A stretch of 64,000 bases of DNA, from contig CAKVGI010000005.1 in assembly GCA_934747265.1 (NCBI GenBank), forward strand, positions 7,921-71,920, given 5' to 3'. Shown piece by piece: positions 1-64,000 of this stretch (positions are counted from its first letter, which is position 1; each line of letters opens with the position of its first letter). Below the pieces are notes generated by a model. The model saw only the letters and a program-made list of their open reading frames with translations, was not told the DNA's origin and did no database searches. Source of the stretch: an uncultured Rickettsiales bacterium. Lineage in GTDB: Bacteria; Pseudomonadota; Alphaproteobacteria; Rickettsiales; UBA1997. Both the position numbers and the translations under genes were made by a program.

Positions 1-1030
1 CTTGATTATAGATCAAAATTCCACCCGGACAGTTCATAGGCTTAACGCAGAATTGGCTATTATCTTCCATTTTTCCAGAATAATTATGTTCACCATATTT
101 TTCCCAATGTCCTGAAGTTTCCCACAAACATCTATTCATAATTCTAGGAGTTGAAACTTCAATATATCCAGCATCTTCTTGTTTTTTCCTCATATGAGCA
201 ATTAAAGCATTATAAATAAATAATCCTTTTGGATGATAGAAAGGCGCACCCGGAGCATATTCTGGTTCAAAATGAGCTAAATCCATAGCTTTTACAATTT
301 TTTTATGATCTCTTTTTTCTGCTTCTTTTAAGAAATCAAAATATTTTTCTAAATCTTCTTTGCTAGCCCAAGCTGTACCATAAATTCTTTGAAGCATTTT
401 TTTAGTACTATCACCTCTCCAATATGCGCCAGCAACCTTTGTCAATTTAAAGAACTTTAAATATCTAGTTGATGGAACATGTGGACCTCTGCACAAATCA
501 ACAAAATCACCTAATTTGTATATTGTGATTTTTTCGCCTTCTGGCAAATCATTAATTAGTTCAACTTTATAAATCTCACCTTTATCTTTGAATAATTTTA
601 AAGCATTTTCTTTTGATATTTCTTCACAAGAAAATTTTATATCTTCCTTAACCAATTCACTCATTTTCTTTTCAATTGCCGAAAAATCATTTTCAGAAAA
701 AGGAGTTTCTCTATCAAAATCATAGTAAAATCCATTTTCAATAGCTGGACCAATAGCAACTAATACATTTTGAAATAATTGTTTTACAGCATAAGCCATT
801 AAATGCGCTGTTGAGTGTCTAATAATTTCTAATCCTTCATTAGAAAATTTGTCTATAAATTCAACATTGCAATCATTTTTAATTTCAGTTGATAAATCGC
901 TAGCTTTGCCATTAATTTTCATTGCAACAGAGCCTTTAAGCTCATCATTACTTAAAGCCTTTAATAGTTGGAAACCATTAACAGGACTTTCAAATTCTTT
1001 AATAGAATTGTTTACATTAATTTTAGTCAT
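1..1030 (-). CDS. thrS: Threonyl-tRNA synthetase, N-terminal ~343 codons (the gene runs off the left edge)
   Basis: The minus-strand frame is open from ATG at 1030 (MTKINVNNSIKEF...). It contains the editing-domain motif RHSTAHLMAYAV and the class II core ...CVKPMNCPGGILIYNQ at the window edge. It is missing from the ORF track because no stop lies in the window. Confidence 0.93.
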   Translation of the reverse strand, partial: MTKINVNNSIKEFESPVNGFQLLKALSNDELKGSVAMKINGKASDLSTEIKNDCNVEFIDKFSNEGLEIIRHSTAHLMAYAVKQLFQNVLVAIGPAIENGFYYDFDRETPFSENDFSAIEKKMSELVKEDIKFSCEEISKENALKLFKDKGEIYKVELINDLPEGEKITIYKLGDFVDLCRGPHVPSTRYLKFFKLTKVAGAYWRGDSTKKMLQRIYGTAWASKEDLEKYFDFLKEAEKRDHKKIVKAMDLAHFEPEYAPGAPFYHPKGLFIYNALIAHMRKKQEDAGYIEVSTPRIMNRCLWETSGHWEKYGEHNYSGKMEDNSQFCVKPMNCPGGILIYNQ

Positions 1031-1283
1031 TTTAATTTTTATTTGTTTATATTAGGATGTACTATTCATGCGGTGGGGTCAGGTCGCTATTTAGAGACCC
1101 ATTGTAGTTATAAAAACAGTATTTTTAATAAAATACATCATATTGTGCATCCTTTTTTGTATAGAGGCTAGCATATATCTATTTAAAAATCAATTTAATT
1201 TTTAAATTAATAAATTTAAAAAATATTTGACTTTTTTCAAATAATTGTTTAATTATCTTTTAGTTAATCAAGGAGAATTATTT

Positions 1284-2768
1284 ATGCAATTAAAGATTAA
1301 AAAAATGAATTATAATACAGGTAAGGAGCCTTATTTGTATTTAAATAAAAAATCACCGGTTGTTATAGAGCAAGGATTTGATGGTGGTATGAGAATAGAA
1401 ATTAAAAATGAAAAAGCTAAAATAGTTGGTGAATTGGTTTTGATTGAGGATAATAGCATAAAAGATGATGAGATTGGTTTGTCAGATAGAGCTTTTAATA
1501 GATTAGGATTATCAGAAGGTGAATTGGTTTCAGCTTTTCATATACCTGATTTAAAATCTTTTGCTGCTGTTAGAGCAAAAATGTTTGGTCATCCAATTAG
1601 TAAAGATGAAATGTTTGCTATTATTAAAGATATAGTTGATGGTTATTATTCTCCAAGTCATATTGCTGCTTTTTGCGGGGTTTGCGAGGGTGGAAATATG
1701 AATGATGATGAAATTTCATATTTAACAGATGCAATGATAAAAACTGGTCAAAGAATTGATTGGGGATTGGATATGGTTGTTGATAAGCATTGTATTGGTG
1801 GTATACCTGGCAATAGAACAACAAATGTTGCTATTCCAATAGTAGCAGCTTATGGTTTATATATTCCAAAAACATCGTCAAGAGCCATTACATCACCATC
1901 TGGAACAGCTGATACTATGGAAGTATTCTGTAATGTAAATATTCCTTTGGAAAGAATGAAGGAAATAGTAAAAAAAGAACATGGATGTATAGTTTGGGGT
2001 GGTTCGGTTAATTTGAGTCCATCAGATGATCTTATTATTAATACAAAGAAATTGTTAAATATTGATAGTGAAGGACAAATGGTTGCATCTATTTTATCTA
2101 AGAAAATTGCTGCTGGATCTACACATGCTTTAATTGTTGCGCCAGTTGGTCCTACTGCAAAAATTAGAACAGAAGAGGATTTTACTAGATTAAAAAGAAT
2201 TTTTGAGTCTGTTGGTAAAAAACTAGGTGTTCACGTTGTTGTTGCTCATGAAGATGGAATGCAACCAATTGGAAATGGAATAGGTCCTGCGTTAGAAGCA
2301 GTTGATGTTTTAAAAGTTCTTAAAAATGAGCCTGATGCACCACAAGACTTAAAAGAAATATCAATAGATTTAGCTGGTCAAATATTAGAATTTTCTCCGC
2401 AAGTTAAAAAAGGTGAAGGTGCAAAATTAGCAAGAGAGATTTTAGAAAGTGGAAAAGCTTATAAAAAATTCCAAGAAATTATTGAGGCGCAAGGTGATGT
2501 TAGAGAAATTCCAGTTGCTAAATTTACGTATGATTATTTGGCAAAGAATAGTGGTTCTGTTGTTGAAATAGATAATAGAAAATTATCACAAGCTTGCAGA
2601 GTTGCGGGTGCGCCAGAATCAAAAGTTGCTGGTTTATATCTTTATAAACATTTAAATGATCAAGTTAAAAAAGGTGAAAAAATATTTACAATTCATTCAA
2701 ATTCAAAAGGTGAATTAGAGCAAACTATTAAATTTGTTGAAGAAAATGAACTTTACAAGGTTAAATAA
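1284..2768 (+). CDS. Thymidine phosphorylase family protein, long AMP-phosphorylase-like form (~495 aa)
   Basis: A GGAG-type RBS (aaggagaa) lies 8 nt upstream of ATG 1284. The protein carries pyrimidine-nucleoside phosphorylase motifs (DKHCIGGIPGNRTT, TSSRAITSPSGTADTME, SILSKKIAAG). An extra N-terminal domain matches the ~500-aa archaeal-type AMP phosphorylases. Confidence 0.8.
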   Translation: MQLKIKKMNYNTGKEPYLYLNKKSPVVIEQGFDGGMRIEIKNEKAKIVGELVLIEDNSIKDDEIGLSDRAFNRLGLSEGELVSAFHIPDLKSFAAVRAKMFGHPISKDEMFAIIKDIVDGYYSPSHIAAFCGVCEGGNMNDDEISYLTDAMIKTGQRIDWGLDMVVDKHCIGGIPGNRTTNVAIPIVAAYGLYIPKTSSRAITSPSGTADTMEVFCNVNIPLERMKEIVKKEHGCIVWGGSVNLSPSDDLIINTKKLLNIDSEGQMVASILSKKIAAGSTHALIVAPVGPTAKIRTEEDFTRLKRIFESVGKKLGVHVVVAHEDGMQPIGNGIGPALEAVDVLKVLKNEPDAPQDLKEISIDLAGQILEFSPQVKKGEGAKLAREILESGKAYKKFQEIIEAQGDVREIPVAKFTYDYLAKNSGSVVEIDNRKLSQACRVAGAPESKVAGLYLYKHLNDQVKKGEKIFTIHSNSKGELEQTIKFVEENELYKVK

Positions 2769-2770
2769 TA

Positions 2771-4204
2771 ATGAATAATTTTATTTATAATCCAAAATCT
2801 TTGGTGGCTGATGAATTTATCAGTCATCAAGAAATATTAGATACTCTTGATTATGCTGAAAAAAATAAAAATAATCTAGTTTTAATTAATTCTATATTAA
2901 ATAAAGCAAGAGAAAGAAAAGGCTTAACCCATAGAGAAGCTTCTGTTTTATTATCTTGCGATATAGAAGAAAAAAATAAAGAAATTTTTGAGTTGGCAAA
3001 TCAAATAAAGCATGATTTTTATGGAAATAGAATTGTTCTTTTTGCTCCGCTTTATTTATCTAATTATTGTATAAATTCTTGCGTTTATTGTCCTTATCAT
3101 TGTCAAAATAGACATATAAAAAGAAAAAAGATGACACAAGAGGAAATTATTAAAGAGGTTATTGCTTTGCAAGATATGGGACATAAAAGGTTAGCCCTAG
3201 AAGCTGGCGAAGATCCAAAAAATAATCCAATAGAATATATTTTAGAGAGTATTAATACAATTTATAATGTAAAACATAAAAATGGTGCAATTAGAAGGGT
3301 AAATGTTAATATTGCTGCAACAACGGTTGAAAATTATAAAAAATTGCATGAAGCTGGTATTGGAACATATATTTTGTTTCAAGAAACGTACAATAAGCAG
3401 AATTATTTAGAATTACATCCAGCTGGTCCTAAGCATGATTATAATTATCATACAGAAGCAATGGATAGAGCTATGCAAGGTGGTATAGATGATGTTGGTT
3501 TAGGCGTTTTGTTTGGATTATCAACATATAAATATGAGTTTGCAGGACTTTTAATGCATGCTGAACATTTAGAAGCAACCTTTGGCGTTGGACCTCATAC
3601 AATTAGTTTTCCTAGAATAAAAAATGCAGACGATATAGATTCATCAAGTTTTAAAAATGGAATAAATGATGAAATATACTTGAAAATTATTGCTTGTACT
3701 AGAATTGCGGTTCCTTATACTGGTATGATTATATCAACAAGAGAGGGCAAGAATTGTAGAGAAAAAGCTTTACATTTAGGTATTTCGCAAATTAGTGGAG
3801 CATCAAAGACGAGTGTTGGTGGATATGCTGATGGTAGCGAAGAAGAAAGCGAAAATACATCTCAATTTGATTTAAGTGATAATAGAACGCTTGATGAAAT
3901 TGTTAGTTGGCTTATGGAATGTGGACATATTCCTAGTTTTTGTACGGCTTGTTATAGAGCTGGTAGAACTGGTGATAGGTTTATGGAATTATGCAAAAGT
4001 AAACAAATACAAAATTGTTGCCACCCTAACGCTTTATTAACGTTAAAAGAATATCTTGAAGATTATGCTTCAAAAGAGACAAAAGAATTAGGTGAACGAA
4101 TTATTAAGAAAGAAATTAATAATGTTCCAAACGAGAAAACTAGAGAAATTTTAGTCCAGTACTTAAAGAAAATATCCGATGGTGAGAGAGATTTTAGATT
4201 TTAA
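2771..4204 (+). CDS. hydG: Radical SAM tyrosine lyase, HydG-type ([FeFe]-hydrogenase H-cluster maturase family)
   Basis: It has the CX3CX2C radical SAM motif (YCINSCVYCPY) and the stretch FYGNRIVLFAPLYLSNYC. It also has the C-terminal auxiliary cluster region SFCTACYRAGRTGDRFMELC...CHPNALLTLKEYLEDY. That region separates HydG (~470 aa) from ThiH. Confidence 0.8.
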   Translation: MNNFIYNPKSLVADEFISHQEILDTLDYAEKNKNNLVLINSILNKARERKGLTHREASVLLSCDIEEKNKEIFELANQIKHDFYGNRIVLFAPLYLSNYCINSCVYCPYHCQNRHIKRKKMTQEEIIKEVIALQDMGHKRLALEAGEDPKNNPIEYILESINTIYNVKHKNGAIRRVNVNIAATTVENYKKLHEAGIGTYILFQETYNKQNYLELHPAGPKHDYNYHTEAMDRAMQGGIDDVGLGVLFGLSTYKYEFAGLLMHAEHLEATFGVGPHTISFPRIKNADDIDSSSFKNGINDEIYLKIIACTRIAVPYTGMIISTREGKNCREKALHLGISQISGASKTSVGGYADGSEEESENTSQFDLSDNRTLDEIVSWLMECGHIPSFCTACYRAGRTGDRFMELCKSKQIQNCCHPNALLTLKEYLEDYASKETKELGERIIKKEINNVPNEKTREILVQYLKKISDGERDFRF

Positions 4205-4214
4205 CTATATTACT

Positions 4215-4246
4215 TATGATGTTAAACTTATATGTTTAACATCATA
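4215..4246. terminator. Perfect 13-bp-stem hairpin between hydG and tRNA-Gln
   Basis: TATGATGTTAAAC-ttatat-GTTTAACATCATA. The flanking U-run is weak. Confidence 0.45.
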
Positions 4247-4346
4247 GTATACCATATTTATTTTAAAATCAGTGTTAGTTTTTAGTAATACTAGTAATGA
4301 ACGAATGTTTTTTAACAAATAAAATGCAAATGGTAATATCTATGTA

Positions 4347-4420
4347 TGGCTGTCAGACTAGGATTCGAACCTAGATAAACAGAATCAGAATCTGTTGTCC
4401 TACCATTAGACGATCTGACA
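4347..4420 (-). tRNA. tRNA-Gln (anticodon CUG), CCA encoded
   Basis: Manual cloverleaf: TGTCAGA-TC-GTCT-AATGGTA-GGAC-A-ACAGA-TTCTGAT-TCTGT-TTAT-CTAGG-TTCGAAT-CCTAG-TCTGACA-G-CCA. U1:A72 and G73 are typical of bacterial tRNA-Gln. Confidence 0.9.
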
Positions 4421-4448
4421 ATATATTTTGGTAAAATATGCTATATAT

Positions 4449-4476
4449 ATGATAAGAATATAAAAATAAATTTCAA
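4449..4476 (-). promoter_or_regulatory. Putative sigma70-type promoter of tRNA-Gln
   Basis: On the minus strand it reads TTGAAA-16 nt-TATCAT, about 25 nt upstream of the tRNA 5' end. It is duplicated with the tRNA at 17396-17423, where the -35 reads TTAAAA. Confidence 0.4.
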
Positions 4477-4622
4477 GAGGGAAAATAAAAATTTTTGTAG
4501 ATCAATTCAATAATATATTGGAGTTTTTTAATTGTTGAAATATTAATGTAAATTTTATTAATTAATTGACAATTTATTTTTTGAATATATCATTTTTATA
4601 GTTTGTTTTCTAAATTTATATA

Positions 4623-5135
4623 ATGAGGATATTAGAGAGAAATAAAAAAATGCTTTTATTTATGGAGAATGTATTTATATATTCTTTAATTATATTTTTT
4701 GAGATTTTTTCCTCTGTTCCGATTAGATTTTTTAATAATTTTGTTATATTACCAAATATTGCATCAATTCTGATATTTATCTTTTTAATTATTGGAGTTG
4801 AGGAAATTAATTATTTTGCTTTATTTGTATTAGGTTTTCTTTTTGATGCTTTTAATTTGTTGCCTTTTGGTAGTACATCCTTAATATGGCTAATTTCAAG
4901 TAAAATTGTAAATATTTTAAGAACTCATCTATATACTCCTGATACTCTAATTACTAATCTTAGGGATTTTACAATATATACTTTGATAAGTAATTTATTT
5001 GGTTGGATATTATTCAGTGTAATATATAGAACAGCTTATCCAATATCTGTATTCATACTACAAATAATTTTAAATGTAATATTTTTTGCTGTATTATATA
5101 GAATAATTAAAAAATTAGAGAGGCTTTTGACATAA
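4623..5135 (+). CDS. mreD: Rod shape-determining protein MreD (polytopic membrane protein)
   Basis: It is a very hydrophobic ~170-aa protein directly upstream of PBP2 (stop at 5135, mrdA ATG at 5137). The call rests mainly on position and topology. The start codon is uncertain (4623 or 4650). Confidence 0.65.
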   Translation: MRILERNKKMLLFMENVFIYSLIIFFEIFSSVPIRFFNNFVILPNIASILIFIFLIIGVEEINYFALFVLGFLFDAFNLLPFGSTSLIWLISSKIVNILRTHLYTPDTLITNLRDFTIYTLISNLFGWILFSVIYRTAYPISVFILQIILNVIFFAVLYRIIKKLERLLT

Positions 5136-5136
5136 T

Positions 5137-7020
5137 ATGCTTGGTATTCACGAGGAACATGAAAAAGCTTCTATATCAAATAAAAGATTGATTTTTGTAT
5201 TTTTAGTACAAGTATTTTTGTTCTTGATTCTTATAATAAGATTATTTTTTTTACAAATAGTAAATTATAATAAATATAAAAATATGTCTGAGGATAATAG
5301 AATTAAGACTTTTATTATTCCACCTTTAAGAGGACATATTTTTGATAGAAATAATGTTCAATTAACAGAAAATCAGAAAAATTATAGAGTTTTGTTATAT
5401 AAGAGTAAAGTAGAAAAAAAGAATTTAGATGTTTTGACAAGATTATCTAAAATCTTAAATCTATCAAAGGAAGAATTTAATAAAATACTTAAAAAAGTTG
5501 AAAAAAATTACGGAAAGCCAATAATTACAATTTTAGATAATGTTTCTTGGAATGATTTAGTTAAAATTCAAACTAATTCTTATATGTTGGATGGAATTAT
5601 GATAGAAGAGGGCTATATTAGATATTATCCATATTCTACGACGTTTGCTCATATAATTGGATATGTAAATAATCCATCAAAAGATGAAATAGATAAGGAA
5701 ACAAAAATAAAGCAAAAAGAATTGTTGTTGCATCCAGATTATAAGATTGGTAGAACTGGACTTGAAAGGGTTTTTAATGGTAGCATAACTGGTCATAATG
5801 GTTTTAGAAAACTTGAGATGAATGCTTTATCTATACCTATTGGTGAGATTGAGGTTAAAAATAGTACCGAGGGAAAAAATGTAAAGCTTACAATAGATTT
5901 TAATTTGCAGAAATTTGTGGAGTATAGAATGGAGAATGTTAGAGGTTCTGTAATAGTTATGAATATCTGGACTGGCGAAATATTGTCATTGGTTTCAATG
6001 CCATCTTACGATAACAATAAGTTTGTTGAAGGTATATCCAACGAATATTGGAATGAGTTAAATAATAATGAAGCTAAACCATTAAATAATAAAGCTGTTA
6101 GCGCGACATATCCACCCGGATCTACATTTAAATTGATAACCGCAATATCCGCATTGGAAAATGGTTGGGCTGAGGATAAAATTGTTGATTGCACAGGTGA
6201 ACTTGTTTTAAATAAAAAAAGAACTATGCACTGTTGGAAAGAAGGTGGTCATGGTAAGCTTGATTTAGTTGAAGGTATAAAAAATTCATGTAATATATAT
6301 TTTACAAAATTGGGACTTTATAGTGGAATAGACAATATATATAAAACAGCTAGAGATTTTGGACTTGGTGAAAAATATGATATTAAGCTTTTAAATACAA
6401 AAATTGGAACAATACCAAATAGAGAATGGAAGAAAAAAGTTTTTGATGATATATGGGTTTCCGGTGATACCGTAAATGTTGCTATTGGACAAGGTTTTTT
6501 AAGTACTACACCGTTAGAATTAGTTGTTATGACATCAAGAATTGCTAATGGTGGCTATAAAATAAAGCCATATTTAATAAGTAATAGTGAGATTGCTGAT
6601 TATAATAAAGAATTGTATTCGAAAGAACCTATGGTTAAAAAAGAAAATATAGATATAGTTAAAAAGGGTATGTATGAAGTTGTAAACACAAAAGGAGGTA
6701 CCGCATACTGGACAAGAATTAAACAAAGTGGTTTTGAAATGGCTGGAAAAACTGGTACAGCACAAGTTATAGCAAAAGAAAAGAAAGATATAATGGAAGA
6801 AGAAAATGAATCAGTTGAGACAAAATATCAAAATCATGGATTATTTATAGCTTTTGCGCCATATAGGGATCCTAAATATGCTATTGTTGTGGTTGTTGAA
6901 CATGGAAGTAGTGGATCCGGTGCCGCTGCTCCAATAGCAAAAGATATTTTGCTTTATGCTCAAAAAAATCGTATAGGATATGATAAAATAAAAACGACGA
7001 TCAATAAAAATGAAAATTGA
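5137..7020 (+). CDS. mrdA: Penicillin-binding protein 2 (elongasome transpeptidase)
   Basis: It has an N-terminal TM anchor and the motifs SxxK (PGSTFKLITA), SxN (KNSCNIYF) and KTG (AGKTGTAQ). It ends with a TGA stop. Confidence 0.93.
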   Translation: MLGIHEEHEKASISNKRLIFVFLVQVFLFLILIIRLFFLQIVNYNKYKNMSEDNRIKTFIIPPLRGHIFDRNNVQLTENQKNYRVLLYKSKVEKKNLDVLTRLSKILNLSKEEFNKILKKVEKNYGKPIITILDNVSWNDLVKIQTNSYMLDGIMIEEGYIRYYPYSTTFAHIIGYVNNPSKDEIDKETKIKQKELLLHPDYKIGRTGLERVFNGSITGHNGFRKLEMNALSIPIGEIEVKNSTEGKNVKLTIDFNLQKFVEYRMENVRGSVIVMNIWTGEILSLVSMPSYDNNKFVEGISNEYWNELNNNEAKPLNNKAVSATYPPGSTFKLITAISALENGWAEDKIVDCTGELVLNKKRTMHCWKEGGHGKLDLVEGIKNSCNIYFTKLGLYSGIDNIYKTARDFGLGEKYDIKLLNTKIGTIPNREWKKKVFDDIWVSGDTVNVAIGQGFLSTTPLELVVMTSRIANGGYKIKPYLISNSEIADYNKELYSKEPMVKKENIDIVKKGMYEVVNTKGGTAYWTRIKQSGFEMAGKTGTAQVIAKEKKDIMEEENESVETKYQNHGLFIAFAPYRDPKYAIVVVVEHGSSGSGAAAPIAKDILLYAQKNRIGYDKIKTTINKNEN

Positions 7021-7723
7021 AGATATTGGTTTTATAACATACGCGAAACAATATGAAGAAAATTCTTTATTGATTAAAGTTTTAAGTAAAGAAAATGGTT
7101 TAATATCTGGATATGTTAGACATACTAGTAAAAATAAATTAGATTTTCAGTTAGGAAATTTAGTTAAATTTAATTGGTCTGCAAAAAATATAAATCAATT
7201 AGGTAGCCTTAAAATCAACGTTTTAAGATCATATTTATCAGTGTTAATAAATAATAAATTTTATCTACATATTTTTGATAATATTTCATCGTTAATAAAT
7301 AATTTATTGTATGAGAGATATTTAGAAAATGACTTATTTGTAATAATAGAAAAAATTTTTTTATTAATGATAAATAATGTTGGTGAAATGCGTATAGTAA
7401 AAGAATATTTAATATTTGAGAATACAATATTAAATATAGTTGGTACGGGAATTATATTTGATAATTTATGTGATTTTGATGATTTATTCTACATTTCACC
7501 AAAAACTGGTTTAGCTGTTTCAAAAATAAAGGGCGAACCGTATAAGGAAAAATTATTTCTATTTCCAAAAATTTTTAAGGACGATAATTTCACAAAAGAT
7601 GACATAAATGATTGTTTTTATTTAATAGACTTTTTTCTAAAAAGATATTTAGAAGAAAATAATCTTTATAATAAAAGTAGAACTTTATTGTTATTAAAAG
7701 AAAACATATTTAAAGCGATTTAA
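7010..7723 (+). CDS. recO: DNA repair protein RecO
   Basis: The N-terminal OB-fold region matches RecO (IEDIGFITYAKQYEENSLLIKVLSKENGLISGYVR). The size fits, and it overlaps the mrdA end by 11 nt. Confidence 0.75.
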   Translation: MKIEDIGFITYAKQYEENSLLIKVLSKENGLISGYVRHTSKNKLDFQLGNLVKFNWSAKNINQLGSLKINVLRSYLSVLINNKFYLHIFDNISSLINNLLYERYLENDLFVIIEKIFLLMINNVGEMRIVKEYLIFENTILNIVGTGIIFDNLCDFDDLFYISPKTGLAVSKIKGEPYKEKLFLFPKIFKDDNFTKDDINDCFYLIDFFLKRYLEENNLYNKSRTLLLLKENIFKAI

Positions 7724-7733
7724 ATCATATTAT

Positions 7734-8468
7734 CTATTGAACAGTTTTTTTATCAAAATATTCATAAAAGATTTTTCTAGCATTTTCCAATCTTTCCTTT
7801 GAAAGCGGTGGTAAACCTTTTAGTGGATATTCTATTCCTAATTTTTCCCATTTAACAATACCCATAGTGTGATAAGGTAGTAATTCTATTTTTTCAACTA
7901 TATCTTTATAGTCTAAAAGAAATTCTGCTAATTGTTTTAGTTCTGCATCGTTATCTGTGATTGTTGGGACTATAACATGCCTAATCCATACCTTTTTGTT
8001 AATTGATTTTAGATATTCTAAAAATAATAATGTATTACTTAAATTCCCACAGGTTAAGTCTTTGTATTTTGTGGGGTTTATTGATTTTATATCAAGTAAT
8101 ACAAGATCGGTATATTTTATTAATTCTTTGATTTTATCATTTAAAACTACACCGGCAGTATCTAATGCTGTATGTAAATTTTTGTTTTTTGCTAATTTAA
8201 ATAATTCTAAACAAAAATCTGGTTGTAATAAAGGTTCTCCACCACTTATTGTTATTCCACCGTTTTTTATAAAATTGTAATATTTTTCAATTTCATCAAA
8301 AACTTCCTCTGATGTTTTTTTGAAAATATAAGAATTTGCATCCCAAGTATTTCTGTTATGACAATATTTACATTTCAATCCACAACCTTGTAAAAATAAT
8401 ACATATCTTACACCAGGACCATCAACTGTTCCAAAAGTTTCAATAGAATTAATATATCCAAATGTCAT
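7734..8468 (-). CDS. pflA: Glycyl-radical enzyme activating protein (pyruvate formate-lyase activase type)
   Basis: The N-terminus GYINSIETFGTVDGPGVRYVLFLQGCGLKCKYCHNRNTW is the canonical PFL-AE signature, including CX3CX2C. Confidence 0.9.
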   Translation of the reverse strand: MTFGYINSIETFGTVDGPGVRYVLFLQGCGLKCKYCHNRNTWDANSYIFKKTSEEVFDEIEKYYNFIKNGGITISGGEPLLQPDFCLELFKLAKNKNLHTALDTAGVVLNDKIKELIKYTDLVLLDIKSINPTKYKDLTCGNLSNTLLFLEYLKSINKKVWIRHVIVPTITDNDAELKQLAEFLLDYKDIVEKIELLPYHTMGIVKWEKLGIEYPLKGLPPLSKERLENARKIFYEYFDKKTVQ

Positions 8469-8594
8469 AACTTTCTAAATTATTATTTACTATAATATTA
8501 GAACAAAAAAATAATAATACTATAATTTTTACATTGAAAATTAAAAAAAATATCTTAATATCTCAAAATATTAACAATTATTAATTTTTATTTT

Positions 8595-9341
8595 ATGTCT
8601 GGACATTCAAAATGGGCTACAACAAAACATCAAAAAGCTATTACAGATGCTAAAAGAGCCAAAAATTTTACTAAATTATTAAAAGAAATTACAGTAGCAG
8701 CCAAATTAGGTGATCCTAATCCAGACTTTAATCCTAGATTAAGAAGCGCAGTTATTGCTGCAAAAGCTGCAAGTATGCCTAAAATTAATATTGAAAACGC
8801 TATCAAAAAAGCTAGTTCTGGTACAGCAGGCGAAAATTGGTCAGAAATGAGATATGAGGGTTATGGACCTAATGGAATTGCTATTATTGTAGAAGCTTTA
8901 ACAGATAATAAAAACAGAACTGCATCAAGCATTCGTTCTACATTTACAAAGTTTGGCGGAAATATGGGCGAAACTGGAAGTGTAAGCTTTATGTTTGATA
9001 AAGTTGGTGTTATTGGCTATGATGGAACCTCAGCAAAAGAAGATGAGATGTTAGAAGCTGGTATTGAAGCTGGTGCTGAAAATGTGGAAAGTTCAGAGGA
9101 ATGGCATGAAATCACTACATCTGTTGAAGATTTTATTAAAGTAAGAGATTCTTTAATGGAAAAATTTGGAGAGCCAAAAGAAGCTAGTTTAAAATGGGTT
9201 GCAAAAGATCCTGTTGTAATAGACGATTTTGAAAAAGCTGAGAAAATTCAAAAATTATTAGAAGCATTAGAAGATAATGATGATGCACAAAATGTTTATA
9301 GTAATTTTGAAACAACAGAAGAAATTGCTGAAAAATTATAA
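8595..9341 (+). CDS. yebC: YebC/PmpR family DNA-binding regulator
   Basis: MSGHSKWATTKHQKA...NPRLRSAVIAAKAASMPK is the family signature. Confidence 0.92.
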   Translation: MSGHSKWATTKHQKAITDAKRAKNFTKLLKEITVAAKLGDPNPDFNPRLRSAVIAAKAASMPKINIENAIKKASSGTAGENWSEMRYEGYGPNGIAIIVEALTDNKNRTASSIRSTFTKFGGNMGETGSVSFMFDKVGVIGYDGTSAKEDEMLEAGIEAGAENVESSEEWHEITTSVEDFIKVRDSLMEKFGEPKEASLKWVAKDPVVIDDFEKAEKIQKLLEALEDNDDAQNVYSNFETTEEIAEKL

Positions 9342-9348
9342 CAATATC

Positions 9349-9373
9349 TTTCCCCCACATATAATGGGGGAAA
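9349..9373. terminator. Hairpin between convergent yebC and the capsid gene
   Basis: TTTCCCCCA-catataa-TGGGGGAAA. Confidence 0.5.
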
Positions 9374-9383
9374 TTCTTGGGGA

Positions 9384-10583
9384 TTAAGCGCTAGCACCGC
9401 ATTTTAACATTTTAAATGCTTCTTTTCTAATAACATCACCACCAACTCTTTTTGTTGTGTAGAATCTTACATATGGTTTTGACGTATAAGGATCTCTTAA
9501 TACTCTTATATCTGTTCTGTCTACTATTTGATAAAAGCTAAAATCACCAAATATAATAGATAAGCTACTTGCTGCCAAAGCTGGCATATTTGAACTTTGG
9601 TAAACTGGACAACCCATTAAAGTATCCTCTTTTCCACCCAATAATGCTGGTTGCCATAAATATGCGCCACTTGTTGAGTCTTTTAACATTCTAATTGCAG
9701 AAACGGCACTTCTTGGCATTACAAAACTAGCTCTACCAACATATTGTTCTTTTAAAGAGTAATATAAAGAAACGATATCTTTTGCGTCAATTCCACCGTT
9801 TGTTTTTGATGTTGACGTAGTGATATCAATTCCGCTTGTGTAATTTGTGATACCAGTTGGTTGATTGTTTGTATCACCAGTTCCTTTTAAAAATGCCTCT
9901 TCTTCTTTTTGAGCAAATTGTTCAGCTAATCTATAAGCTAACCATTCCTCTATATTTATGGAAGCATCATCAAGTAATTTTTGTGAAACTTTTGGTTGAG
10001 CTACCAATTCATGTGCTTTTATAGTTATTTTACTTAAAACACTTGAATTTGAATCGCTTACGGTACCAGTTTCACTAATCCAACTTGTTGCAAAACTTGT
10101 ATCATCAATAACTTCAAGTGCTGATGAAGAAATTGTTTGAACTGAGCATATTTTTCTCATAAAACAATTTTCATTTAATTCGCCGGTAATAATTCTTTGC
10201 ATATTTGAAGTTAATAAATAACCGCCGTATGCGGAACTACTATCAGTTGCAGTTGTTAAATCGGCTTTTGTTTCTAAATTTGCAAGCGGAGCATCAACCC
10301 CCTTTTTAAGATAATTATTTAAAGCTTTTTTGTGTTCCAAATTTTCTTGAAAATCAACTCCTTTATTCTCAAAAGTTGGTCTGGAATTACTAATTTGTAG
10401 TTGTTCCAATTTTTGTTTTTGTTCATCTAAAGAATTGTTGATTTTATTTAATTCTTCCATAACTAAACAATCAGCAACACCTTTTTTCTCTATTTGCTTT
10501 AATTTTTCATCATTAACGCTTTTAAAATGTTCCCAAGCATTACCTATTTCATCAATTCTATCACTTATTTCTGTTAAATTCAT
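9384..10583 (-). CDS. Phage major capsid protein, HK97 family, with N-terminal coiled-coil delta/scaffold domain
   Basis: The ~100-aa N-terminal coiled coil (DEKLKQIEKKG...EQKQKLEQLQ) is followed by an HK97-fold core of typical length (399 aa). The tail YTSKPYVRFYTTKRVGGDV is also typical. No other phage genes are adjacent. Confidence 0.8.
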   Translation of the reverse strand: MNLTEISDRIDEIGNAWEHFKSVNDEKLKQIEKKGVADCLVMEELNKINNSLDEQKQKLEQLQISNSRPTFENKGVDFQENLEHKKALNNYLKKGVDAPLANLETKADLTTATDSSSAYGGYLLTSNMQRIITGELNENCFMRKICSVQTISSSALEVIDDTSFATSWISETGTVSDSNSSVLSKITIKAHELVAQPKVSQKLLDDASINIEEWLAYRLAEQFAQKEEEAFLKGTGDTNNQPTGITNYTSGIDITTSTSKTNGGIDAKDIVSLYYSLKEQYVGRASFVMPRSAVSAIRMLKDSTSGAYLWQPALLGGKEDTLMGCPVYQSSNMPALAASSLSIIFGDFSFYQIVDRTDIRVLRDPYTSKPYVRFYTTKRVGGDVIRKEAFKMLKCGASA

Positions 10584-10776
10584 AAGATTTTTTAGTTGTT
10601 AATAAAATACCCTTCAAAGGATGTCTTATTTGTAAGATGTAAATTGCATTATGGAAGTATAAAGTTTTTATACTTTTAGTATTTTATTTAACAATTAAAA
10701 TAACATGAAATATCTTAATCTTGCCTCTTGAAAAATAAATATTTGTTATATATATTCTAATTATTAAGTTTAAAAT

Positions 10777-13700
10777 TTGGCTATGGTTAATCCAATTTTT
10801 GTTCATTTAAGAAATCATACCGAGTATTCTTTGTGTCTGGGTGCAATTAAATTGAAAAAAATGATTGCAAAGGCTAAGGAATACAATATGCCAGCGGTTG
10901 CTATTACTGATACTGGCAATATGTTTGGTGCGCTTGAATATTCTTTGGCTGCTTCTAAAGAAGGTATACAGCCTATTATAGGTTGTGAATTATTACTTGA
11001 AGCGGATGAATTTTTTGATGATTCAAAGTCTGAAAGGGAAAAAAATTTTTCTAAAATAGTTTTACTTGCCCAAACCGATGAAGGTTTTTATAATATTGTT
11101 GATCTGGATAGCGATATATTTTTAAAAAGGCAAAATGGAATTGCTCCACATATTAATTTTGAGTGGTTAAAAGATAGAAGTAATGGTATAATTTGCTTAA
11201 CTGGTGGTTGTGAGGGGCTTATTGGCAAGTTGCTTTTAAAGGGCAAAAAGAATGAAGCTGAAAAAGCCTTATTAGAGTTAAAAGAAATATTTGGAGATAG
11301 ACTTTATATTGAATTGTTGCGACATGGCTTGAAAGATGAAGTTGATACAGAAAAGGATTTTATTGATTTGGCTTATAAACATAATATTCCGCTTGTTGCA
11401 ACTAATGATTGTCATTTTTTAACAAAAGATATGTTTAAAGCACAAGATGTTTTATCTTGTATTTCTGAAGGCAGGTATATAACAGAAACAAATAGAAAAA
11501 GACAAACGCCAGAGCATTACTTTAAAAGCCCAGAAGAAATGGTGACACTTTTTGCAGATATACCAGAAGCTATTGAAAACACTATAAATATTGCAAAAAG
11601 AATACATACTATGGCATATAAAAGAAAGCCAACGTTGCCACATTTTCAATTGCCAGAAGGTATGACCGAGGCTGATTATATGAGAAAGTTGAGTGTTGAA
11701 GGACTTGAAAGAAGATTGGAGCAAAAATATAAAAATGAAGGGATAACTGATGAAGAGCAGAAAAAGAAAATCCATGAAGAGTATTTTAAACAACTTGAAT
11801 ATGAAATTGGCGTTATCACAAAAATGGATTTCCCTGGATATTTCCTTATAGTTGCTGATTTTATTAATTGGAGTAAAACACATGATGTGCCAATAGGTCC
11901 AGGTAGGGGTTCTGGTGCCGGTTCTGTTGTTGCATGGTCTATGAAAATTACGGATTTGGATCCGATAAGATTTAAACTTTTCTTTGAAAGATTTTTGAAC
12001 CCAGAAAGGGTTTCTATGCCTGATTTTGATGTGGATTTCTGTCAGAGAGGAAGGGAAAGATCTATACACTATGTTCAAGAGAAGTATGGTTATGATATGG
12101 TGGCGCAAATTGTGACATTTGGAAAGTTGCAATCTAGAGCTGTTATAAAAGATGTTGGAAGAGTTTTGCAGATGAGTTATAGTGAAGTTGATAAAATCAG
12201 TAAAATGATTCCACAAAATTTAAGTTTGGAAGAAGCACTTGAACAAGATCCAGATCTTAGAAAACAACAACAAGCAGATCCACAAATTGGTGAGCTTGTA
12301 TCTATTGCGTTAGATCTCGAAGGATTAAATAGACATTCGTCAATGCATGCAGCAGGTGTGGTAATTGGAGATAAACCTTTGAAGAAAATATGCGCCTTAT
12401 ATTTTGATGGTGGAGAAGGCTCAATGCCAATAGTTCAATATGATAAACACTATTGTGAAGAAGTTGGGCTTGTAAAGTTTGACTTTTTGGGATTGAAAAC
12501 CTTGACCATTATCAAGGACGCATTGGATTTTATAAAAAGAAGAGGTATTGATATAGATATTAATAACATACCGCTTGATGATAAAGGCGTTTATGATATG
12601 CTTGTTGAAGGTGATTCTGTTGCGGTGTTCCAAGTTGAATCTAGTGGTATGAAGTCAATTCTAAAACAAATGAAACCGGATAATATTGAAGATATTATAG
12701 CTTTGGTGTCTTTGTATAGACCTGGTCCTATGGCTAGTATTCCAACATATATTGCTAGAAAACATGGTTTAGAAAAGGTTGAGTATTTACATCCAAAGAT
12801 GGAATCAATTTTAAAAGATACGTACGGAATCATAATTTATCAAGAGCAGGTTATGAATATTGCAAAAGCTCTTGCTGGTTATACTCTTGGTGGTGCTGAT
12901 CTTTTAAGAAGGGCGATGGGTAAGAAGATTAAAGAAGAAATGGACAGACAAAGGAGTGTGTTTGTTGAAGGTGCTAAAAAATTTAGTAATATAGATGAAG
13001 AATTATCTAACAAAATATTTGACTTACTGGCTAAATTTGCTGAATATGGTTTTAATAAAGCCCATGCTGCCGCATATTCTGTTATAAGTTATCAAACTGC
13101 CTATTTAAAGCATTATTTTCCAGTTGAGTTTTTGATTTCTTCAATGAATATGGATATTGCGGATAGCGATAAAACAAACTTTTATTTGCAAGATTTGAAA
13201 GCGCATAACATTAAAGTTTTGCCACCTGATATTAATAAATCCGATGTTTATTTCAATGTTGAAAGAATACCTTTAATTGGTGAAAAAGATAAAAAGGTTA
13301 ATAGGTATCATGAAAATGAAGAATTGGCCGTTAGGTATGGTTTTTGTGGTATAAAAGGGGTTGGTGCAAACGTTGCAGAAGAAATCGTAAATGAAAGAAA
13401 ACAGAATGGTGATTATAAAAATATCTTTGATTTTGTTGAAAGAGTTAGCAGTAAGGTTGTAAATAAAAAAACCATTGAAGCTTTGGCAAAATCTGGTGCT
13501 TTTGATAATATTCATAGTAATAGAAAACAAATCCATGATTCTTGTGAAGTTTTGAGCAAGTATTGTATGTCTTTTCAAGAAGAAAAAAATAGTACTCAAA
13601 TGAGCTTATTCGGCGATTTAACAAGTAGTAGCAATACAAAACCGATTTTAGCAAAAACTGATGATTGGGTTAAAATGGAAAAATATCAAAAAGAATTTGA

Positions 13701-14499
13701 AGCTTTTGGCTTTTATTTAGATGGGCATCCATTATCAGCTTTACAAAAAGAATTAGAGGATAGAGCTATAACTTATTCGAGCGAATTAGATACTCCGGCA
13801 ATCATAGATGGAGATAAGGTTCATTTAGCTGGTGTAGTTGTTTCTACTAGTATTAAATCAAGCGCAAAGGGTAGATATGCCTTCATTAGTTTATCTGATG
13901 CAAAGGGTATGGTTGAGGTGGCTCTATTCAATAATGATCTAATCACAGAACATAAGGATTGGCTTGATGATAAAGAACACTATCAGTTAGCTTTTGATTG
14001 CATGATTAAAAAAGATGATGGTGGTTTTAGAGCTATTGCTAATAATTTTTGCTTACTTCAAGATTTTATCAAAAATAATTCCGCTGGTACATTACAAAAA
14101 ATAACGCACAGGCCACCAAAAAAAGAATGGAGTGGAGATAAAAAAAATTGGGCAAAGAAAAATGAGGACGGTACATATAAGAAAAAGGAGAATGTCTCTT
14201 CTTATAAAGAAGATCCAATATTGTTGCAAAAACTCAATGAACCACCAAAAATGATAAAAGAAATGCACATATATATAAAAAATCAAATGCCAATTAAAGA
14301 TTTAGCTGTTATTTTGAATAATAGTAAAAATGAAAAAGGTAAAGAATTTACGAAAGTTTTTTTACATATAATTAACAAAAACCAAGAAGCAAAAGAAAAA
14401 GAAATGATAATGGATTTAGGTGGCAATTTTCAAGTTTTTGAATTAGAAAAAAAGAGAATAATTGAAACGCACGGAGTTATTAAGGTTGAATGTCAATAG
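10777..14499 (+). CDS. dnaE: DNA polymerase III alpha subunit
   Basis: It has a PHP domain (FVHLRNHTEYSL), the polymerase core (GPGRGSGAGSVVAW, PDFDVDFC), HhH and OB regions. The start is either TTG 10777 or ATG 10783. Confidence 0.96.
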   Translation: MAMVNPIFVHLRNHTEYSLCLGAIKLKKMIAKAKEYNMPAVAITDTGNMFGALEYSLAASKEGIQPIIGCELLLEADEFFDDSKSEREKNFSKIVLLAQTDEGFYNIVDLDSDIFLKRQNGIAPHINFEWLKDRSNGIICLTGGCEGLIGKLLLKGKKNEAEKALLELKEIFGDRLYIELLRHGLKDEVDTEKDFIDLAYKHNIPLVATNDCHFLTKDMFKAQDVLSCISEGRYITETNRKRQTPEHYFKSPEEMVTLFADIPEAIENTINIAKRIHTMAYKRKPTLPHFQLPEGMTEADYMRKLSVEGLERRLEQKYKNEGITDEEQKKKIHEEYFKQLEYEIGVITKMDFPGYFLIVADFINWSKTHDVPIGPGRGSGAGSVVAWSMKITDLDPIRFKLFFERFLNPERVSMPDFDVDFCQRGRERSIHYVQEKYGYDMVAQIVTFGKLQSRAVIKDVGRVLQMSYSEVDKISKMIPQNLSLEEALEQDPDLRKQQQADPQIGELVSIALDLEGLNRHSSMHAAGVVIGDKPLKKICALYFDGGEGSMPIVQYDKHYCEEVGLVKFDFLGLKTLTIIKDALDFIKRRGIDIDINNIPLDDKGVYDMLVEGDSVAVFQVESSGMKSILKQMKPDNIEDIIALVSLYRPGPMASIPTYIARKHGLEKVEYLHPKMESILKDTYGIIIYQEQVMNIAKALAGYTLGGADLLRRAMGKKIKEEMDRQRSVFVEGAKKFSNIDEELSNKIFDLLAKFAEYGFNKAHAAAYSVISYQTAYLKHYFPVEFLISSMNMDIADSDKTNFYLQDLKAHNIKVLPPDINKSDVYFNVERIPLIGEKDKKVNRYHENEELAVRYGFCGIKGVGANVAEEIVNERKQNGDYKNIFDFVERVSSKVVNKKTIEALAKSGAFDNIHSNRKQIHDSCEVLSKYCMSFQEEKNSTQMSLFGDLTSSSNTKPILAKTDDWVKMEKYQKEFEAFGFYLDGHPLSALQKELEDRAITYSSELDTPAIIDGDKVHLAGVVVSTSIKSSAKGRYAFISLSDAKGMVEVALFNNDLITEHKDWLDDKEHYQLAFDCMIKKDDGGFRAIANNFCLLQDFIKNNSAGTLQKITHRPPKKEWSGDKKNWAKKNEDGTYKKKENVSSYKEDPILLQKLNEPPKMIKEMHIYIKNQMPIKDLAVILNNSKNEKGKEFTKVFLHIINKNQEAKEKEMIMDLGGNFQVFELEKKRIIETHGVIKVECQ

Positions 14500-14581
14500 T
14501 TGCTTATTTGAATGATATTTTTTTTATTGACATATTATAAAAAATGTTTAAATATATTGTCTAGTTATAAATGATGTTAGT

Positions 14582-14974
14582 ATGTTTAATTTATTAGATT
14601 TAAAAATATATTTGCCAACTGAGATTTTTTTGGATAAAAGCATTAAGAAGTTGACTTTTAAAGGAAAAGAGGGATACATAACTATTTTACCAAATCATGT
14701 TGATTATGTGTCATCTTTTAATACAAATATTATGACTTTTGTTGATACTGATGGTAAAGAGGGATTTTTGGCTTTAAATGATGGAATTTTCGTTAAATAT
14801 TCAAATAGATTAAGAATTACGGCTTATAAAGCTATTTTTGGTGATAGTTTGGAAGATTTAAAAAATAAAATATATAAAAATGCAGAGCTTGAAGATGATG
14901 TTGAAAAAGAAATTAACAAAAATTTAAAGCAGTTGGAATACTATATATATAATGAAATAATTGGTACAAAATGA
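14582..14974 (+). CDS. atpC: F-type ATPase epsilon-subunit family protein (no atpD upstream)
   Basis: LKIYLPTEIFLDKSIKKLTFKGKEGYITILPNHVDYVSSF...LALNDGIFVKYSN matches the epsilon beta-sandwich pattern. The stop overlaps the next start (ATGA). Confidence 0.7.
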   Translation: MFNLLDLKIYLPTEIFLDKSIKKLTFKGKEGYITILPNHVDYVSSFNTNIMTFVDTDGKEGFLALNDGIFVKYSNRLRITAYKAIFGDSLEDLKNKIYKNAELEDDVEKEINKNLKQLEYYIYNEIIGTK

Positions 14975-15243
14975 TATTAGATGATCTTTTAAAAGAGGCG
15001 GTAAACGAGAAAGAAAAGAAAAATAATAATGATAACAATAGAGAAATAGATATTAGAACAAATTATTTGTTTGTTTCTTTTGGAACGAGAATGGTTCTTG
15101 TATATTTATTTTTTATAATCGTAATTGGGCAAAAGTTTGCTCATTTTTTAAACTTAAAAGATTTATATCTTGTTTCAATAGTCTTAGCTACAATAGTTAA
15201 TGTTTATATGATTATTGATTTAATAAAAAAGAACGGTAAATGA
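14971..15243 (+). CDS. Small two-TM membrane protein, possibly AtpI/AtpQ-like
   Basis: It is 90 aa, with a charged N-terminus and two hydrophobic helices. It is translationally coupled to the epsilon-like gene. I recognise no diagnostic motif. Confidence 0.4.
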   Translation: MILDDLLKEAVNEKEKKNNNDNNREIDIRTNYLFVSFGTRMVLVYLFFIIVIGQKFAHFLNLKDLYLVSIVLATIVNVYMIIDLIKKNGK

Positions 15244-15852
15244 TTATTTACCGCTTTTTTCTTTTTTAAATTTTAGCTCTTCTCCATTTAATATTCTTTG
15301 GATATTTCCTTTGTGTTTATAAAATGTTAAAAGAGAGAGTAATATCATTAAAATAAAATATGTTATTGAAATAAATAATGAAAATATTGTTGATATAACC
15401 ATTGCTGTTAGCGCTGAGAGTGCGGATATTTTAAAAATTAAAAACATAACAATCCAAGTAGCTAAAAATAATAAACCAAGTCTATAATCAATAACAAATA
15501 ATGAAAATAAAATACAAGCTATACCTTTACCACCTTTAAACTTTAACCATACTGGAAAAATATGTCCAATCACAACACTAAAAGTTGTTATAGCTAAAAT
15601 AAAATCTGAACTATTAAATAGATAACTTGCTAAAAGCAACGCAAATAATGCTTTACTTCCATCCAATAAAAGCACCAATGCCCCCCATTTTTTACCAAGT
15701 GTTCTGGCAACATTGGTTGAACCTATGTTATGAGAGCCATAATTTCTAATATCAATATTTTTTACCAATTTTGAAATTATTAATCCAAATGGAATTGAAC
15801 CGCATAGATAGGCGAATATTTCAAATATTATTAATTTTAATTCGTAGCACAT
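15244..15852 (-). CDS. plsY: Glycerol-3-phosphate acyltransferase PlsY
   Basis: GSIPFGLIISK...YGSHNIGSTNVARTLGKKWG...LLDGSKA and FKGGKG are PlsY motifs. Confidence 0.93.
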   Translation of the reverse strand: MCYELKLIIFEIFAYLCGSIPFGLIISKLVKNIDIRNYGSHNIGSTNVARTLGKKWGALVLLLDGSKALFALLLASYLFNSSDFILAITTFSVVIGHIFPVWLKFKGGKGIACILFSLFVIDYRLGLLFLATWIVMFLIFKISALSALTAMVISTIFSLFISITYFILMILLSLLTFYKHKGNIQRILNGEELKFKKEKSGK

Positions 15853-15968
15853 TATAAATATAAATTATTTTTTATAAGGGTAAAACAAATAAATAAAAAT
15901 GCAAATAAAAAACTTGCAATTATTTTCAATTTATATATTTTTTATCTAAATAAATAATTATTTGTTTA

Positions 15969-17252
15969 ATGTTTAAAAAATTTTTTGGTTTATTTTTATT
16001 ATTATTGGTAGTAGCTTGTGAAACTGTAAAAATTCCTCAAATAGGTACTGGTAATTCTACTCAAAATCAACCATATGACAATATAGATACTATTAGCGTT
16101 AATATAAGTCAAAAAAATAAACTAAAAGTTGGTATTTTATTACCTTTAACTGGTACGGCTGCAAAAGTTGGAAATTCAATGCTTCAATCTGCTGAATTAT
16201 CTTTATTTAATAGCAAAAGTAATAATATAGTATTAATGCCTTATGATACAAAAGGTACATCTTTTGGTGCAGTTGATGCAATAAATGCGGCGGTTAGAGA
16301 TGAAATTGATATAATTATAGGCCCATTATTTACTCAATCAACAAAAGCAATTTTAGATATAGCTGAGACCAATGATTTGTTAGTTTTATCATTTTCTGAT
16401 AATCAATCATTGCTGGAAAAAAATAATCCAAATTTATATTTAATGGGATTAACACCACAACAGGAAATATATAGAATAATAAGCTATTTAATTGATTATA
16501 AAGGTGCTTATGGATTTTCTGCTATGTTTCCTACCGATGCATATGGAAATATGGTTTCAAAAGACTTTAAAAATACAATTTTTAGAAAAGATGCTAAGAT
16601 TGTAAAAACAGAATTTTATTCAAAAAAAGATCCAAATTTGCAAAAAAAAGTTAATAATTTATTAAATACAAATTCTTTTAGAGAAGAAGTTTATACAAAA
16701 TATGAAGAAGAGTTGCAAATAGCAAAAACAGAAGGATTAACATCTGAGGTTGAATTTACATATACTGATGAGGATAAGATTTTTGCTGATGCACTTTTGG
16801 TTCCAGATAGTGGTGAGGAGCTTTTAAAAATTGGACAATATGTTTTTGATTATACTGGACAACACAAACCTTTACTTGTTGGTACAAGTAAATGGTTAAA
16901 TAATTCATTATATAATAATCCAAATTTTAACAATACACTATTTGTTGCTCCAAATTTGGATAGTTATACGGATTTTGAAAATCTATATTTATCAACATAC
17001 GGTTCTTATCCAATAAGAGTTTCTGCTTTGGCTTATGATGCTGTAAAAGTGGTTATTGAATCTTATGCAAAAACGAAAAATAAAGAAGATTTAAGATATG
17101 CTATTGAAAATTATCAAGGATTCAATGGAGCTAACGGAAAATTTAGATTTTTATCAACTGGTTTATTGGAAAGAAGACTTGCGATTATAAGAATCAGTAA
17201 TGGAACGTATGAAATTATTGATTATGATAATGAGCCATTTTTAAAATACTAA
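15969..17252 (+). CDS. Lipoprotein with type-1 periplasmic binding fold (LivK/LpoA-like)
   Basis: It has a signal peptide with a lipobox (LLLLVVAC). The stretch KVGILLPLTGTAAKVGNSMLQSAELSL is typical of Leu/Ile/Val-binding-like or PBP-activator lipoproteins. Confidence 0.65.
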   Translation: MFKKFFGLFLLLLVVACETVKIPQIGTGNSTQNQPYDNIDTISVNISQKNKLKVGILLPLTGTAAKVGNSMLQSAELSLFNSKSNNIVLMPYDTKGTSFGAVDAINAAVRDEIDIIIGPLFTQSTKAILDIAETNDLLVLSFSDNQSLLEKNNPNLYLMGLTPQQEIYRIISYLIDYKGAYGFSAMFPTDAYGNMVSKDFKNTIFRKDAKIVKTEFYSKKDPNLQKKVNNLLNTNSFREEVYTKYEEELQIAKTEGLTSEVEFTYTDEDKIFADALLVPDSGEELLKIGQYVFDYTGQHKPLLVGTSKWLNNSLYNNPNFNNTLFVAPNLDSYTDFENLYLSTYGSYPIRVSALAYDAVKVVIESYAKTKNKEDLRYAIENYQGFNGANGKFRFLSTGLLERRLAIIRISNGTYEIIDYDNEPFLKY

Positions 17253-17291
17253 TATAAATTTTTACTTTTTATTATTGGAGTTCAAACGAAG

Positions 17292-17444
17292 TTTGGCTGT
17301 CAGACTAGGATTCGAACCTAGATAAACAGAATCAGAATCTGTTGTCCTACCATTAGACGATCTGACAATATATTTTGGTAAAATATGCTATATATATGAT
17401 AAGAATATAAAAATAAATTTTAAGAGGGAAAATAAAAATATTTG
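17292..17444. repeat. Copy 2 of the duplicated tRNA-Gln cassette
   Basis: It is near-identical to 4345-4497. Visible differences are tttcaag/ttttaag and the last ~10 nt. Confidence 0.9.
17294..17367 (-). tRNA. tRNA-Gln (anticodon CUG), second identical copy
   Basis: It is the same 74-nt sequence as 4347-4420. Confidence 0.9.
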
Positions 17445-17589
17445 TTGGATAGTTAATAATAACTTAGTGTTATATTTATAAACAAATATTTTTATAAACA
17501 TATAAACATTTAAATAAATTTAAAAATGTTTCTTGATTTTAATTTATTGTGATTATATTTTTTAATTAAGTTAAATTAGAAAATATGTT

Positions 17590-18792
17590 ATGAAAAGAAT
17601 TACAACAAAGTTAAAATTACCAATTTACTTGGATTTTCAAGCAACTACACCGATGGATAAGCGTGTGTTTGATGCTATGTATCCATATTTTATGCAAGAT
17701 TTTGGAAATGCACATTCAAATAGTCATTGTTTTGGATGGAAAGCTCATGATGCTGTTGAAAAAGCTAGACAACAAATAGCGGACGTTATTAATGCGAAAC
17801 CAGATAATATTATTTTTACATCTGGCGCTACTGAATCAAATAATTTAGCAATAAAAGGTGTGGCTAGGGCTAATAGGACTGCGGAAAAAAATCATGTTAT
17901 CTCGGTTTGTACGGAACATAAATGTGTATTAGAGAGCGTAAAAAGTCTCAAAAAAGAAGGATTTGATATTACTTTATTGCCAGTTCAACATGATGGCTTA
18001 ATTTCATTAGACGATTTAAAAAATGCAATTACAGATAAAACAATATTAGTTTCTGTTATGGGCGTAAATAATGAAATTGGTGTAATCCAACCATTGGAGG
18101 AAATTGGAAAAATTTGCAGAGAAAAGGGTATTATTTTTCATACTGACTGCGCGCAAGCTTTTGGAAAAATACCTTTGGATGTTGAAAAAATGAATATAGA
18201 CTTAATGAGTATTTCTGGACATAAAATATATGGTCCAAAAGGTATTGGCGCTTTATATATCAGAGATAAGATTAAAGTTCAACCTTTGTTTAGTGGTGGT
18301 GGTCAAGAAAAGAAATTAAGATCTGGTACATTGGCAGTACCATTAATCGTTGGAATGGGTACAGCTGCAAAACTAGCAAAGAAGGAAATGCAAAAAGATG
18401 CGGAACGCATAAAAGAATTATTTGATTTATTTTATAAAGAAATGAAAAAGATTGATAAATGCTATTTAAATGGAAGTAAAGAACATAGATGGTATGGTTG
18501 CGCAAATTATAGCTTTGCTGGTATTGAAGGTGAATCAATGATGATTAGAGTAAAAGAAGTTGGCGTTTCGTCTGGATCTGCTTGTACGTCTGATGATTTG
18601 AGACCATCTTATGTGATAGAGGCTCTTGGTGGCGATCCGGAGTTAGCACATTCATCTTTAAGAATTGGTTTTGGTAGATTTACTAAAAAAGACGAAGTGT
18701 TATATTATGCAAGAAGATTAAGAGATGAAGTAAAATATTTAAGAAAAATGAGTCCTTTATGGGATCAAATGCAAGCAAGAGATAAAAAATAA
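17590..18792 (+). CDS. iscS: Cysteine desulfurase, group I (IscS/NifS type)
   Basis: It has the PLP-lysine motif SGHKIYGPKGIGALY and the active-site loop SSGSACTS. Confidence 0.9.
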   Translation: MKRITTKLKLPIYLDFQATTPMDKRVFDAMYPYFMQDFGNAHSNSHCFGWKAHDAVEKARQQIADVINAKPDNIIFTSGATESNNLAIKGVARANRTAEKNHVISVCTEHKCVLESVKSLKKEGFDITLLPVQHDGLISLDDLKNAITDKTILVSVMGVNNEIGVIQPLEEIGKICREKGIIFHTDCAQAFGKIPLDVEKMNIDLMSISGHKIYGPKGIGALYIRDKIKVQPLFSGGGQEKKLRSGTLAVPLIVGMGTAAKLAKKEMQKDAERIKELFDLFYKEMKKIDKCYLNGSKEHRWYGCANYSFAGIEGESMMIRVKEVGVSSGSACTSDDLRPSYVIEALGGDPELAHSSLRIGFGRFTKKDEVLYYARRLRDEVKYLRKMSPLWDQMQARDKK

Positions 18793-18846
18793 ACTTTCAT
18801 CATATTATAATAATAAATATCGGAGGCAATTATAATTTGATTATGT

Positions 18847-19566
18847 TTATGGTTCTAATGATATAAAGCTAAATTCACATTTATATTTAGAGTCTGACAT
18901 AGCCTCTTCATAACTACTATTATACCAGCCGTTTTTACCATTGCAAGCGCTTCTGATACGACCTTCATTATATTTTCCATCATCAATTTTTGTATCAAAG
19001 TTTTTTAAAAATTTCGCATTACTTATGAATGATTTACCACCTCTGCTATAAGTTGGAGAAGATGGAGAAAAAATTGTAATGTAATTATCTTGTTTTAGTC
19101 CACTTGCAAAATATGTTAGGCTTTTATTATTATAATCATTACCTCTATATTCAAAATACATACTATCTTTATTATCTAAAAAGTGTGGAGTGGCTACACC
19201 ATAATCTACTACGCTTACATTTTTTGGTTCAAAATCTATTATTTTTTCAAGATATAAATCAACAAATGAACCAGAAAATTTATGAACTTTTATATTGGAG
19301 TATTTTCCGCCAAAATCGCCAATATTATATTCTTGACCATTAAACCCAATCATACCACTTCCATTAATATCTCCCGGTAGTCTGTTTTTTATGTTTTTAA
19401 ATAATAATACGGCTTGTCTCCAATTTTTAACTTCTGTTATTGCTCTTTGTGTTTTTGCTGAAAAAATTAGGCTTTGTCCACCAACAATTCCAGAAATTAA
19501 CAATCCAATTATAATTAATACGATTGATAATTCTATAAGAGAAAAACCTAAACTATTACTTTTCAT
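18847..19566 (-). CDS. Prepilin-type N-terminal cleavage/methylation domain protein (type IV pilin/pseudopilin-like)
   Basis: MKSNSLG/FSLIELSIVLIIIGLL is a class III signal peptide. The C-terminal motif KIDDGKYNEGRIRSAC is shared with the paralog at 37334-38035. The start is taken at the internal ATG 19566. Confidence 0.8.
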   Translation of the reverse strand: MKSNSLGFSLIELSIVLIIIGLLISGIVGGQSLIFSAKTQRAITEVKNWRQAVLLFKNIKNRLPGDINGSGMIGFNGQEYNIGDFGGKYSNIKVHKFSGSFVDLYLEKIIDFEPKNVSVVDYGVATPHFLDNKDSMYFEYRGNDYNNKSLTYFASGLKQDNYITIFSPSSPTYSRGGKSFISNAKFLKNFDTKIDDGKYNEGRIRSACNGKNGWYNSSYEEAMSDSKYKCEFSFISLEP

Positions 19567-19714
19567 TAATTGGTATAAAATTATATACAATATAATTATA
19601 AAAATATGATTTTATTTTTTCAAATGATTTATGTTATATAGACAGTTTTATTTTCTTGACTTTTTTATAAATATTATTATACATGATTATATCAAGATAA
19701 TCATTTTTTGTTGT

Positions 19715-20803
19715 ATGAAAGAAATTAAAAGAATTGGTGTTTTTACATCTGGTGGAGATTGTTCTGGTTTGAATGCTATTATAAGTTCCGTTGTTAGAAC
19801 TGCTAATGGAAAGGGAATAGAAGTTTATGGAATTTATGATGGAACAGATGGTTTATTTTATCCAAATCTAAAATATACAAAGCTTGAAATGAAAGATTTA
19901 CAAAATAATTTTTCTTATATGAGAAGTGGTGGCACTTTCTTAAAAAGTAAAAATAGAGATGGCGGAATAACAAATACCGCCGAAAAAAACAAAGAAGCTT
20001 TTAAAAAAGGCGTTGATGAGTTGAAATTAGACTCTTTAATTGTTATTGGCGGTGATGGAAGCGCTATGATAGTTTCTGAACTTGTTGAAGGGACTGATAT
20101 AAATGTTATTTGTATTCCAAAAACTATTGATAATGATACACCAATTACTGAATATTCTGTTGGATTTGATACAGCTAGAAATGTTACGATGGAAGCTATG
20201 GATAAATTACAAACAACAGCATATAGCCATAATAGAACAATGATCATGGAGGTTATGGGTAGAGATGCTGGACATTTAGCTTTAAATACAGCTATTGCTG
20301 GTGAAGCTTGCGTTTGTTTAATACCTGAATTTTCTTATGATATAGATAGTGTTTGTAAAAAAATAGATCAAGTAAAAAAAGAAGGAATAGATTACGCGTT
20401 GGTTGTTGTTTCAGAAGGATGTAAAATGGAAAACGGAAAGTATGCCGTTGTTGAAAAATGCGGTGTAAATTGTTATAGTGGTTTTGCAAACTATATTTCT
20501 AATGAACTAGAAAAAAGAGGTTATTTAAATAGAACAACTATTTTAGGACATATTCAAAGAGGCGGTACGCCTACTGCTTATGATAGAATTATTGCATCTG
20601 AGTTTGGCGTTCATGCGATAGATATTTTATTACAAGGCAAGAATAAAAGAATAGTTATTTTAAAAGATGGCAAGGTTTCCGATGTTGATTTATATGAAGC
20701 AGTAAAAGTTGGAAATAGACCAGTTTTAGAAGACGATTTTTTATTGAAGACAGCAAAAGCATTAGGAATTTATGTTGGTAATGAATATATAAGAAATAAA
20801 TAA
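19715..20803 (+). CDS. pfk: 6-phosphofructokinase (PfkA superfamily; ATP or PPi dependence undetermined)
   Basis: Motifs present: IGVFTSGGDCSGLNA, IGGDGS, IPKTIDND, MGRDAGHLAL and GHIQRGG. The start is taken at ATG 19715. Confidence 0.9.
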   Translation: MKEIKRIGVFTSGGDCSGLNAIISSVVRTANGKGIEVYGIYDGTDGLFYPNLKYTKLEMKDLQNNFSYMRSGGTFLKSKNRDGGITNTAEKNKEAFKKGVDELKLDSLIVIGGDGSAMIVSELVEGTDINVICIPKTIDNDTPITEYSVGFDTARNVTMEAMDKLQTTAYSHNRTMIMEVMGRDAGHLALNTAIAGEACVCLIPEFSYDIDSVCKKIDQVKKEGIDYALVVVSEGCKMENGKYAVVEKCGVNCYSGFANYISNELEKRGYLNRTTILGHIQRGGTPTAYDRIIASEFGVHAIDILLQGKNKRIVILKDGKVSDVDLYEAVKVGNRPVLEDDFLLKTAKALGIYVGNEYIRNK

Positions 20804-20805
20804 AA

Positions 20806-21402
20806 ATGAATAATACAATTCTAAATGATTTAATTAAAATATTTTCAAAATTACCATCACTAGGTCCCCGATCCGCAAGGAGAATAGTCTTATATCTTTT
20901 GAATAATAAGGACAATGTAATGTCTCCTTTAATTAATTCAATGGATGAAGCATTTAACCAAATCAAACATTGTCCAATATGTGGCAATTTAACAACTGAG
21001 AATATATGTGAAATATGTTCTGATGAAACAAGAAATAAGGATATAATTTGCATTGTAGAAAATATTGCTGATTTATGGGCTATTGAAAATACAATGATAT
21101 ACAAAGGACAATACCATATTCTTGGCGGAACATTATCTGCAACGGAGGGTAGAGGACCTAATGAAATAAATATTGAAAGTTTGTTAGAAAAAATAAAAAA
21201 TAATAAAAATATAAAAGAAGTTATAATTGCAACAAATCCAACAATTGAAGGACAAACAACAGCCTTCTACATTGCAGATATTCTTAAAGATTTTGATCTA
21301 AAAATCACAAAACCAGCTTATGGTATTCCTTTGGGTAGTGAATTTAATTATCTAGATGAAAGCACTCTTGATATAGCTTTCAAGAATAAAAAAGAATTTT
21401 AA
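20806..21402 (+). CDS. recR: Recombination protein RecR
   Basis: It has the HhH motif LPSLGPRSARRIVLYLL, a C4 zinc finger (CPICGNLTTENICEIC) and a Toprim domain. Confidence 0.93.
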   Translation: MNNTILNDLIKIFSKLPSLGPRSARRIVLYLLNNKDNVMSPLINSMDEAFNQIKHCPICGNLTTENICEICSDETRNKDIICIVENIADLWAIENTMIYKGQYHILGGTLSATEGRGPNEINIESLLEKIKNNKNIKEVIIATNPTIEGQTTAFYIADILKDFDLKITKPAYGIPLGSEFNYLDESTLDIAFKNKKEF

Positions 21403-21408
21403 TGAATT

Positions 21409-21435
21409 AGCCCAATTTGATATTGGGCTTTTTTA
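21409..21435. terminator. Intrinsic terminator after recR, between convergent genes
   Basis: AGCCCAAT-ttgat-ATTGGGCT followed by TTTTTT. Confidence 0.75.
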
Positions 21436-21447
21436 AGGTGAACAAAT

Positions 21448-22182
21448 TTAACAACGACAACCTCTATCAGTACTATTTGTTGTTCCTTTATTTTTATTTG
21501 TTCTTTTATTTAAAATTTCGCTCGCTTTTTTTATAGCTTTATCTTTTTCTTTTTTAAGATTTTCTTTTTGGCGACTTATTTCTTTATTAATATATTCATT
21601 ATTTACCAGATAATGTGAAGTACCGCATATTGCAACTGTCATGGCAGTTTTTTGTAATGGCGGTAATTTTTTTACTATATTTTTTGCACAATAAAGGGCT
21701 CCTTCTGTCATCGCTGTTGCTTTTAACTCATTTCCAACTTCTGTTTTAAATTTTTGCCAATTAAAATCTTCTCTTTCCTTTACGGCTTTTTTTACAATAT
21801 GTGAAACGGGAGACATAGTTGCTATAAATGGAGCTTTATATTTTGCTGGAAGCAATTCAGAAATGATCCCCAAAGGTGCGTGAGTTTCAAATGAACTCTT
21901 TACTTCTTTTTTATATTTACCATATTCGGTTTTTGCTATACTTTTTGCTTTTTGAAATTGCGGTTCTACCTTTTGCTGATAAAATGCTTGTGCATTACTT
22001 GCGCATTCCCTAGATTTTTCTAATGTTGTATTCTTTATTATTGAAAGTGTTGGTCCTATATTTTGTTTACAAGGTGCTACTATACCATTTTGAATCTTTT
22101 TTGAGCCAGCAACTGCTCTTATTGCTCCTATTGTTGTTCTTGCTACTTTTTGTCCTAACATAATAACAAATCTCCTTTCCAT
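21448..22182 (-). CDS. Hypothetical protein (Lys-rich, ends ...DRGCRC)
   Basis: The only evidence is a 244-codon open frame in AT-rich DNA. I recognise no motif. An alternative start lies at 22161. Confidence 0.45.
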   Translation of the reverse strand: MERRFVIMLGQKVARTTIGAIRAVAGSKKIQNGIVAPCKQNIGPTLSIIKNTTLEKSRECASNAQAFYQQKVEPQFQKAKSIAKTEYGKYKKEVKSSFETHAPLGIISELLPAKYKAPFIATMSPVSHIVKKAVKEREDFNWQKFKTEVGNELKATAMTEGALYCAKNIVKKLPPLQKTAMTVAICGTSHYLVNNEYINKEISRQKENLKKEKDKAIKKASEILNKRTNKNKGTTNSTDRGCRC

Positions 22183-22758
22183 TTATTTTTGTTAGTAATG
22201 GAATATTTTTTATAAAAAATAATTAATTAATTTTGCAAATTCTTGGAAATTTTTCCTTAATTCACTCACAAAAATGTGGTATTATATTTCTTTTACTCCT
22301 TATGGAGCATAAAGTCAAAAAATATAGGAAAGAAAGAGTCAAAAAAGTATTTTCTGATACTGGTTTGATTTTTTGATATTTTATTACAAAGAACTTTTAT
22401 GTCTTTTGCCTTCTGTAAATCCATAAGTTTTCTTTATTATTGCCACTGATTTTATTGATAATATACATGAAGAGAAATGTCAAGATATTTTTCTAATTAT
22501 TTTTATAGTTATATAATATTTTTTTATTTACTTGTATTTTTTATTATAAATATAATTAAATCAATCTTTATGTGCAACTTTACATAGAAAATATATAAAT
22601 ATATATTTTATAATTAGGTTGAATAAATATATTTTTCAACTATTAATTGACATAAAAAAAAATATTTTTTGTACTTCCGAAAATTATTTTTCAATACATT
22701 ATAGGCTTATAAATTTTTTTAAATTTATATAGAATTTTAAAATTATTATAAATAACCT

Positions 22759-23148
22759 ATGGTTGAAATGAAAAATAAGCTTATAAGAGAACTAATGTTT
22801 GAAGAAGATTATATTAGTACGAAAAATTTTATAAGTGAGGCATCTGATAATAAAATATATAAAAGTAAGTCCATTAAGGAAAACACGGATTTTGAATATC
22901 GTTATTCTAATGATAATTTATATTTTAAATCTGAAATTGCATTATGGAAGGCAGTAATTTTGCAAGCTTTGGTGGATTTGCAAAGTAATTCAAAAAAGAA
23001 AATAGCAAACACATATAGAATAAAAGCACTAATGTGGTTTAATTTAAAAAATGAAGAATTTTTAACTGTATGTAATTACGCCGGTCTTGATCCAAAATAT
23101 GTTTATGAAAAATCAAGAATAGTAAAAGAAAATAACAAATTTTTATAG
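22759..23148 (+). CDS. Hypothetical small protein
   Basis: It is a 129-codon ORF preceded by ~575 bp of AT-rich non-coding DNA. A hairpin (23151-23173) follows it. The family is not recognised. Confidence 0.4.
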   Translation: MVEMKNKLIRELMFEEDYISTKNFISEASDNKIYKSKSIKENTDFEYRYSNDNLYFKSEIALWKAVILQALVDLQSNSKKKIANTYRIKALMWFNLKNEEFLTVCNYAGLDPKYVYEKSRIVKENNKFL

Positions 23149-23181
23149 TTTGTGAGCTTAAAATAAGCCCACAATATTATT

Positions 23182-23805
23182 TTATTTTATAAAACTAAGC
23201 ACATATTCAAAAGCTTCTTCTATATTTTTGTCTGTTGTGTCTATTAAAATGGCATCATCAGCTTTTTTAAATGGACTTGCTACTCTATTCATATCTTGTT
23301 CGTCTCTTTTTTTAACTTTTTCTAATATTTCGTCATAAGATACATCTTGTCCTTTTTCCTTCATTTCTTTATATCTTCTATTAGCTCTTTCTTCTGCGGA
23401 TGCTGTAATAAAAAATTTATATGTTGCATCAGGACAAATAACTGTTCCTATATCTCTACCATCTAATATTGCACCTTTATCTTGATTGGCAAAATTCCTT
23501 TGATAATTAAAAAGAATATCTCTTACGGATTGCATTTTTGCGACGGTTGATGCTTTGCCACCTATTTCTTCTGTAAAAATTATTGGATTATTAATATCTT
23601 CTTCATTTAGTGTTTTTGCAACTTCAACAACTGCTTGTTCACTATTAAGATCAACATTTTGTTGAATACATTTATATGCAACGCCTCTATATAAACCACC
23701 AGTATTTAAATGCGGTATTCCAAATTTTTCTGATAATAATTTTGAAATTGTACCCTTGCCAGATGCGGAAGGTCCGTCTATTGCAATTACTAATTTTTTA
23801 TCCAT
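23182..23805 (-). CDS. cmk: Cytidylate kinase
   Basis: It has the P-loop IAIDGPSASGKGT and the stretch LNTGGLYR, and the size is typical. Confidence 0.93.
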   Translation of the reverse strand: MDKKLVIAIDGPSASGKGTISKLLSEKFGIPHLNTGGLYRGVAYKCIQQNVDLNSEQAVVEVAKTLNEEDINNPIIFTEEIGGKASTVAKMQSVRDILFNYQRNFANQDKGAILDGRDIGTVICPDATYKFFITASAEERANRRYKEMKEKGQDVSYDEILEKVKKRDEQDMNRVASPFKKADDAILIDTTDKNIEEAFEYVLSFIK

Positions 23806-23944
23806 ATTAAAGTCATTATTGTTTGATTAAAAATAACAATATAAAAAATAAAATCAACGTTTTTTAATTTTAAGATATTAGTACTGATAATTTTTGGTTT
23901 ATTTTAATTGTTATAACACCAAGAAATTGATACGAAATGTTTTT

Positions 23945-24170
23945 TATTATTCTCTGTAAGGAAAAACTGATAAAGTCAATCTCTCATTGTAAAGAGAGTG
24001 GCTGATATGAAGCACATCGCCATTGCCCCCCTTGTAAGGAAAGAGCTAGTTGCAGAACACCTCCTTTCTGCCCCCCTTTGTAAGGAGCTGACGTAGTCGG
24101 TACCCCTCTCTGCCCCCCTTTGTAAGGGGGGAGTCAGTCGTAGACTGACAGGGGGGTTGAGAACATCCAT
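23945..24170. repeat. Locus A, distal array: about 5 tandem ~45-bp units carrying C-run/TTTGTAA/G-run hairpins
   Basis: The TTGTAAG-type loops start at 23954, 23987, 24032, 24078 and 24120. The terminal unit is CCCCCC-TTTGTAA-GGGGGG, followed by the perfect hairpin GTCAGTC-gta-GACTGAC (24133-24149) and a second G6 run. Confidence 0.85.
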
Positions 24171-24399
24171 TTATTTTATAATAAAACAAAATGAATAATT
24201 GAAAATTGAAAATAAAATATAAAGTCAGAGATTTATTTTAAAAATAAAATATAAAGTTAAGGAGCTTAAATTTAAGATTTAAAATTAAGAATTAAGAATT
24301 AAGAATAATATATCTATTTAAATAAAATAATTATTATTAATATACTAATACCGTATAAAACATAGTTTAAAATAATTAAAGTATTTTAAACTACCCTTG

Positions 24400-24650
24400 C
24401 CCCCCTTATCAGGGTGGGAATGGAAGGGGAACTTATCAGAGGGGTGGAGGAACATCCCCTATCAGAGGTGATGGGGTGTACCCTTATCAAGGGAAAATGA
24501 GAGGAACTTATCAGGGTGGATGAGGAAATCTTATCAGGGGGATGGAATGAAGAGACCTTATCAGGTGATATAGAGAATATCCTTTAACAAGGGGATGAAA
24601 AATATCCCTTAGCGGGGGTAGTAAGAGAGACACTCGCTCTTAGTATAGAG
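24400..24650. repeat. Locus A, proximal array: about 9 tandem 23-27-bp units with core CTTATCAG
   Basis: The cores start at 24415, 24442, 24468, 24493, 24517, 24540, 24567, 24592 and 24616. The plus strand is G-rich (GGGAATGGAAGGGGAA-CTTATCAG...). Confidence 0.85.
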
Positions 24651-25006
24651 TAAAAATGAATATAATTTATTTAATAAGCTATATTAGAAAACGCAAGGAA
24701 AGTAGAGATTATAGACGGAAACAAATTAATTGTTATCGGTATCAAATGCCTAAATATTATTAATTTTTTTATATATTATTGTTATATGCAGTATGCGTAT
24801 TTGATAATATACTAAAAAGTGTATCATAAATTTACAACTAAAAATAGAAAATTTTTTACTTATAAAAATACGGTTTGAGATATGAAAAATAATGTTAAAA
24901 TTACTTTTATTATTTATTATTTTTAAAAAAATAAAATAAAAGGTTGACTTTTAAAATATTATAGGTTGTATTAATGGTGTTATTAACAACTAGGAGTCGT
25001 ATATAT

Positions 25007-25291
25007 ATGGAACAATATGTAGATTATGATATTATACTTACCCCAAAATCATCAAAGAGGGAAAAAGTAGTTCCACAAAATAGACAAGGCGAAGTACCTT
25101 GTGTAGAATTTTCTAACAATACAAGAACAAGAAAAAATTCCGCATATAATGTTATGGGAGAGCCCAGAAAAGATAACAAAAAATCACATTATACTGAAAA
25201 ATATAAAAAGCCAGATCAAGAAAAAAGACAACATACTTCGGAAGTTGAAAGATCAAGGAGAGAGAATAGTGATTGTGTTCATGCTATGTAG
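25007..25291 (+). CDS. Hypothetical small basic protein (94 aa from ATG 25007)
   Basis: An AGGAG sequence lies 9 nt upstream of ATG 25007. The protein is Lys/Arg/Glu-rich and low-complexity. The family is not recognised. Confidence 0.35.
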   Translation: MEQYVDYDIILTPKSSKREKVVPQNRQGEVPCVEFSNNTRTRKNSAYNVMGEPRKDNKKSHYTEKYKKPDQEKRQHTSEVERSRRENSDCVHAM

Positions 25292-25383
25292 ATAGCTAAA
25301 TTTTATTTTCTTAGCAAATAAATAATAAATATTACATTTGCGATTGATAAATAAAAATCAATAAAGTTAAATTATACTTTAAA

Positions 25384-25411
25384 TGGTATTAGACATAAAA
25401 ATCTAATACCA
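25384..25411. terminator. Hairpin between the convergent small ORF and pyrH
   Basis: TGGTATTAGA-cataaaaa-TCTAATACCA. Confidence 0.6.
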
Positions 25412-25433
25412 TAAATTTTATCAAAAAATATAA

Positions 25434-26156
25434 TTATTTTAAACCTTCTCTGTTTATAATTGTATATTTTCCTTCACCTTTTATCGCTTTCAAGAACGCA
25501 TCTTGTTCTGAAATTTTAAATACAAGAATTGGCATATTATTATCCCTTGCAAGTGTTAAGGCTGTTGGATCCATAACTCTTAAATCTCGCTTGATTGCTT
25601 CATTAAATGAAATTGCATCGAATCTTGTTGCGTCTTGATATTTTTTAGGATCTTTATCATAAACGCCATCAACTTGTGTACCTTTTAATATAACATCGCA
25701 ATTCATTTCTGTTGCTCTCAAAACGGAAGCTGTATCAGTTGTAAAATAAGGGTTTCCAGTACCAGATACAAAAATATTAATATGTCCTTTCTCTAAATGG
25801 CTCAATGCTTTTCTTAATGTATAAGTTTCACATACGCCTGTCATAGCAAGCGCAGACATCATTCTCGTTTCTACTCCATATTTTTCAATACCAGCTTGTA
25901 AAGCTATACCATTCATAACAGTTGCTAGCATTCCCATATAATCAGCACTTGCTCTGTCCATTATTTCACTTGTAGATGATACGCCTCTAAAAATATTTCC
26001 ACCGCCAACAACAATGGATATTTCCGCGCCAGCTTTGTGAATACTTACAATTTCTTCGCAGGTCTTTTTTATAGCATTCATATCATGTCCAAAAGGTTTA
26101 TCCCCCATTAATGACTCGCCGGATACTTTAAATAGAACTCTTTTATATTTTAACAT
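25434..26156 (-). CDS. pyrH: UMP kinase
   Basis: YKRVLFKVSGESL, VVGGGNIFRG and GTGNPYFTTDTA are UMP kinase motifs. Confidence 0.95.
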   Translation of the reverse strand: MLKYKRVLFKVSGESLMGDKPFGHDMNAIKKTCEEIVSIHKAGAEISIVVGGGNIFRGVSSTSEIMDRASADYMGMLATVMNGIALQAGIEKYGVETRMMSALAMTGVCETYTLRKALSHLEKGHINIFVSGTGNPYFTTDTASVLRATEMNCDVILKGTQVDGVYDKDPKKYQDATRFDAISFNEAIKRDLRVMDPTALTLARDNNMPILVFKISEQDAFLKAIKGEGKYTIINREGLK

Positions 26157-26173
26157 TTTTTTCCTTTTTAATT

Positions 26174-26214
26174 AATATAAAAAATGGATACATCCTTGCT
26201 AAATGTATCCATTT
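26174..26214 (-). terminator. Canonical intrinsic terminator downstream of the R-M gene, abutting the pyrH RBS
   Basis: The minus strand reads AAATGGATACAT-ttagcaagg-ATGTATCCATTT + TTTTTATATT. It is followed at once by AAGGAAAAAA-ATG of pyrH. Confidence 0.7.
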
Positions 26215-26385
26215 ATTTATTCGTTTTAATAAAATATTTTTTATTTCTTTTCATCTAATAAAAATTTTTAATTCTACAATTAAATTATTTATAATAAGTG
26301 TATTATAAAAATATTAATTTTCAAGAAAAATATGAATTTTATAATAAAGATTTATTTATAATACTAAAAATTAAAAAATAAATCC

Positions 26386-28872
26386 TTATTTTAATAATTC
26401 ATATTTAAACAACTTATCTTGAATATATTTTTTATAATACAATTTTAATTTTTCCTTTAACGAAACAATATAACTATTCAATTCAACATAATCATAATAA
26501 ATACAGCTATTCTTTTTATTATTCCAATTTTCATTGCTTGGTAAAAGTTTGTTATTATTTATATCTAATTTATAATAAGTATTGCACTCCATATCTATTT
26601 GATACAAACCATAAGAATAATTGCTATTATAATTTTTTGTCTTTTTTAATTCCAATAAAATGTCGTTCCATATTTTAAATAATTCTTCCTCATCTTTATT
26701 TAATTTAAAATTTTTTAAATCATTATCTGCTATCGTATTTTGAGAAAAACATAATTTATTTCTATAAAATCTACCATCACTACCATTAAAAGAAATACAT
26801 TTATTTTGCCTACACAAACAAGTATAAATTAAACAAGATTTTAATAAATCTTTGTCTTTTAGGTATTCCTCACCTTTGTCAGCAGTTGTAAAATAAATAT
26901 CTCTTTCATACCAATTTTCTTGTGGATATAATTTAGCACAAAACAAAGGAAGTTTTGTAATATAATTATCAGAACGGAGGTAAAAGCCATCATCTATGTA
27001 AAATTGTTGTCTTACTAGATAGTTATTTAATGGAGCAATAGCAAAATTAATGCTTCTTAAATAACCAATGATATTCTTATTAAAAATACTTTTTTGTCCT
27101 TTTCTATCTATTTTTTTTCTTTCTAAACCATCAGTTCCACACCATACATTAGTTTCAATATCGTTATTAAATTGTCTTTTATCATATAATATAGTAAAAT
27201 TTTTATTACATTTTTTTATATAAACATTTTTTACAAATTCTAAATTTTCATTTTGATTTATATTATAAGCTTTTAATCCAAAATTTTTCTGTTCTTTATT
27301 TATATTTTGCCATATAATTAAACTTATTGAACTTGGACTAGCATGAAAATATTGTCTATTCAATAAATAACCATCAATAAAAGTTTTATTAACCAAATCT
27401 ATACTTTTGAAATATTTAACTGGGCTATATAGAATATAAAAATCATTTTCTTTTTTTAAATAATATTCAAAAGCCGACCATATGAATTGATTACTTATTT
27501 CTCTTGTTGATTTTGTATTTTTATTTCTATTTTTAAATTTGTTTTTCATTTCATTACAAACAAAATTTAATTTTCTACTGTTTCTAATTTCTTCATCAAA
27601 TCCTTTTATATTATCACTTGAACTATCTTGATAAGGTGGATTTTCCAACATAATTATATTTATATTTGGATTTTTTACATAGCTGTTTAATTCATTAATA
27701 CAATTAGAATATAGTTTTTTATTTTCTTCTGTTTGTATTGTGTCTAAATTGTATTGACCTGTTATAAAGTATTCACTTAAAGCATCACCGCCATGAACTA
27801 AATCTTCATTTTGTTTTACATTTTCAACAGGTGGAATAATCATTTTTACTTTATCGCCTATTAGACTATTTAAAACAACCCATTCTTTTAATTCGTAAGT
27901 ATTTACTATACAATGTTGGAGTTCATTGTCAAAAAGATAATCATAAATTGAAATTGAAGTTTGATAATTCTCTAATTCCTCCATGGTTATTAAATTAAAA
28001 TTCTTATTTATCATTTTAATAACCTTGTTTTTATCTTTTAAATATAATTCTATTGTTTCTTCTTCTAAATATTTGTCTAATTCTTGTATTGTAATATCTT
28101 TTACATTTTTGTCTGTAAAAAATTGTTCTAAATTTCCTGTTCCAGCACATCTATCAAGTATAATATAATCATTGTTTGCCTCTTTTATTTTTTTAATTGC
28201 CTGTCTAACAAGTTTTGTTGAAAGTTTTACATATTCTTTTGGCGTGTAAAATGCTCCTAATTCTTTTTTGTGTTGATTATCATTTAAACAATCCATTATA
28301 TATTTAAAGTCTTCTTCCTGTCCTTGCCAAGGGTAAATTGGTAGGGTTTTAGGATCTCTTAATTCATTAAAAAAATCAATTTTCTTTTTTGTTGGGTTTT
28401 CACTGTAAAATCTGTTTGCGTAGCCAATAACACAATATAAATCAATGTTGATTTTTATAAATTCATTACTCTCTAAAATCTCTGCAATTTTTTTTAAATT
28501 TTGGCTATATTCTATAATTTCTGGTTTTATATCTGTATAATATGAATTATTATTTATGCTAGCACTACCAACATATTGTTTTTCAATATCTTTTAAAAAA
28601 TCGTTTGACTTATATAAATAAGCTTTTTCATCATTTAATGATACTAATAAAATTTGAGAAGGAATATTTTTTCCATTATTTCTTTTTTTAGATAAATATT
28701 TAATTGCTTGTAGTAAAACTGAATTTATATTATCTATTCTTAGTTTGAACTCTAAAATAGTTCCTCCAATAATTCCATCTGTAAAATCGTCATATAGTGG
28801 AATTGAACCATTTATTTTATTTAATAAATTATAAAATTCTATTTGACCTTCTTTTTCGTTGTTGAAAGGCAT
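26386..28872 (-). CDS. Type IIG/IIL (MmeI-like) restriction-modification enzyme: N-terminal D-X8-ExK nuclease + gamma-class N6-adenine methyltransferase + C-terminal specificity region
   Basis: The N-terminus FTDGIIGGTILEFKLRIDNINSVLLQAIKYL...ILLVSLNDEKAYLY resembles the MmeI-family nuclease domain. The MTase motifs are X/I (GAFYTPKEY...ILDRCAGTGNLEQF) and IV (IMLENPPYQD). Confidence 0.75.
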   Translation of the reverse strand: MPFNNEKEGQIEFYNLLNKINGSIPLYDDFTDGIIGGTILEFKLRIDNINSVLLQAIKYLSKKRNNGKNIPSQILLVSLNDEKAYLYKSNDFLKDIEKQYVGSASINNNSYYTDIKPEIIEYSQNLKKIAEILESNEFIKINIDLYCVIGYANRFYSENPTKKKIDFFNELRDPKTLPIYPWQGQEEDFKYIMDCLNDNQHKKELGAFYTPKEYVKLSTKLVRQAIKKIKEANNDYIILDRCAGTGNLEQFFTDKNVKDITIQELDKYLEEETIELYLKDKNKVIKMINKNFNLITMEELENYQTSISIYDYLFDNELQHCIVNTYELKEWVVLNSLIGDKVKMIIPPVENVKQNEDLVHGGDALSEYFITGQYNLDTIQTEENKKLYSNCINELNSYVKNPNINIIMLENPPYQDSSSDNIKGFDEEIRNSRKLNFVCNEMKNKFKNRNKNTKSTREISNQFIWSAFEYYLKKENDFYILYSPVKYFKSIDLVNKTFIDGYLLNRQYFHASPSSISLIIWQNINKEQKNFGLKAYNINQNENLEFVKNVYIKKCNKNFTILYDKRQFNNDIETNVWCGTDGLERKKIDRKGQKSIFNKNIIGYLRSINFAIAPLNNYLVRQQFYIDDGFYLRSDNYITKLPLFCAKLYPQENWYERDIYFTTADKGEEYLKDKDLLKSCLIYTCLCRQNKCISFNGSDGRFYRNKLCFSQNTIADNDLKNFKLNKDEEELFKIWNDILLELKKTKNYNSNYSYGLYQIDMECNTYYKLDINNNKLLPSNENWNNKKNSCIYYDYVELNSYIVSLKEKLKLYYKKYIQDKLFKYELLK

Positions 28873-29054
28873 TAACTATGAAGTATTATTTAATTTAATT
28901 AATATAATTTTATTTTTTTCGTATTCTATACTATAAATTTTAAATTTATGATGACTTGTGTTAGTAAATATTATGAAGTATTGATATTATTTAATTAAAA
29001 TATTACATATATACTATTTATTTGTAATTTTTATAAATAAATAAAAAATAATAG

Positions 29055-29087
29055 CAATTTATAGTATTTTAAATTAACTATAAATTG
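29055..29087. promoter_or_regulatory. Perfect 11-bp inverted repeat (candidate operator) 15 nt upstream of the XRE gene
   Basis: CAATTTATAGT-11 nt-ACTATAAATTG. In addition, the direct repeat TATGAAGTATT..TATTATTTAATT occurs at 28877 and 28972 in the same divergent intergenic region. Confidence 0.45.
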
Positions 29088-29101
29088 TTAACTTCATTTA
29101 T

Positions 29102-29440
29102 ATGAAAGATTCAGAATTACAAAAACAAGTTGGTAAAAAAATAAGAGAAATTAGAAAGCAAAGGAAAATTTCTCAGATGGATCTTGCATATTCTATTGGT
29201 ATGAGTATGAATACAATTTCATATATAGAATTAGGAAAAATAGCATCAAAAATTGATACATTAAATAAAATTGCAAATGTTTTAAATGTTAGTGTTTTTG
29301 ATTTTTTTAATTTTTTTGACTTTGAATTAAAAACTAATAATAAAAATATTGTTATTAATAATATTTTGTTAAAATTAAAAAAATGTAGTTATGAAGATTT
29401 AATAAAATATGAACAAATAATTAACGTTTTAATGAAATAA
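29102..29440 (+). CDS. XRE-family helix-turn-helix regulator (candidate controller protein of the divergent R-M gene)
   Basis: VGKKIREIRKQRKISQMDLAYSIGMSMNTISYIELGK is a classic Cro/C1 HTH. Confidence 0.8.
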   Translation: MKDSELQKQVGKKIREIRKQRKISQMDLAYSIGMSMNTISYIELGKIASKIDTLNKIANVLNVSVFDFFNFFDFELKTNNKNIVINNILLKLKKCSYEDLIKYEQIINVLMK

Positions 29441-29487
29441 TATTATAATTTATTTTTTGTTGTATTAAAATAATAATAAATAAGGAA

Positions 29488-29517
29488 AAGTAAAAAGAAG
29501 TGATTTAACATCACTTC
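29488..29517 (-). terminator. Intrinsic terminator after tsf
   Basis: The minus strand reads GAAGTGAT-gttaa-ATCACTTC followed by TTTTTACTTTT. Confidence 0.75.
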
Positions 29518-29524
29518 CGAAAAA

Positions 29525-30463
29525 TTAATTATTGCCAGTCATTGAAGCGACTTCCGCTGCAAAATCATTTTCTTTCTTTTCTATACCTTCACCTAACACA
29601 AAGAATACATAATCTTGAATTTCAACGGTCTTTCCTGTATTTTTCTCAAATTCTTTCAATAAATCTGAAATTTTTTTATTGTTGTCCATCACATAAGCTT
29701 GATTTAAAAGAACATTTTCTTCATAGAATTTTTTAATTCTTCCGTCAACCATTTTTTCAACAATATTCTCTGGTTTTCCAGCTTTTTTTGCTAATTCTCT
29801 TGCAATTTCTTTCTCTGAATCAAGTTTTGTTGCTGGAACGTCGCTTTCTTTCAAAAATTCTGGTTTAGTAGCAGCAATATGCATTGCAATTCCTTTACCT
29901 AACTCTTCTAGTTGTTCTGTTGAAGCGTCAGACTTTAATGCAACTAAAACGCCAATTTTTCCAAGTCCTTGTGCAACAGCTGTATGAATATAGGAAACGA
30001 TTAAGCCATTATCAACATGTAATGTTTTTCCTCTTCTAACTTGTAAATTTTCACCAATTGTTGCAACAGCATTAGCCATAATATTTGAAACAACATCATT
30101 GCATTTTTCACATTTTGTTGTTTTTAATATTTCTGCAAATTTATAAACATCGTTTTCATTTATATTTGAAGCAATTTTTAACAAATTTCTAACCAATTCT
30201 TGGAATTTTTCATTTCTTGCAACGAAATCTGTTTCTGAGTTAACTTCAAGAATTACTGCATCTTTTCCGCTATTTTCAATACCTATAACACCTTCTGCTG
30301 TTACTCTTGAACTTTTTTTAGCTGCTGATGATAATCCCTTTTTTCTTAACCATTCAACCGCTTTTTCATAATCATCATTGTTTTCTTTAAGAGCTTTATT
30401 ACAATCTGACATTCCGCATCCTGTATTTTCTCTTAATTTTTTGATTAAATCTGTATTTGCCAT
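29525..30463 (-). CDS. tsf: Elongation factor Ts
   Basis: LIKKLRENTGCGMSDCNKAL (UBA-like N-terminus) and VNSETDFVARNEKF are EF-Ts motifs. Confidence 0.95.
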   Translation of the reverse strand: MANTDLIKKLRENTGCGMSDCNKALKENNDDYEKAVEWLRKKGLSSAAKKSSRVTAEGVIGIENSGKDAVILEVNSETDFVARNEKFQELVRNLLKIASNINENDVYKFAEILKTTKCEKCNDVVSNIMANAVATIGENLQVRRGKTLHVDNGLIVSYIHTAVAQGLGKIGVLVALKSDASTEQLEELGKGIAMHIAATKPEFLKESDVPATKLDSEKEIARELAKKAGKPENIVEKMVDGRIKKFYEENVLLNQAYVMDNNKKISDLLKEFEKNTGKTVEIQDYVFFVLGEGIEKKENDFAAEVASMTGNN

Positions 30464-30551
30464 TTTTATCCTTTAATTGTTTAAGACTTACCACATTATA
30501 TATAGTGCTTTAAAAAAATATTTCAAGAAGAGAAAACTCTTCTTGAATATA

Positions 30552-31562
30552 TTATTTTTCTACTTTTTCCTCAGTAGTAGCAGGATTTTTTGCTTCTTCT
30601 TTTATAGCAGGAGCTTTATTTTCTTTTTTTACAACAGGAGCCTTTGCTTCTTTTTTAGCAACTGGTAATTTATCACCATGTTTTGCTTTGTTTAAAGCTT
30701 TACTTGGTTTTTTTGATTGAACTTTTTTATTTTCTTTTTTAGTAAAGTCTTTTTTAATAATTGGTGCATTTTCTAATGCATCCTTTAAAGCTTCTTCTAT
30801 AACTCTCATATATAACTTGATAGCTTTGATTGAATCATCATTTCCTGGAATTGGATAATCAATATTATCTGGATCTGAATTTGTATCAACGATAGCCATA
30901 ACTGGAATACCTAAACTCTTAGCTTCTGCGATTGACAAAGCTTCTCTTGGTGTATCAACAACAAAAACTAAATCAGGTAATTTAGACATATCTCTAATAC
31001 CACCTAATTGTTTGTCTAATTTTTCCTTTCTTCTACTCAACATTAATTTTTCTTTCTTTGTTAAAGTAGATTTTTCATCTGCTAACTCAGCTTCTATTTC
31101 TTTTAATGTTTTAATAGATCTAGAAATTGTTTTCCAGTTTGTTAACATACCACCTAACCATTTATTGGTTACATAGTATTGTCCACAATTTACAGCAACT
31201 TCTTTAACAGTTTCTGCTCCTTGTTTTTTTGTACAAACGAATAAAATTCTACCATGTCTTTTTACAATTTCTCTCAAAATTTTTGATGCTTCCGCAAGTA
31301 AAATTGCACTTTGTGTTAAATCTATAATATGCAACTCATTTTTAACACCATAAATATATGGAGCCATCTTTGCGTTCCATCTAGCGGTTCTATGTCCAAA
31401 ATGAACACCTGCTTCTAACATTTCTCTAATTGTAAAATGTGGTTCAAAAGCTTTTTCTTCTTTTGTTTCAGCTTTTATTTCTTCGTTTTCAACTTTTTCT
31501 TGTTGATTTTCTTGATTTTCAAGAACTTCTTCTTGTTCTTTAACTACTTCATCCATAGTCAT
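30552..31562 (-). CDS. rpsB: 30S ribosomal protein S2 with an acidic N-terminal extension and a Lys/Ala/Pro-repeat C-terminal extension
   Basis: The core is MLEAGVHFGHRTARWNAKMAPYIYG...VVDTPREALSIAEAKSLGIPVMAIVDTNSDPD. The tail contains the repeats KKEAKAPVVKKENKAPAIKEEAKNP. Confidence 0.95.
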   Translation of the reverse strand: MTMDEVVKEQEEVLENQENQQEKVENEEIKAETKEEKAFEPHFTIREMLEAGVHFGHRTARWNAKMAPYIYGVKNELHIIDLTQSAILLAEASKILREIVKRHGRILFVCTKKQGAETVKEVAVNCGQYYVTNKWLGGMLTNWKTISRSIKTLKEIEAELADEKSTLTKKEKLMLSRRKEKLDKQLGGIRDMSKLPDLVFVVDTPREALSIAEAKSLGIPVMAIVDTNSDPDNIDYPIPGNDDSIKAIKLYMRVIEEALKDALENAPIIKKDFTKKENKKVQSKKPSKALNKAKHGDKLPVAKKEAKAPVVKKENKAPAIKEEAKNPATTEEKVEK

Positions 31563-31591
31563 TTTTTCTCCTTTTCTTTGGTTATACCACC

Positions 31592-31631
31592 ATCAGCTCA
31601 ACATCCAACAGGACACCAAAGCTTGGCTGAT
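31592..31631 (-). promoter_or_regulatory. GC-richer structured segment in the rpsB 5' leader
   Basis: On the minus strand, ATCAGC...(28 nt, with an inner CCAA-gct-TTGG hairpin)...GCTGAT ends ~25 nt upstream of the rpsB SD (AAGGAG). Confidence 0.3.
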
Positions 31632-31749
31632 TGTGATTTATCATTAATAATATTTGAATTAATTTAACTAATTCAATATAAATAATAATTTTATCAATAT
31701 TTATTTGCAAGCAATTTTTAATTTATCTTCTTTTATTAAAAATATTTAT

Positions 31750-32040
31750 TTTTACTAAGGTTTTTATGTGGTATTGCTACTAAGAAGTAATCCTTCATTC
31801 CCCTCTGATGAGGATATTCTCTATTCCCCCTTGATAAGGGTACACCACATTACCCCTGCTAAGGGATGTTCCTCTATTCCCCCTCCTAATAAGGTCTCCT
31901 TACCCATCCTGATAAGTTTCCCTTCCATTCCACCCTGATAATACCCCTTCATTCCACCATGATAAGTTCCAGTATCATCTCCCCCTGATAAGTTCCCCTT
32001 CCATTCCCCCCTGATAAGGGGGGTAAGGGGGGTTAAAATA
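31750..32040. repeat. Locus B, proximal array: about 9-11 tandem 23-30-bp units with core TGATAAG (reverse complement of the locus A CTTATCA units)
   Basis: The cores start at 31753, 31778, 31805, 31832, 31857, 31887, 31910, 31936, 31960, 31986 and 32012. The terminal unit is CCCCCC-TGATAA-GGGGGG. The plus strand is C-rich. Confidence 0.85.
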
Positions 32041-32294
32041 CTTTGAGTCTTTTAAACTCCGTTTTTTTATATTAATATATTATTTTATAATTCTTATAAA
32101 ATTATTAATTATATATTTTTTTTCTTATATATAATTATATAACATTAACAATATATTTAATGTGTGATTATAGCATTTAATGTGTAGTATATTCTTAATT
32201 CTAAATTATTTTATTTTTAAATCAAATCTTCAGCTTTATATTTTTAATTTTTAATTTTCAATTATTTATTTTGTTATAAAATAAATAACTATCA

Positions 32295-32930
32295 ACCCCC
32301 CTGCTGACTTCGTCAGCTCCCCCCTTACAAAGGGGGGCGAGAGAGAGGATATGTTGACCTCACAACTATCCCTTACAAAGGGTGGCGAGAAGAGGAAATA
32401 TTCTACGATTGACTTTCCTCTTACGAAGGGTGGTAAGGGAGCCTCACTTACAAGAGGGCAAGGAGGGAATATATTGACTTTGTTAGCCTTTCCCCTTACA
32501 ATGGGGGCAAAGACGGAGTACTGACTTCGTCAGCTCTCTCCTTACAAGGGAGGCATAAGAGAAGGTGTTCTACGCTAGCTCCTCCACCTTACGAAGTGGG
32601 AGAGCATGAGAGAGAATACATTGACTTCGTCAGCTTTTACTTACAAAGGGGGGTGTGGGGATGAAGGATTGTACATTGGTTCCGCTTTTTACAAAGAGAG
32701 GCGAAAAGAATGATATCTTATAAATCAACCACCATTATAAGGAGGGGGAAAGAGAGAAAGTATTTTACGCTAGCTTTTTTAGAAGGGGAGCGGGGAGGGC
32801 GTTTTTATATCAGTTTTATTCTTACAAAGGGGGTAGGTGGAAGTAATATTATGGTTGTATCATCTTTTTATCACAAAAGGTGGTAGGAGAGAGATATTCT
32901 GTCTTAATTTTTCTTTTGCAGAAAAAGTGA
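32295..32930. repeat. Locus B, distal array: 14-15 tandem ~47-bp units, each with a C-run/TTACAAA/G-run hairpin and often a second short hairpin (CTGAC-ttc-GTCAG)
   Basis: The loop motifs start at 32325, 32372, 32420, 32448, 32496, 32541, 32589, 32641, 32689, 32734, 32778, 32822, 32869 and 32914. No ORF of 60 aa or more exists on either strand. Confidence 0.88.
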
Positions 32931-33108
32931 AATAATAGGTTTGCGATTAACTTCTTCCATATAAAAATTAAAGATGGAAAAGATGTAATTTTATAACCAA
33001 CTACTCACATACTCAAAAAATATAGATGGGGATTTTTATATTTTATAAAATAAGAAATCTTTTATATTAAATGATATTTCTTTAACAATGTTTTATCTTA
33101 TTTTTTGG

Positions 33109-33612
33109 CTAAATCACATATGGATTATCAATATTAATTGATTTTAAAATTTCTATTTCCATATTTTCCATTTTTTTTCTTTCGTAATATTTTATATGAT
33201 CATAACCAAATAAATGCAAATAGCTATGAACAAGCATGTGTATAAAATGGTTCAAAAAAGTTTTGTTTTGCTCTTTAGCTTCTTTTTTTATTGTATCGTA
33301 TGAAAAAATAATATCACCCAATGCCATACAGGGTAAGGTCTTTAAATCATTAACAATAGACTTTTTATTTTCATATAAAGAAAAAGTTAAAACATTTGTC
33401 GGTTTATCTCTGTGTCTATATTCCTTATTTAGACTTTGTATATTTTCATCATCTGTTAGCGTGATTGAAAGTTCTATTGAATTATTATTATTTGTTGATA
33501 ATTTTAAATAATCAAAAACCAATTGGAAAATTTTTTCCATTAATTTTTCATTTATATCATTTTCATTCTTCCAAAGTTTACACTGAACCAGCAGATCTAT
33601 ATCTATATTCAT
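33109..33612 (-). CDS. ybeY: rRNA maturation endoribonuclease YbeY
   Basis: It has the zinc motif HMLVHSYLHLFGYDH. Confidence 0.92.
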   Translation of the reverse strand: MNIDIDLLVQCKLWKNENDINEKLMEKIFQLVFDYLKLSTNNNNSIELSITLTDDENIQSLNKEYRHRDKPTNVLTFSLYENKKSIVNDLKTLPCMALGDIIFSYDTIKKEAKEQNKTFLNHFIHMLVHSYLHLFGYDHIKYYERKKMENMEIEILKSINIDNPYVI

Positions 33613-33621
33613 ATATTTACA

Positions 33622-34581
33622 TTACCATTTTATGATTATAGAGCCCCAAGTTAATCCACCACCTAATGCTTCCAAAACGACTATATCATTATCTTTTATC
33701 TTATTATTTTTTATAGCGTAATCTACGGCAAGCGGTACAGATGCAGCAGATGTGTTGCCGTGATTTTGAACTGTTACAATAACTTTATCCTCTGGCAATT
33801 CAAGTTTTTTGCCAACTCCATCTATTATTCTTTTGTTTGCTTGATGTGGAATTAATAAAGAAATATCTGTGTTTTTTAAATTGCATTCTACTAAATTTTC
33901 TATTACGCATTCAGACATTTTATTAACACCCATTTTAAAAACTTCTCTTCCTTCCATATGAATAATTCCAGATGTTTGGTTGAGTGAAACTCCACCAGTT
34001 GTGTATAATAGTGGATTATATTGTCCGTCAGAATGCATTTTGCAATTTAAAATACCTCTATCTTCGTCTGTTGCCTGTAAAATAACAGCTCCTGCACCAT
34101 CACCAAATAACACACAAGTATTTCTGTCTTTCCAATCAACTATTCTTGATAAAGTTTCAGCACCAACTACAAGCGCATTTTTTACTTGATTCGTTTTTAT
34201 AAAATTATTTGCAACATTTAATGCATATATAAAGCCACAACAAACAGCTTGAATATCAAAGGCGAAGCAATTACTGGAAATACCAAGTTTATTTTGAATA
34301 ATTGTAGCAGTTGATGGGAAAGTCCTGTCTGGTGTTGTTGTTGCAACGATTATTAATCCTATATCATCCTTACTGATGTTAGCATTTTTTATAGCTTCAT
34401 CAGCAGCTTTAAAAGCTAAATCAGAAGTTAATTCATTTTCATCAGCTATATGTCTCTGCTTAATGCCGGTTCTTTCTGTTATCCATTCATCACTTGTCTC
34501 AACCATTTTTTCTAAATCAAAATTGGTCAAAATCTTTTTAGGTAAATATGAACCAGAGGATATTATTTTTGCGTTTGTCAT
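33622..34581 (-). CDS. fabH: 3-oxoacyl-ACP synthase III
   Basis: It has the active-site Cys context (AFDIQAVCCGFIYAL) and the stretches HQANKRI and GNTSAASVPLA. Confidence 0.95.
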   Translation of the reverse strand: MTNAKIISSGSYLPKKILTNFDLEKMVETSDEWITERTGIKQRHIADENELTSDLAFKAADEAIKNANISKDDIGLIIVATTTPDRTFPSTATIIQNKLGISSNCFAFDIQAVCCGFIYALNVANNFIKTNQVKNALVVGAETLSRIVDWKDRNTCVLFGDGAGAVILQATDEDRGILNCKMHSDGQYNPLLYTTGGVSLNQTSGIIHMEGREVFKMGVNKMSECVIENLVECNLKNTDISLLIPHQANKRIIDGVGKKLELPEDKVIVTVQNHGNTSAASVPLAVDYAIKNNKIKDNDIVVLEALGGGLTWGSIIIKW

Positions 34582-34586
34582 AGGCC

Positions 34587-35639
34587 TTAATATTTATGTT
34601 CTCCAAAATTTTCATAGTCTTCAGACTCAGATTCTTGAATTAAAGAAATAATCTCACTATTTATGTTATTTTTTATAAGATTTAAAGTATTTTTTATAGC
34701 ACTAGCAAATGAAACTTTATCGGAATTGCCGTGGCTTTTTACCACAATACCATTCAAACCAACAAGCATAGCACCATTGTGTTGTTTGTGATCTATTTTT
34801 TTCTTTGCTTTATTTATGCCTCTGCTAGCAAGCAAATAACCAATTCTAGATAATATTCCATTACTAAAACCTTCCTTCATTACTGTTGCAAAAAATTTAC
34901 TTGCACCTTCCATTGTTTTTAAAGCTACATTACCCGTAAAACCATCTGTAACAATAACATCAACGAGACCTTTCATTATATCATCACCTTCTATATAACC
35001 AAAGAAGTTATCTTTTAAAGGGCTATTTTTTAATGTTATAGAAGCATTTTTAACAGCATCATTTCCTTTCATTTCTTCGGAACCAACGTTTAAAATACCT
35101 ATTTTAGGATTTTTAACATTATTAACAGCTTTATAAAATGCTGAACCCATTATTGCAAACTGATATAAATTCGTAGAATCGCAATCTATATTTGCACCCA
35201 TATCAAGCAATGCTGTTGATCTACCAAGAAAATTTGGTATAAGCTGAATTAATGCTGGTCTGTCTATACCGGATATTGTTTTAAGAATTATCTTAGAAAT
35301 AGCCATTAAAGCACCAGTATTTCCGGCGGAAATAGCAGCTTGCGCTTCGCCAGATTTAACAGCTTCAACGGCCAACCTAATACTGGAATCTTTCTTTCTT
35401 AAAGCTAATGTTGGTTTGTCTTCGCCGGTAATATAAACACTAGTATGAATAACTTTTGATATTTTTTTAACTTCGGGATATTTATTTAAGTATCTATTGA
35501 TCTTAATCTCATCACCATAAAGAAGAAAAAACAATTCTTCTTTCAGTGATTTACTTAATTCATTTACACCCTCAATCACACATGCTGGTGCATTATCACC
35601 ACCCATACAATCCAAAGCTATTACAACCTTATTTGTCAA
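34587..35639 (-). CDS. plsX: Phosphate acyltransferase PlsX
   Basis: IALDCMGGDNAP and DVIVTDGFTGNVALK are PlsX motifs. Confidence 0.95.
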   Translation of the reverse strand: MTNKVVIALDCMGGDNAPACVIEGVNELSKSLKEELFFLLYGDEIKINRYLNKYPEVKKISKVIHTSVYITGEDKPTLALRKKDSSIRLAVEAVKSGEAQAAISAGNTGALMAISKIILKTISGIDRPALIQLIPNFLGRSTALLDMGANIDCDSTNLYQFAIMGSAFYKAVNNVKNPKIGILNVGSEEMKGNDAVKNASITLKNSPLKDNFFGYIEGDDIMKGLVDVIVTDGFTGNVALKTMEGASKFFATVMKEGFSNGILSRIGYLLASRGINKAKKKIDHKQHNGAMLVGLNGIVVKSHGNSDKVSFASAIKNTLNLIKNNINSEIISLIQESESEDYENFGEHKY

Positions 35640-35660
35640 GATTACTCCCTATTATTGAGA

Positions 35661-35888
35661 TTAAGAATTACTATCTTCCGTATTCTCTTCTTTTTTATTT
35701 TTTGCTGGTTTTTCCTTTAAAACCTTCTTGCCATTATAATAACCATCTAATGAAATGTGATGTGGCAATTTATATTCGCCAGTGTCTTTATCAATCATAA
35801 CATTTGGTAAAACTATTTTATAAGAGCCATTACCGCCCATTCTTTTACCTACTTTACTCTTACTAGTTTTTTTCTTTGGAACTGCCAT
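35661..35888 (-). CDS. rpmF: 50S ribosomal protein L32 (with C-terminal extension)
   Basis: It begins [17 protein letters not shown]. It lies upstream of plsX-fabH, the conserved gene order. Confidence 0.85.
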
Positions 35889-36252
35889 TTCAATCCTCTA
35901 ATTATTAATTCAATTCATTATTAATTTAACACATATTGAAAAATATACTAATTATTTTAAAAAAGTCAACTGTATTTTTAAAAAACAAAAACATTATTAA
36001 TCTTTATATATTTTTATTCTTAATATATTTTTAATATCAAATTTAATTAAATATCTTTTTACCAAGATAAATAAAAAGTATCAAGAGGAAAATTTATCAA
36101 AGAGGAAATCAATATAAAATAATTTCCTCTTTTTAACATAAATTTATTGTATACTGCGTGTCTGTTTTGTATGATTTGCACGTTTAGCTGGTATATCAGA
36201 TGTAGAATCTTCTGATGATCTTTTAATACCACCAAGAGTTTTTAATGAATTG

Positions 36253-37266
36253 CTATTTTTCAAGTACATTTTCTGTGGTGATTATTTTTATATCTTCATT
36301 AAGTTTTTTCTGAGCTTCTCTCATTGCTATTTTTTCATCTTCCAAAAGTTCAATATCTGTTGTTTGTTTTATTTTTCCTTTACTTATTTGCGTTGGAATA
36401 CTTAAAGTTGTATTTACTGGTACGCCGTAATGTTTAGCAACTTCTTCATCGGTTATGAGAACATTACAACTTTCAATGTATGGAGTCTTATCAAAACAAT
36501 ATGCTTTCATTAATTTAGCAATAGCGGTTGCTGGTAATATTGTTGCTCCTGTGCTAACCTTTGCACCACCTTTTCCAGCACCCTGTTGTTTAGATATTGT
36601 TGATCCCATACTTTTTGTATTTTCTACTATTTCGCCGAGTGTATCTTTGTCTATTTTAATATTTATGCTATTTTTCATCGGAGTCATACTTGAATTATGA
36701 TAACCAATCATAAAACCTTCACTTTCTTTACCAGTGGTTTCTTTTATATTTTGTTTTAATCTTGTAGAATCAACGGCACCAGTTAAACCTATAATTTCCA
36801 AGCTACTAGCGTTTTCTCTGGCTACTTGGCACATTGTGTCAACCTGATTTGTTACCACAAGAGATAATGCATTTGGACAATATTTTTCTAGTTCTGTAAA
36901 GATGTTTTTAATCATTTCGGAATTAATCTTTGATTGAACTAATCTACCACTTGGATCTATTGAACTAAAAGCTTCAAATTCCTCTTTTGTTGCATGTTTA
37001 CCAGCGCTACATATTACTAAATCTGAATCAGCTGTTTTTGAATAATCATTTGTAATTGTAAAATTAACTTTTCCATGATTTTTATTAATTGTTAAAGCTC
37101 CAGCAAGATCTTTTCTAAAACCTTCTAGTCTTGTTAAACTCTCCTCGCTACCGGAACCAATTAAAACAAAATTTGCTTCTTCGTCGCTTGGTACTTGACT
37201 GCACATCATGGTTAGTGCCTGCTTTCCTATTTTGCCACCAGCACCAATATATGTAATTTTTTTCAT
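36253..37266 (-). CDS. Divergent lactate/malate dehydrogenase superfamily protein
   Basis: It has a Rossmann motif ITYIGAGGKIGK. VVTNQVD corresponds to VVSNPVD, GAVDSTRL to LDSAR, and IGYHNSSMTP to the catalytic-His motif GGHSGxTxxP. The substrate loop carries an insertion (AGKHATKEEFEAFSSIDPSGR). Confidence 0.65.
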   Translation of the reverse strand: MKKITYIGAGGKIGKQALTMMCSQVPSDEEANFVLIGSGSEESLTRLEGFRKDLAGALTINKNHGKVNFTITNDYSKTADSDLVICSAGKHATKEEFEAFSSIDPSGRLVQSKINSEMIKNIFTELEKYCPNALSLVVTNQVDTMCQVARENASSLEIIGLTGAVDSTRLKQNIKETTGKESEGFMIGYHNSSMTPMKNSINIKIDKDTLGEIVENTKSMGSTISKQQGAGKGGAKVSTGATILPATAIAKLMKAYCFDKTPYIESCNVLITDEEVAKHYGVPVNTTLSIPTQISKGKIKQTTDIELLEDEKIAMREAQKKLNEDIKIITTENVLEK

Positions 37267-37333
37267 ATTTTCTGTTTTTCTTATTTTTATAAAAAAAATG
37301 TAATTAATATTTTTTATTTTGTCAAAACAATTT

Positions 37334-38035
37334 TTAAATATGAAGATTTGTTTGATATATTACTTTTTCGCAAACTTGTGATTTATTGTATGGTACTTGG
37401 TATCTTGAAAAACCTGTTCCAATACAACCACCTCTTATAACTCCGTGATTATATGTTCCATCATCCATTTTTAAATCTATTTTTTCAGAAAAATCAGATT
37501 TTAATTCTCTGTAATATGAATGTATTATTAAAAAAATTCTGTCCTGATTTATTTGATATCTATAATGATTTACGCTACCATACTCCGTCATACCAAAATT
37601 TAATCCAATTGGAAGTTTGTTATTATTTAATATGCTTGGAACAGCATAATTGTTATTCATAACTATACCTTGTCCACCTGGATCTCTTGTTATACTTTGA
37701 GTATTTCTTGGTTGAAAATCGCTAACTTTTTCAATATATAAATCAACAAACGGAGCTGAAATTGAGTTTGGTTTTCCGTATTCTTCGTTTGTGCCATCAT
37801 AAGGATAAGCAAAATCGCATTGGAAAGTTAAATCATTATTACAATCACCAGGTAATCTGCCTTTATAAATTTTAAAAGCCATTATTTCTTGTTCAATATT
37901 TCTTAGATTTGCTACAACATTTCTAATTTTAGCATTTTCAGTTAAATTTGAACTGCCAATAACACCAGATGTTAATAATCCAATTATAACCAATACTATT
38001 GATAATTCTATTAGTGAAAATGCTTTACTGTTCAT
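37334..38035 (-). CDS. Prepilin-type N-terminal cleavage/methylation domain protein (paralog of 18847-19566)
   Basis: It has the class III signal MNSKA/FSLIELSIVLVIIGLL. The motifs LPGD, FVDLYIEK and KMDDGTYNHGVIRGGC are shared with the paralog. Confidence 0.8.
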   Translation of the reverse strand: MNSKAFSLIELSIVLVIIGLLTSGVIGSSNLTENAKIRNVVANLRNIEQEIMAFKIYKGRLPGDCNNDLTFQCDFAYPYDGTNEEYGKPNSISAPFVDLYIEKVSDFQPRNTQSITRDPGGQGIVMNNNYAVPSILNNNKLPIGLNFGMTEYGSVNHYRYQINQDRIFLIIHSYYRELKSDFSEKIDLKMDDGTYNHGVIRGGCIGTGFSRYQVPYNKSQVCEKVIYQTNLHI

Positions 38036-38143
38036 TAATTATTTAAAAATTTATATATTACATAATTGTAATAGAGTAATTTTTATTTTCAAATAATTTA
38101 TTGATTATATGATATTTATTAGTAAATTTTATTTTATAATAGA

Positions 38144-39811
38144 TTAAAACAAACCAATTATTTTACCATTTTTATCAATATCAATATTCTCGGCAACTGG
38201 TATTTTTGGTAAACCCGGCATTGTCATTATATCGCCAGCAATGCAAACAATAAATTCAGCTCCATTTGATAATTTTACGTCGTTGATTGTAATTTTAAAA
38301 TTTTTTGGCGCTCCTAATAAGTTTTTATTATCAGAAAAGGAATATTGAGTTTTTGCAATGCAAATAGGCAATTTATCTCTGTTTAATTCTTCAATTCTTT
38401 TAATTTCTTTTTTGGCGTTTGGAGAAAAAATTACATCCTCTGCGCCATATATTTTTTTTGCTACAATTTCAATTTTATCAACTATCGGTAAAGATTCTTG
38501 ATACAAAACTTTAAAATTACTTTCTTCTTGTGAGTTTATATTTTTTAATACCTTTTCTGCTAAATCAATAGCTCCTTGTCCTCCTTTTCCCCATCCCTCG
38601 CATATACTAAAATCAATATTTACTTCTTTGCAGTAATTTTTTACAAAATTAATTTCTGCCTCGGTATCCGTATTGTATTTATTTAATGCAACAATTACAG
38701 GTATATTATACTTTTTCAAGTTTTCTATGTGCTTAGCTAAATTTACTACGCCTTTTTGTAAAGCTTGTAGATTTTCAATAGATAATTCATCTTTTTTAAC
38801 TCCACCATTGTATTTTAAAGCTTTAATCGTTGCAACTAAAACTGTAGCATATGGTTTTAAATCAGCTTTTCTACATTTTATATCAAAGAATTTTTCAGCT
38901 CCTAAATCAGCTCCAAAACCAGCTTCTGTTATTACATAATCAGACAATTTTAATGCTGTTTTTGTTGCTATTATGCTATTACATCCATGTGCAATATTCG
39001 CGAATGGACCACCATGTATAATTGCAGGAGTTCCTTCAAGTGTTTGAACTAAATTTGGTTTTATTGCATCCTTTAATAATACAGCAATAGCTCCTTCCGC
39101 TTTTAAATCTTTTGCATAAATTGGTTTGTTTTCATTATTATATGCAACTAATATATTACCAACTCGTTTTTTTAAATCTTGCAAATCTGTTGATAAACAT
39201 AATATAGCCATAATTTCTGAGGCAACAGTTATCATATAACCATCCTCTCTACATTTTCCATTGTTATTTAGGCCAATAACTATATTTCTTAGGCTTCTAT
39301 CATTCAAATCAACCGCTCTTTTCCATTGTATTTTGTTTGTATCAATATTCAACTTATTTCCGTGATAAATATGATTATCTATTAATGATGCTAATAGATT
39401 ATGCGCTGTTGTTATTGCATGAATATCGCCAGTAAAATGCAGATTTATATCTTCCATAGGCACAACCTGTGCATACCCACCGCCAGTTGCTCCTCCTTTC
39501 ATTCCAAAACAAGGACCTAAGGATGGCTCTCTTAAAACAACTATACTTTTTTCCCCTAATTTCCACAAAGCTTGACCTAGGCCTATGGTAGTTGTTGTTT
39601 TGCCTTCACCAGCAGGTGTTGGGTTTATTGCAGTTACCAAAATCAATTTTCCATCTTTTTTATCTTTTAAGTCATTTATAAAAGATTGAGAAATTTTTGC
39701 CTTATATTTTCCAAATAACTCTAAATTATCCTCATGTATACCAATTTTTTTTGCTATTTCTATAATTGGTAATTTTTTACTTTCTCTTGCAATTTCAATA
39801 TCTGTTTTCAT
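38144..39811 (-). CDS. fhs: Formate-tetrahydrofolate ligase
   Basis: Motifs present: [38 protein letters not shown] and [15 protein letters not shown]. Confidence 0.96.
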
Positions 39812-39953
39812 AAGTGGAAAATGTTTTTTATTATAATAAAATATTTTTTTAAAAAAACAATGTTTTATATATTAAATATTAAAACAGTAATATCTTGCAA
39901 TTAATAAAAATAATGTCATAATTTAACGTATGTTATTTTAAATAAGTTGGACT

Positions 39954-41297
39954 ATGCAAGAAATAAAATGTTTAAAACCAAAAGATTTAGTGAAAGAATT
40001 AGATAGATATATTATAGGACAAAATGAAGCAAAAAAAGCTGTTGCGATTGCTTTAAGAAATAGATATAGGAGAAAAATGGTTGAAAAACCATTGAGAGAT
40101 GAAATTGTTCCAAAAAATATTCTTATGATTGGCCCAACTGGTGTTGGAAAAACTGAAATTGCTAGAAGAATTGCAAAACTAACAGATGCACCTTTTGTGA
40201 AAGTTGAAGCTACAAATTTTACCGAAGTTGGTTATGTGGGAAAGGATGTTGACAGTATTATAAAGGATTTGGTTGATGTATCCGTAAAAAGAGAAAGAAA
40301 AAGAGCTAATGAAAAAAATGAGGCGAAAGCCAAAGAAATTGCAAAAAATAAAATTCTAGACATAATGCTTGAAATATTTCCCGAAAGTTCCGAGGAAAAA
40401 GTAAAAGAAAGGGAAAAATTGTCTAAGTTATTTGATGATGGCGAATTGTTTGATAGAGATATAGAGATTGATATTGTAGAGCAACCAAAATCAATAATAG
40501 ATCAAATAGATTTACCAGATGGATCTGGCCATATTGGTATGATTAGTATAGGTGAAATTGTTGGAAAAGGATTTGGTTTAGATAAGAAAAAAAAGAAAAA
40601 ATTAAAGGTGAAAGAAGCTTTTGATATTTTTGTTGAAGATGAAGAAGATGAGTTGTTAGATGAAGAAAAGGTTATGAGAATTGCGATACAAAAAGTTGAA
40701 GATGATGGTATAGTTTTTATAGATGAAATAGATAAAGTTTCAATGAGGGATAATGGTTCTTTAAAGGGCGCTAATGTTTCAAGAGAAGGTGTACAGAGGG
40801 ATTTATTACCACTTATAGAAGGTACAACAATTAATACAAGATACGGAATTGTAAAAACAGATCACATTTTATTCATTGCATCTGGTGCTTTTCACAATTC
40901 AAGCGTTTCTGATTTATTGCCGGAATTTCAGGGTAGATTCCCAATTAGAGTTCAATTAAATAAATTAACAGAAAATGATTTTGTTAAGATTCTAAAAGAG
41001 CCAGATAGTAGCCTGGTAAACCAATATATAGCATTAATGAAAACTGAAAATATAGATCTTAGTTTTACAAAAGATGGAATCAAAGAAATTGCTAGTTTAG
41101 CTGATAAAATGAACGAGGAAGTTGAAAATATTGGAGCTAGGAGATTGCACACTTTAATTGAGAAAATACTTGAAGATTTAAGTTTTGAAGCATCAGAAAT
41201 GGAGAGTGGTACAAAAATTAAGATAGATAAGAAATATGTAAACGAACATATAGGTGATTTAAATAAGAAGATTGATATAACTAAGTTTATATTATAG
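39954..41297 (+). CDS. hslU: ATP-dependent protease ATPase subunit HslU
   Basis: PKDLVKELDRYIIGQNEAKKAVAIALRNRYRR, Walker A GPTGVGKTEIARR, and FIDEIDK are present. Confidence 0.95.
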   Translation: MQEIKCLKPKDLVKELDRYIIGQNEAKKAVAIALRNRYRRKMVEKPLRDEIVPKNILMIGPTGVGKTEIARRIAKLTDAPFVKVEATNFTEVGYVGKDVDSIIKDLVDVSVKRERKRANEKNEAKAKEIAKNKILDIMLEIFPESSEEKVKEREKLSKLFDDGELFDRDIEIDIVEQPKSIIDQIDLPDGSGHIGMISIGEIVGKGFGLDKKKKKKLKVKEAFDIFVEDEEDELLDEEKVMRIAIQKVEDDGIVFIDEIDKVSMRDNGSLKGANVSREGVQRDLLPLIEGTTINTRYGIVKTDHILFIASGAFHNSSVSDLLPEFQGRFPIRVQLNKLTENDFVKILKEPDSSLVNQYIALMKTENIDLSFTKDGIKEIASLADKMNEEVENIGARRLHTLIEKILEDLSFEASEMESGTKIKIDKKYVNEHIGDLNKKIDITKFIL

Positions 41298-41428
41298 CAT
41301 ATTTTGAGAGGATTTTTTAATTATTTATAAGCCTTTTTATTGTAAATATCTTTTTATTGTTGGTGGAAATGAATCCAATTGGAAAAATATAATTTTTTAA
41401 TAGGTAATTTAACTATTGATATTATTTA

Positions 41429-42586
41429 TTAGAAAAATAAAACATCTTCATTTATTGAGAAAATGTCATTTATTTTTTCAAAATCTGTTTCTATTTTTTC
41501 TAAGTTGTCATTTTTTAATAATACATTAAATGATGTTTTATCAATATGTGGAATTAAATTATTATCTATTCCTTCAATTATTGATGTAAAAATACCAATC
41601 AATACTAGTTGCAAATCGGCACAAGCTGATGGTATTCTATATTCTATTCTTCTATTTTTATTATCTTCTTCAATATAATTTTCTATAATTATATTTGATG
41701 GTGTAGGTATCCTAACGCAGGTACTTCTATTATTGATACCCCAACTTATATATGTTGGTGCCGGATATTTGTTATTATCAACTATATACTGATTTTTTTT
41801 AATATCAAATCTATCAAGACATTTATAATCTTTTATGTACAATAATAGATTATTATTGATATTTTTTAATAACCCAGCCATACAATTAAGTAAAAGTTGA
41901 CTTTCTTGCATTATATTTTTTTCATTTTTTTGTCTAGCGAATAAATTTTTATTATTTTGATCTATAATTGAAAAATTTATTTGCAAAGCACTACCACAAT
42001 CATTCTCAAATGGTGAAGCTTCAAGGTTTAATTCTAAATTATTATTATCTGCAAAATTGTTTAATATATCTATTATTTTAAAATAATCTTCTACAAATTT
42101 TTTTATATTTGTTGTTGGGACGGTTTTTATTTCAAATTGATTTTCTCCCATTTCCTTTTCTATATTTTCAATATTTGGCAAGTATTTTTTTAATTCTTTT
42201 ACAATATCAATATTTTTTATATTATTTAATATGTAAAATTCTAATTCTAATCCAATTTTCACTTTGAAATCATAAGATTTTTGTAAAATTTCTAATAAAT
42301 TATTGAAAATTGCTTTTTTATGTTTTTTTAATATTATAAATAGTGGCGAATTTACATAAAATGGTTCTGTATTCTTTGGTTGTAAAGAATAAAAGTCATA
42401 CGTTTTATGATCTAAAACAATATCAATTTCTTTATTGGTATTCGGAATAGCTTTATGTATAAAAATATTATCTTTCTTTTTAAATAAGCTACTCCTAATA
42501 TTTTTGTATATTTTTTTAAAAAACAAAAGAGACTCTTTATAATATATAAAGTAAAATCTCTTTAATTGAAACAAAATCCTAAACAT
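41429..42586 (-). CDS. Glutamine synthetase-family catalytic-domain protein, divergent
   Basis: KIGLELEFYIL, GENQFEIKT, APTYISWGINNRSTCVRIP and RIEYRIPSACADLQL resemble GS motifs. The GSGxHxH region reads GSALQINFS. No beta-grasp N-domain is recognisable. The start codon is uncertain. Confidence 0.5.
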   Translation of the reverse strand: MFRILFQLKRFYFIYYKESLLFFKKIYKNIRSSLFKKKDNIFIHKAIPNTNKEIDIVLDHKTYDFYSLQPKNTEPFYVNSPLFIILKKHKKAIFNNLLEILQKSYDFKVKIGLELEFYILNNIKNIDIVKELKKYLPNIENIEKEMGENQFEIKTVPTTNIKKFVEDYFKIIDILNNFADNNNLELNLEASPFENDCGSALQINFSIIDQNNKNLFARQKNEKNIMQESQLLLNCMAGLLKNINNNLLLYIKDYKCLDRFDIKKNQYIVDNNKYPAPTYISWGINNRSTCVRIPTPSNIIIENYIEEDNKNRRIEYRIPSACADLQLVLIGIFTSIIEGIDNNLIPHIDKTSFNVLLKNDNLEKIETDFEKINDIFSINEDVLFF

Positions 42587-42595
42587 TAGTAATTA

Positions 42596-42904
42596 TTATA
42601 TATTACTATCTATCCATGTCTTGATTATAGTTTTTGAGGCTAAACCAGTTCTTTGAGCAGTCATTTTTCCATCTTTGAATATCATCAAACAAGGAACGCC
42701 CATTATATTAAATTTATTTGGTATAACTCTATTATCATCAACATTAAACTTAACAACTTTTAATTTGCCTTCATATTCCGATGTTATTTCGTCTATTATT
42801 GGTAATAACATTCTGCATGGTCCACACCAAGGAGCCCAGAAGTCCACTAAAACAGTTCCTTCTTGTACAGCAGCATCAAAAGTTTCATCATTTAATTCAG
42901 ACAT
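42596..42904 (-). CDS. trxA: Thioredoxin
   Basis: It has the active site WAPWCGPCR and is 102 aa long. Confidence 0.93.
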   Translation of the reverse strand: MSELNDETFDAAVQEGTVLVDFWAPWCGPCRMLLPIIDEITSEYEGKLKVVKFNVDDNRVIPNKFNIMGVPCLMIFKDGKMTAQRTGLASKTIIKTWIDSNI

Positions 42905-42963
42905 CTTTTACCTCTTAAAATATTTATAAAAAATAAAAAAGCCTCTACATTTATTTCGTTTAA

Positions 42964-43236
42964 CTATTCATTATTATCGTTATTATCTTTTTCTTCATTT
43001 TCATCTTCACTTTCTTCAAGTCCAATTTCCGATAATGGAATATTATTTTCTTTTGCTATCCTTTTAATTTCTTCTCTTTCATCGGATAATAATTTTGCAC
43101 AGTAGTCTCTTAATTCAACAGCTTCTTGATAAATCTTTCCTACATCTTGACCATCTTCATCTTTCTCCAATAAAGAAATCTTTTCTTCAAACAATTTCAT
43201 AGCTTCATCAAAGCTCATTCCTTCGTATTTTTCCAT
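42964..43236 (-). CDS. xseB: Exodeoxyribonuclease VII small subunit-like protein with an acidic tail
   Basis: MSFDEAMKLFEEKISLLEK...YQEAVELRDYCAKLL fits the XseB helical hairpin pattern. The similarity was judged by eye only. Confidence 0.5.
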   Translation of the reverse strand: MEKYEGMSFDEAMKLFEEKISLLEKDEDGQDVGKIYQEAVELRDYCAKLLSDEREEIKRIAKENNIPLSEIGLEESEDENEEKDNNDNNE

Positions 43237-44258
43237 AATATTATACTATTGTTAGTTAAACTTACATCTATTTTAATTCAATAAAATTAAAAATAAAGTG
43301 TTTTTATGAATAAAATTTGATATTGTAACAATTTAACATATGTATATCACGAACAGTTTAGCAAGTGTTTACTATTATTACATCTGATGTTTTGTAGATA
43401 AAGCTTAATAAAAGAGAACAATAAAGTAAAATGTTTTGATACTCACGCTTTAACATAGGAAATGCCGTCTAAATTATCTACATTGTCTTTCATGAAATTT
43501 TAAAAGTTGAAAAAAATATAATGATACACTAGAAATATGATAATATGAAGTTCAAATAAAATTTTGGCGTAGGTTGGTGGTATTGTTTTTGCTGTCGTTA
43601 TTTTTTTATTATCTACTAGTTTATTTTCTTTATTATTAATTTAATCAATAAATTAAATAATTTATTATATTTACACTATTACCCTTACCCTCTATCAATC
43701 TTATATATCATCAATTAACCCCTTTTATTCACCACCTCCCTATTCAACATTCAGTCATTAATCATACTCTACAATCTATAAACATATCTGCAACATAAAT
43801 ACATAAAGATAATTTAAATTAATTATTAATTAATAGAAAAGTATATTTTTTATATTATTTGTGTAGTAGTGGTAGTTTTTAAAACATATTTCTAGAATTG
43901 TTTTATATAAGAATGAGACTTATGCTAAATTATATTAAAAAGAAATACTATAAAAAAGTGTATTTAACTACTCATATTACTATACATTGATTAATTAAAT
44001 AATTGAGCGATTAATTGGGATTGATTAATAACTTTGGTTAATTTTATTAATGTTTAATCAATAAAATTTTTATTATAGACTAACTTTTATATTTAAAATA
44101 ATAAAATTTAACAATATCAATATCTAGTGCAAAATAAACCTTGATTTTTTAAATAAATATCTATATCTTGATAATCTGAGATTAGTCAAATTGTAAAATT
44201 ATTGGGTGTTTTACAAAATACTATTCTTATATTATTAATTTACCCGAAAATAAAAAAT

Positions 44259-45941
44259 ATGTCAGAAGAAAAAACTTATTTAAGCGAAGATTTTGAAACA
44301 TTGCTTAATGAATTTGAAAATGAGACACAATCTTTTGAAGAAGGTAGTGTTGTAAAAGGTGTTATCGTTGATATGGATGATAAAGCTGTTGGTATTGATA
44401 TTGGTTCTAAATCAATTGGTTATATTCCAATTAGTGAATTTAAAGATGAAGACATTAAACTCGGCGATGTTGTTGATGTTTACTTGAATAAAATTGAAAA
44501 TAAAAAAGGCGAGCTATTAATTAGTAGAGAAACCGCAAAAAAATATCAAACTTGGAATAATCTTAAAGATTACATGAACAATAGAACTGTTATTGATGGT
44601 AAAGTTCTTGGTAAAGTAAAAGGTGGTTTTGCTATTGAATTAGGCGGTGTTATTGCCTTCTTACCAAAAAGCCAAGTTGATACAGCTGATTTAGTAAATA
44701 TGAATGGCTTAGTTGGTCAAAAAGATAAATTCATGGTTCTTAAAATAGATGATGTTAGAGGTAATGTTGTTGTTTCTAAGAGAGCTATTTTAGATGAGCA
44801 AAGAAATAAAGAAAGAGAAGAAATTCTATCCAAAATTAAAGTTGGCGATGTAATTGAAGGTATCGTAAAGAACTTAACAGATTATGGTGCATTTATTGAT
44901 TTTGGAAGCTTTGATGGTTTATTACACTTAACAGATATTTCTTGGTGTAGAGTTAGACATCCAAGTGATGTATTAAAAGTTGGACAAAATATTAAAGTTC
45001 AAGTTATTAAGTATGATCCAGAAACAAAGAAAGTTTCTTTGGGTATGAAACAATTGCAAGAAAATCCTTGGGAAACAATCAATACAAAATATCCAATTGG
45101 TAAAATCACAAAAGGTAAAGTTACAACCATTGCTCAATATGGTGTATTTGTTGAGATTGACAACGGAATTGAAGGTTTAGTTCATATTTCTGAAATGTCA
45201 TGGTTCAAAAATAATCTTTCACCAGCAAAAGTATTATCTGTTGGACAAGAAATTGATGTTATGATTCTTGATATTGATTCTGAACATCACAGAATTTCAT
45301 TAGGTATCAAGCAAACAACTCCAAATCCTTGGAAGGAATTTGCAGAATCTCATTCTGTTGGTGATATTCTTGAAGGTGTAATCAAAAATATTACAGAATT
45401 TGGTTTATTTGTTGAATTCCCAAGTGGTGTTGACGGTTTAGTTCATGTATCTGATTTAGAAAGTGAAGAAGATATCAAAAAATACAACAAAAATGATAAA
45501 GTTAAAGTTGTATTATTGGGAACTAACTACGAACAAGAAAGAATTAGCATTGGTATAAAACAATTAAAATATGATTTAAAAGAAGAAATCAAAAAGTTTG
45601 AAAAAGGTGCAGACGTTTCTTGCATAGTAAAAACCGTTAAAAAAGAATATCTTGAAGTTGAAGTTGAATGCGGTTTAAAGGCTATTATTAAGAGAATTGA
45701 TGTAGCAAAAGACAAAAAAGATCAAAAAACCGATAAATTCAAAGTTGGCGAAAAACTTGAAGGAAAAATATTCATTTTTGATGCAAACACTGGAAAGTTC
45801 TTGATTTCATTAAAACCAATTTCTGATATTGAAGAAAATATTGAAGAGGAAGAAGAATTTGATATTGATCAATATACAGGAAGTGATACAGGAACTACAT
45901 TAGGTAGTGTTTTTGGAAATTTATTTGAACAAATGAAATAG
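44259..45941 (+). CDS. rpsA: 30S ribosomal protein S1 (six S1 domains)
   Basis: It has repeated S1 motifs (G.V....D.GAFIDFG..DGLLH.S, etc.). The start is taken at ATG 44259 (MSEEKTYL). Confidence 0.95.
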   Translation: MSEEKTYLSEDFETLLNEFENETQSFEEGSVVKGVIVDMDDKAVGIDIGSKSIGYIPISEFKDEDIKLGDVVDVYLNKIENKKGELLISRETAKKYQTWNNLKDYMNNRTVIDGKVLGKVKGGFAIELGGVIAFLPKSQVDTADLVNMNGLVGQKDKFMVLKIDDVRGNVVVSKRAILDEQRNKEREEILSKIKVGDVIEGIVKNLTDYGAFIDFGSFDGLLHLTDISWCRVRHPSDVLKVGQNIKVQVIKYDPETKKVSLGMKQLQENPWETINTKYPIGKITKGKVTTIAQYGVFVEIDNGIEGLVHISEMSWFKNNLSPAKVLSVGQEIDVMILDIDSEHHRISLGIKQTTPNPWKEFAESHSVGDILEGVIKNITEFGLFVEFPSGVDGLVHVSDLESEEDIKKYNKNDKVKVVLLGTNYEQERISIGIKQLKYDLKEEIKKFEKGADVSCIVKTVKKEYLEVEVECGLKAIIKRIDVAKDKKDQKTDKFKVGEKLEGKIFIFDANTGKFLISLKPISDIEENIEEEEEFDIDQYTGSDTGTTLGSVFGNLFEQMK

Positions 45942-45962
45942 TTTTGAATAAATGATAATTTA

Positions 45963-45991
45963 AAAGCTATCACTTAAAGTGGTAGCTTTTT
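45963..45991 (+). terminator. Intrinsic terminator after rpsA
   Basis: AAAGCTATCAC-ttaaa-GTGGTAGCTTT followed by TT. Confidence 0.75.
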
Positions 45992-46251
45992 GTACTTTTA
46001 AAAGCAAAATTAATATAATAAAAATATTTTTGTATTGTTAATTTTTTTATAAAAAACAATATTTTTTAAAAATGTTAATAATTTTAATTGATATTTAGTA
46101 TCATAGATAATAAGATTGTTTTAGTCAAAAGATGTAAAAGATTCTTATAGTAAGGTTTTAAAAAATATAAAAATTTGTGAAAAATATTTAATAAAAGATA
46201 CGATAATGCAAGGTAAAGGCATAATATAGAACTTAAATATCCACCTCCACC

Positions 46252-46616
46252 CCAAGCTACCTCCACACCATTTATTAACATCTTTGATGATAATATCGTA
46301 ATCTATATCTGCACCAATATGCGTAAGTATTACCCTTTTTAATTGTATCTATTTAATATAAAGTTCTTTGTATGTTTTAGATGTATTACAGTCTATATTT
46401 TAAATCATATTCTAAGTTGTTGAATTTTAAACACTTTCCGGTGAAATCCGTATGGTTTCACAAATAGAAGCAAGATTAAAAGAAGCTGAAAAACTTGGTT
46501 TCACAAAAGCCATCGTCCCAGAGGGGATATTTAATATAAAGCAATTCAAGCCAGAAAAGCATAAGATAAAGATTTATCCTGCGAAACATATAAGGGATGT
46601 GGCGAGGTTTATGAAT
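46252..46616. repeat. Island direct repeat, copy 1 (365 bp; right half encodes the last ~57 codons of RadA/Sms)
   Basis: The fragment reads ...SGEIRMVSQIEARLKEAEKLGFTKAIVPEGI...VARFMN. It is preceded by an in-frame stop, so it is only a 3' gene fragment. It is about 99% identical to copy 2. Confidence 0.9.
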
Positions 46617-46700
46617 TGTGGAGAAAAATAAATATTCCACACAGTATTTAATCTTTAAACTGACACTACATGGAATATTTAAATACCACAAAACAAGAAT

Positions 46701-48671
46701 TTATAATTTTTTCCCTGCTCCAAAAATTTCAGCCATTTGTTTATCAAGTTTTTGTTGAGCTTCTCTCATTTTTAATTTTTCAGTCTCTAAAAGAGGAAGA
46801 TCTGACGTCTGTTCTATTCTACCCTTTCCTATTTTTAATGGTATACTCAATTCCGTATTTGGAGCTACTCCATAATGATGAGCTATCTCAGGATTTGATA
46901 TAAATACGTTATAACTTTCGGTATGTGTACCTATGCCAAAACAGAAGTCGCTAACCAATCTAATAATAGCAGCGGATGGTAACATAGATGCTCCCGTATC
47001 TGTATTAGAATGTAAACCAGCTCTCTGTTGTGCTGATATTTCTCCGCCCATTCTCCTTGTCGCCGACACAATGCTTTCCAATTTCTTTCTTTCGGCTTCT
47101 TTAAATTCTTCCTCCAAACCTGAATCAGAGAATTTTATATCACCAGAGATTACTGGAAATATATTTTTCCCGGTTGACATAGTCAAACTCTTTAAAATTG
47201 GTGTCATACTGGAATTATGATAGCCTATCATTAAACCATTACTTGATAATCCAATCTCTGACTTAATATTCTGTCTTAATCTTGTAGAATCCACAGCACC
47301 ACTTAGTCCAATAATATTCATATCTTTTGCAATACTTCTTGATATATGACACATCATGTCAACTTGATTTGTAAGTATAAGCGCTAATGCTTTTGGGCAA
47401 AAAGTATTTAATTGCATAAAAATTTTTTTAATCATTTCAGCATTAACCAGCGATTGTGCATTTCTACCACTTGGATCTATCTTTTTAAGCCTTACTTTCT
47501 CTTCTTCATTTGGTCACTTAGCAGCACTACATATAACAATATTAGAGTTTTTTGTTTTTGAATAATCATTTGTTATTATAAACCTTATATTACCTCCCTT
47601 ACCCGCTATTTCTAAACTGCCAATTACATCCTTAACAAAACCACTTAATCTTATCAAACTATCTTCACTACTGGAACCAATTAACACAAGTTCTACATTT
47701 TCATTGGCTGGTGTTATATTACATATATCTTGTATAGCCTTTTTTCCTATTTTGCCACCTGCTCCAATATATGTAATTTTTGTTCTAGATTTCTCATCCC
47801 AAATTGCTCTTGATTTTTCCAATAAATCTATAAATTGTCTTTGCGTACTTATAATTCTTGCTGGATTATCTGGATTTATTTTTGATAATCTCTCTAAATT
47901 TTTAGGAGAAATTTCATCTCTTACTATTTCAGTATAAAGTATTGGAATACAACCAGATCTAAAAGCACATCTTACATCAGCAAAAGCATCACCCATAAAT
48001 AATATAGTATCGCTTTTTGGATCTAAAGAGTTTTTTAATAAATATTGATTTATAATCATTGGATTTGGCTTTGTATAGCCCGTAGTCTCTGGTGTCAAAA
48101 TAGAATCGAAATATTTTCTAAATCCAAATATATCTAAAAATTTTTCAACAAAAATATTATCTCTATTGCTAACTATAAAAGCTTTTATTCCATTTTCCCT
48201 GCAATAATTTAATGTTGCTTCTATATTTGGTATTAATGGCATTCTATCAATATTGTCAATTAAAAGCCGCAGATACTCCTGATATGCTTGCTCTGCTATT
48301 TCTTCTCCAAAAAAATTTGGAAAATTTTCTTTCATTGATTTAGCTTTATCTTTCTTTAATCTGGTACCACCTTCCCAAGTTGGCATACCATATTTTGTTA
48401 AAACAAAATTTATAGACTCTAAATCAATTCTATGAGAATCTAAAATTGTGCTGCTCAAATCAAAAAATATAACTTTTGGTTTTTCTTTTAATAATTTATT
48501 CTCCATTTTTTTGCTTATAATAGTTCCTATAATGTTATAAACTTTATTTAGCATACTAAATATGCTTTCATTTAATTTTACATCAACCACATTTAGTCTA
48601 ACATTATCTTTGCAAATGTTAATAGAGTTAATGTATGTTTGGCATTGTCTAATATTTTCATTGATTTTCAA
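46701..48671 (-). pseudogene. HAD-phosphatase-like / LDH-MDH-like fusion gene interrupted by a single in-frame TGA (47514-47516)
   Basis: ORFs 47514-48671 and 46701-47435 are in the same frame, and the 78 nt between them are open. The read-through product aligns end to end with the 36253-37266 protein: VICSAAK*PNEEE...IDPSGRNAQSLVNAEMIKKIF against VICSAGKHATKEE...IDPSGRLVQSKINSEMIKNIF. HAD motif I is degenerate (FFDLSST). Confidence 0.7.
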
Positions 48672-48716
48672 AAGTATATATTTAATATATACATATCAAT
48701 AATATTCAATTATTTT

Positions 48717-49385
48717 ATGCAAAAATTACAAAAACCACAGGCTGTAATATTTGATTGGGATAATACGTTAGCTTTAAACAGAGATGTAGTTGTCGGAGCT
48801 ATGAACAAAACTCTTGCAAAGTATGGTAAAGATGATTGGGAAACAATTAAGAAAGAAAAAAGAGACAAAAATAAATCTCTACAAGAAAATTTTGTAAATT
48901 TTTTTGGCGCAGAATTAGAAAAACAGGCATATGAGGACTATTTGAATTTTTATAATGAATTTAATAGTTTACTGAAAGCACCAGATAATGCAAAAGACAT
49001 GCTAAAATTATTGACAGATAATGAAATAAAAGTAATAATTGTAAGCAATAAGGAAAGGTCTTTGCTGTTGGATGAAATTAATGTTTTGTATAGTGATATA
49101 GATTTTTTTAAAATAATAGCAAATGGCGATAGTAAAAAAAATAAACCTGATGCTTCGCCTGTATTTAAAAGTCTTGAAAATACGGATATTAAAATAAATC
49201 CTAAAAATGTATGGATTATTGGCGATTCAAATCAGGATATAGATTGCGGTTATAATGCTGGTATACAACCAATATTGTATGGAAAGGGCAAACTTGTGGA
49301 AGCTGAATATTTTAAAGAAAAAATGAAAGCAATTCCACCAATGCAACAAATAATGGATTTTAAAGAAATTATTGAGATTTTTTAA
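48717..49385 (+). CDS. HAD-superfamily hydrolase (phosphoglycolate phosphatase-like)
   Basis: It has motif I VIFDWDNTL, motif II IVSNK, and motif IV IGDSNQDIDCG. The start is taken at ATG 48717. Confidence 0.8.
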   Translation: MQKLQKPQAVIFDWDNTLALNRDVVVGAMNKTLAKYGKDDWETIKKEKRDKNKSLQENFVNFFGAELEKQAYEDYLNFYNEFNSLLKAPDNAKDMLKLLTDNEIKVIIVSNKERSLLLDEINVLYSDIDFFKIIANGDSKKNKPDASPVFKSLENTDIKINPKNVWIIGDSNQDIDCGYNAGIQPILYGKGKLVEAEYFKEKMKAIPPMQQIMDFKEIIEIF

Positions 49386-49454
49386 AAATAGGTTTGGTTT
49401 CTTTATCTTAAAAAGGGTATAAGATTAATGTATTATATTAAACCTCCATCCTAT

Positions 49455-49820
49455 TCCAAGCTACCTCCACACCATTTATTAACATCTTTGATGATAATAT
49501 CGTAATCTATATCTGCACCAATATGCGTAAGTATTACCCTTTTTAATTGTATCTATTTAATATAAAGTTCTTTGTATGTTTTAGATGTATTACAGTCTAT
49601 ATTTTAAATCATATTCTAAGTTGTTGAATTTTAAACACTTTCCGGTGAAATCCGTATGGTTTCACAAATAGAAGCAAGATTAAAAGAAGCTGAAAAACTT
49701 GGTTTCACAAAAGCCATCGTCCCAGAGGGGATATTTAATATAAAACAATTCAAGCCAGAAAAGTATAAGATAAAAATTTATCCTGTGAAACATATAAGGG
49801 ATGTGGCGAGGTTTATGAAT
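49455..49820. repeat. Island direct repeat, copy 2 (366 bp)
   Basis: It differs from copy 1 at only four positions, each G or C in copy 1 and A or T in copy 2. Its radA fragment ends ...VARFMNNG*. Confidence 0.9.
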
Positions 49821-49852
49821 AATGGCTAGCTATTATAAAAATTAATAAATTT

Positions 49853-49929
49853 TGGTGGAGTTGATTGGATTTGAACCAATATCTTCTATTAAAATAATAG
49901 ATGTTTTTGCCAATTATAACTACAACCCC
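49853..49929 (-). tRNA. tRNA-like gene with canonical acceptor, D and T arms and CCA, but a non-canonical anticodon loop (UAUUUUA; nominal anticodon UUU, Lys?)
   Basis: Manual fold: GGGGTTG-TA-GTTA-TAATTGGCAA-AAAC-A-TCTAT-TATTTTA-ATAGA-AGAT-ATTGG-TTCAAAT-CCAAT-CAACTCC-A-CCA. Position 33 is A and position 37 is U. Confidence 0.6.
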
Positions 49930-50765
49930 ATTATATCTCTTTTTGGAAAAATTATTGCAAGTGGATCTGTTTCAAATTTATATCCAGAATAAACTTGTGC
50001 CCTTTCTAACATTGTCGGTGTATAAACCATTATTGAGTTTGGCATATTATATCTTATAAATGTGCCAACAATATTTTCACTTGAAGCAATAATTTTTGAA
50101 CGGTTAATTATTTTTTCTTCATCCCAGCCAAATCTCTCATAAAATTTTTCACCTCTTTCAACTATTCTATTAAGTATTACATTAGATACTGGAAGAGGAT
50201 TAATTTCTATACCTTTATATCCAATTATATCAAGCAATTCTGGAAATTTTTCACTTAATAAAGAAAACTCAATATTTTTAGGAATATATTTTTTAAAATT
50301 CTCAATATTAATTTTTAAATCATCAATTTTGTTTATACTTTTATCTGCTTGTTCTAATGCTAAATCAAAAAATATTGCGGATGTTTTAACAATATTAAAT
50401 CCTAATTCTTTTGTTTTGTTAGAAATGTAGTTTAACATTTTTAAACCATATTTAGTAGTCTCACCAACATCATCAGTTCTAAAACCATATGCACCATCAC
50501 CTTTTAAATATGAAGGACAAAATAAAGCATAAATTTCTATATTATCATTGTTCATTAAAATATTACAAATACTTTTACTTACTTGCTTTGGTCTCCATCC
50601 AACTATTTCTATATTTTGTAAAAATATAAACCATTTTAATATATTTTCATTAAAATTAGTAATTTCTGCTATGTTTTTTAAATCGTCAAACTTTTCTTTT
50701 GATAATCTTTTATTATTTAAAAATATATTTAATCTTTGATTTAAATTATTTATCATAATTATCAA
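49920..50765 (-). CDS. Hypothetical protein (281 aa), third gene of the FolE-like/CYTH operon
   Basis: It is a long intact ORF that overlaps the CYTH gene stop by 20 nt. Its last 10 nt overlap the tRNA 5' end. No motif is recognised (it contains ...ALFCPSYLKGDGAYGFRTDDVGETT...). Confidence 0.6.
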   Translation of the reverse strand: MIIMINNLNQRLNIFLNNKRLSKEKFDDLKNIAEITNFNENILKWFIFLQNIEIVGWRPKQVSKSICNILMNNDNIEIYALFCPSYLKGDGAYGFRTDDVGETTKYGLKMLNYISNKTKELGFNIVKTSAIFFDLALEQADKSINKIDDLKINIENFKKYIPKNIEFSLLSEKFPELLDIIGYKGIEINPLPVSNVILNRIVERGEKFYERFGWDEEKIINRSKIIASSENIVGTFIRYNMPNSIMVYTPTMLERAQVYSGYKFETDPLAIIFPKRDIMGL

Positions 50766-51318
50766 ACCTCATTTGTCCTTTAAATGGTAGATTATGTTCT
50801 TTTCTCCATTCTTGAAATAGTGTATCAGCTGGTTTATCAAGTGCCTTATTAAAATCCAATTTTAAAGTACTTGCAACTTCTTCAATATTTTTTTGTTCTC
50901 CTTCTATTTCAATAAAATTAGCAAAAGGATATTCATCAAGTGTAATATGAGTATCGTTCATTTTCCATTCAGTTCTATACCTTTCATAACTTGTAGTAAT
51001 ATGAAATTCCATTGCATTTAATATTTTTTCTATTTGCTCCTCTTTATCATTAAAATTAATTTCATATTCTATCTCTCTTTTTGCACCGTTTACACTTTCC
51101 AACGGTTTTTTATAAGTTAATACTTTCCTACCGTCATCGCCTAAATATCTTAATCTAACTCTACCGTTTGTTTTTTGCATTAATTCATCTTTGTTATCAT
51201 ACATTATATTAGATTGATATTCTCTATCATAGCTCTTTTTTGCTATTCTATTTAATGTATCTATTATATTTTCTTTATCATCTATTTTAAATTTATATTC
51301 TATTTCTATATTTGACAT
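50746..51318 (-). CDS. CYTH-domain protein (triphosphate tunnel metalloenzyme / class IV adenylate cyclase family)
   Basis: The N-terminal EIEYKFKI is the ExExK signature. The size (190 aa) and charged beta-strand pattern (RVRLRY, REIEYEI, FIEIEGE) fit the family. Confidence 0.75.
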   Translation of the reverse strand: MSNIEIEYKFKIDDKENIIDTLNRIAKKSYDREYQSNIMYDNKDELMQKTNGRVRLRYLGDDGRKVLTYKKPLESVNGAKREIEYEINFNDKEEQIEKILNAMEFHITTSYERYRTEWKMNDTHITLDEYPFANFIEIEGEQKNIEEVASTLKLDFNKALDKPADTLFQEWRKEHNLPFKGQMRFDNYDK

Positions 51319-51319
51319 T

Positions 51320-51919
51320 TTAAATCCTATTTGTATTTATTAATTCAAAAAATCTGTCTCTCATTTCTTTATTCTCTTGAAAAATACCTGTCATAGCTAT
51401 TGTTTTATTATTTGTATTACTATGGACACCCCTTATTTTCATGCAAAGATGTATTCCAGAAACGAGAATTGCAACACCTTTACAATCAAAGTTTTTTGTA
51501 AAAATGTCAACTACTTTTTGAGTAAAATCTTCCTGATTTGCTGGATTTTTTGCAATATCGTTCAGTATTCTTATTATTTTTGAAAAGCCAATTTGTTTAT
51601 TTTCTTTTGGTATATATGCAAAAGAAATAATATATATAATAGGTATTAAATGATGTGAGCATAAAGAATAAATCTCTATTAATGGTTGAAATAGAATTCC
51701 ATCATATGATTTTTCCGATCCTATATGTTTTGGAAAATTAATCTTAAAATGTTCTTTCAACATATCATTACCCTGTCTTGTAAACTCCGTAAATTCAATA
51801 AAAAAATCTGTTATCCTTTTAGGAGTTTTTTTATAATTGTCATCATTTAAATTTAACCCTAATTTGCTTAAAATACTTGAAAAGCTATTTTCTATTTCTT
51901 GTCTTATATTATCATTCAT
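51320..51919 (-). CDS. GTP cyclohydrolase I (FolE/tunnel-fold) family protein, variant active site
   Basis: KKTPKRITDFF, SLCSHHLIPI (canonical CEHH, with Glu replaced by Ser), IGFSKIIRI, and SGIHLCMKIRGV are present. The Zn ligands Cys/His/Cys appear retained. Confidence 0.7.
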   Translation of the reverse strand: MNDNIRQEIENSFSSILSKLGLNLNDDNYKKTPKRITDFFIEFTEFTRQGNDMLKEHFKINFPKHIGSEKSYDGILFQPLIEIYSLCSHHLIPIIYIISFAYIPKENKQIGFSKIIRILNDIAKNPANQEDFTQKVVDIFTKNFDCKGVAILVSGIHLCMKIRGVHSNTNNKTIAMTGIFQENKEMRDRFFELINTNRI

Positions 51920-52020
51920 AAAAACATGCCATAAATTCCGCTAAATATAAATTATTATACATTTTTAATTGTCAAGCAATTTATTTACCAATAGTATATA
52001 AACAAAAAATAAACAATACC

Positions 52021-52307
52021 ATGAATAAATTTCAAGAATATTTGGCAAATAATATAAAATTAACTAGAAAACAAAAAAAATAACTCAAATGCAGTTGGCT
52101 GATTTATGTAAGACTTCAACAAATTATATAGGACTAATGGAAACAGCAAAAAGATTTCCATCCGTTGATATGCTGGAAAAAATCTCAAATGCCTTAGAAT
52201 TAAAACCACAAGAACTATTTGCTGAGCCCATAGGAAATTTAAATAGCACAAATAAAAAAGATAGAATTTTAGCTAAAATCGTTAATGTATTGAATGAAGA
52301 AATGTAG
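52021..52307 (+). pseudogene. XRE-family HTH regulator split by a 1-nt deficit in an A8 tract (52073-52080)
   Basis: The ATG 52021 frame stops at 52081. Adding one A gives one product: MNKFQEYLANNIKLTRKQKKITQMQLADLCKTSTNYIGLMETAKRFPSVDMLEKISNALELKPQELF... . The tracked ORF 52089-52307 lacks the first helix. Confidence 0.7.
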
Positions 52308-52388
52308 TTAATTAAATATGGGCTATATTTTTATTTTTTATTCTATATTCTAAATTATAAAAAGAAATATTTATCAAATTATCTCTAT

Positions 52389-52566
52389 TCCAAGCAACCT
52401 CCATACCATTTATTAACATCTTTGATGATAATATCGTAATCTATATCTGCACCAATATGCGTAAGTATTACCCTTTTTAATTGTATCTATTTAATATAAA
52501 GTTCTTTGTATGTTTTAGATGTATTACAGTCTATATTTTAAATCATATTCTAAGTTGTTGCATTTT
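52389..52566. repeat. Island direct repeat, copy 3 (left ~178 bp only; no radA fragment)
   Basis: It matches copies 1 and 2 from CCAAGC..ACCATTTATTAAC to ...CTAAGTTGTTG, then diverges. Confidence 0.85.
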
Positions 52567-52681
52567 AGGATTAATATTATAAAAATAATACAAATAATTT
52601 TAATTTATAAATAAAAAATATTGGCGTTTAATATTTTATTTTTATTTAATATAATATTAAATATTAACAATTATAACAATA

Positions 52682-52983
52682 ATGGCAATAAGATTAGAAA
52701 TAAATTATTCCCCTAAACAAGAAAAAATTACTTTTGTTAATAAGGAATTAAAAAGAAAAGAAAATTCTAAATGTTTATTTTTGTGTGGTGATTTTGGAAA
52801 TAATACATATATACAGATATAAGAAAAAAATATATAGAAAAGGAAACGCCATGCAGTATTTGTCAGAATAAAAAATTTTGTGGTGTATGTAATGCTACTT
52901 ATATTAAAGAGTACAATAGTAATAGAGAAAATCTATTAAAAAAATGTAATCGTACAAATGTTATTAAAAATTTAATTAAATAA
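52682..52983 (+). pseudogene. Possible remnant of a radical SAM/SPASM-type maturase (two short frames)
   Basis: A 46-codon ORF (…NSKCLFLCGDF…) is followed, in another frame and without a start codon, by ...TPCSICQNKKFCGVCNATY...KKCNRT. That CX2CX5CX2C cluster resembles a SPASM C-terminus. This call is speculative. Confidence 0.25.
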
Positions 52984-52985
52984 AC

Positions 52986-53885
52986 ATGTTTGAAAATATT
53001 AATTATAGAGATTATGGAGATTTAATAATTATATTACCATTAGGCGATGAAAGTTTTTTAATAGAGGGTATTGATACAGAAATTTTTAGACTGTTAATTC
53101 AAAAAAAAGAGATAAATTACATTTACAAAGAACTAAAAGAAAAATATAAAAAAATAAATAAAAAATATATAAAAAATTTTATTTCAATATTAATTGATAA
53201 CATTTATACAGATACAAATGCAAAAAGAATATTTTATAATTCTTGCGGAATAACAGATATAAATAACCCTTTTAAACCAGAAATTTCAAACTTTGCAGTT
53301 GAAAGATTTAAAAAAGAATTTAGAAAATTCATTAGTAATGGCGATAAAATTTTAGATTTAGGATGTAATGCTGGAAGATTTAGTTTTTATTTAGAGGAAA
53401 ATTTTCAAGCTAATGTTATTGGAATAGATATTTCGGAAACAGCAATAGAATACGCAAATAAAATAGTCAATTTAAAAAATAGCAAATGTAAATTTTTTGT
53501 AGCTGATTATACAAAGTTAAATTTTAAAAATAAATTTAATGTAGTAATTTTTCCAAATAATATAGTAGAATGTTCTTATAATAATTTTGAACAGGTTTGT
53601 AAAGGAGTAAAAAAATCATTAAAAATTGGTGGAAAATTTATTTTGTCTTGTCCATTAACAAAAGATTATAAAAATTATTTAAATATTAATGGAAAGTCAA
53701 TAAAAAAAGTAGATATACCAAATTTTGGTGAATTAACTTATTATTCATATTTTTATAATCCAGGATTTATAAATTTTATTTTATCAAAACATTTTAAAAT
53801 AATATATTTTAAAATTTTAAAATATACAGACAGATATGGAAAAAATGTACAAAATTTATTTTTTGTAGCAGAAAAATTAATATAA
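52986..53885 (+). CDS. Class I SAM-dependent methyltransferase with a PqqD/RRE-like N-terminal domain
   Basis: Motif I is KILDLGCNAGRFSFYL and the post-I region is VIGIDISETAIEYA. The N-terminal ~75 aa (DESFLIEGIDTEIFRLLIQKKEINYIYKELKEKY...FISILIDNIY) resembles PqqD-like peptide-binding domains. Confidence 0.65.
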   Translation: MFENINYRDYGDLIIILPLGDESFLIEGIDTEIFRLLIQKKEINYIYKELKEKYKKINKKYIKNFISILIDNIYTDTNAKRIFYNSCGITDINNPFKPEISNFAVERFKKEFRKFISNGDKILDLGCNAGRFSFYLEENFQANVIGIDISETAIEYANKIVNLKNSKCKFFVADYTKLNFKNKFNVVIFPNNIVECSYNNFEQVCKGVKKSLKIGGKFILSCPLTKDYKNYLNINGKSIKKVDIPNFGELTYYSYFYNPGFINFILSKHFKIIYFKILKYTDRYGKNVQNLFFVAEKLI

Positions 53886-53897
53886 TTAATATTTATT

Positions 53898-54065
53898 ATA
53901 ATCAACAAACCTCATCTATCCTTTAAACGGCAAGTTGCGTTCCTTTCTCCACTCTTGAAATAATGTATCAGCAGGTTTATCAAGCGCATTATTAAAACTA
54001 AGATTTAGAATTTTGGCTACTTCCTCTATGTTCTTTTGCTCGCCTTCAATTTCAATAATTGAACA
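53898..54065 (-). pseudogene. 3'-terminal fragment of a second CYTH gene (last ~56 codons, one in-frame TAG)
   Basis: The minus-strand translation is IIEIEGEQKNIEEVAKILNLSFNNALDKPADTLFQEWRKERNLPFKG*MRFVDYN. The intact gene has FIEIEGEQKNIEEVASTLKLDFNKALDKPADTLFQEWRKEHNLPFKGQMRFDNYDK. Homology stops abruptly near 54060. Confidence 0.85.
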
Positions 54066-54090
54066 AATTATTATTAAAAAAGGAGAAATT

Positions 54091-55251
54091 ATGAAAATTG
54101 AACCAAAAGAAATATTAATTAAAGATTTAATTGATGGATATAATGATAGCGGTGAGGGTGGAGTTGTTGGCTATGGTGGTATATTAGATATAAGACCGCC
54201 ATATCAGAGAGAATTTGTTTATAAGGATAAGCAAAGGGAAGATGTTATTAATAGTATTATGAAAGGCTTTCCATTAAATAGTATTTATTGGGTAAAAAAT
54301 GGCGAAAGATACGAGGTATTAGATGGACAGCAAAGAATTTTAAGTATTTGTCAATATGCAAATAATGAGTTTAGTTTTAAACATCAAAATTTTGATGGAT
54401 TACCAAAAGATATACAAGAAAAAATATTAAACTATAAATTAAATGTTTATATTTGTGAAGGAAATGATAGTGAAAAATTGGAATGGTTTAAAATTATAAA
54501 CATAGCTGGAGAAAAATTAACAGATCAAGAGTTAAGAAATGCGGTCTATACTGGTTCTTGGTTAAGTAATTCTAAAACAATTTTTAGTAAGACAAATTGC
54601 GCTGCTTATTGTTTGGCAAAAGATTATGTAAACGGTAGCCCAATAAGGCAAGAATTTTTAGAGAGAGTATTAAAGTGGATAAGTCAAAATATTGAAGTAG
54701 AAATTAAAGATAAGGAAAAAAGCTTAACTGAAAATAAAATAGAAGCTTATATGGGAAGGCACCAAAAAGATAGGGATGCAAATGAATTGTGGCAATATTT
54801 TCAAGATGTTTTTGCTTGGGTTAAAAAAATATTTCCCGTATATAGAAAAGAAATGAAGGGATTAGAATGGGGCTATTTATATAATATTTACAAAGATAAT
54901 AGCTATAATTCAAATGATTTAGAAGAAAAAATTTCACAATACATGGAAGATGAAGATGTTGAAAATAAAAAAGGCATTTATGAATATCTATTAAGTGGTA
55001 ATGAAAAATATTTGAATTTAAGAGCTTTTACAGATAAGCAAAAAAGGGAATATTTTGAAAGTCATAAAGTAAATGGAAGTGGTGATAAGACTAATAAATA
55101 TGTTTGTAAATGTGTAAAATGCGGAAAGGAAATAGAACTACATGAATGTGAAGCGGATCATATTATACCGTGGAGCAAAGGCGGGAAAACTGATAAGGAT
55201 AACTTGCAATTTTTGTGTAAAAGATGTAATGGAGAAAAGAGTAATAAATAA
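54091..55251 (+). CDS. DUF262 (ParB-like/GmrSD N-terminal) + HNH nuclease fusion; candidate type IV (modification-dependent) restriction enzyme
   Basis: RPPYQREFVY and LDGQQRILSI are DUF262 signatures. The C-terminal HNH region is CGKEIELHECEADHIIPWSKGGKTDKDNLQFLCKRCNGEKSNK. An RBS (AAAGGAG) precedes ATG 54091. Confidence 0.8.
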   Translation: MKIEPKEILIKDLIDGYNDSGEGGVVGYGGILDIRPPYQREFVYKDKQREDVINSIMKGFPLNSIYWVKNGERYEVLDGQQRILSICQYANNEFSFKHQNFDGLPKDIQEKILNYKLNVYICEGNDSEKLEWFKIINIAGEKLTDQELRNAVYTGSWLSNSKTIFSKTNCAAYCLAKDYVNGSPIRQEFLERVLKWISQNIEVEIKDKEKSLTENKIEAYMGRHQKDRDANELWQYFQDVFAWVKKIFPVYRKEMKGLEWGYLYNIYKDNSYNSNDLEEKISQYMEDEDVENKKGIYEYLLSGNEKYLNLRAFTDKQKREYFESHKVNGSGDKTNKYVCKCVKCGKEIELHECEADHIIPWSKGGKTDKDNLQFLCKRCNGEKSNK

Positions 55252-55311
55252 TATTAATTAATTTTCTTAAAACGATGGTTTTTAATATTTTAATTTAATG
55301 ATTTTGAAAAT

Positions 55312-55340
55312 AAAAGTGTTAGAAAATCCTAACACTTTTT
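55312..55340. terminator. Bidirectional intrinsic terminator between the HNH gene and typA
   Basis: AAAAGTGTTAG-aaaatc-CTAACACTTTT, with T and A runs on both sides. Confidence 0.75.
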
Positions 55341-55346
55341 TAAAAC

Positions 55347-57167
55347 TTATTCCTCTTCCTTCTGTCCTCTTGAATATTTCTTTCTATCAATTGCTGACAA
55401 ATATTTTTTTCTTAACCTTAATGTTTTTGGTGTTACCTCAACATATTCATCATCTTGAATATAAGTCATCATTTGTTCTAAAGACATTTTTACAGGAGGT
55501 GTTAAAACGATATGTTCATCGGATACAACAGATCTAACATTTGTTAGGTTTTTGGTTCTTTGAACGTTAACAACTAAATCGTTATCTTTAGCATGTTCAC
55601 CAACAATCATACCTTCATAAGCTTTTTCTTTTGGTCCAACAAACATAATTCCTCTGTCTTGAATACCAAATAAAGCATAAGGTATTGTCTCACCTTTATC
55701 CATACTAATTAAAACACCTTTTCTTAAGTTAGGAATTTCACCTTTATATTCTTGATAAGAATCAAAAATTCTGTTCAAAATACCAGTTCCCCTTGTGTCA
55801 GTTAAAAATTCACTTTGATAACCAATTAAACCCCTTGAAGGGATAATGAATACAAGTCTTGTTTTTCCAGCACCAGAAGGTTTCATTTCTTTTAATTCAC
55901 CTTTTCTTTTGCTTAATTTTTCAACAACTGTACCACTAAATTCATCATCAACGTCAACAACAACTTCTTCGTATGGTTCTAATTTTTTACCATTTTCTTC
56001 TTTCATGATAACTTTAGGTCTTCCAACTGTAAGCTCAAAGCCTTCTCTTCTCATTGTTTCAATAAGAACACCTAACTGTAATTCACCCCTTCCGCTTACT
56101 TGGAAAGTTTCAGTACTGTCAGTGTCTTCAACTTTAATTGCAACATTTGTTTCTGCTTCGGCATAAAGTCTGTCTCTAATTAACCTTGATGTTAATTTAT
56201 CACCTTCTTGTCCAGCAAGCGGAGAAGTATTAACGCCAATTGTGATAGACATTGTAGGTGGATCAATAGGAGTAGAATGTAAAACTTCTTCATTACTTGG
56301 ATCACAAATTGTATCAGAAACTGATGCTTTTGATAATCCAGCAATAGAAACTATATCACCTGCTTCTGCTTCATCTAAATCAACTTTTTTAATTCCTCTA
56401 AATGCTTGAATTTTTGTAATTTTTCCCCTTTCAACTACATTGCCATTTAAATCTAAAGCTTTAACTTGCATATTAGTTTTAGCTTTACCGCAATAGATTT
56501 TACCAGTTAAAATTCTTCCTAAAAATGGGTTTGCACTTAATGTAGTAGCAAGCATTTTAAATGTATCACCTTCTTCTATTTTTGGCTCTGGAACGTGTTT
56601 TAAAATTAAATCAAATAAAGGTTCCAAATTTTCACCTTTTTTAGATGGATCATCAGTACACCATCCTTCTCTACCAACTGCATATAATACAGGGAAATCT
56701 AATTGTTGATCGTTTGCACCTAAAGCACAGAATAAATCAAAAATTTCATCTAAAACTTCATTTGGTCTTGCATCTTGTCTATCAATTTTATTAATTACAA
56801 CTATTGGTCTAATACCTAATTTTAAAGCTTTTGAAAGCACAAATTTAGTTTGTGGTAATGGTCCTTCTGCTGAATCAACCAATAAAACAACACCATCAAC
56901 CATAGACAAAATACGCTCAACTTCACCACCAAAATCAGCGTGTCCTGGTGTATCAACTATATTTATTCTAGTTCCATTATGTTCAACTGATGTAACTTTT
57001 GCTAAAATTGTAATACCTCTTTCTCTTTCAAGGTCTCCACTATCCATAACCCTGTCAGCTACGGCTTCATTATTTCTAAAAGTACCACTTTGTTTTAACA
57101 TTTGATCTACAAGAGTAGTCTTTCCATGGTCAACATGGGCAATAATTGCTATATTTCTTAAATTCAT
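55347..57167 (-). CDS. typA: Translational GTPase TypA/BipA
   Basis: NIAIIAHVDHGKTTLVD, DTPGHADFGGEVER and NKIDR are present, and the length is 606 aa. Confidence 0.96.
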   Translation of the reverse strand: MNLRNIAIIAHVDHGKTTLVDQMLKQSGTFRNNEAVADRVMDSGDLERERGITILAKVTSVEHNGTRINIVDTPGHADFGGEVERILSMVDGVVLLVDSAEGPLPQTKFVLSKALKLGIRPIVVINKIDRQDARPNEVLDEIFDLFCALGANDQQLDFPVLYAVGREGWCTDDPSKKGENLEPLFDLILKHVPEPKIEEGDTFKMLATTLSANPFLGRILTGKIYCGKAKTNMQVKALDLNGNVVERGKITKIQAFRGIKKVDLDEAEAGDIVSIAGLSKASVSDTICDPSNEEVLHSTPIDPPTMSITIGVNTSPLAGQEGDKLTSRLIRDRLYAEAETNVAIKVEDTDSTETFQVSGRGELQLGVLIETMRREGFELTVGRPKVIMKEENGKKLEPYEEVVVDVDDEFSGTVVEKLSKRKGELKEMKPSGAGKTRLVFIIPSRGLIGYQSEFLTDTRGTGILNRIFDSYQEYKGEIPNLRKGVLISMDKGETIPYALFGIQDRGIMFVGPKEKAYEGMIVGEHAKDNDLVVNVQRTKNLTNVRSVVSDEHIVLTPPVKMSLEQMMTYIQDDEYVEVTPKTLRLRKKYLSAIDRKKYSRGQKEEE

Positions 57168-57473
57168 CTTATCTACTTTTTATTTATTTTCTAATTAGAA
57201 TAATACAATTCAATATATTAATACATAAAAAATTTAAAGTAAATAGAAAATTGTTATTAGTTTTGATATTAATAATTTTTAATTTAAATTCACAACTTTA
57301 TATTTTTTGTTTTTTAATTTAGTGTTTTAATAAATTTAAAATACCGTCAACCAATTCTACTAACTTTATTAATTTCCATCTTACATCTTAAAAACAAAAT
57401 CATAATCACAAAATACTTGTATTTAAATAAATATATTATAAATTGTATAAATAATAAAATACATCAAATTGCA

Positions 57474-59837
57474 ATGAAAAAATTATTTTTGCTCCTAATA
57501 TTTTTTATATTTTCATTTAACAAAATATTTGCAAAATCAAAATTAGATACGGTTGTAGCGGAAAGAATTGAAGCTGTTTCCACTGTAAATATTAATTATG
57601 ATGAAATAAATAGTCAGTTATCAGAGTTAGAAAAAATATTATTGAGCAAAAATGTAACAGTAAAAAATACAAATGATTATATTAAAATTCTAAATAATAT
57701 AGAAAATCAAATATTATCAGCAAAAAATGAAGATGAAACAAACTTGAATTTTGTCAAAAAAAGAATTGAATCATTGGGCGAACGACCTACAAATAATTCA
57801 AAAGAAGATATAACATTAATAAATAGAAGAAATGAGTTTGACGCAGAAGAAAAAATATTAAAATCAAAGATAGCTAAAAATGATTTAATTCTAATAAAAA
57901 TTGATGAATTAGAAAAAGTTGTAGTAAGTATTAGAAATAGGAATCTATTTGAAAATATTTTTAGTAGGCAAGCAAATATTTTAAACTCAACATTTTTTAT
58001 AGAAAATACTAAAAACTTTATAAAAATCAGTACTCAGACTGTAAAAACTGCAACTGATTATTATAATTCATTAAACAGTGAACAGCAAAAAAATAATAAA
58101 GATATTATATCAAATATATCATTAATATCCATATTTTCAATAGTAATAGGAATAATTATTAATATTTCCGTTAAAAAATATTTCAATTATTATAAGGTTA
58201 AAAAGCATAAATTAGATTACATAAATAAAATGATATTCGGAGTGTCATTTTTTGTCTCAAAAATTATAGCTCCAACAACAATTATAGGGGCGCTATTATT
58301 CTTTTTTAATAAAGATAATGCAAACTTTAATTTAATTTTCAGAGAATTCTTAATCTATATTTTTATTATATATGTGTTATTATGTATTTCAAGCTTAATA
58401 TTTTCGCCAAGAAATAGCGATTTGAGACTAATAAATATAGATGATAGTAAGGCGAAATACATTAATTGTGTTTTGTTTTCTTTAATTATTTTAATATTTA
58501 CCGTTAGTTTCTTTAAATATCTAGCAATAAAGCTTGAATATCATAATGATTTTGTAATATATTTAAAAGCTCTATCTTGTTTAATTAAAATTTTATGTAT
58601 AGTATTTTTCACAAAAATATTTTTTTCGGAACCAGAAGAAGAAAATTCAGAGGATACAGATAATGTCAGTTTGAGTATCAAAACAAAAATAAAAATTTTA
58701 ATATATTTATTTTCAGTAATTATATTCTTTATTTGTTTTACTGGCTATGTTAATTTAGCGTATTACATCCTAAATAAAACATTATTTTCTGCAATATTTA
58801 TTGGAATTGCTTATATTATTAGTAATGTAGTTAGCGTATTTTTCCATAGATTCCTATTGTTAAAATTCTGGACAAAATCTTTAAAAATAAACAGAAAACA
58901 GATAAATAAATTTGATATTTTATTATCTTTAATAATTGATCCAATAATCTTAATATTTTTAATATTTTCAATACTCGGTGTCTGGGGTGTTTCAATAAAT
59001 TTATTATTACAAAATATAAAAAATTTTCTAACAAGTTTCTATATTGGGGATGTAAAAATATCAATAATATCCATATTTACAGCCATAATAACTTTTTTTA
59101 TTTCATTAACAGTATTTAAAATAATAAAAACAAAACTATTAACCGCAACGCTTTCAAAAACTGATATGGATGATGGGGTTAAAGACTCCATAAGTTCGGG
59201 TTTTAGCTTCTTTGGATTTTTAGCTTCTGGATTTTTTGCAATTGCTGTCGTTGGTGGTAATTTTTCTAATTTAGCTATAATTGCTGGTGCTTTATCTTTT
59301 GGTGTAGGTTTGGGTTTACAAAATATTATAAATAATTTTGTATCTGGAATTTTAATATTATTTGAACGACCAATTAGAATAGGGGATATAGTCAACATAA
59401 ACGGACAAGAAGGAGTTGTAAGGCAAATAAATATCAGATCCACATTAATTGAGACAGGAACAAAAGATGTTATAATAATACCTAATTCAAACATTATATC
59501 TGGAATAGTTTTAAACAAAACATTAAATAACAAACAGACACGAATTGATTTAAATTTTACAGTTGATTGTGAAAATAATCCAGAAACAATTATTGAAATA
59601 TTACTTTACATAGCAAATGATAATCAACGAATTATGCAAAAACCAGCTCCGTTTGTTGCTTTTAATAATTTTACAAATAATATTTTAGACTTTACGTTAA
59701 AATTTTATATTAGTGATATTACCAACCAACAAAGTATAACAAATGAAATTATGATTACAGCATTTAATAAATTTAGAGAAATGAATATTAAATTACAAAA
59801 ACAAACGATTTATATAGAAAATAAGCAACAAAATTAA
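57474..59837 (+). CDS. Large mechanosensitive channel, MscK/KefA-like (MscS family)
   Basis: It has a signal peptide, a periplasmic coiled-coil region, multiple TM helices and an MscS core (GVGLGLQNIINNFVSGILILFERPIRIGDIV...GVVRQINIRST). The start is taken at ATG 57474. Confidence 0.88.
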   Translation: MKKLFLLLIFFIFSFNKIFAKSKLDTVVAERIEAVSTVNINYDEINSQLSELEKILLSKNVTVKNTNDYIKILNNIENQILSAKNEDETNLNFVKKRIESLGERPTNNSKEDITLINRRNEFDAEEKILKSKIAKNDLILIKIDELEKVVVSIRNRNLFENIFSRQANILNSTFFIENTKNFIKISTQTVKTATDYYNSLNSEQQKNNKDIISNISLISIFSIVIGIIINISVKKYFNYYKVKKHKLDYINKMIFGVSFFVSKIIAPTTIIGALLFFFNKDNANFNLIFREFLIYIFIIYVLLCISSLIFSPRNSDLRLINIDDSKAKYINCVLFSLIILIFTVSFFKYLAIKLEYHNDFVIYLKALSCLIKILCIVFFTKIFFSEPEEENSEDTDNVSLSIKTKIKILIYLFSVIIFFICFTGYVNLAYYILNKTLFSAIFIGIAYIISNVVSVFFHRFLLLKFWTKSLKINRKQINKFDILLSLIIDPIILIFLIFSILGVWGVSINLLLQNIKNFLTSFYIGDVKISIISIFTAIITFFISLTVFKIIKTKLLTATLSKTDMDDGVKDSISSGFSFFGFLASGFFAIAVVGGNFSNLAIIAGALSFGVGLGLQNIINNFVSGILILFERPIRIGDIVNINGQEGVVRQINIRSTLIETGTKDVIIIPNSNIISGIVLNKTLNNKQTRIDLNFTVDCENNPETIIEILLYIANDNQRIMQKPAPFVAFNNFTNNILDFTLKFYISDITNQQSITNEIMITAFNKFREMNIKLQKQTIYIENKQQN

Positions 59838-59875
59838 TCTTACCAAATTAAATAATTTAACATAATTATAAAATA

Positions 59876-59903
59876 AAACCATACTGCAAAGCAATATGGT
59901 TTT
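59876..59903. terminator. Hairpin between the convergent channel gene and the OmpA-family gene
   Basis: AAACCATA-11 nt-TATGGTTT. Confidence 0.55.
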
Positions 59904-59926
59904 ATAAATAACATATAGAAGCAATA

Positions 59927-60568
59927 TTATTCAGCTTGAACTAATGTTATTTCAACTCTTCTATTTTTTTCTCTACCTTTTGCTGTTGAATTTGAAGCTA
60001 TTGGATTTTTAGAACCATGACCCTCTATTAACATTCTGTTAGCACTTACGCCTTTTAATTTTAAATAATTAGCGACAGCGTTTGCTCTATTAAAAGATAA
60101 TGTGTTGTTTGTTGCTTTATTTCCAGTATTATCAGTATATCCGGCTATTTGAACATATGTTTTGTTGTATTTTTTTAATACTTTTGAAACTGATGTTAAT
60201 ACTGGTTTAAAAGAGTCTTTTACTTTGTATGAATTTGTATTAAATGTAATATTTCCAGGCATTACTAATACTATATCATTACCTTCTTTTACAACGCTAA
60301 CACCTGTACCTTGTAATTCTTGTCTTAATGCTCTTGCTTGAATATCCATATATCCGCCAGCTGCTGCACCTGCAACACCACCCGCTGCTGCACCAATTAA
60401 AGCACCTTTTTTACCCTTTGCAATTCCACCAACTGCTGCTCCACCTGCTGCACCAATAACTGTACCTTTTGCTGTATTTGAAATTTTTGTTTCACCTGTG
60501 TATGGATCAATAGCACAAGCGCTTAGAAGTACTAATATTAAAGTAAAAATTACAAAATTTTTTTTCAT
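59927..60568 (-). CDS. OmpA-family lipoprotein with a glycine-zipper region
   Basis: It has a lipobox (LLSAC), the Gly-zipper GAAGGAAVGGIAKG...GAAAGGVAGAAAGG, and the OmpA C-domain GYTDNTG....NTLSFNRANAVANYL...NRRVEITL. Confidence 0.9.
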   Translation of the reverse strand: MKKNFVIFTLILVLLSACAIDPYTGETKISNTAKGTVIGAAGGAAVGGIAKGKKGALIGAAAGGVAGAAAGGYMDIQARALRQELQGTGVSVVKEGNDIVLVMPGNITFNTNSYKVKDSFKPVLTSVSKVLKKYNKTYVQIAGYTDNTGNKATNNTLSFNRANAVANYLKLKGVSANRMLIEGHGSKNPIASNSTAKGREKNRRVEITLVQAE

Positions 60569-60603
60569 TTTTTTCCTTATAGTTATTAAAAATTAATAAA
60601 TTG

Positions 60604-61398
60604 TTATTTAAAAATACTAAAACCAATATTTATAAAATCTCCGTCAATTTCTTCACCAAAAGAAAATTCTTCGGATATATTATCCACAATATCCAATTCT
60701 TTTGCTAACGTTTGATTTTTGATATATTCTGCATTATCTTGTATTGCTTTTATTAGCTTTTGAGAAGATGTTTTTAATGATAATTTTATTCTATCAGATA
60801 AAACTAAATTTGCATCTTTTCTATTTTGTTGAATTATTCTAATTAAATCCCTAGCTAAACCTTCAAGCTCCAATTCTGGTGTAATATTGAAATCAAGCTC
60901 AATAATTGCCTTATTATTTGATAATGCTTGCATATTTTTGCTTTCTTTCTTAGGTTTTAATTTTATAGAATATTCATCTTTTTCCAAAATTGTATTAGCG
61001 ATTTCAACTTTATCACCATCAGCCTTTTTCCATTTGTTTTCTTTTACAGCTTTCATTATATCTCTTAATTTTTCACCGTATTTAGAACCTAATTTCTTCA
61101 AATCAACTTCTATAACAAATGTAGCAATTTTATCAATATCAGATTCAAAAACAACATTTTTAACATTTACTTCATCAGCAATTATGTCTTTATATTTTTT
61201 TAAATCTTCAATATCATTTCCTATTATTTTTATTTGATTTAAAGGTAATCTAACTCTAAGATTTTCTTTATCTCTTAAAAATAATGCAACAGAACATATT
61301 TCTTTTACTAAATCCATCTCTTTAACCAGCTCATCATCAAACTTGATATTTGAAACATCTGGATAATCTTGTAAATGTATAGAATCTAAATTACTCAT
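60604..61398 (-). CDS. Stand-alone homolog of the C-terminal ~260 residues of type 2 isoleucyl-tRNA synthetase
   Basis: SIHLQDYP...LRVRLPLNQ...IADEVNVKNV...ITPELELEGLARDLIRIIQQNRKDANL matches the IleRS C-terminal anticodon-binding/junction region. It has its own ATG. No catalytic domain lies upstream, only a 153-bp AT-rich spacer and then divergent gyrB. Confidence 0.7.
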   Translation of the reverse strand: MSNLDSIHLQDYPDVSNIKFDDELVKEMDLVKEICSVALFLRDKENLRVRLPLNQIKIIGNDIEDLKKYKDIIADEVNVKNVVFESDIDKIATFVIEVDLKKLGSKYGEKLRDIMKAVKENKWKKADGDKVEIANTILEKDEYSIKLKPKKESKNMQALSNNKAIIELDFNITPELELEGLARDLIRIIQQNRKDANLVLSDRIKLSLKTSSQKLIKAIQDNAEYIKNQTLAKELDIVDNISEEFSFGEEIDGDFINIGFSIFK

Positions 61399-61518
61399 AC
61401 TTAAAAAATTGATTTAATAAATTCATATTAAAACTTAAATTATTTTTTTACAATAAAAATATTATTCAGCATAAAAAAATTTTACTTGAAATTAATTTAT
61501 TAATTTTTATGATATTGA

Positions 61519-63996
<2,478 letters not shown>

Positions 63997-64000
63997 TCAA

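Follow-up and report, generated by a model that had tools for sequence, protein, structure and literature searches.

Conserved coupling of GTP cyclohydrolases to a CYTH protein and an undescribed protein family, a candidate GTP-derived pathway in a Rickettsiales bacterium and other lineages

The routes to folate, biopterin, queuosine, riboflavin, and related cofactors begin with GTP cyclohydrolases and are held to be well mapped. FolE, the GTP cyclohydrolase I (GCH-I), catalyzes the initial reaction towards folate, biopterin, and queuosine. Isonitrile synthases join an amine to ribulose-5-phosphate at its C2 carbonyl. The Chlamydia bypass, in which RibA and TrpF circumvent FolE and FolQ and a separate enzyme performs the Amadori and ring-closure half, sets a precedent for both GCH-I and GCH-II supplying one pterin product (PMC4161248). 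RibA plus an Amadori isomerase can replace FolE, and the ring-opened intermediate is common to GCH-I and GCH-II, as the tri- and the monophosphate (PMC4161248).

Here we analyzed a 64,000-nucleotide stretch of DNA (the window, meaning the whole stretch), whose source is an anaerobic Rickettsiales-like organism. The minus strand at 49920-51919 carries a three-gene operon, which is followed by a tRNA gene.

51320-51919, minus strand: FolE-like protein (GTP cyclohydrolase I-like, 199 aa, PF01227), the first gene of the operon
50746-51318, minus strand: CYTH protein (triphosphate-tunnel metalloenzyme, 190 aa, PF01928)
49920-50756 (278 aa, ATG start) or 49920-50765 (281 aa, TTG start), minus strand: F278, a member of an uncurated family
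49853-49929, minus strand: tRNA-Lys(UUU), predicted by ARAGORN, overlapping the last 10 nt of F278

All three ORFs were intact. A preliminary description of this DNA had reported three packed minus-strand genes with a 1-nt gap and a 20-nt overlap, and the ORF coordinates confirmed this arrangement. A single nucleotide (51319) separates the stop of the FolE-like gene from the CYTH start, and CYTH overlaps F278 by 20 nt with the TTG at 50765 or by 11 nt with the ATG at 50756, the start preferred by database gene calls and the family alignment. The overlaps of 1-20 nt between module genes suggest translational coupling. When the window was compared with a Rickettsiales relative (L014), dN/dS was 0.05 for the FolE-like gene, 0.04 for CYTH, and 0.16 for F278, and all three are under strong purifying selection. 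The lack of accompanying folate, pterin, or queuosine biosynthesis genes noted earlier was borne out among the 44 scanned window ORFs of at least 150 aa, none of which was such a gene; the scan covered all ORFs of this length with the sole exception of 59039-59533 (minus strand), which lies within ORF 57417-59837, and shorter genes, such as queD or folB, fall below its floor. The sole small radical-SAM gene of the window encodes PflA, not QueE.

The FolE-like protein matched PF01227 over residues 9-194 (E 6.2e-41, 140 bits), but scored under every NCBIfam FolE cut-off (TIGR00063, 124.9 versus 181.6; NF006826, 143.7 versus 162). Upon alignment to human GCH1 (1fb1), the Cys, His-His, His-x-Cys, Ser-Lys..Arg, and Gln-Glu positions were all kept, with C-S-H-H and H-L-C standing opposite C-E-H-H and H-M-C. 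The alignment agrees with the preliminary reading of a FolE-like protein that keeps the putative Zn ligands and has CSHH for CEHH. The Zn ligands (Cys, His, and Cys) and the catalytic His are fixed throughout the CSHH subfamily. The departures from canonical enzymes are CSHH for CEHH and QED (NQEDFTQ) for QER, and both were fixed in approximately 30 database clusters and in all loci carrying a FolE-like cyclohydrolase (type A). Beyond these, the next matches were canonical CEHH/QER proteins at ~31% identity. Judged by these residues, the protein belongs to a rare "CSHH / NQEDFTQ" subfamily of GTP cyclohydrolase I-like proteins. The Glu-to-Ser change co-varies with the Arg-to-Asp change, and the two may form a compensated structural pair that leaves the product unaffected. 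Like FolE, the protein combines the domain and Zn ligands with the His pair, His-x-Cys, and Ser-Lys/Arg phosphate contacts, and it heads its operon; unlike FolE, it never adjoins fol or que genes and always accompanies CYTH and F278.

The CYTH protein matched PF01928 with an E of 1.7e-19. Its N-terminus, MSNIEIEYKF, contains IEIEYK, confirming the ExExK signature ascribed to it earlier, and an RxR motif (RVRLR) and later acidic strands were also observed. It resembles CyaB, NeuTTM, AtTTM, and thiamine triphosphatase in its domain, ExExK, and basic and acidic tunnel residues. The best NCBIfam match was TIGR00318 cyaB (class IV adenylate cyclase) at 52.8 bits, below the equivalog cut-off of 57.95, and the sequence cannot tell cyclase from phosphatase activity. 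In contrast to the known CYTH enzymes, it bears a conserved C-terminal extension that is confined to members of the module, and module CYTH proteins are obligate partners of GTP cyclohydrolases, as separate genes or as fusions, a pairing for which the full-text literature search found no description.

F278 had no match in Pfam, NCBIfam, PADLOC, PHROGs, or PDB sequences, in keeping with the first impression of a third protein matching nothing known. Searches of F278 and 51 superfamily members against Pfam at E ≤ 10 were likewise negative, including for PF05141 and the CDPS (cyclodipeptide synthase) and tRNA-synthetase models. Homologues numbered 187 among 5.8 billion proteins (105 representatives at 50% identity). 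F278 is 55-65% identical across phyla, and C80, P81, Y83, E135, N150, R219, and E251 are near-invariant in the superfamily. On these searches, F278 belongs to no described family. The preliminary description would have given way to a known folate or queuosine enzyme in a cluster conserved among relatives; the cluster is indeed conserved in relatives, whereas the 281-aa protein is not such an enzyme.

The AF2 model of F278 (pLDDT 89.9) gave Foldseek matches to PIsnA/PvcA, the TyrRS core, and CDPS at TM 0.38-0.53, with PIsnA (TM 0.53) and PvcA (TM 0.51) at the top. The isonitrile synthases IsnA/PvcA/PIsnA (DIT1_PvcA; 9dh4, 9dhm, and 3e59) aligned nearly over the full length (272-300 columns, TM 0.44-0.53, E 1e-4 to 5e-4, ~10-11% identity), and their amine/ribulose-5-phosphate condensation is chemically akin to closing the ring of the GCH intermediate. 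F278 differs from them in having no detectable sequence similarity and in having nucleotide enzymes as partners; an IsnB/PvcB-type Fe/2-oxoglutarate dioxygenase was absent from the 36 clustered neighbourhoods and the Pfam-annotated loci. TyrRS nearly equalled the isonitrile synthases in fold score and CDPS reached TM 0.38-0.44, both arising in the PDB and viral Foldseek libraries alike. The fold match of the model is modest, and CDPS and TyrRS being nearly as good leaves the chemistry of F278 several-way. A Rossmann-type fold is common to the F278 model, the TyrRS core, and CDPS. The conserved C-P-S-Y loop of F278 would sit after the first strand, where aminoacyl-tRNA synthetases (aaRS) carry HIGH and CDPS the catalytic Ser. 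The TM scores to TyrRS and CDPS are lower (0.38-0.48), F278 has no anticodon-binding domain, and HIGH and KMSKS are absent from its sequence and from the invariant alignment columns. Five distant relatives are fused to LPG_synthase_C, the aminoacyl-tRNA-dependent transferase domain of MprF, and other distant relatives are fused to NDK or ADK. Distant relatives also adjoin ADK::GCH2 or P-loop::GCH2 fusions and NTPase_I-T.

The gene-neighbourhood check proposed in the preliminary description showed that the 281-aa family co-occurs with CYTH and GTP cyclohydrolase genes: in 36 non-redundant loci, F278 adjoins both wherever the flanking sequence suffices. The CYTH orthologue adjoins F278 or sits one gene upstream in 31 of the 36. 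The order GCH, CYTH, (Q_salvage), F278, (ADK-like), where brackets mark optional genes, was observed in 27 species-level genomes and in further metagenome contigs. Among genome loci with sufficient upstream sequence, CYTH was present in 23/23 and a GTP cyclohydrolase in 22/23, the exception being L015, which reads nrdDG-CYTH-F278. FolE-like CSHH loci were found in Rickettsiales, Patescibacteria, and "Gammaproteobacteria" MAGs. Loci with a RibA-like GCH2L (510-530 aa, fused to a second CYTH-fold domain) were found in Bacilli, Clostridia, and Saccharibacteria, and loci with FolE2 (PF02649) and GCH2L (type C) in sporulating Clostridia and Fusibacter. A CYTH fold is predicted for the C-terminal half of GCH2L (AF2 pLDDT 83.6; Foldseek 1yem, 2een, and 7nsa, TMt 0.6-0.7), and through this modelled fusion CYTH is physically tied to the cyclohydrolase. 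Arabidopsis TTM1 (7z67), an example of the known kinase-TTM tandems, was also among the Foldseek matches.

All-against-all clustering of the neighbours returned only F278, CYTH, GCH/ADK, Q_salvage, and SIS as recurrent families. The recurrent extra genes encode adenylate-kinase-like or NDK kinases, a Qng1-like Q_salvage protein, and a SIS protein. Q_salvage (PF10343) is inserted in the operon at 10 Firmicute-type loci, whereas the window operon and all type-A loci lack it; que and tgt genes did not recur in the 36 neighbourhoods. SIS-domain proteins occur at three loci and a DegT aminotransferase at L041. In other phyla the module has housekeeping surroundings, such as greA, truB/rpsO, recA, aspS/gatCAB, and nrdDG. 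The carriers are mostly small-genome, host-associated bacteria or gut MAGs of several phyla, and the module is also carried by a free-living Fusibacter with 4.9 Mb and by sporulating Clostridia.

The conservation of the module across loci supports the earlier view of a functional unit starting from GTP. A GTP pathway is further supported by the linkage of three unrelated cyclohydrolase families (FolE-like CSHH, GCH2L, and FolE2) to F278-family genes, and the working state of the enzymes by the Zn, His, and phosphate-binding residues of the FolE-like protein, the short overlaps, and the dN/dS of 0.04-0.16. The full-text literature search yielded no described pathway and PADLOC no defence system for this combination, as the preliminary description had supposed. 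We regard it as an even prospect that the three genes form a conserved co-translated enzyme set converting GTP to a small molecule, of which a pterin or a 2,5-diaminopyrimidine-type compound would be the likeliest.

In this proposed pathway, the FolE-like protein would bind GTP and its Zn site would open the imidazole ring, releasing C8 as formate, as the conserved catalytic residues lead us to infer. The step may end at dihydroneopterin triphosphate or halt at the ring-opened 2,5-diamino-6-ribosylamino-pyrimidinone triphosphate. CYTH would then hydrolyse or cyclise the tri- or pyrophosphate of this intermediate, or the released PPi, a role suggested by its enzyme family and by the lineages in which it is physically fused to the cyclohydrolase. 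The committed step specific to this pathway would fall to F278, the most conserved component of the module, acting on the amine or the phospho-(ribosyl/ribulosyl) part of the intermediate. This could be an imine/Amadori-type condensation or ring closure, as in isonitrile synthases acting on an amine and ribulose-5-phosphate, or alternatively an acyl or aminoacyl group transfer. The kinases that accompany the module in other genomes (adenylate-kinase-like and NDK) would provide GTP or recycle AMP. The PIsnA/PvcA fold scores, the SIS proteins, and DegT at L041 are hints of ketose-phosphate/amine chemistry.

The alternation of GCH-I-like and RibA-like genes within one conserved module recalls the Chlamydia bypass. 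In contrast to that bypass, TrpF is missing and CYTH and an unrelated new family stand in its place, and FolE2 and the RibA-like protein coexist in some operons. This coexistence in type-C loci argues against a simple cyclohydrolase substitution. Moreover, GCH-I and GCH-II normally yield different products, so that a pathway running through a common intermediate is an assumption.

With chances just short of even, we further propose that F278 defines a new family of enzymes of isonitrile-synthase/class-Ic-aaRS-like fold and would catalyze the committed step of a new GTP pathway, fed interchangeably by three unrelated cyclohydrolases, always coupled to CYTH, and horizontally shared among Rickettsiales, Patescibacteria, and gut Firmicutes. 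Candidate outcomes would include a different way of forming the pterin ring, a pterin or diaminopyrimidine nucleotide carrying an aminoacyl group, or a novel tRNA base. That three unrelated cyclohydrolase families keep the same two partners suggests that one more GTP-derived product has been overlooked by annotation. The carriers, among them CPR/Patescibacteria, an anaerobic Rickettsiales lineage, and reduced gut Firmicutes, have an otherwise minimal and little-understood metabolism. If a cofactor, vitamin-bypass, or modification pathway has been missed in them, metabolic reconstructions and ideas on host dependence would change. A function for the module would be the first for the F278 family (~190 clusters) and for the CSHH branch of FolE. 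With three genes in 2 kb and GTP as the sole input, the compact module is directly testable.

The LPG_synthase_C fusions and the tRNA genes in three operons point towards aminoacyl-tRNA over imine chemistry. F278 could be a transferase, either CDPS-like and dependent on aminoacyl-tRNA or aaRS-like and dependent on ATP, that attaches an amino acid to the GTP-derived intermediate, or a tRNA-modifying enzyme that puts a GTP-derived, queuosine-like group on tRNA. The structural matches to the TyrRS catalytic core and CDPS are consistent with this, as are the tRNA genes within or abutting the operon, seen in three contexts independent of each other (tRNA-Lys in both the window and L014; tRNA-Thr at L041 and L044) and the Qng1-family gene in 10 operons. 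Translation-linked neighbours (truB, aspS/gatCAB, and a TRAM/U5 methyltransferase) fit as well, and the cross-phylum identity of F278 is at the level typical for proteins touching a conserved macromolecule. However, F278 has neither HIGH nor KMSKS and no CDPS or tRNA-synthetase Pfam match even at E = 10, most module loci have no adjoining tRNA gene, and in small genomes any gene is most often flanked by translation genes. Furthermore, tgt, queA, and queCDEF were absent from the neighbourhood clustering, and we judge a tRNA-linked function unlikely.

It is also conceivable, but decidedly improbable, that the module degrades imported or damaged GTP in users of host nucleotides, through ring opening, phosphate removal, and release of ribose-5-phosphate and formate. 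Most carriers are symbionts with small genomes or gut MAGs, and the window encodes an archaeal-type AMP/thymidine phosphorylase (1245-2768), a formate-THF ligase, and PflA. The partners Q_salvage (nucleotide N-glycosidase-like), SIS, a family that includes deglycases and isomerases, and NTPase_I-T would suit breakdown, as would the nearby NUDIX and Ham1 genes at L001 and the nrdDG neighbours at L015. Nevertheless, ordinary nucleotidase/phosphorylase routes are simpler, and catabolism would not need F278. In addition, NTP-building kinases (ADK and NDK) would be odd in degradation, and the free-living Fusibacter and sporulating Clostridia are not the expected hosts.

The surroundings of the operon comprise the following.

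52021-52307, plus strand: divergent, frameshifted XRE-family regulator, with an intact ORF at 52089-52307 (72 aa)
49451-49820, no strand assigned: repeat unit with a radA 3'-end fragment (49656-49829), found by self-BLAST and bounding the operon on the tRNA side
53890-54170, minus strand: 3'-end remnant of a second CYTH gene (pseudogene fragment), between a methyltransferase gene and the GmrSD-HNH gene

The divergent XRE gene noted earlier is real, but it is not an intact regulator. Its frame is broken by an A8 run (52073-52080) that is identical in three independent assemblies; the first HTH helix is missing from the intact ORF, which matches only profile positions 14-55 of HTH_3, and one added A would restore a 95-aa protein starting at 52021. 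The gene, now frameshifted, probably controls the operon. In L014, the corresponding upstream position is occupied by a divergent XRE-like gene of unrelated sequence. Self-BLAST and ARAGORN confirmed the reported repeats around the operon and the adjoining tRNA: 46252-46616 repeats 49456-49820 (98.9%), and 52385-52567, which bounds the operon on the XRE side, repeats 49451-49633 (98.4%). The window holds only two 3' fragments of radA, but in L014 the gene is intact (465 aa) at the corresponding position, and the repeats reflect a local rearrangement that reduced radA to fragments. L014 carries the same operon, followed by the same tRNA-Lys with its 10-nt overlap, which is a conserved context and probably co-transcribed with the operon, and then radA. 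This shared order, together with the dN/dS values, indicates that the operon is ancestral at the tRNA-Lys/radA locus.

These surroundings had suggested a mobile cassette, and a nucleotide-signal or defence system could be imagined in which CYTH, controlled by XRE, is a class IV cyclase for a GTP-derived nucleotide and is encoded on an island beside a GmrSD-type nuclease and a methyltransferase. The best NCBIfam model of CYTH, the flanking XRE, methyltransferase, and GmrSD_N+HNH genes, the bounding repeats, and Gre-family/DksA-type factors or a small RelA_SpoT gene near some CPR loci would fit such a system. PADLOC matches were limited to the XRE, methyltransferase (mad2-like, 1e-15), and GmrSD_N+HNH (REase_II, 3e-120) genes, whereas the three operon proteins matched 0 families of PADLOC-DB v2 at E ≤ 0.1. 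The GmrSD-HNH and methyltransferase neighbours are not conserved, being absent from L014 and every other locus, and no effector-like or sensor-like partner recurs. With the synteny in L014, the purifying selection, and the housekeeping context in other phyla, the operon is not a mobile defence cassette, and a signalling or defence role is very improbable.

Lastly, it is scarcely credible that the FolE-like protein is the plain FolE of the organism, serving folate or queuosine, with two unrelated passenger genes downstream: it keeps all known catalytic residues but one and the organism uses folates (formate-THF ligase, 38144-39811), but gene order and overlaps are kept across at least 4 phyla despite cyclohydrolase swaps, the tiny CSHH subfamily is comparable in cluster count to the type-A modules, and folB/K/P or queC/D/E stand beside the module in no locus.

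The degenerate second CYTH gene end, reported to lie about 3 kb away, was confirmed at the remnant listed above. It matched a CYTH HMM at 2.8e-21 and showed 79% DNA identity to 50747-50915, and approximately 47 of its codons aligned almost identically to CYTH residues 135-181.

The packed minus-strand genes that the preliminary description had assigned to a variant FolE, a CYTH protein and an unrecognised protein were correctly described, as judged by ORFs, Pfam and alignment. Together with the adjoining tRNA gene, they are as follows.

51320-51919, minus strand: ORF of 199 aa, the FolE-like protein reading CSHH for CEHH (GCH1*, here called the variant FolE)
50746-51318, minus strand: ORF of 190 aa, the triphosphate-tunnel protein (CYTH)
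49920-50765, minus strand: ORF of 281 aa from TTG or 278 aa from ATG at 50756, the third protein (F278)
49853-49929, minus strand: tRNA-Lys(UUU), sharing 10 nt with the 3' end of the F278 gene

For F278, the family alignment and database gene calls favoured the ATG at 50756. The variant FolE and CYTH genes are 1 nt apart, and the CYTH and F278 genes share 11-20 nt, according to which F278 start is taken; this gap and these overlaps suggest translational coupling. The variant FolE matched PF01227 at 6e-41 and scored under all NCBIfam FolE cut-offs. The residues retained relative to human GCH1 are those of the His pair and His-x-Cys, Gln-Glu, the cysteines that bind Zn and the Ser-Lys/Arg contacts to phosphate; CSHH replaces CEHH. 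CYTH matched PF01928 at 2e-19, carries the N-terminal ExExK and scores under the cyaB cut-off. F278 matched nothing in Pfam, NCBIfam, PADLOC, PHROGs or PDB sequences, in line with the earlier remark that the third protein resembled nothing recognised. Similarly, its superfamily gave no meaningful match in Pfam at E <= 10 (51 members) or in PDB profile searches (two alignments).

A database search with the variant FolE returned ~30 clusters sharing at least 37% identity with it, and SLCSHH, NQEDFTQ and HLCMKxRG occurred in nearly all of them. Below these clusters, identity fell abruptly to ~31%, where canonical proteins with CEHH and QERLT were found. The Glu-to-Ser change in CEHH was strictly correlated with an Arg-to-Asp change in QER, which would fit, as one of two readings, a compensated structural pair that leaves the product unchanged. 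A literature search on the role of Glu111 in FolE gave nothing usable. Judged by its sequence, the protein lies within the known superfamily, falls short of the FolE equivalog cut-offs and departs from two canonical motifs.

Homologues of F278 numbered 187 among 5.8 billion proteins (105 representatives at 50% identity), and 27 of the 185,579 species genomes scanned carried it. These carriers include one Rickettsiales MAG, which is 88% identical and the closest relative of the window, as well as Patescibacteria and Saccharibacteria, MAGs of Bacilli, Clostridia and Erysipelotrichaceae, two 'Gammaproteobacteria' MAGs, and one Muribaculaceae MAG. Gene order was obtained by running HMMs of the module proteins on all loci. 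The order was fixed as cyclohydrolase, CYTH, (Q_salvage), F278, (adenylate-kinase-like), where brackets denote optional members. In type A (Rickettsiales, Patescibacteria and the 'Gammaproteobacteria' MAGs), the cyclohydrolase is FolE-like, with CSHH in all. In type B (Firmicute MAGs and Saccharibacteria), it is GCH2L, a protein of 510-530 aa whose RibA-like N-terminal half has an invariant Cys..CxC zinc motif; the CYTH of this type is divergent, and is homologous to that of type A at an HHalign probability of 98.9% with ~28% identity across the aligned region. Type C, carried by a widespread sporulating Clostridia lineage and Fusibacter sp. JL216-2, reads Q_salvage or MTase-like, FolE2, F278-like, GCH2L, CYTH. 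In the Fusibacter strain (cultured, 4.9 Mb), the F278-like gene at 7197-9988 of locus L046 is split by an IS66-family transposase insertion, so this version of the operon is probably inactive.

Distant relatives of F278 were found in the orders Gre-like, CYTH, F278, ADK (L042); ADK, F278::LPG_synthase_C, DegT, ADK::GCH2, NTPase_I-T (L041); GreA, ADK, tRNA-Thr, F278, two unknown genes, P-loop::GCH2, NTPase_I-T (L044); and GCH2, then NDK::F278 (L043). Fusions of F278 with ADK also occur among them. In L041 (5918-5993) and L044 (1861-1936), distantly related Patescibacteria-type contigs, the tRNA-Thr lies within the operon, between the ADK-like and F278-like genes. As a general rule, tRNA adjacency was rejected, being true for just three contexts out of ~36.

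All-against-all clustering of every ORF from 7 kb upstream to 5 kb downstream of F278 at 36 non-redundant loci showed only F278 (36), CYTH (31), GCH/ADK (31), Q_salvage (10) and SIS (3) as recurrent families. The sole full-context locus without a cyclohydrolase (L015) reads nrdD-nrdG-CYTH-F278. Between phyla, F278 is 55-65% identical and is the most conserved member of the module, as the CYTH types diverge and the cyclohydrolases are unrelated. The constant partners of the module are GTP cyclohydrolases from three unrelated families, and the three genes form a conserved unit under purifying selection. Rfam searches for a riboswitch clue, at the gathering threshold in 31 loci and at E <= 1 in two long leader regions, returned only tRNAs, one T-box before aspS and a ROOL RNA. 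The ROOL RNA is full-length (RF03087, 193.6 bits) and lies in a Bacillales MAG (L018, 6449-7022, plus strand), ~1.3 kb downstream of the module.

The predicted structure of F278, a confident model (pLDDT 89.9, pTM 0.89), opens with four helices at the N terminus, after which comes a Rossmann-like core with a parallel sheet. In Foldseek against PDB, the top ranks held just isonitrile synthases (PIsnA 9dh4/9dhm and PvcA 3e59; TM up to 0.53), the TyrRS catalytic domain (up to 0.48) and cyclodipeptide synthases (up to 0.44), and the viral library again returned TyrRS and CDPS. Judged from this model, the closest structures would be the isonitrile synthases, which join an amine to ribulose-5-phosphate. 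The HIGH and KMSKS motifs are both absent. Near-invariant across the superfamily are C80, P81, Y83, G91, G98, E135, N150, G182, F205, Y206, W211, R219 and E251, and numerous conserved Arg and Lys within the close family suggest a phosphate-rich substrate. In hhalign, F278 gave no match to the profiles of SIS, of Q_salvage or of the C-terminal half of GCH2L. The model of GCH2L (pLDDT 83.6) fits RibA structures in its N-terminal half and the CYTH/TTM structures 1yem, 2een and 7nsa in its C-terminal half, ~297-475 (TM 0.6-0.7, target-normalised), although hhalign of this half against CYTH gave nothing. Since types B and C thus carry a predicted CYTH fold fused to the cyclohydrolase, besides a free CYTH, the tunnel enzyme would be tied directly to the GTP step.

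We propose, with about even confidence, that the module serves a GTP-to-pterin or GTP-to-diaminopyrimidine pathway; a pterin specifically as the product is a tentative reading. GTP would be the input, the cyclohydrolase would take off C8 as formate, and CYTH would handle the tri- or pyrophosphate. The pathway-specific step would be that of F278, acting on the intermediate at its amine or its phosphoribosyl(ulosyl) moiety, and the kinases would provide GTP or recycle AMP. This model was chosen because ketose-phosphate/amine chemistry, acting on a ring-opened intermediate or later, is suggested by three independent hints, namely the isonitrile synthases as the best fold matches of the F278 model, SIS-domain proteins in three operons, and a DegT-type aminotransferase in L041, and because GCH-I and GCH-II have in common the ring-opened 2,5-diamino-6-ribosylamino-pyrimidinone, as triphosphate and monophosphate, respectively (PMC4161248). 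In Chlamydia, RibA and an Amadori isomerase lead to dihydroneopterin phosphate and substitute for FolE (PMC4161248); this RibA and TrpF bypass is the closest analogy to the module in logic.

A tRNA-linked function would agree with the TyrRS/CDPS fold of F278, the LPG_synthase_C fusions, the tRNA genes inside three operons and the Q_salvage insertions. However, F278 lacks the aaRS motifs and tRNA adjacency is irregular, and we consider this function unlikely. Guanine-nucleotide catabolism or house-cleaning appears quite improbable, as it leaves the kinases and the strong conservation of F278 unexplained, although it suits the lifestyle of the carriers and their glycosidase, NTPase and NUDIX neighbours. 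Signalling or defence was suggested only by the near-threshold cyaB score and by the local neighbours in the window, where the following features were found.

46252-46616, 49451-49820 and 52385-52567: three copies of a repeat, 180-365 nt, 98-99% identical
52021-52307, plus strand: XRE-family regulator, whose frame shifts within an A8 run (52073-52080)
52986-53885, plus strand: class-I SAM methyltransferase, small-molecule type (PADLOC mad2-like, 1e-15)
53890-54170: CYTH 3'-end remnant, ~47 residues matching CYTH 135-181
54013/54091-55251, plus strand: GmrSD_N+HNH nuclease (PADLOC REase_II, 3e-120)

The methyltransferase and nuclease genes sit between the operon and typA, are nowhere else conserved beside the module, and are probably a separate small restriction/defence insertion. 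The methyltransferase was rejected as a part of the module, having the SAM-binding motif alone in common with the FolE2-adjacent MTase-like gene of Fusibacter. PADLOC and PHROGs gave no match for any of the three module proteins, so a defence system was rejected as the primary reading, and signalling or defence is decidedly improbable. Chance adjacency to an ordinary folE is hardly credible, being contradicted by the cross-phylum synteny. In keeping with the earlier remark, no match for the combination of a GTP cyclohydrolase with CYTH and the F278 family was found among described pathways or defence systems, or in the literature searched. The flanking components each come from known superfamilies; we rate the module as new as a system, although it may still prove to be another way of making a known pterin.

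The locus of the Rickettsiales relative (L014) aligns to 49638-51937 with 86.6% DNA identity. Its layout is a divergent XRE-like gene, the genes for the variant FolE, CYTH and F278, a tRNA-Lys that overlaps the last of these, and an intact radA (465 aa) in convergent orientation. Intact radA is absent from the 64 kb of the window, which holds only two 3' fragments (46434-46616 and 49638-49823), and two of the repeat copies contain its last ~60 codons. Between the two loci, dN/dS was 0.05 for the variant FolE, 0.04 for CYTH and 0.16 for F278. From the synteny, the radA fragments, the neighbours and these low ratios, we infer that the operon is ancestral at a since-rearranged tRNA-Lys/radA locus; the proposal that it was cargo of a mobile cassette was not borne out. 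A single tandem duplication was rejected because the repeat spacings are unequal (2934, 3143 and 3204 nt), indicating a more complex history. The XRE regulator posited as a divergent partner is present, but its reading frame is broken; a single extra A would give a 95-aa XRE protein from 52021. The A8 run is identical in three independent metagenome assemblies, and the gene may be a pseudogene or contain a slippage/phase-variable site. The remnant at 53890-54170 confirmed the degenerate second CYTH end noted previously. Between two repeat copies lies a HAD-phosphatase and malate/lactate-dehydrogenase-like fusion (46701-48671, minus strand), split into ORFs 47514-48671 and 46701-47435, with 67-69% DNA identity to an intact LDH/MDH-family gene (Ldh_1_N/Ldh_1_C) at 36253-37266. 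A second HAD paralogue (48639-49385, plus strand) is back-to-back with it, and the region looks like a decaying duplicated segment.

Elsewhere, the window points to a Rickettsiales-like organism that is anaerobic, as it encodes the following metabolic genes, an anaerobic, fermentative set that is unusual in a Rickettsiales-affiliated genome.

1245-2768, plus strand: AMP/thymidine-phosphorylase-like protein, archaeal-type
2771-4204, plus strand: HydG, [FeFe]-hydrogenase maturase
7734-8468, minus strand: PflA, pyruvate formate-lyase activase
19631-20803, plus strand: ATP-phosphofructokinase
38144-39811, minus strand: formate-THF ligase

The radical-SAM gene at 7734-8468 had been a candidate for QueE and proved to be PflA. 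An HK97-type phage major capsid gene (9384-10583, minus strand; TIGR01554, 6e-99) lies between yebC and dnaE and may be part of a gene-transfer agent or a prophage remnant. Furthermore, tRNA-Gln(CUG) and its flank are duplicated at 4344-4498 and 17291-17445, as 155-nt copies that are 98% identical and 13 kb apart.
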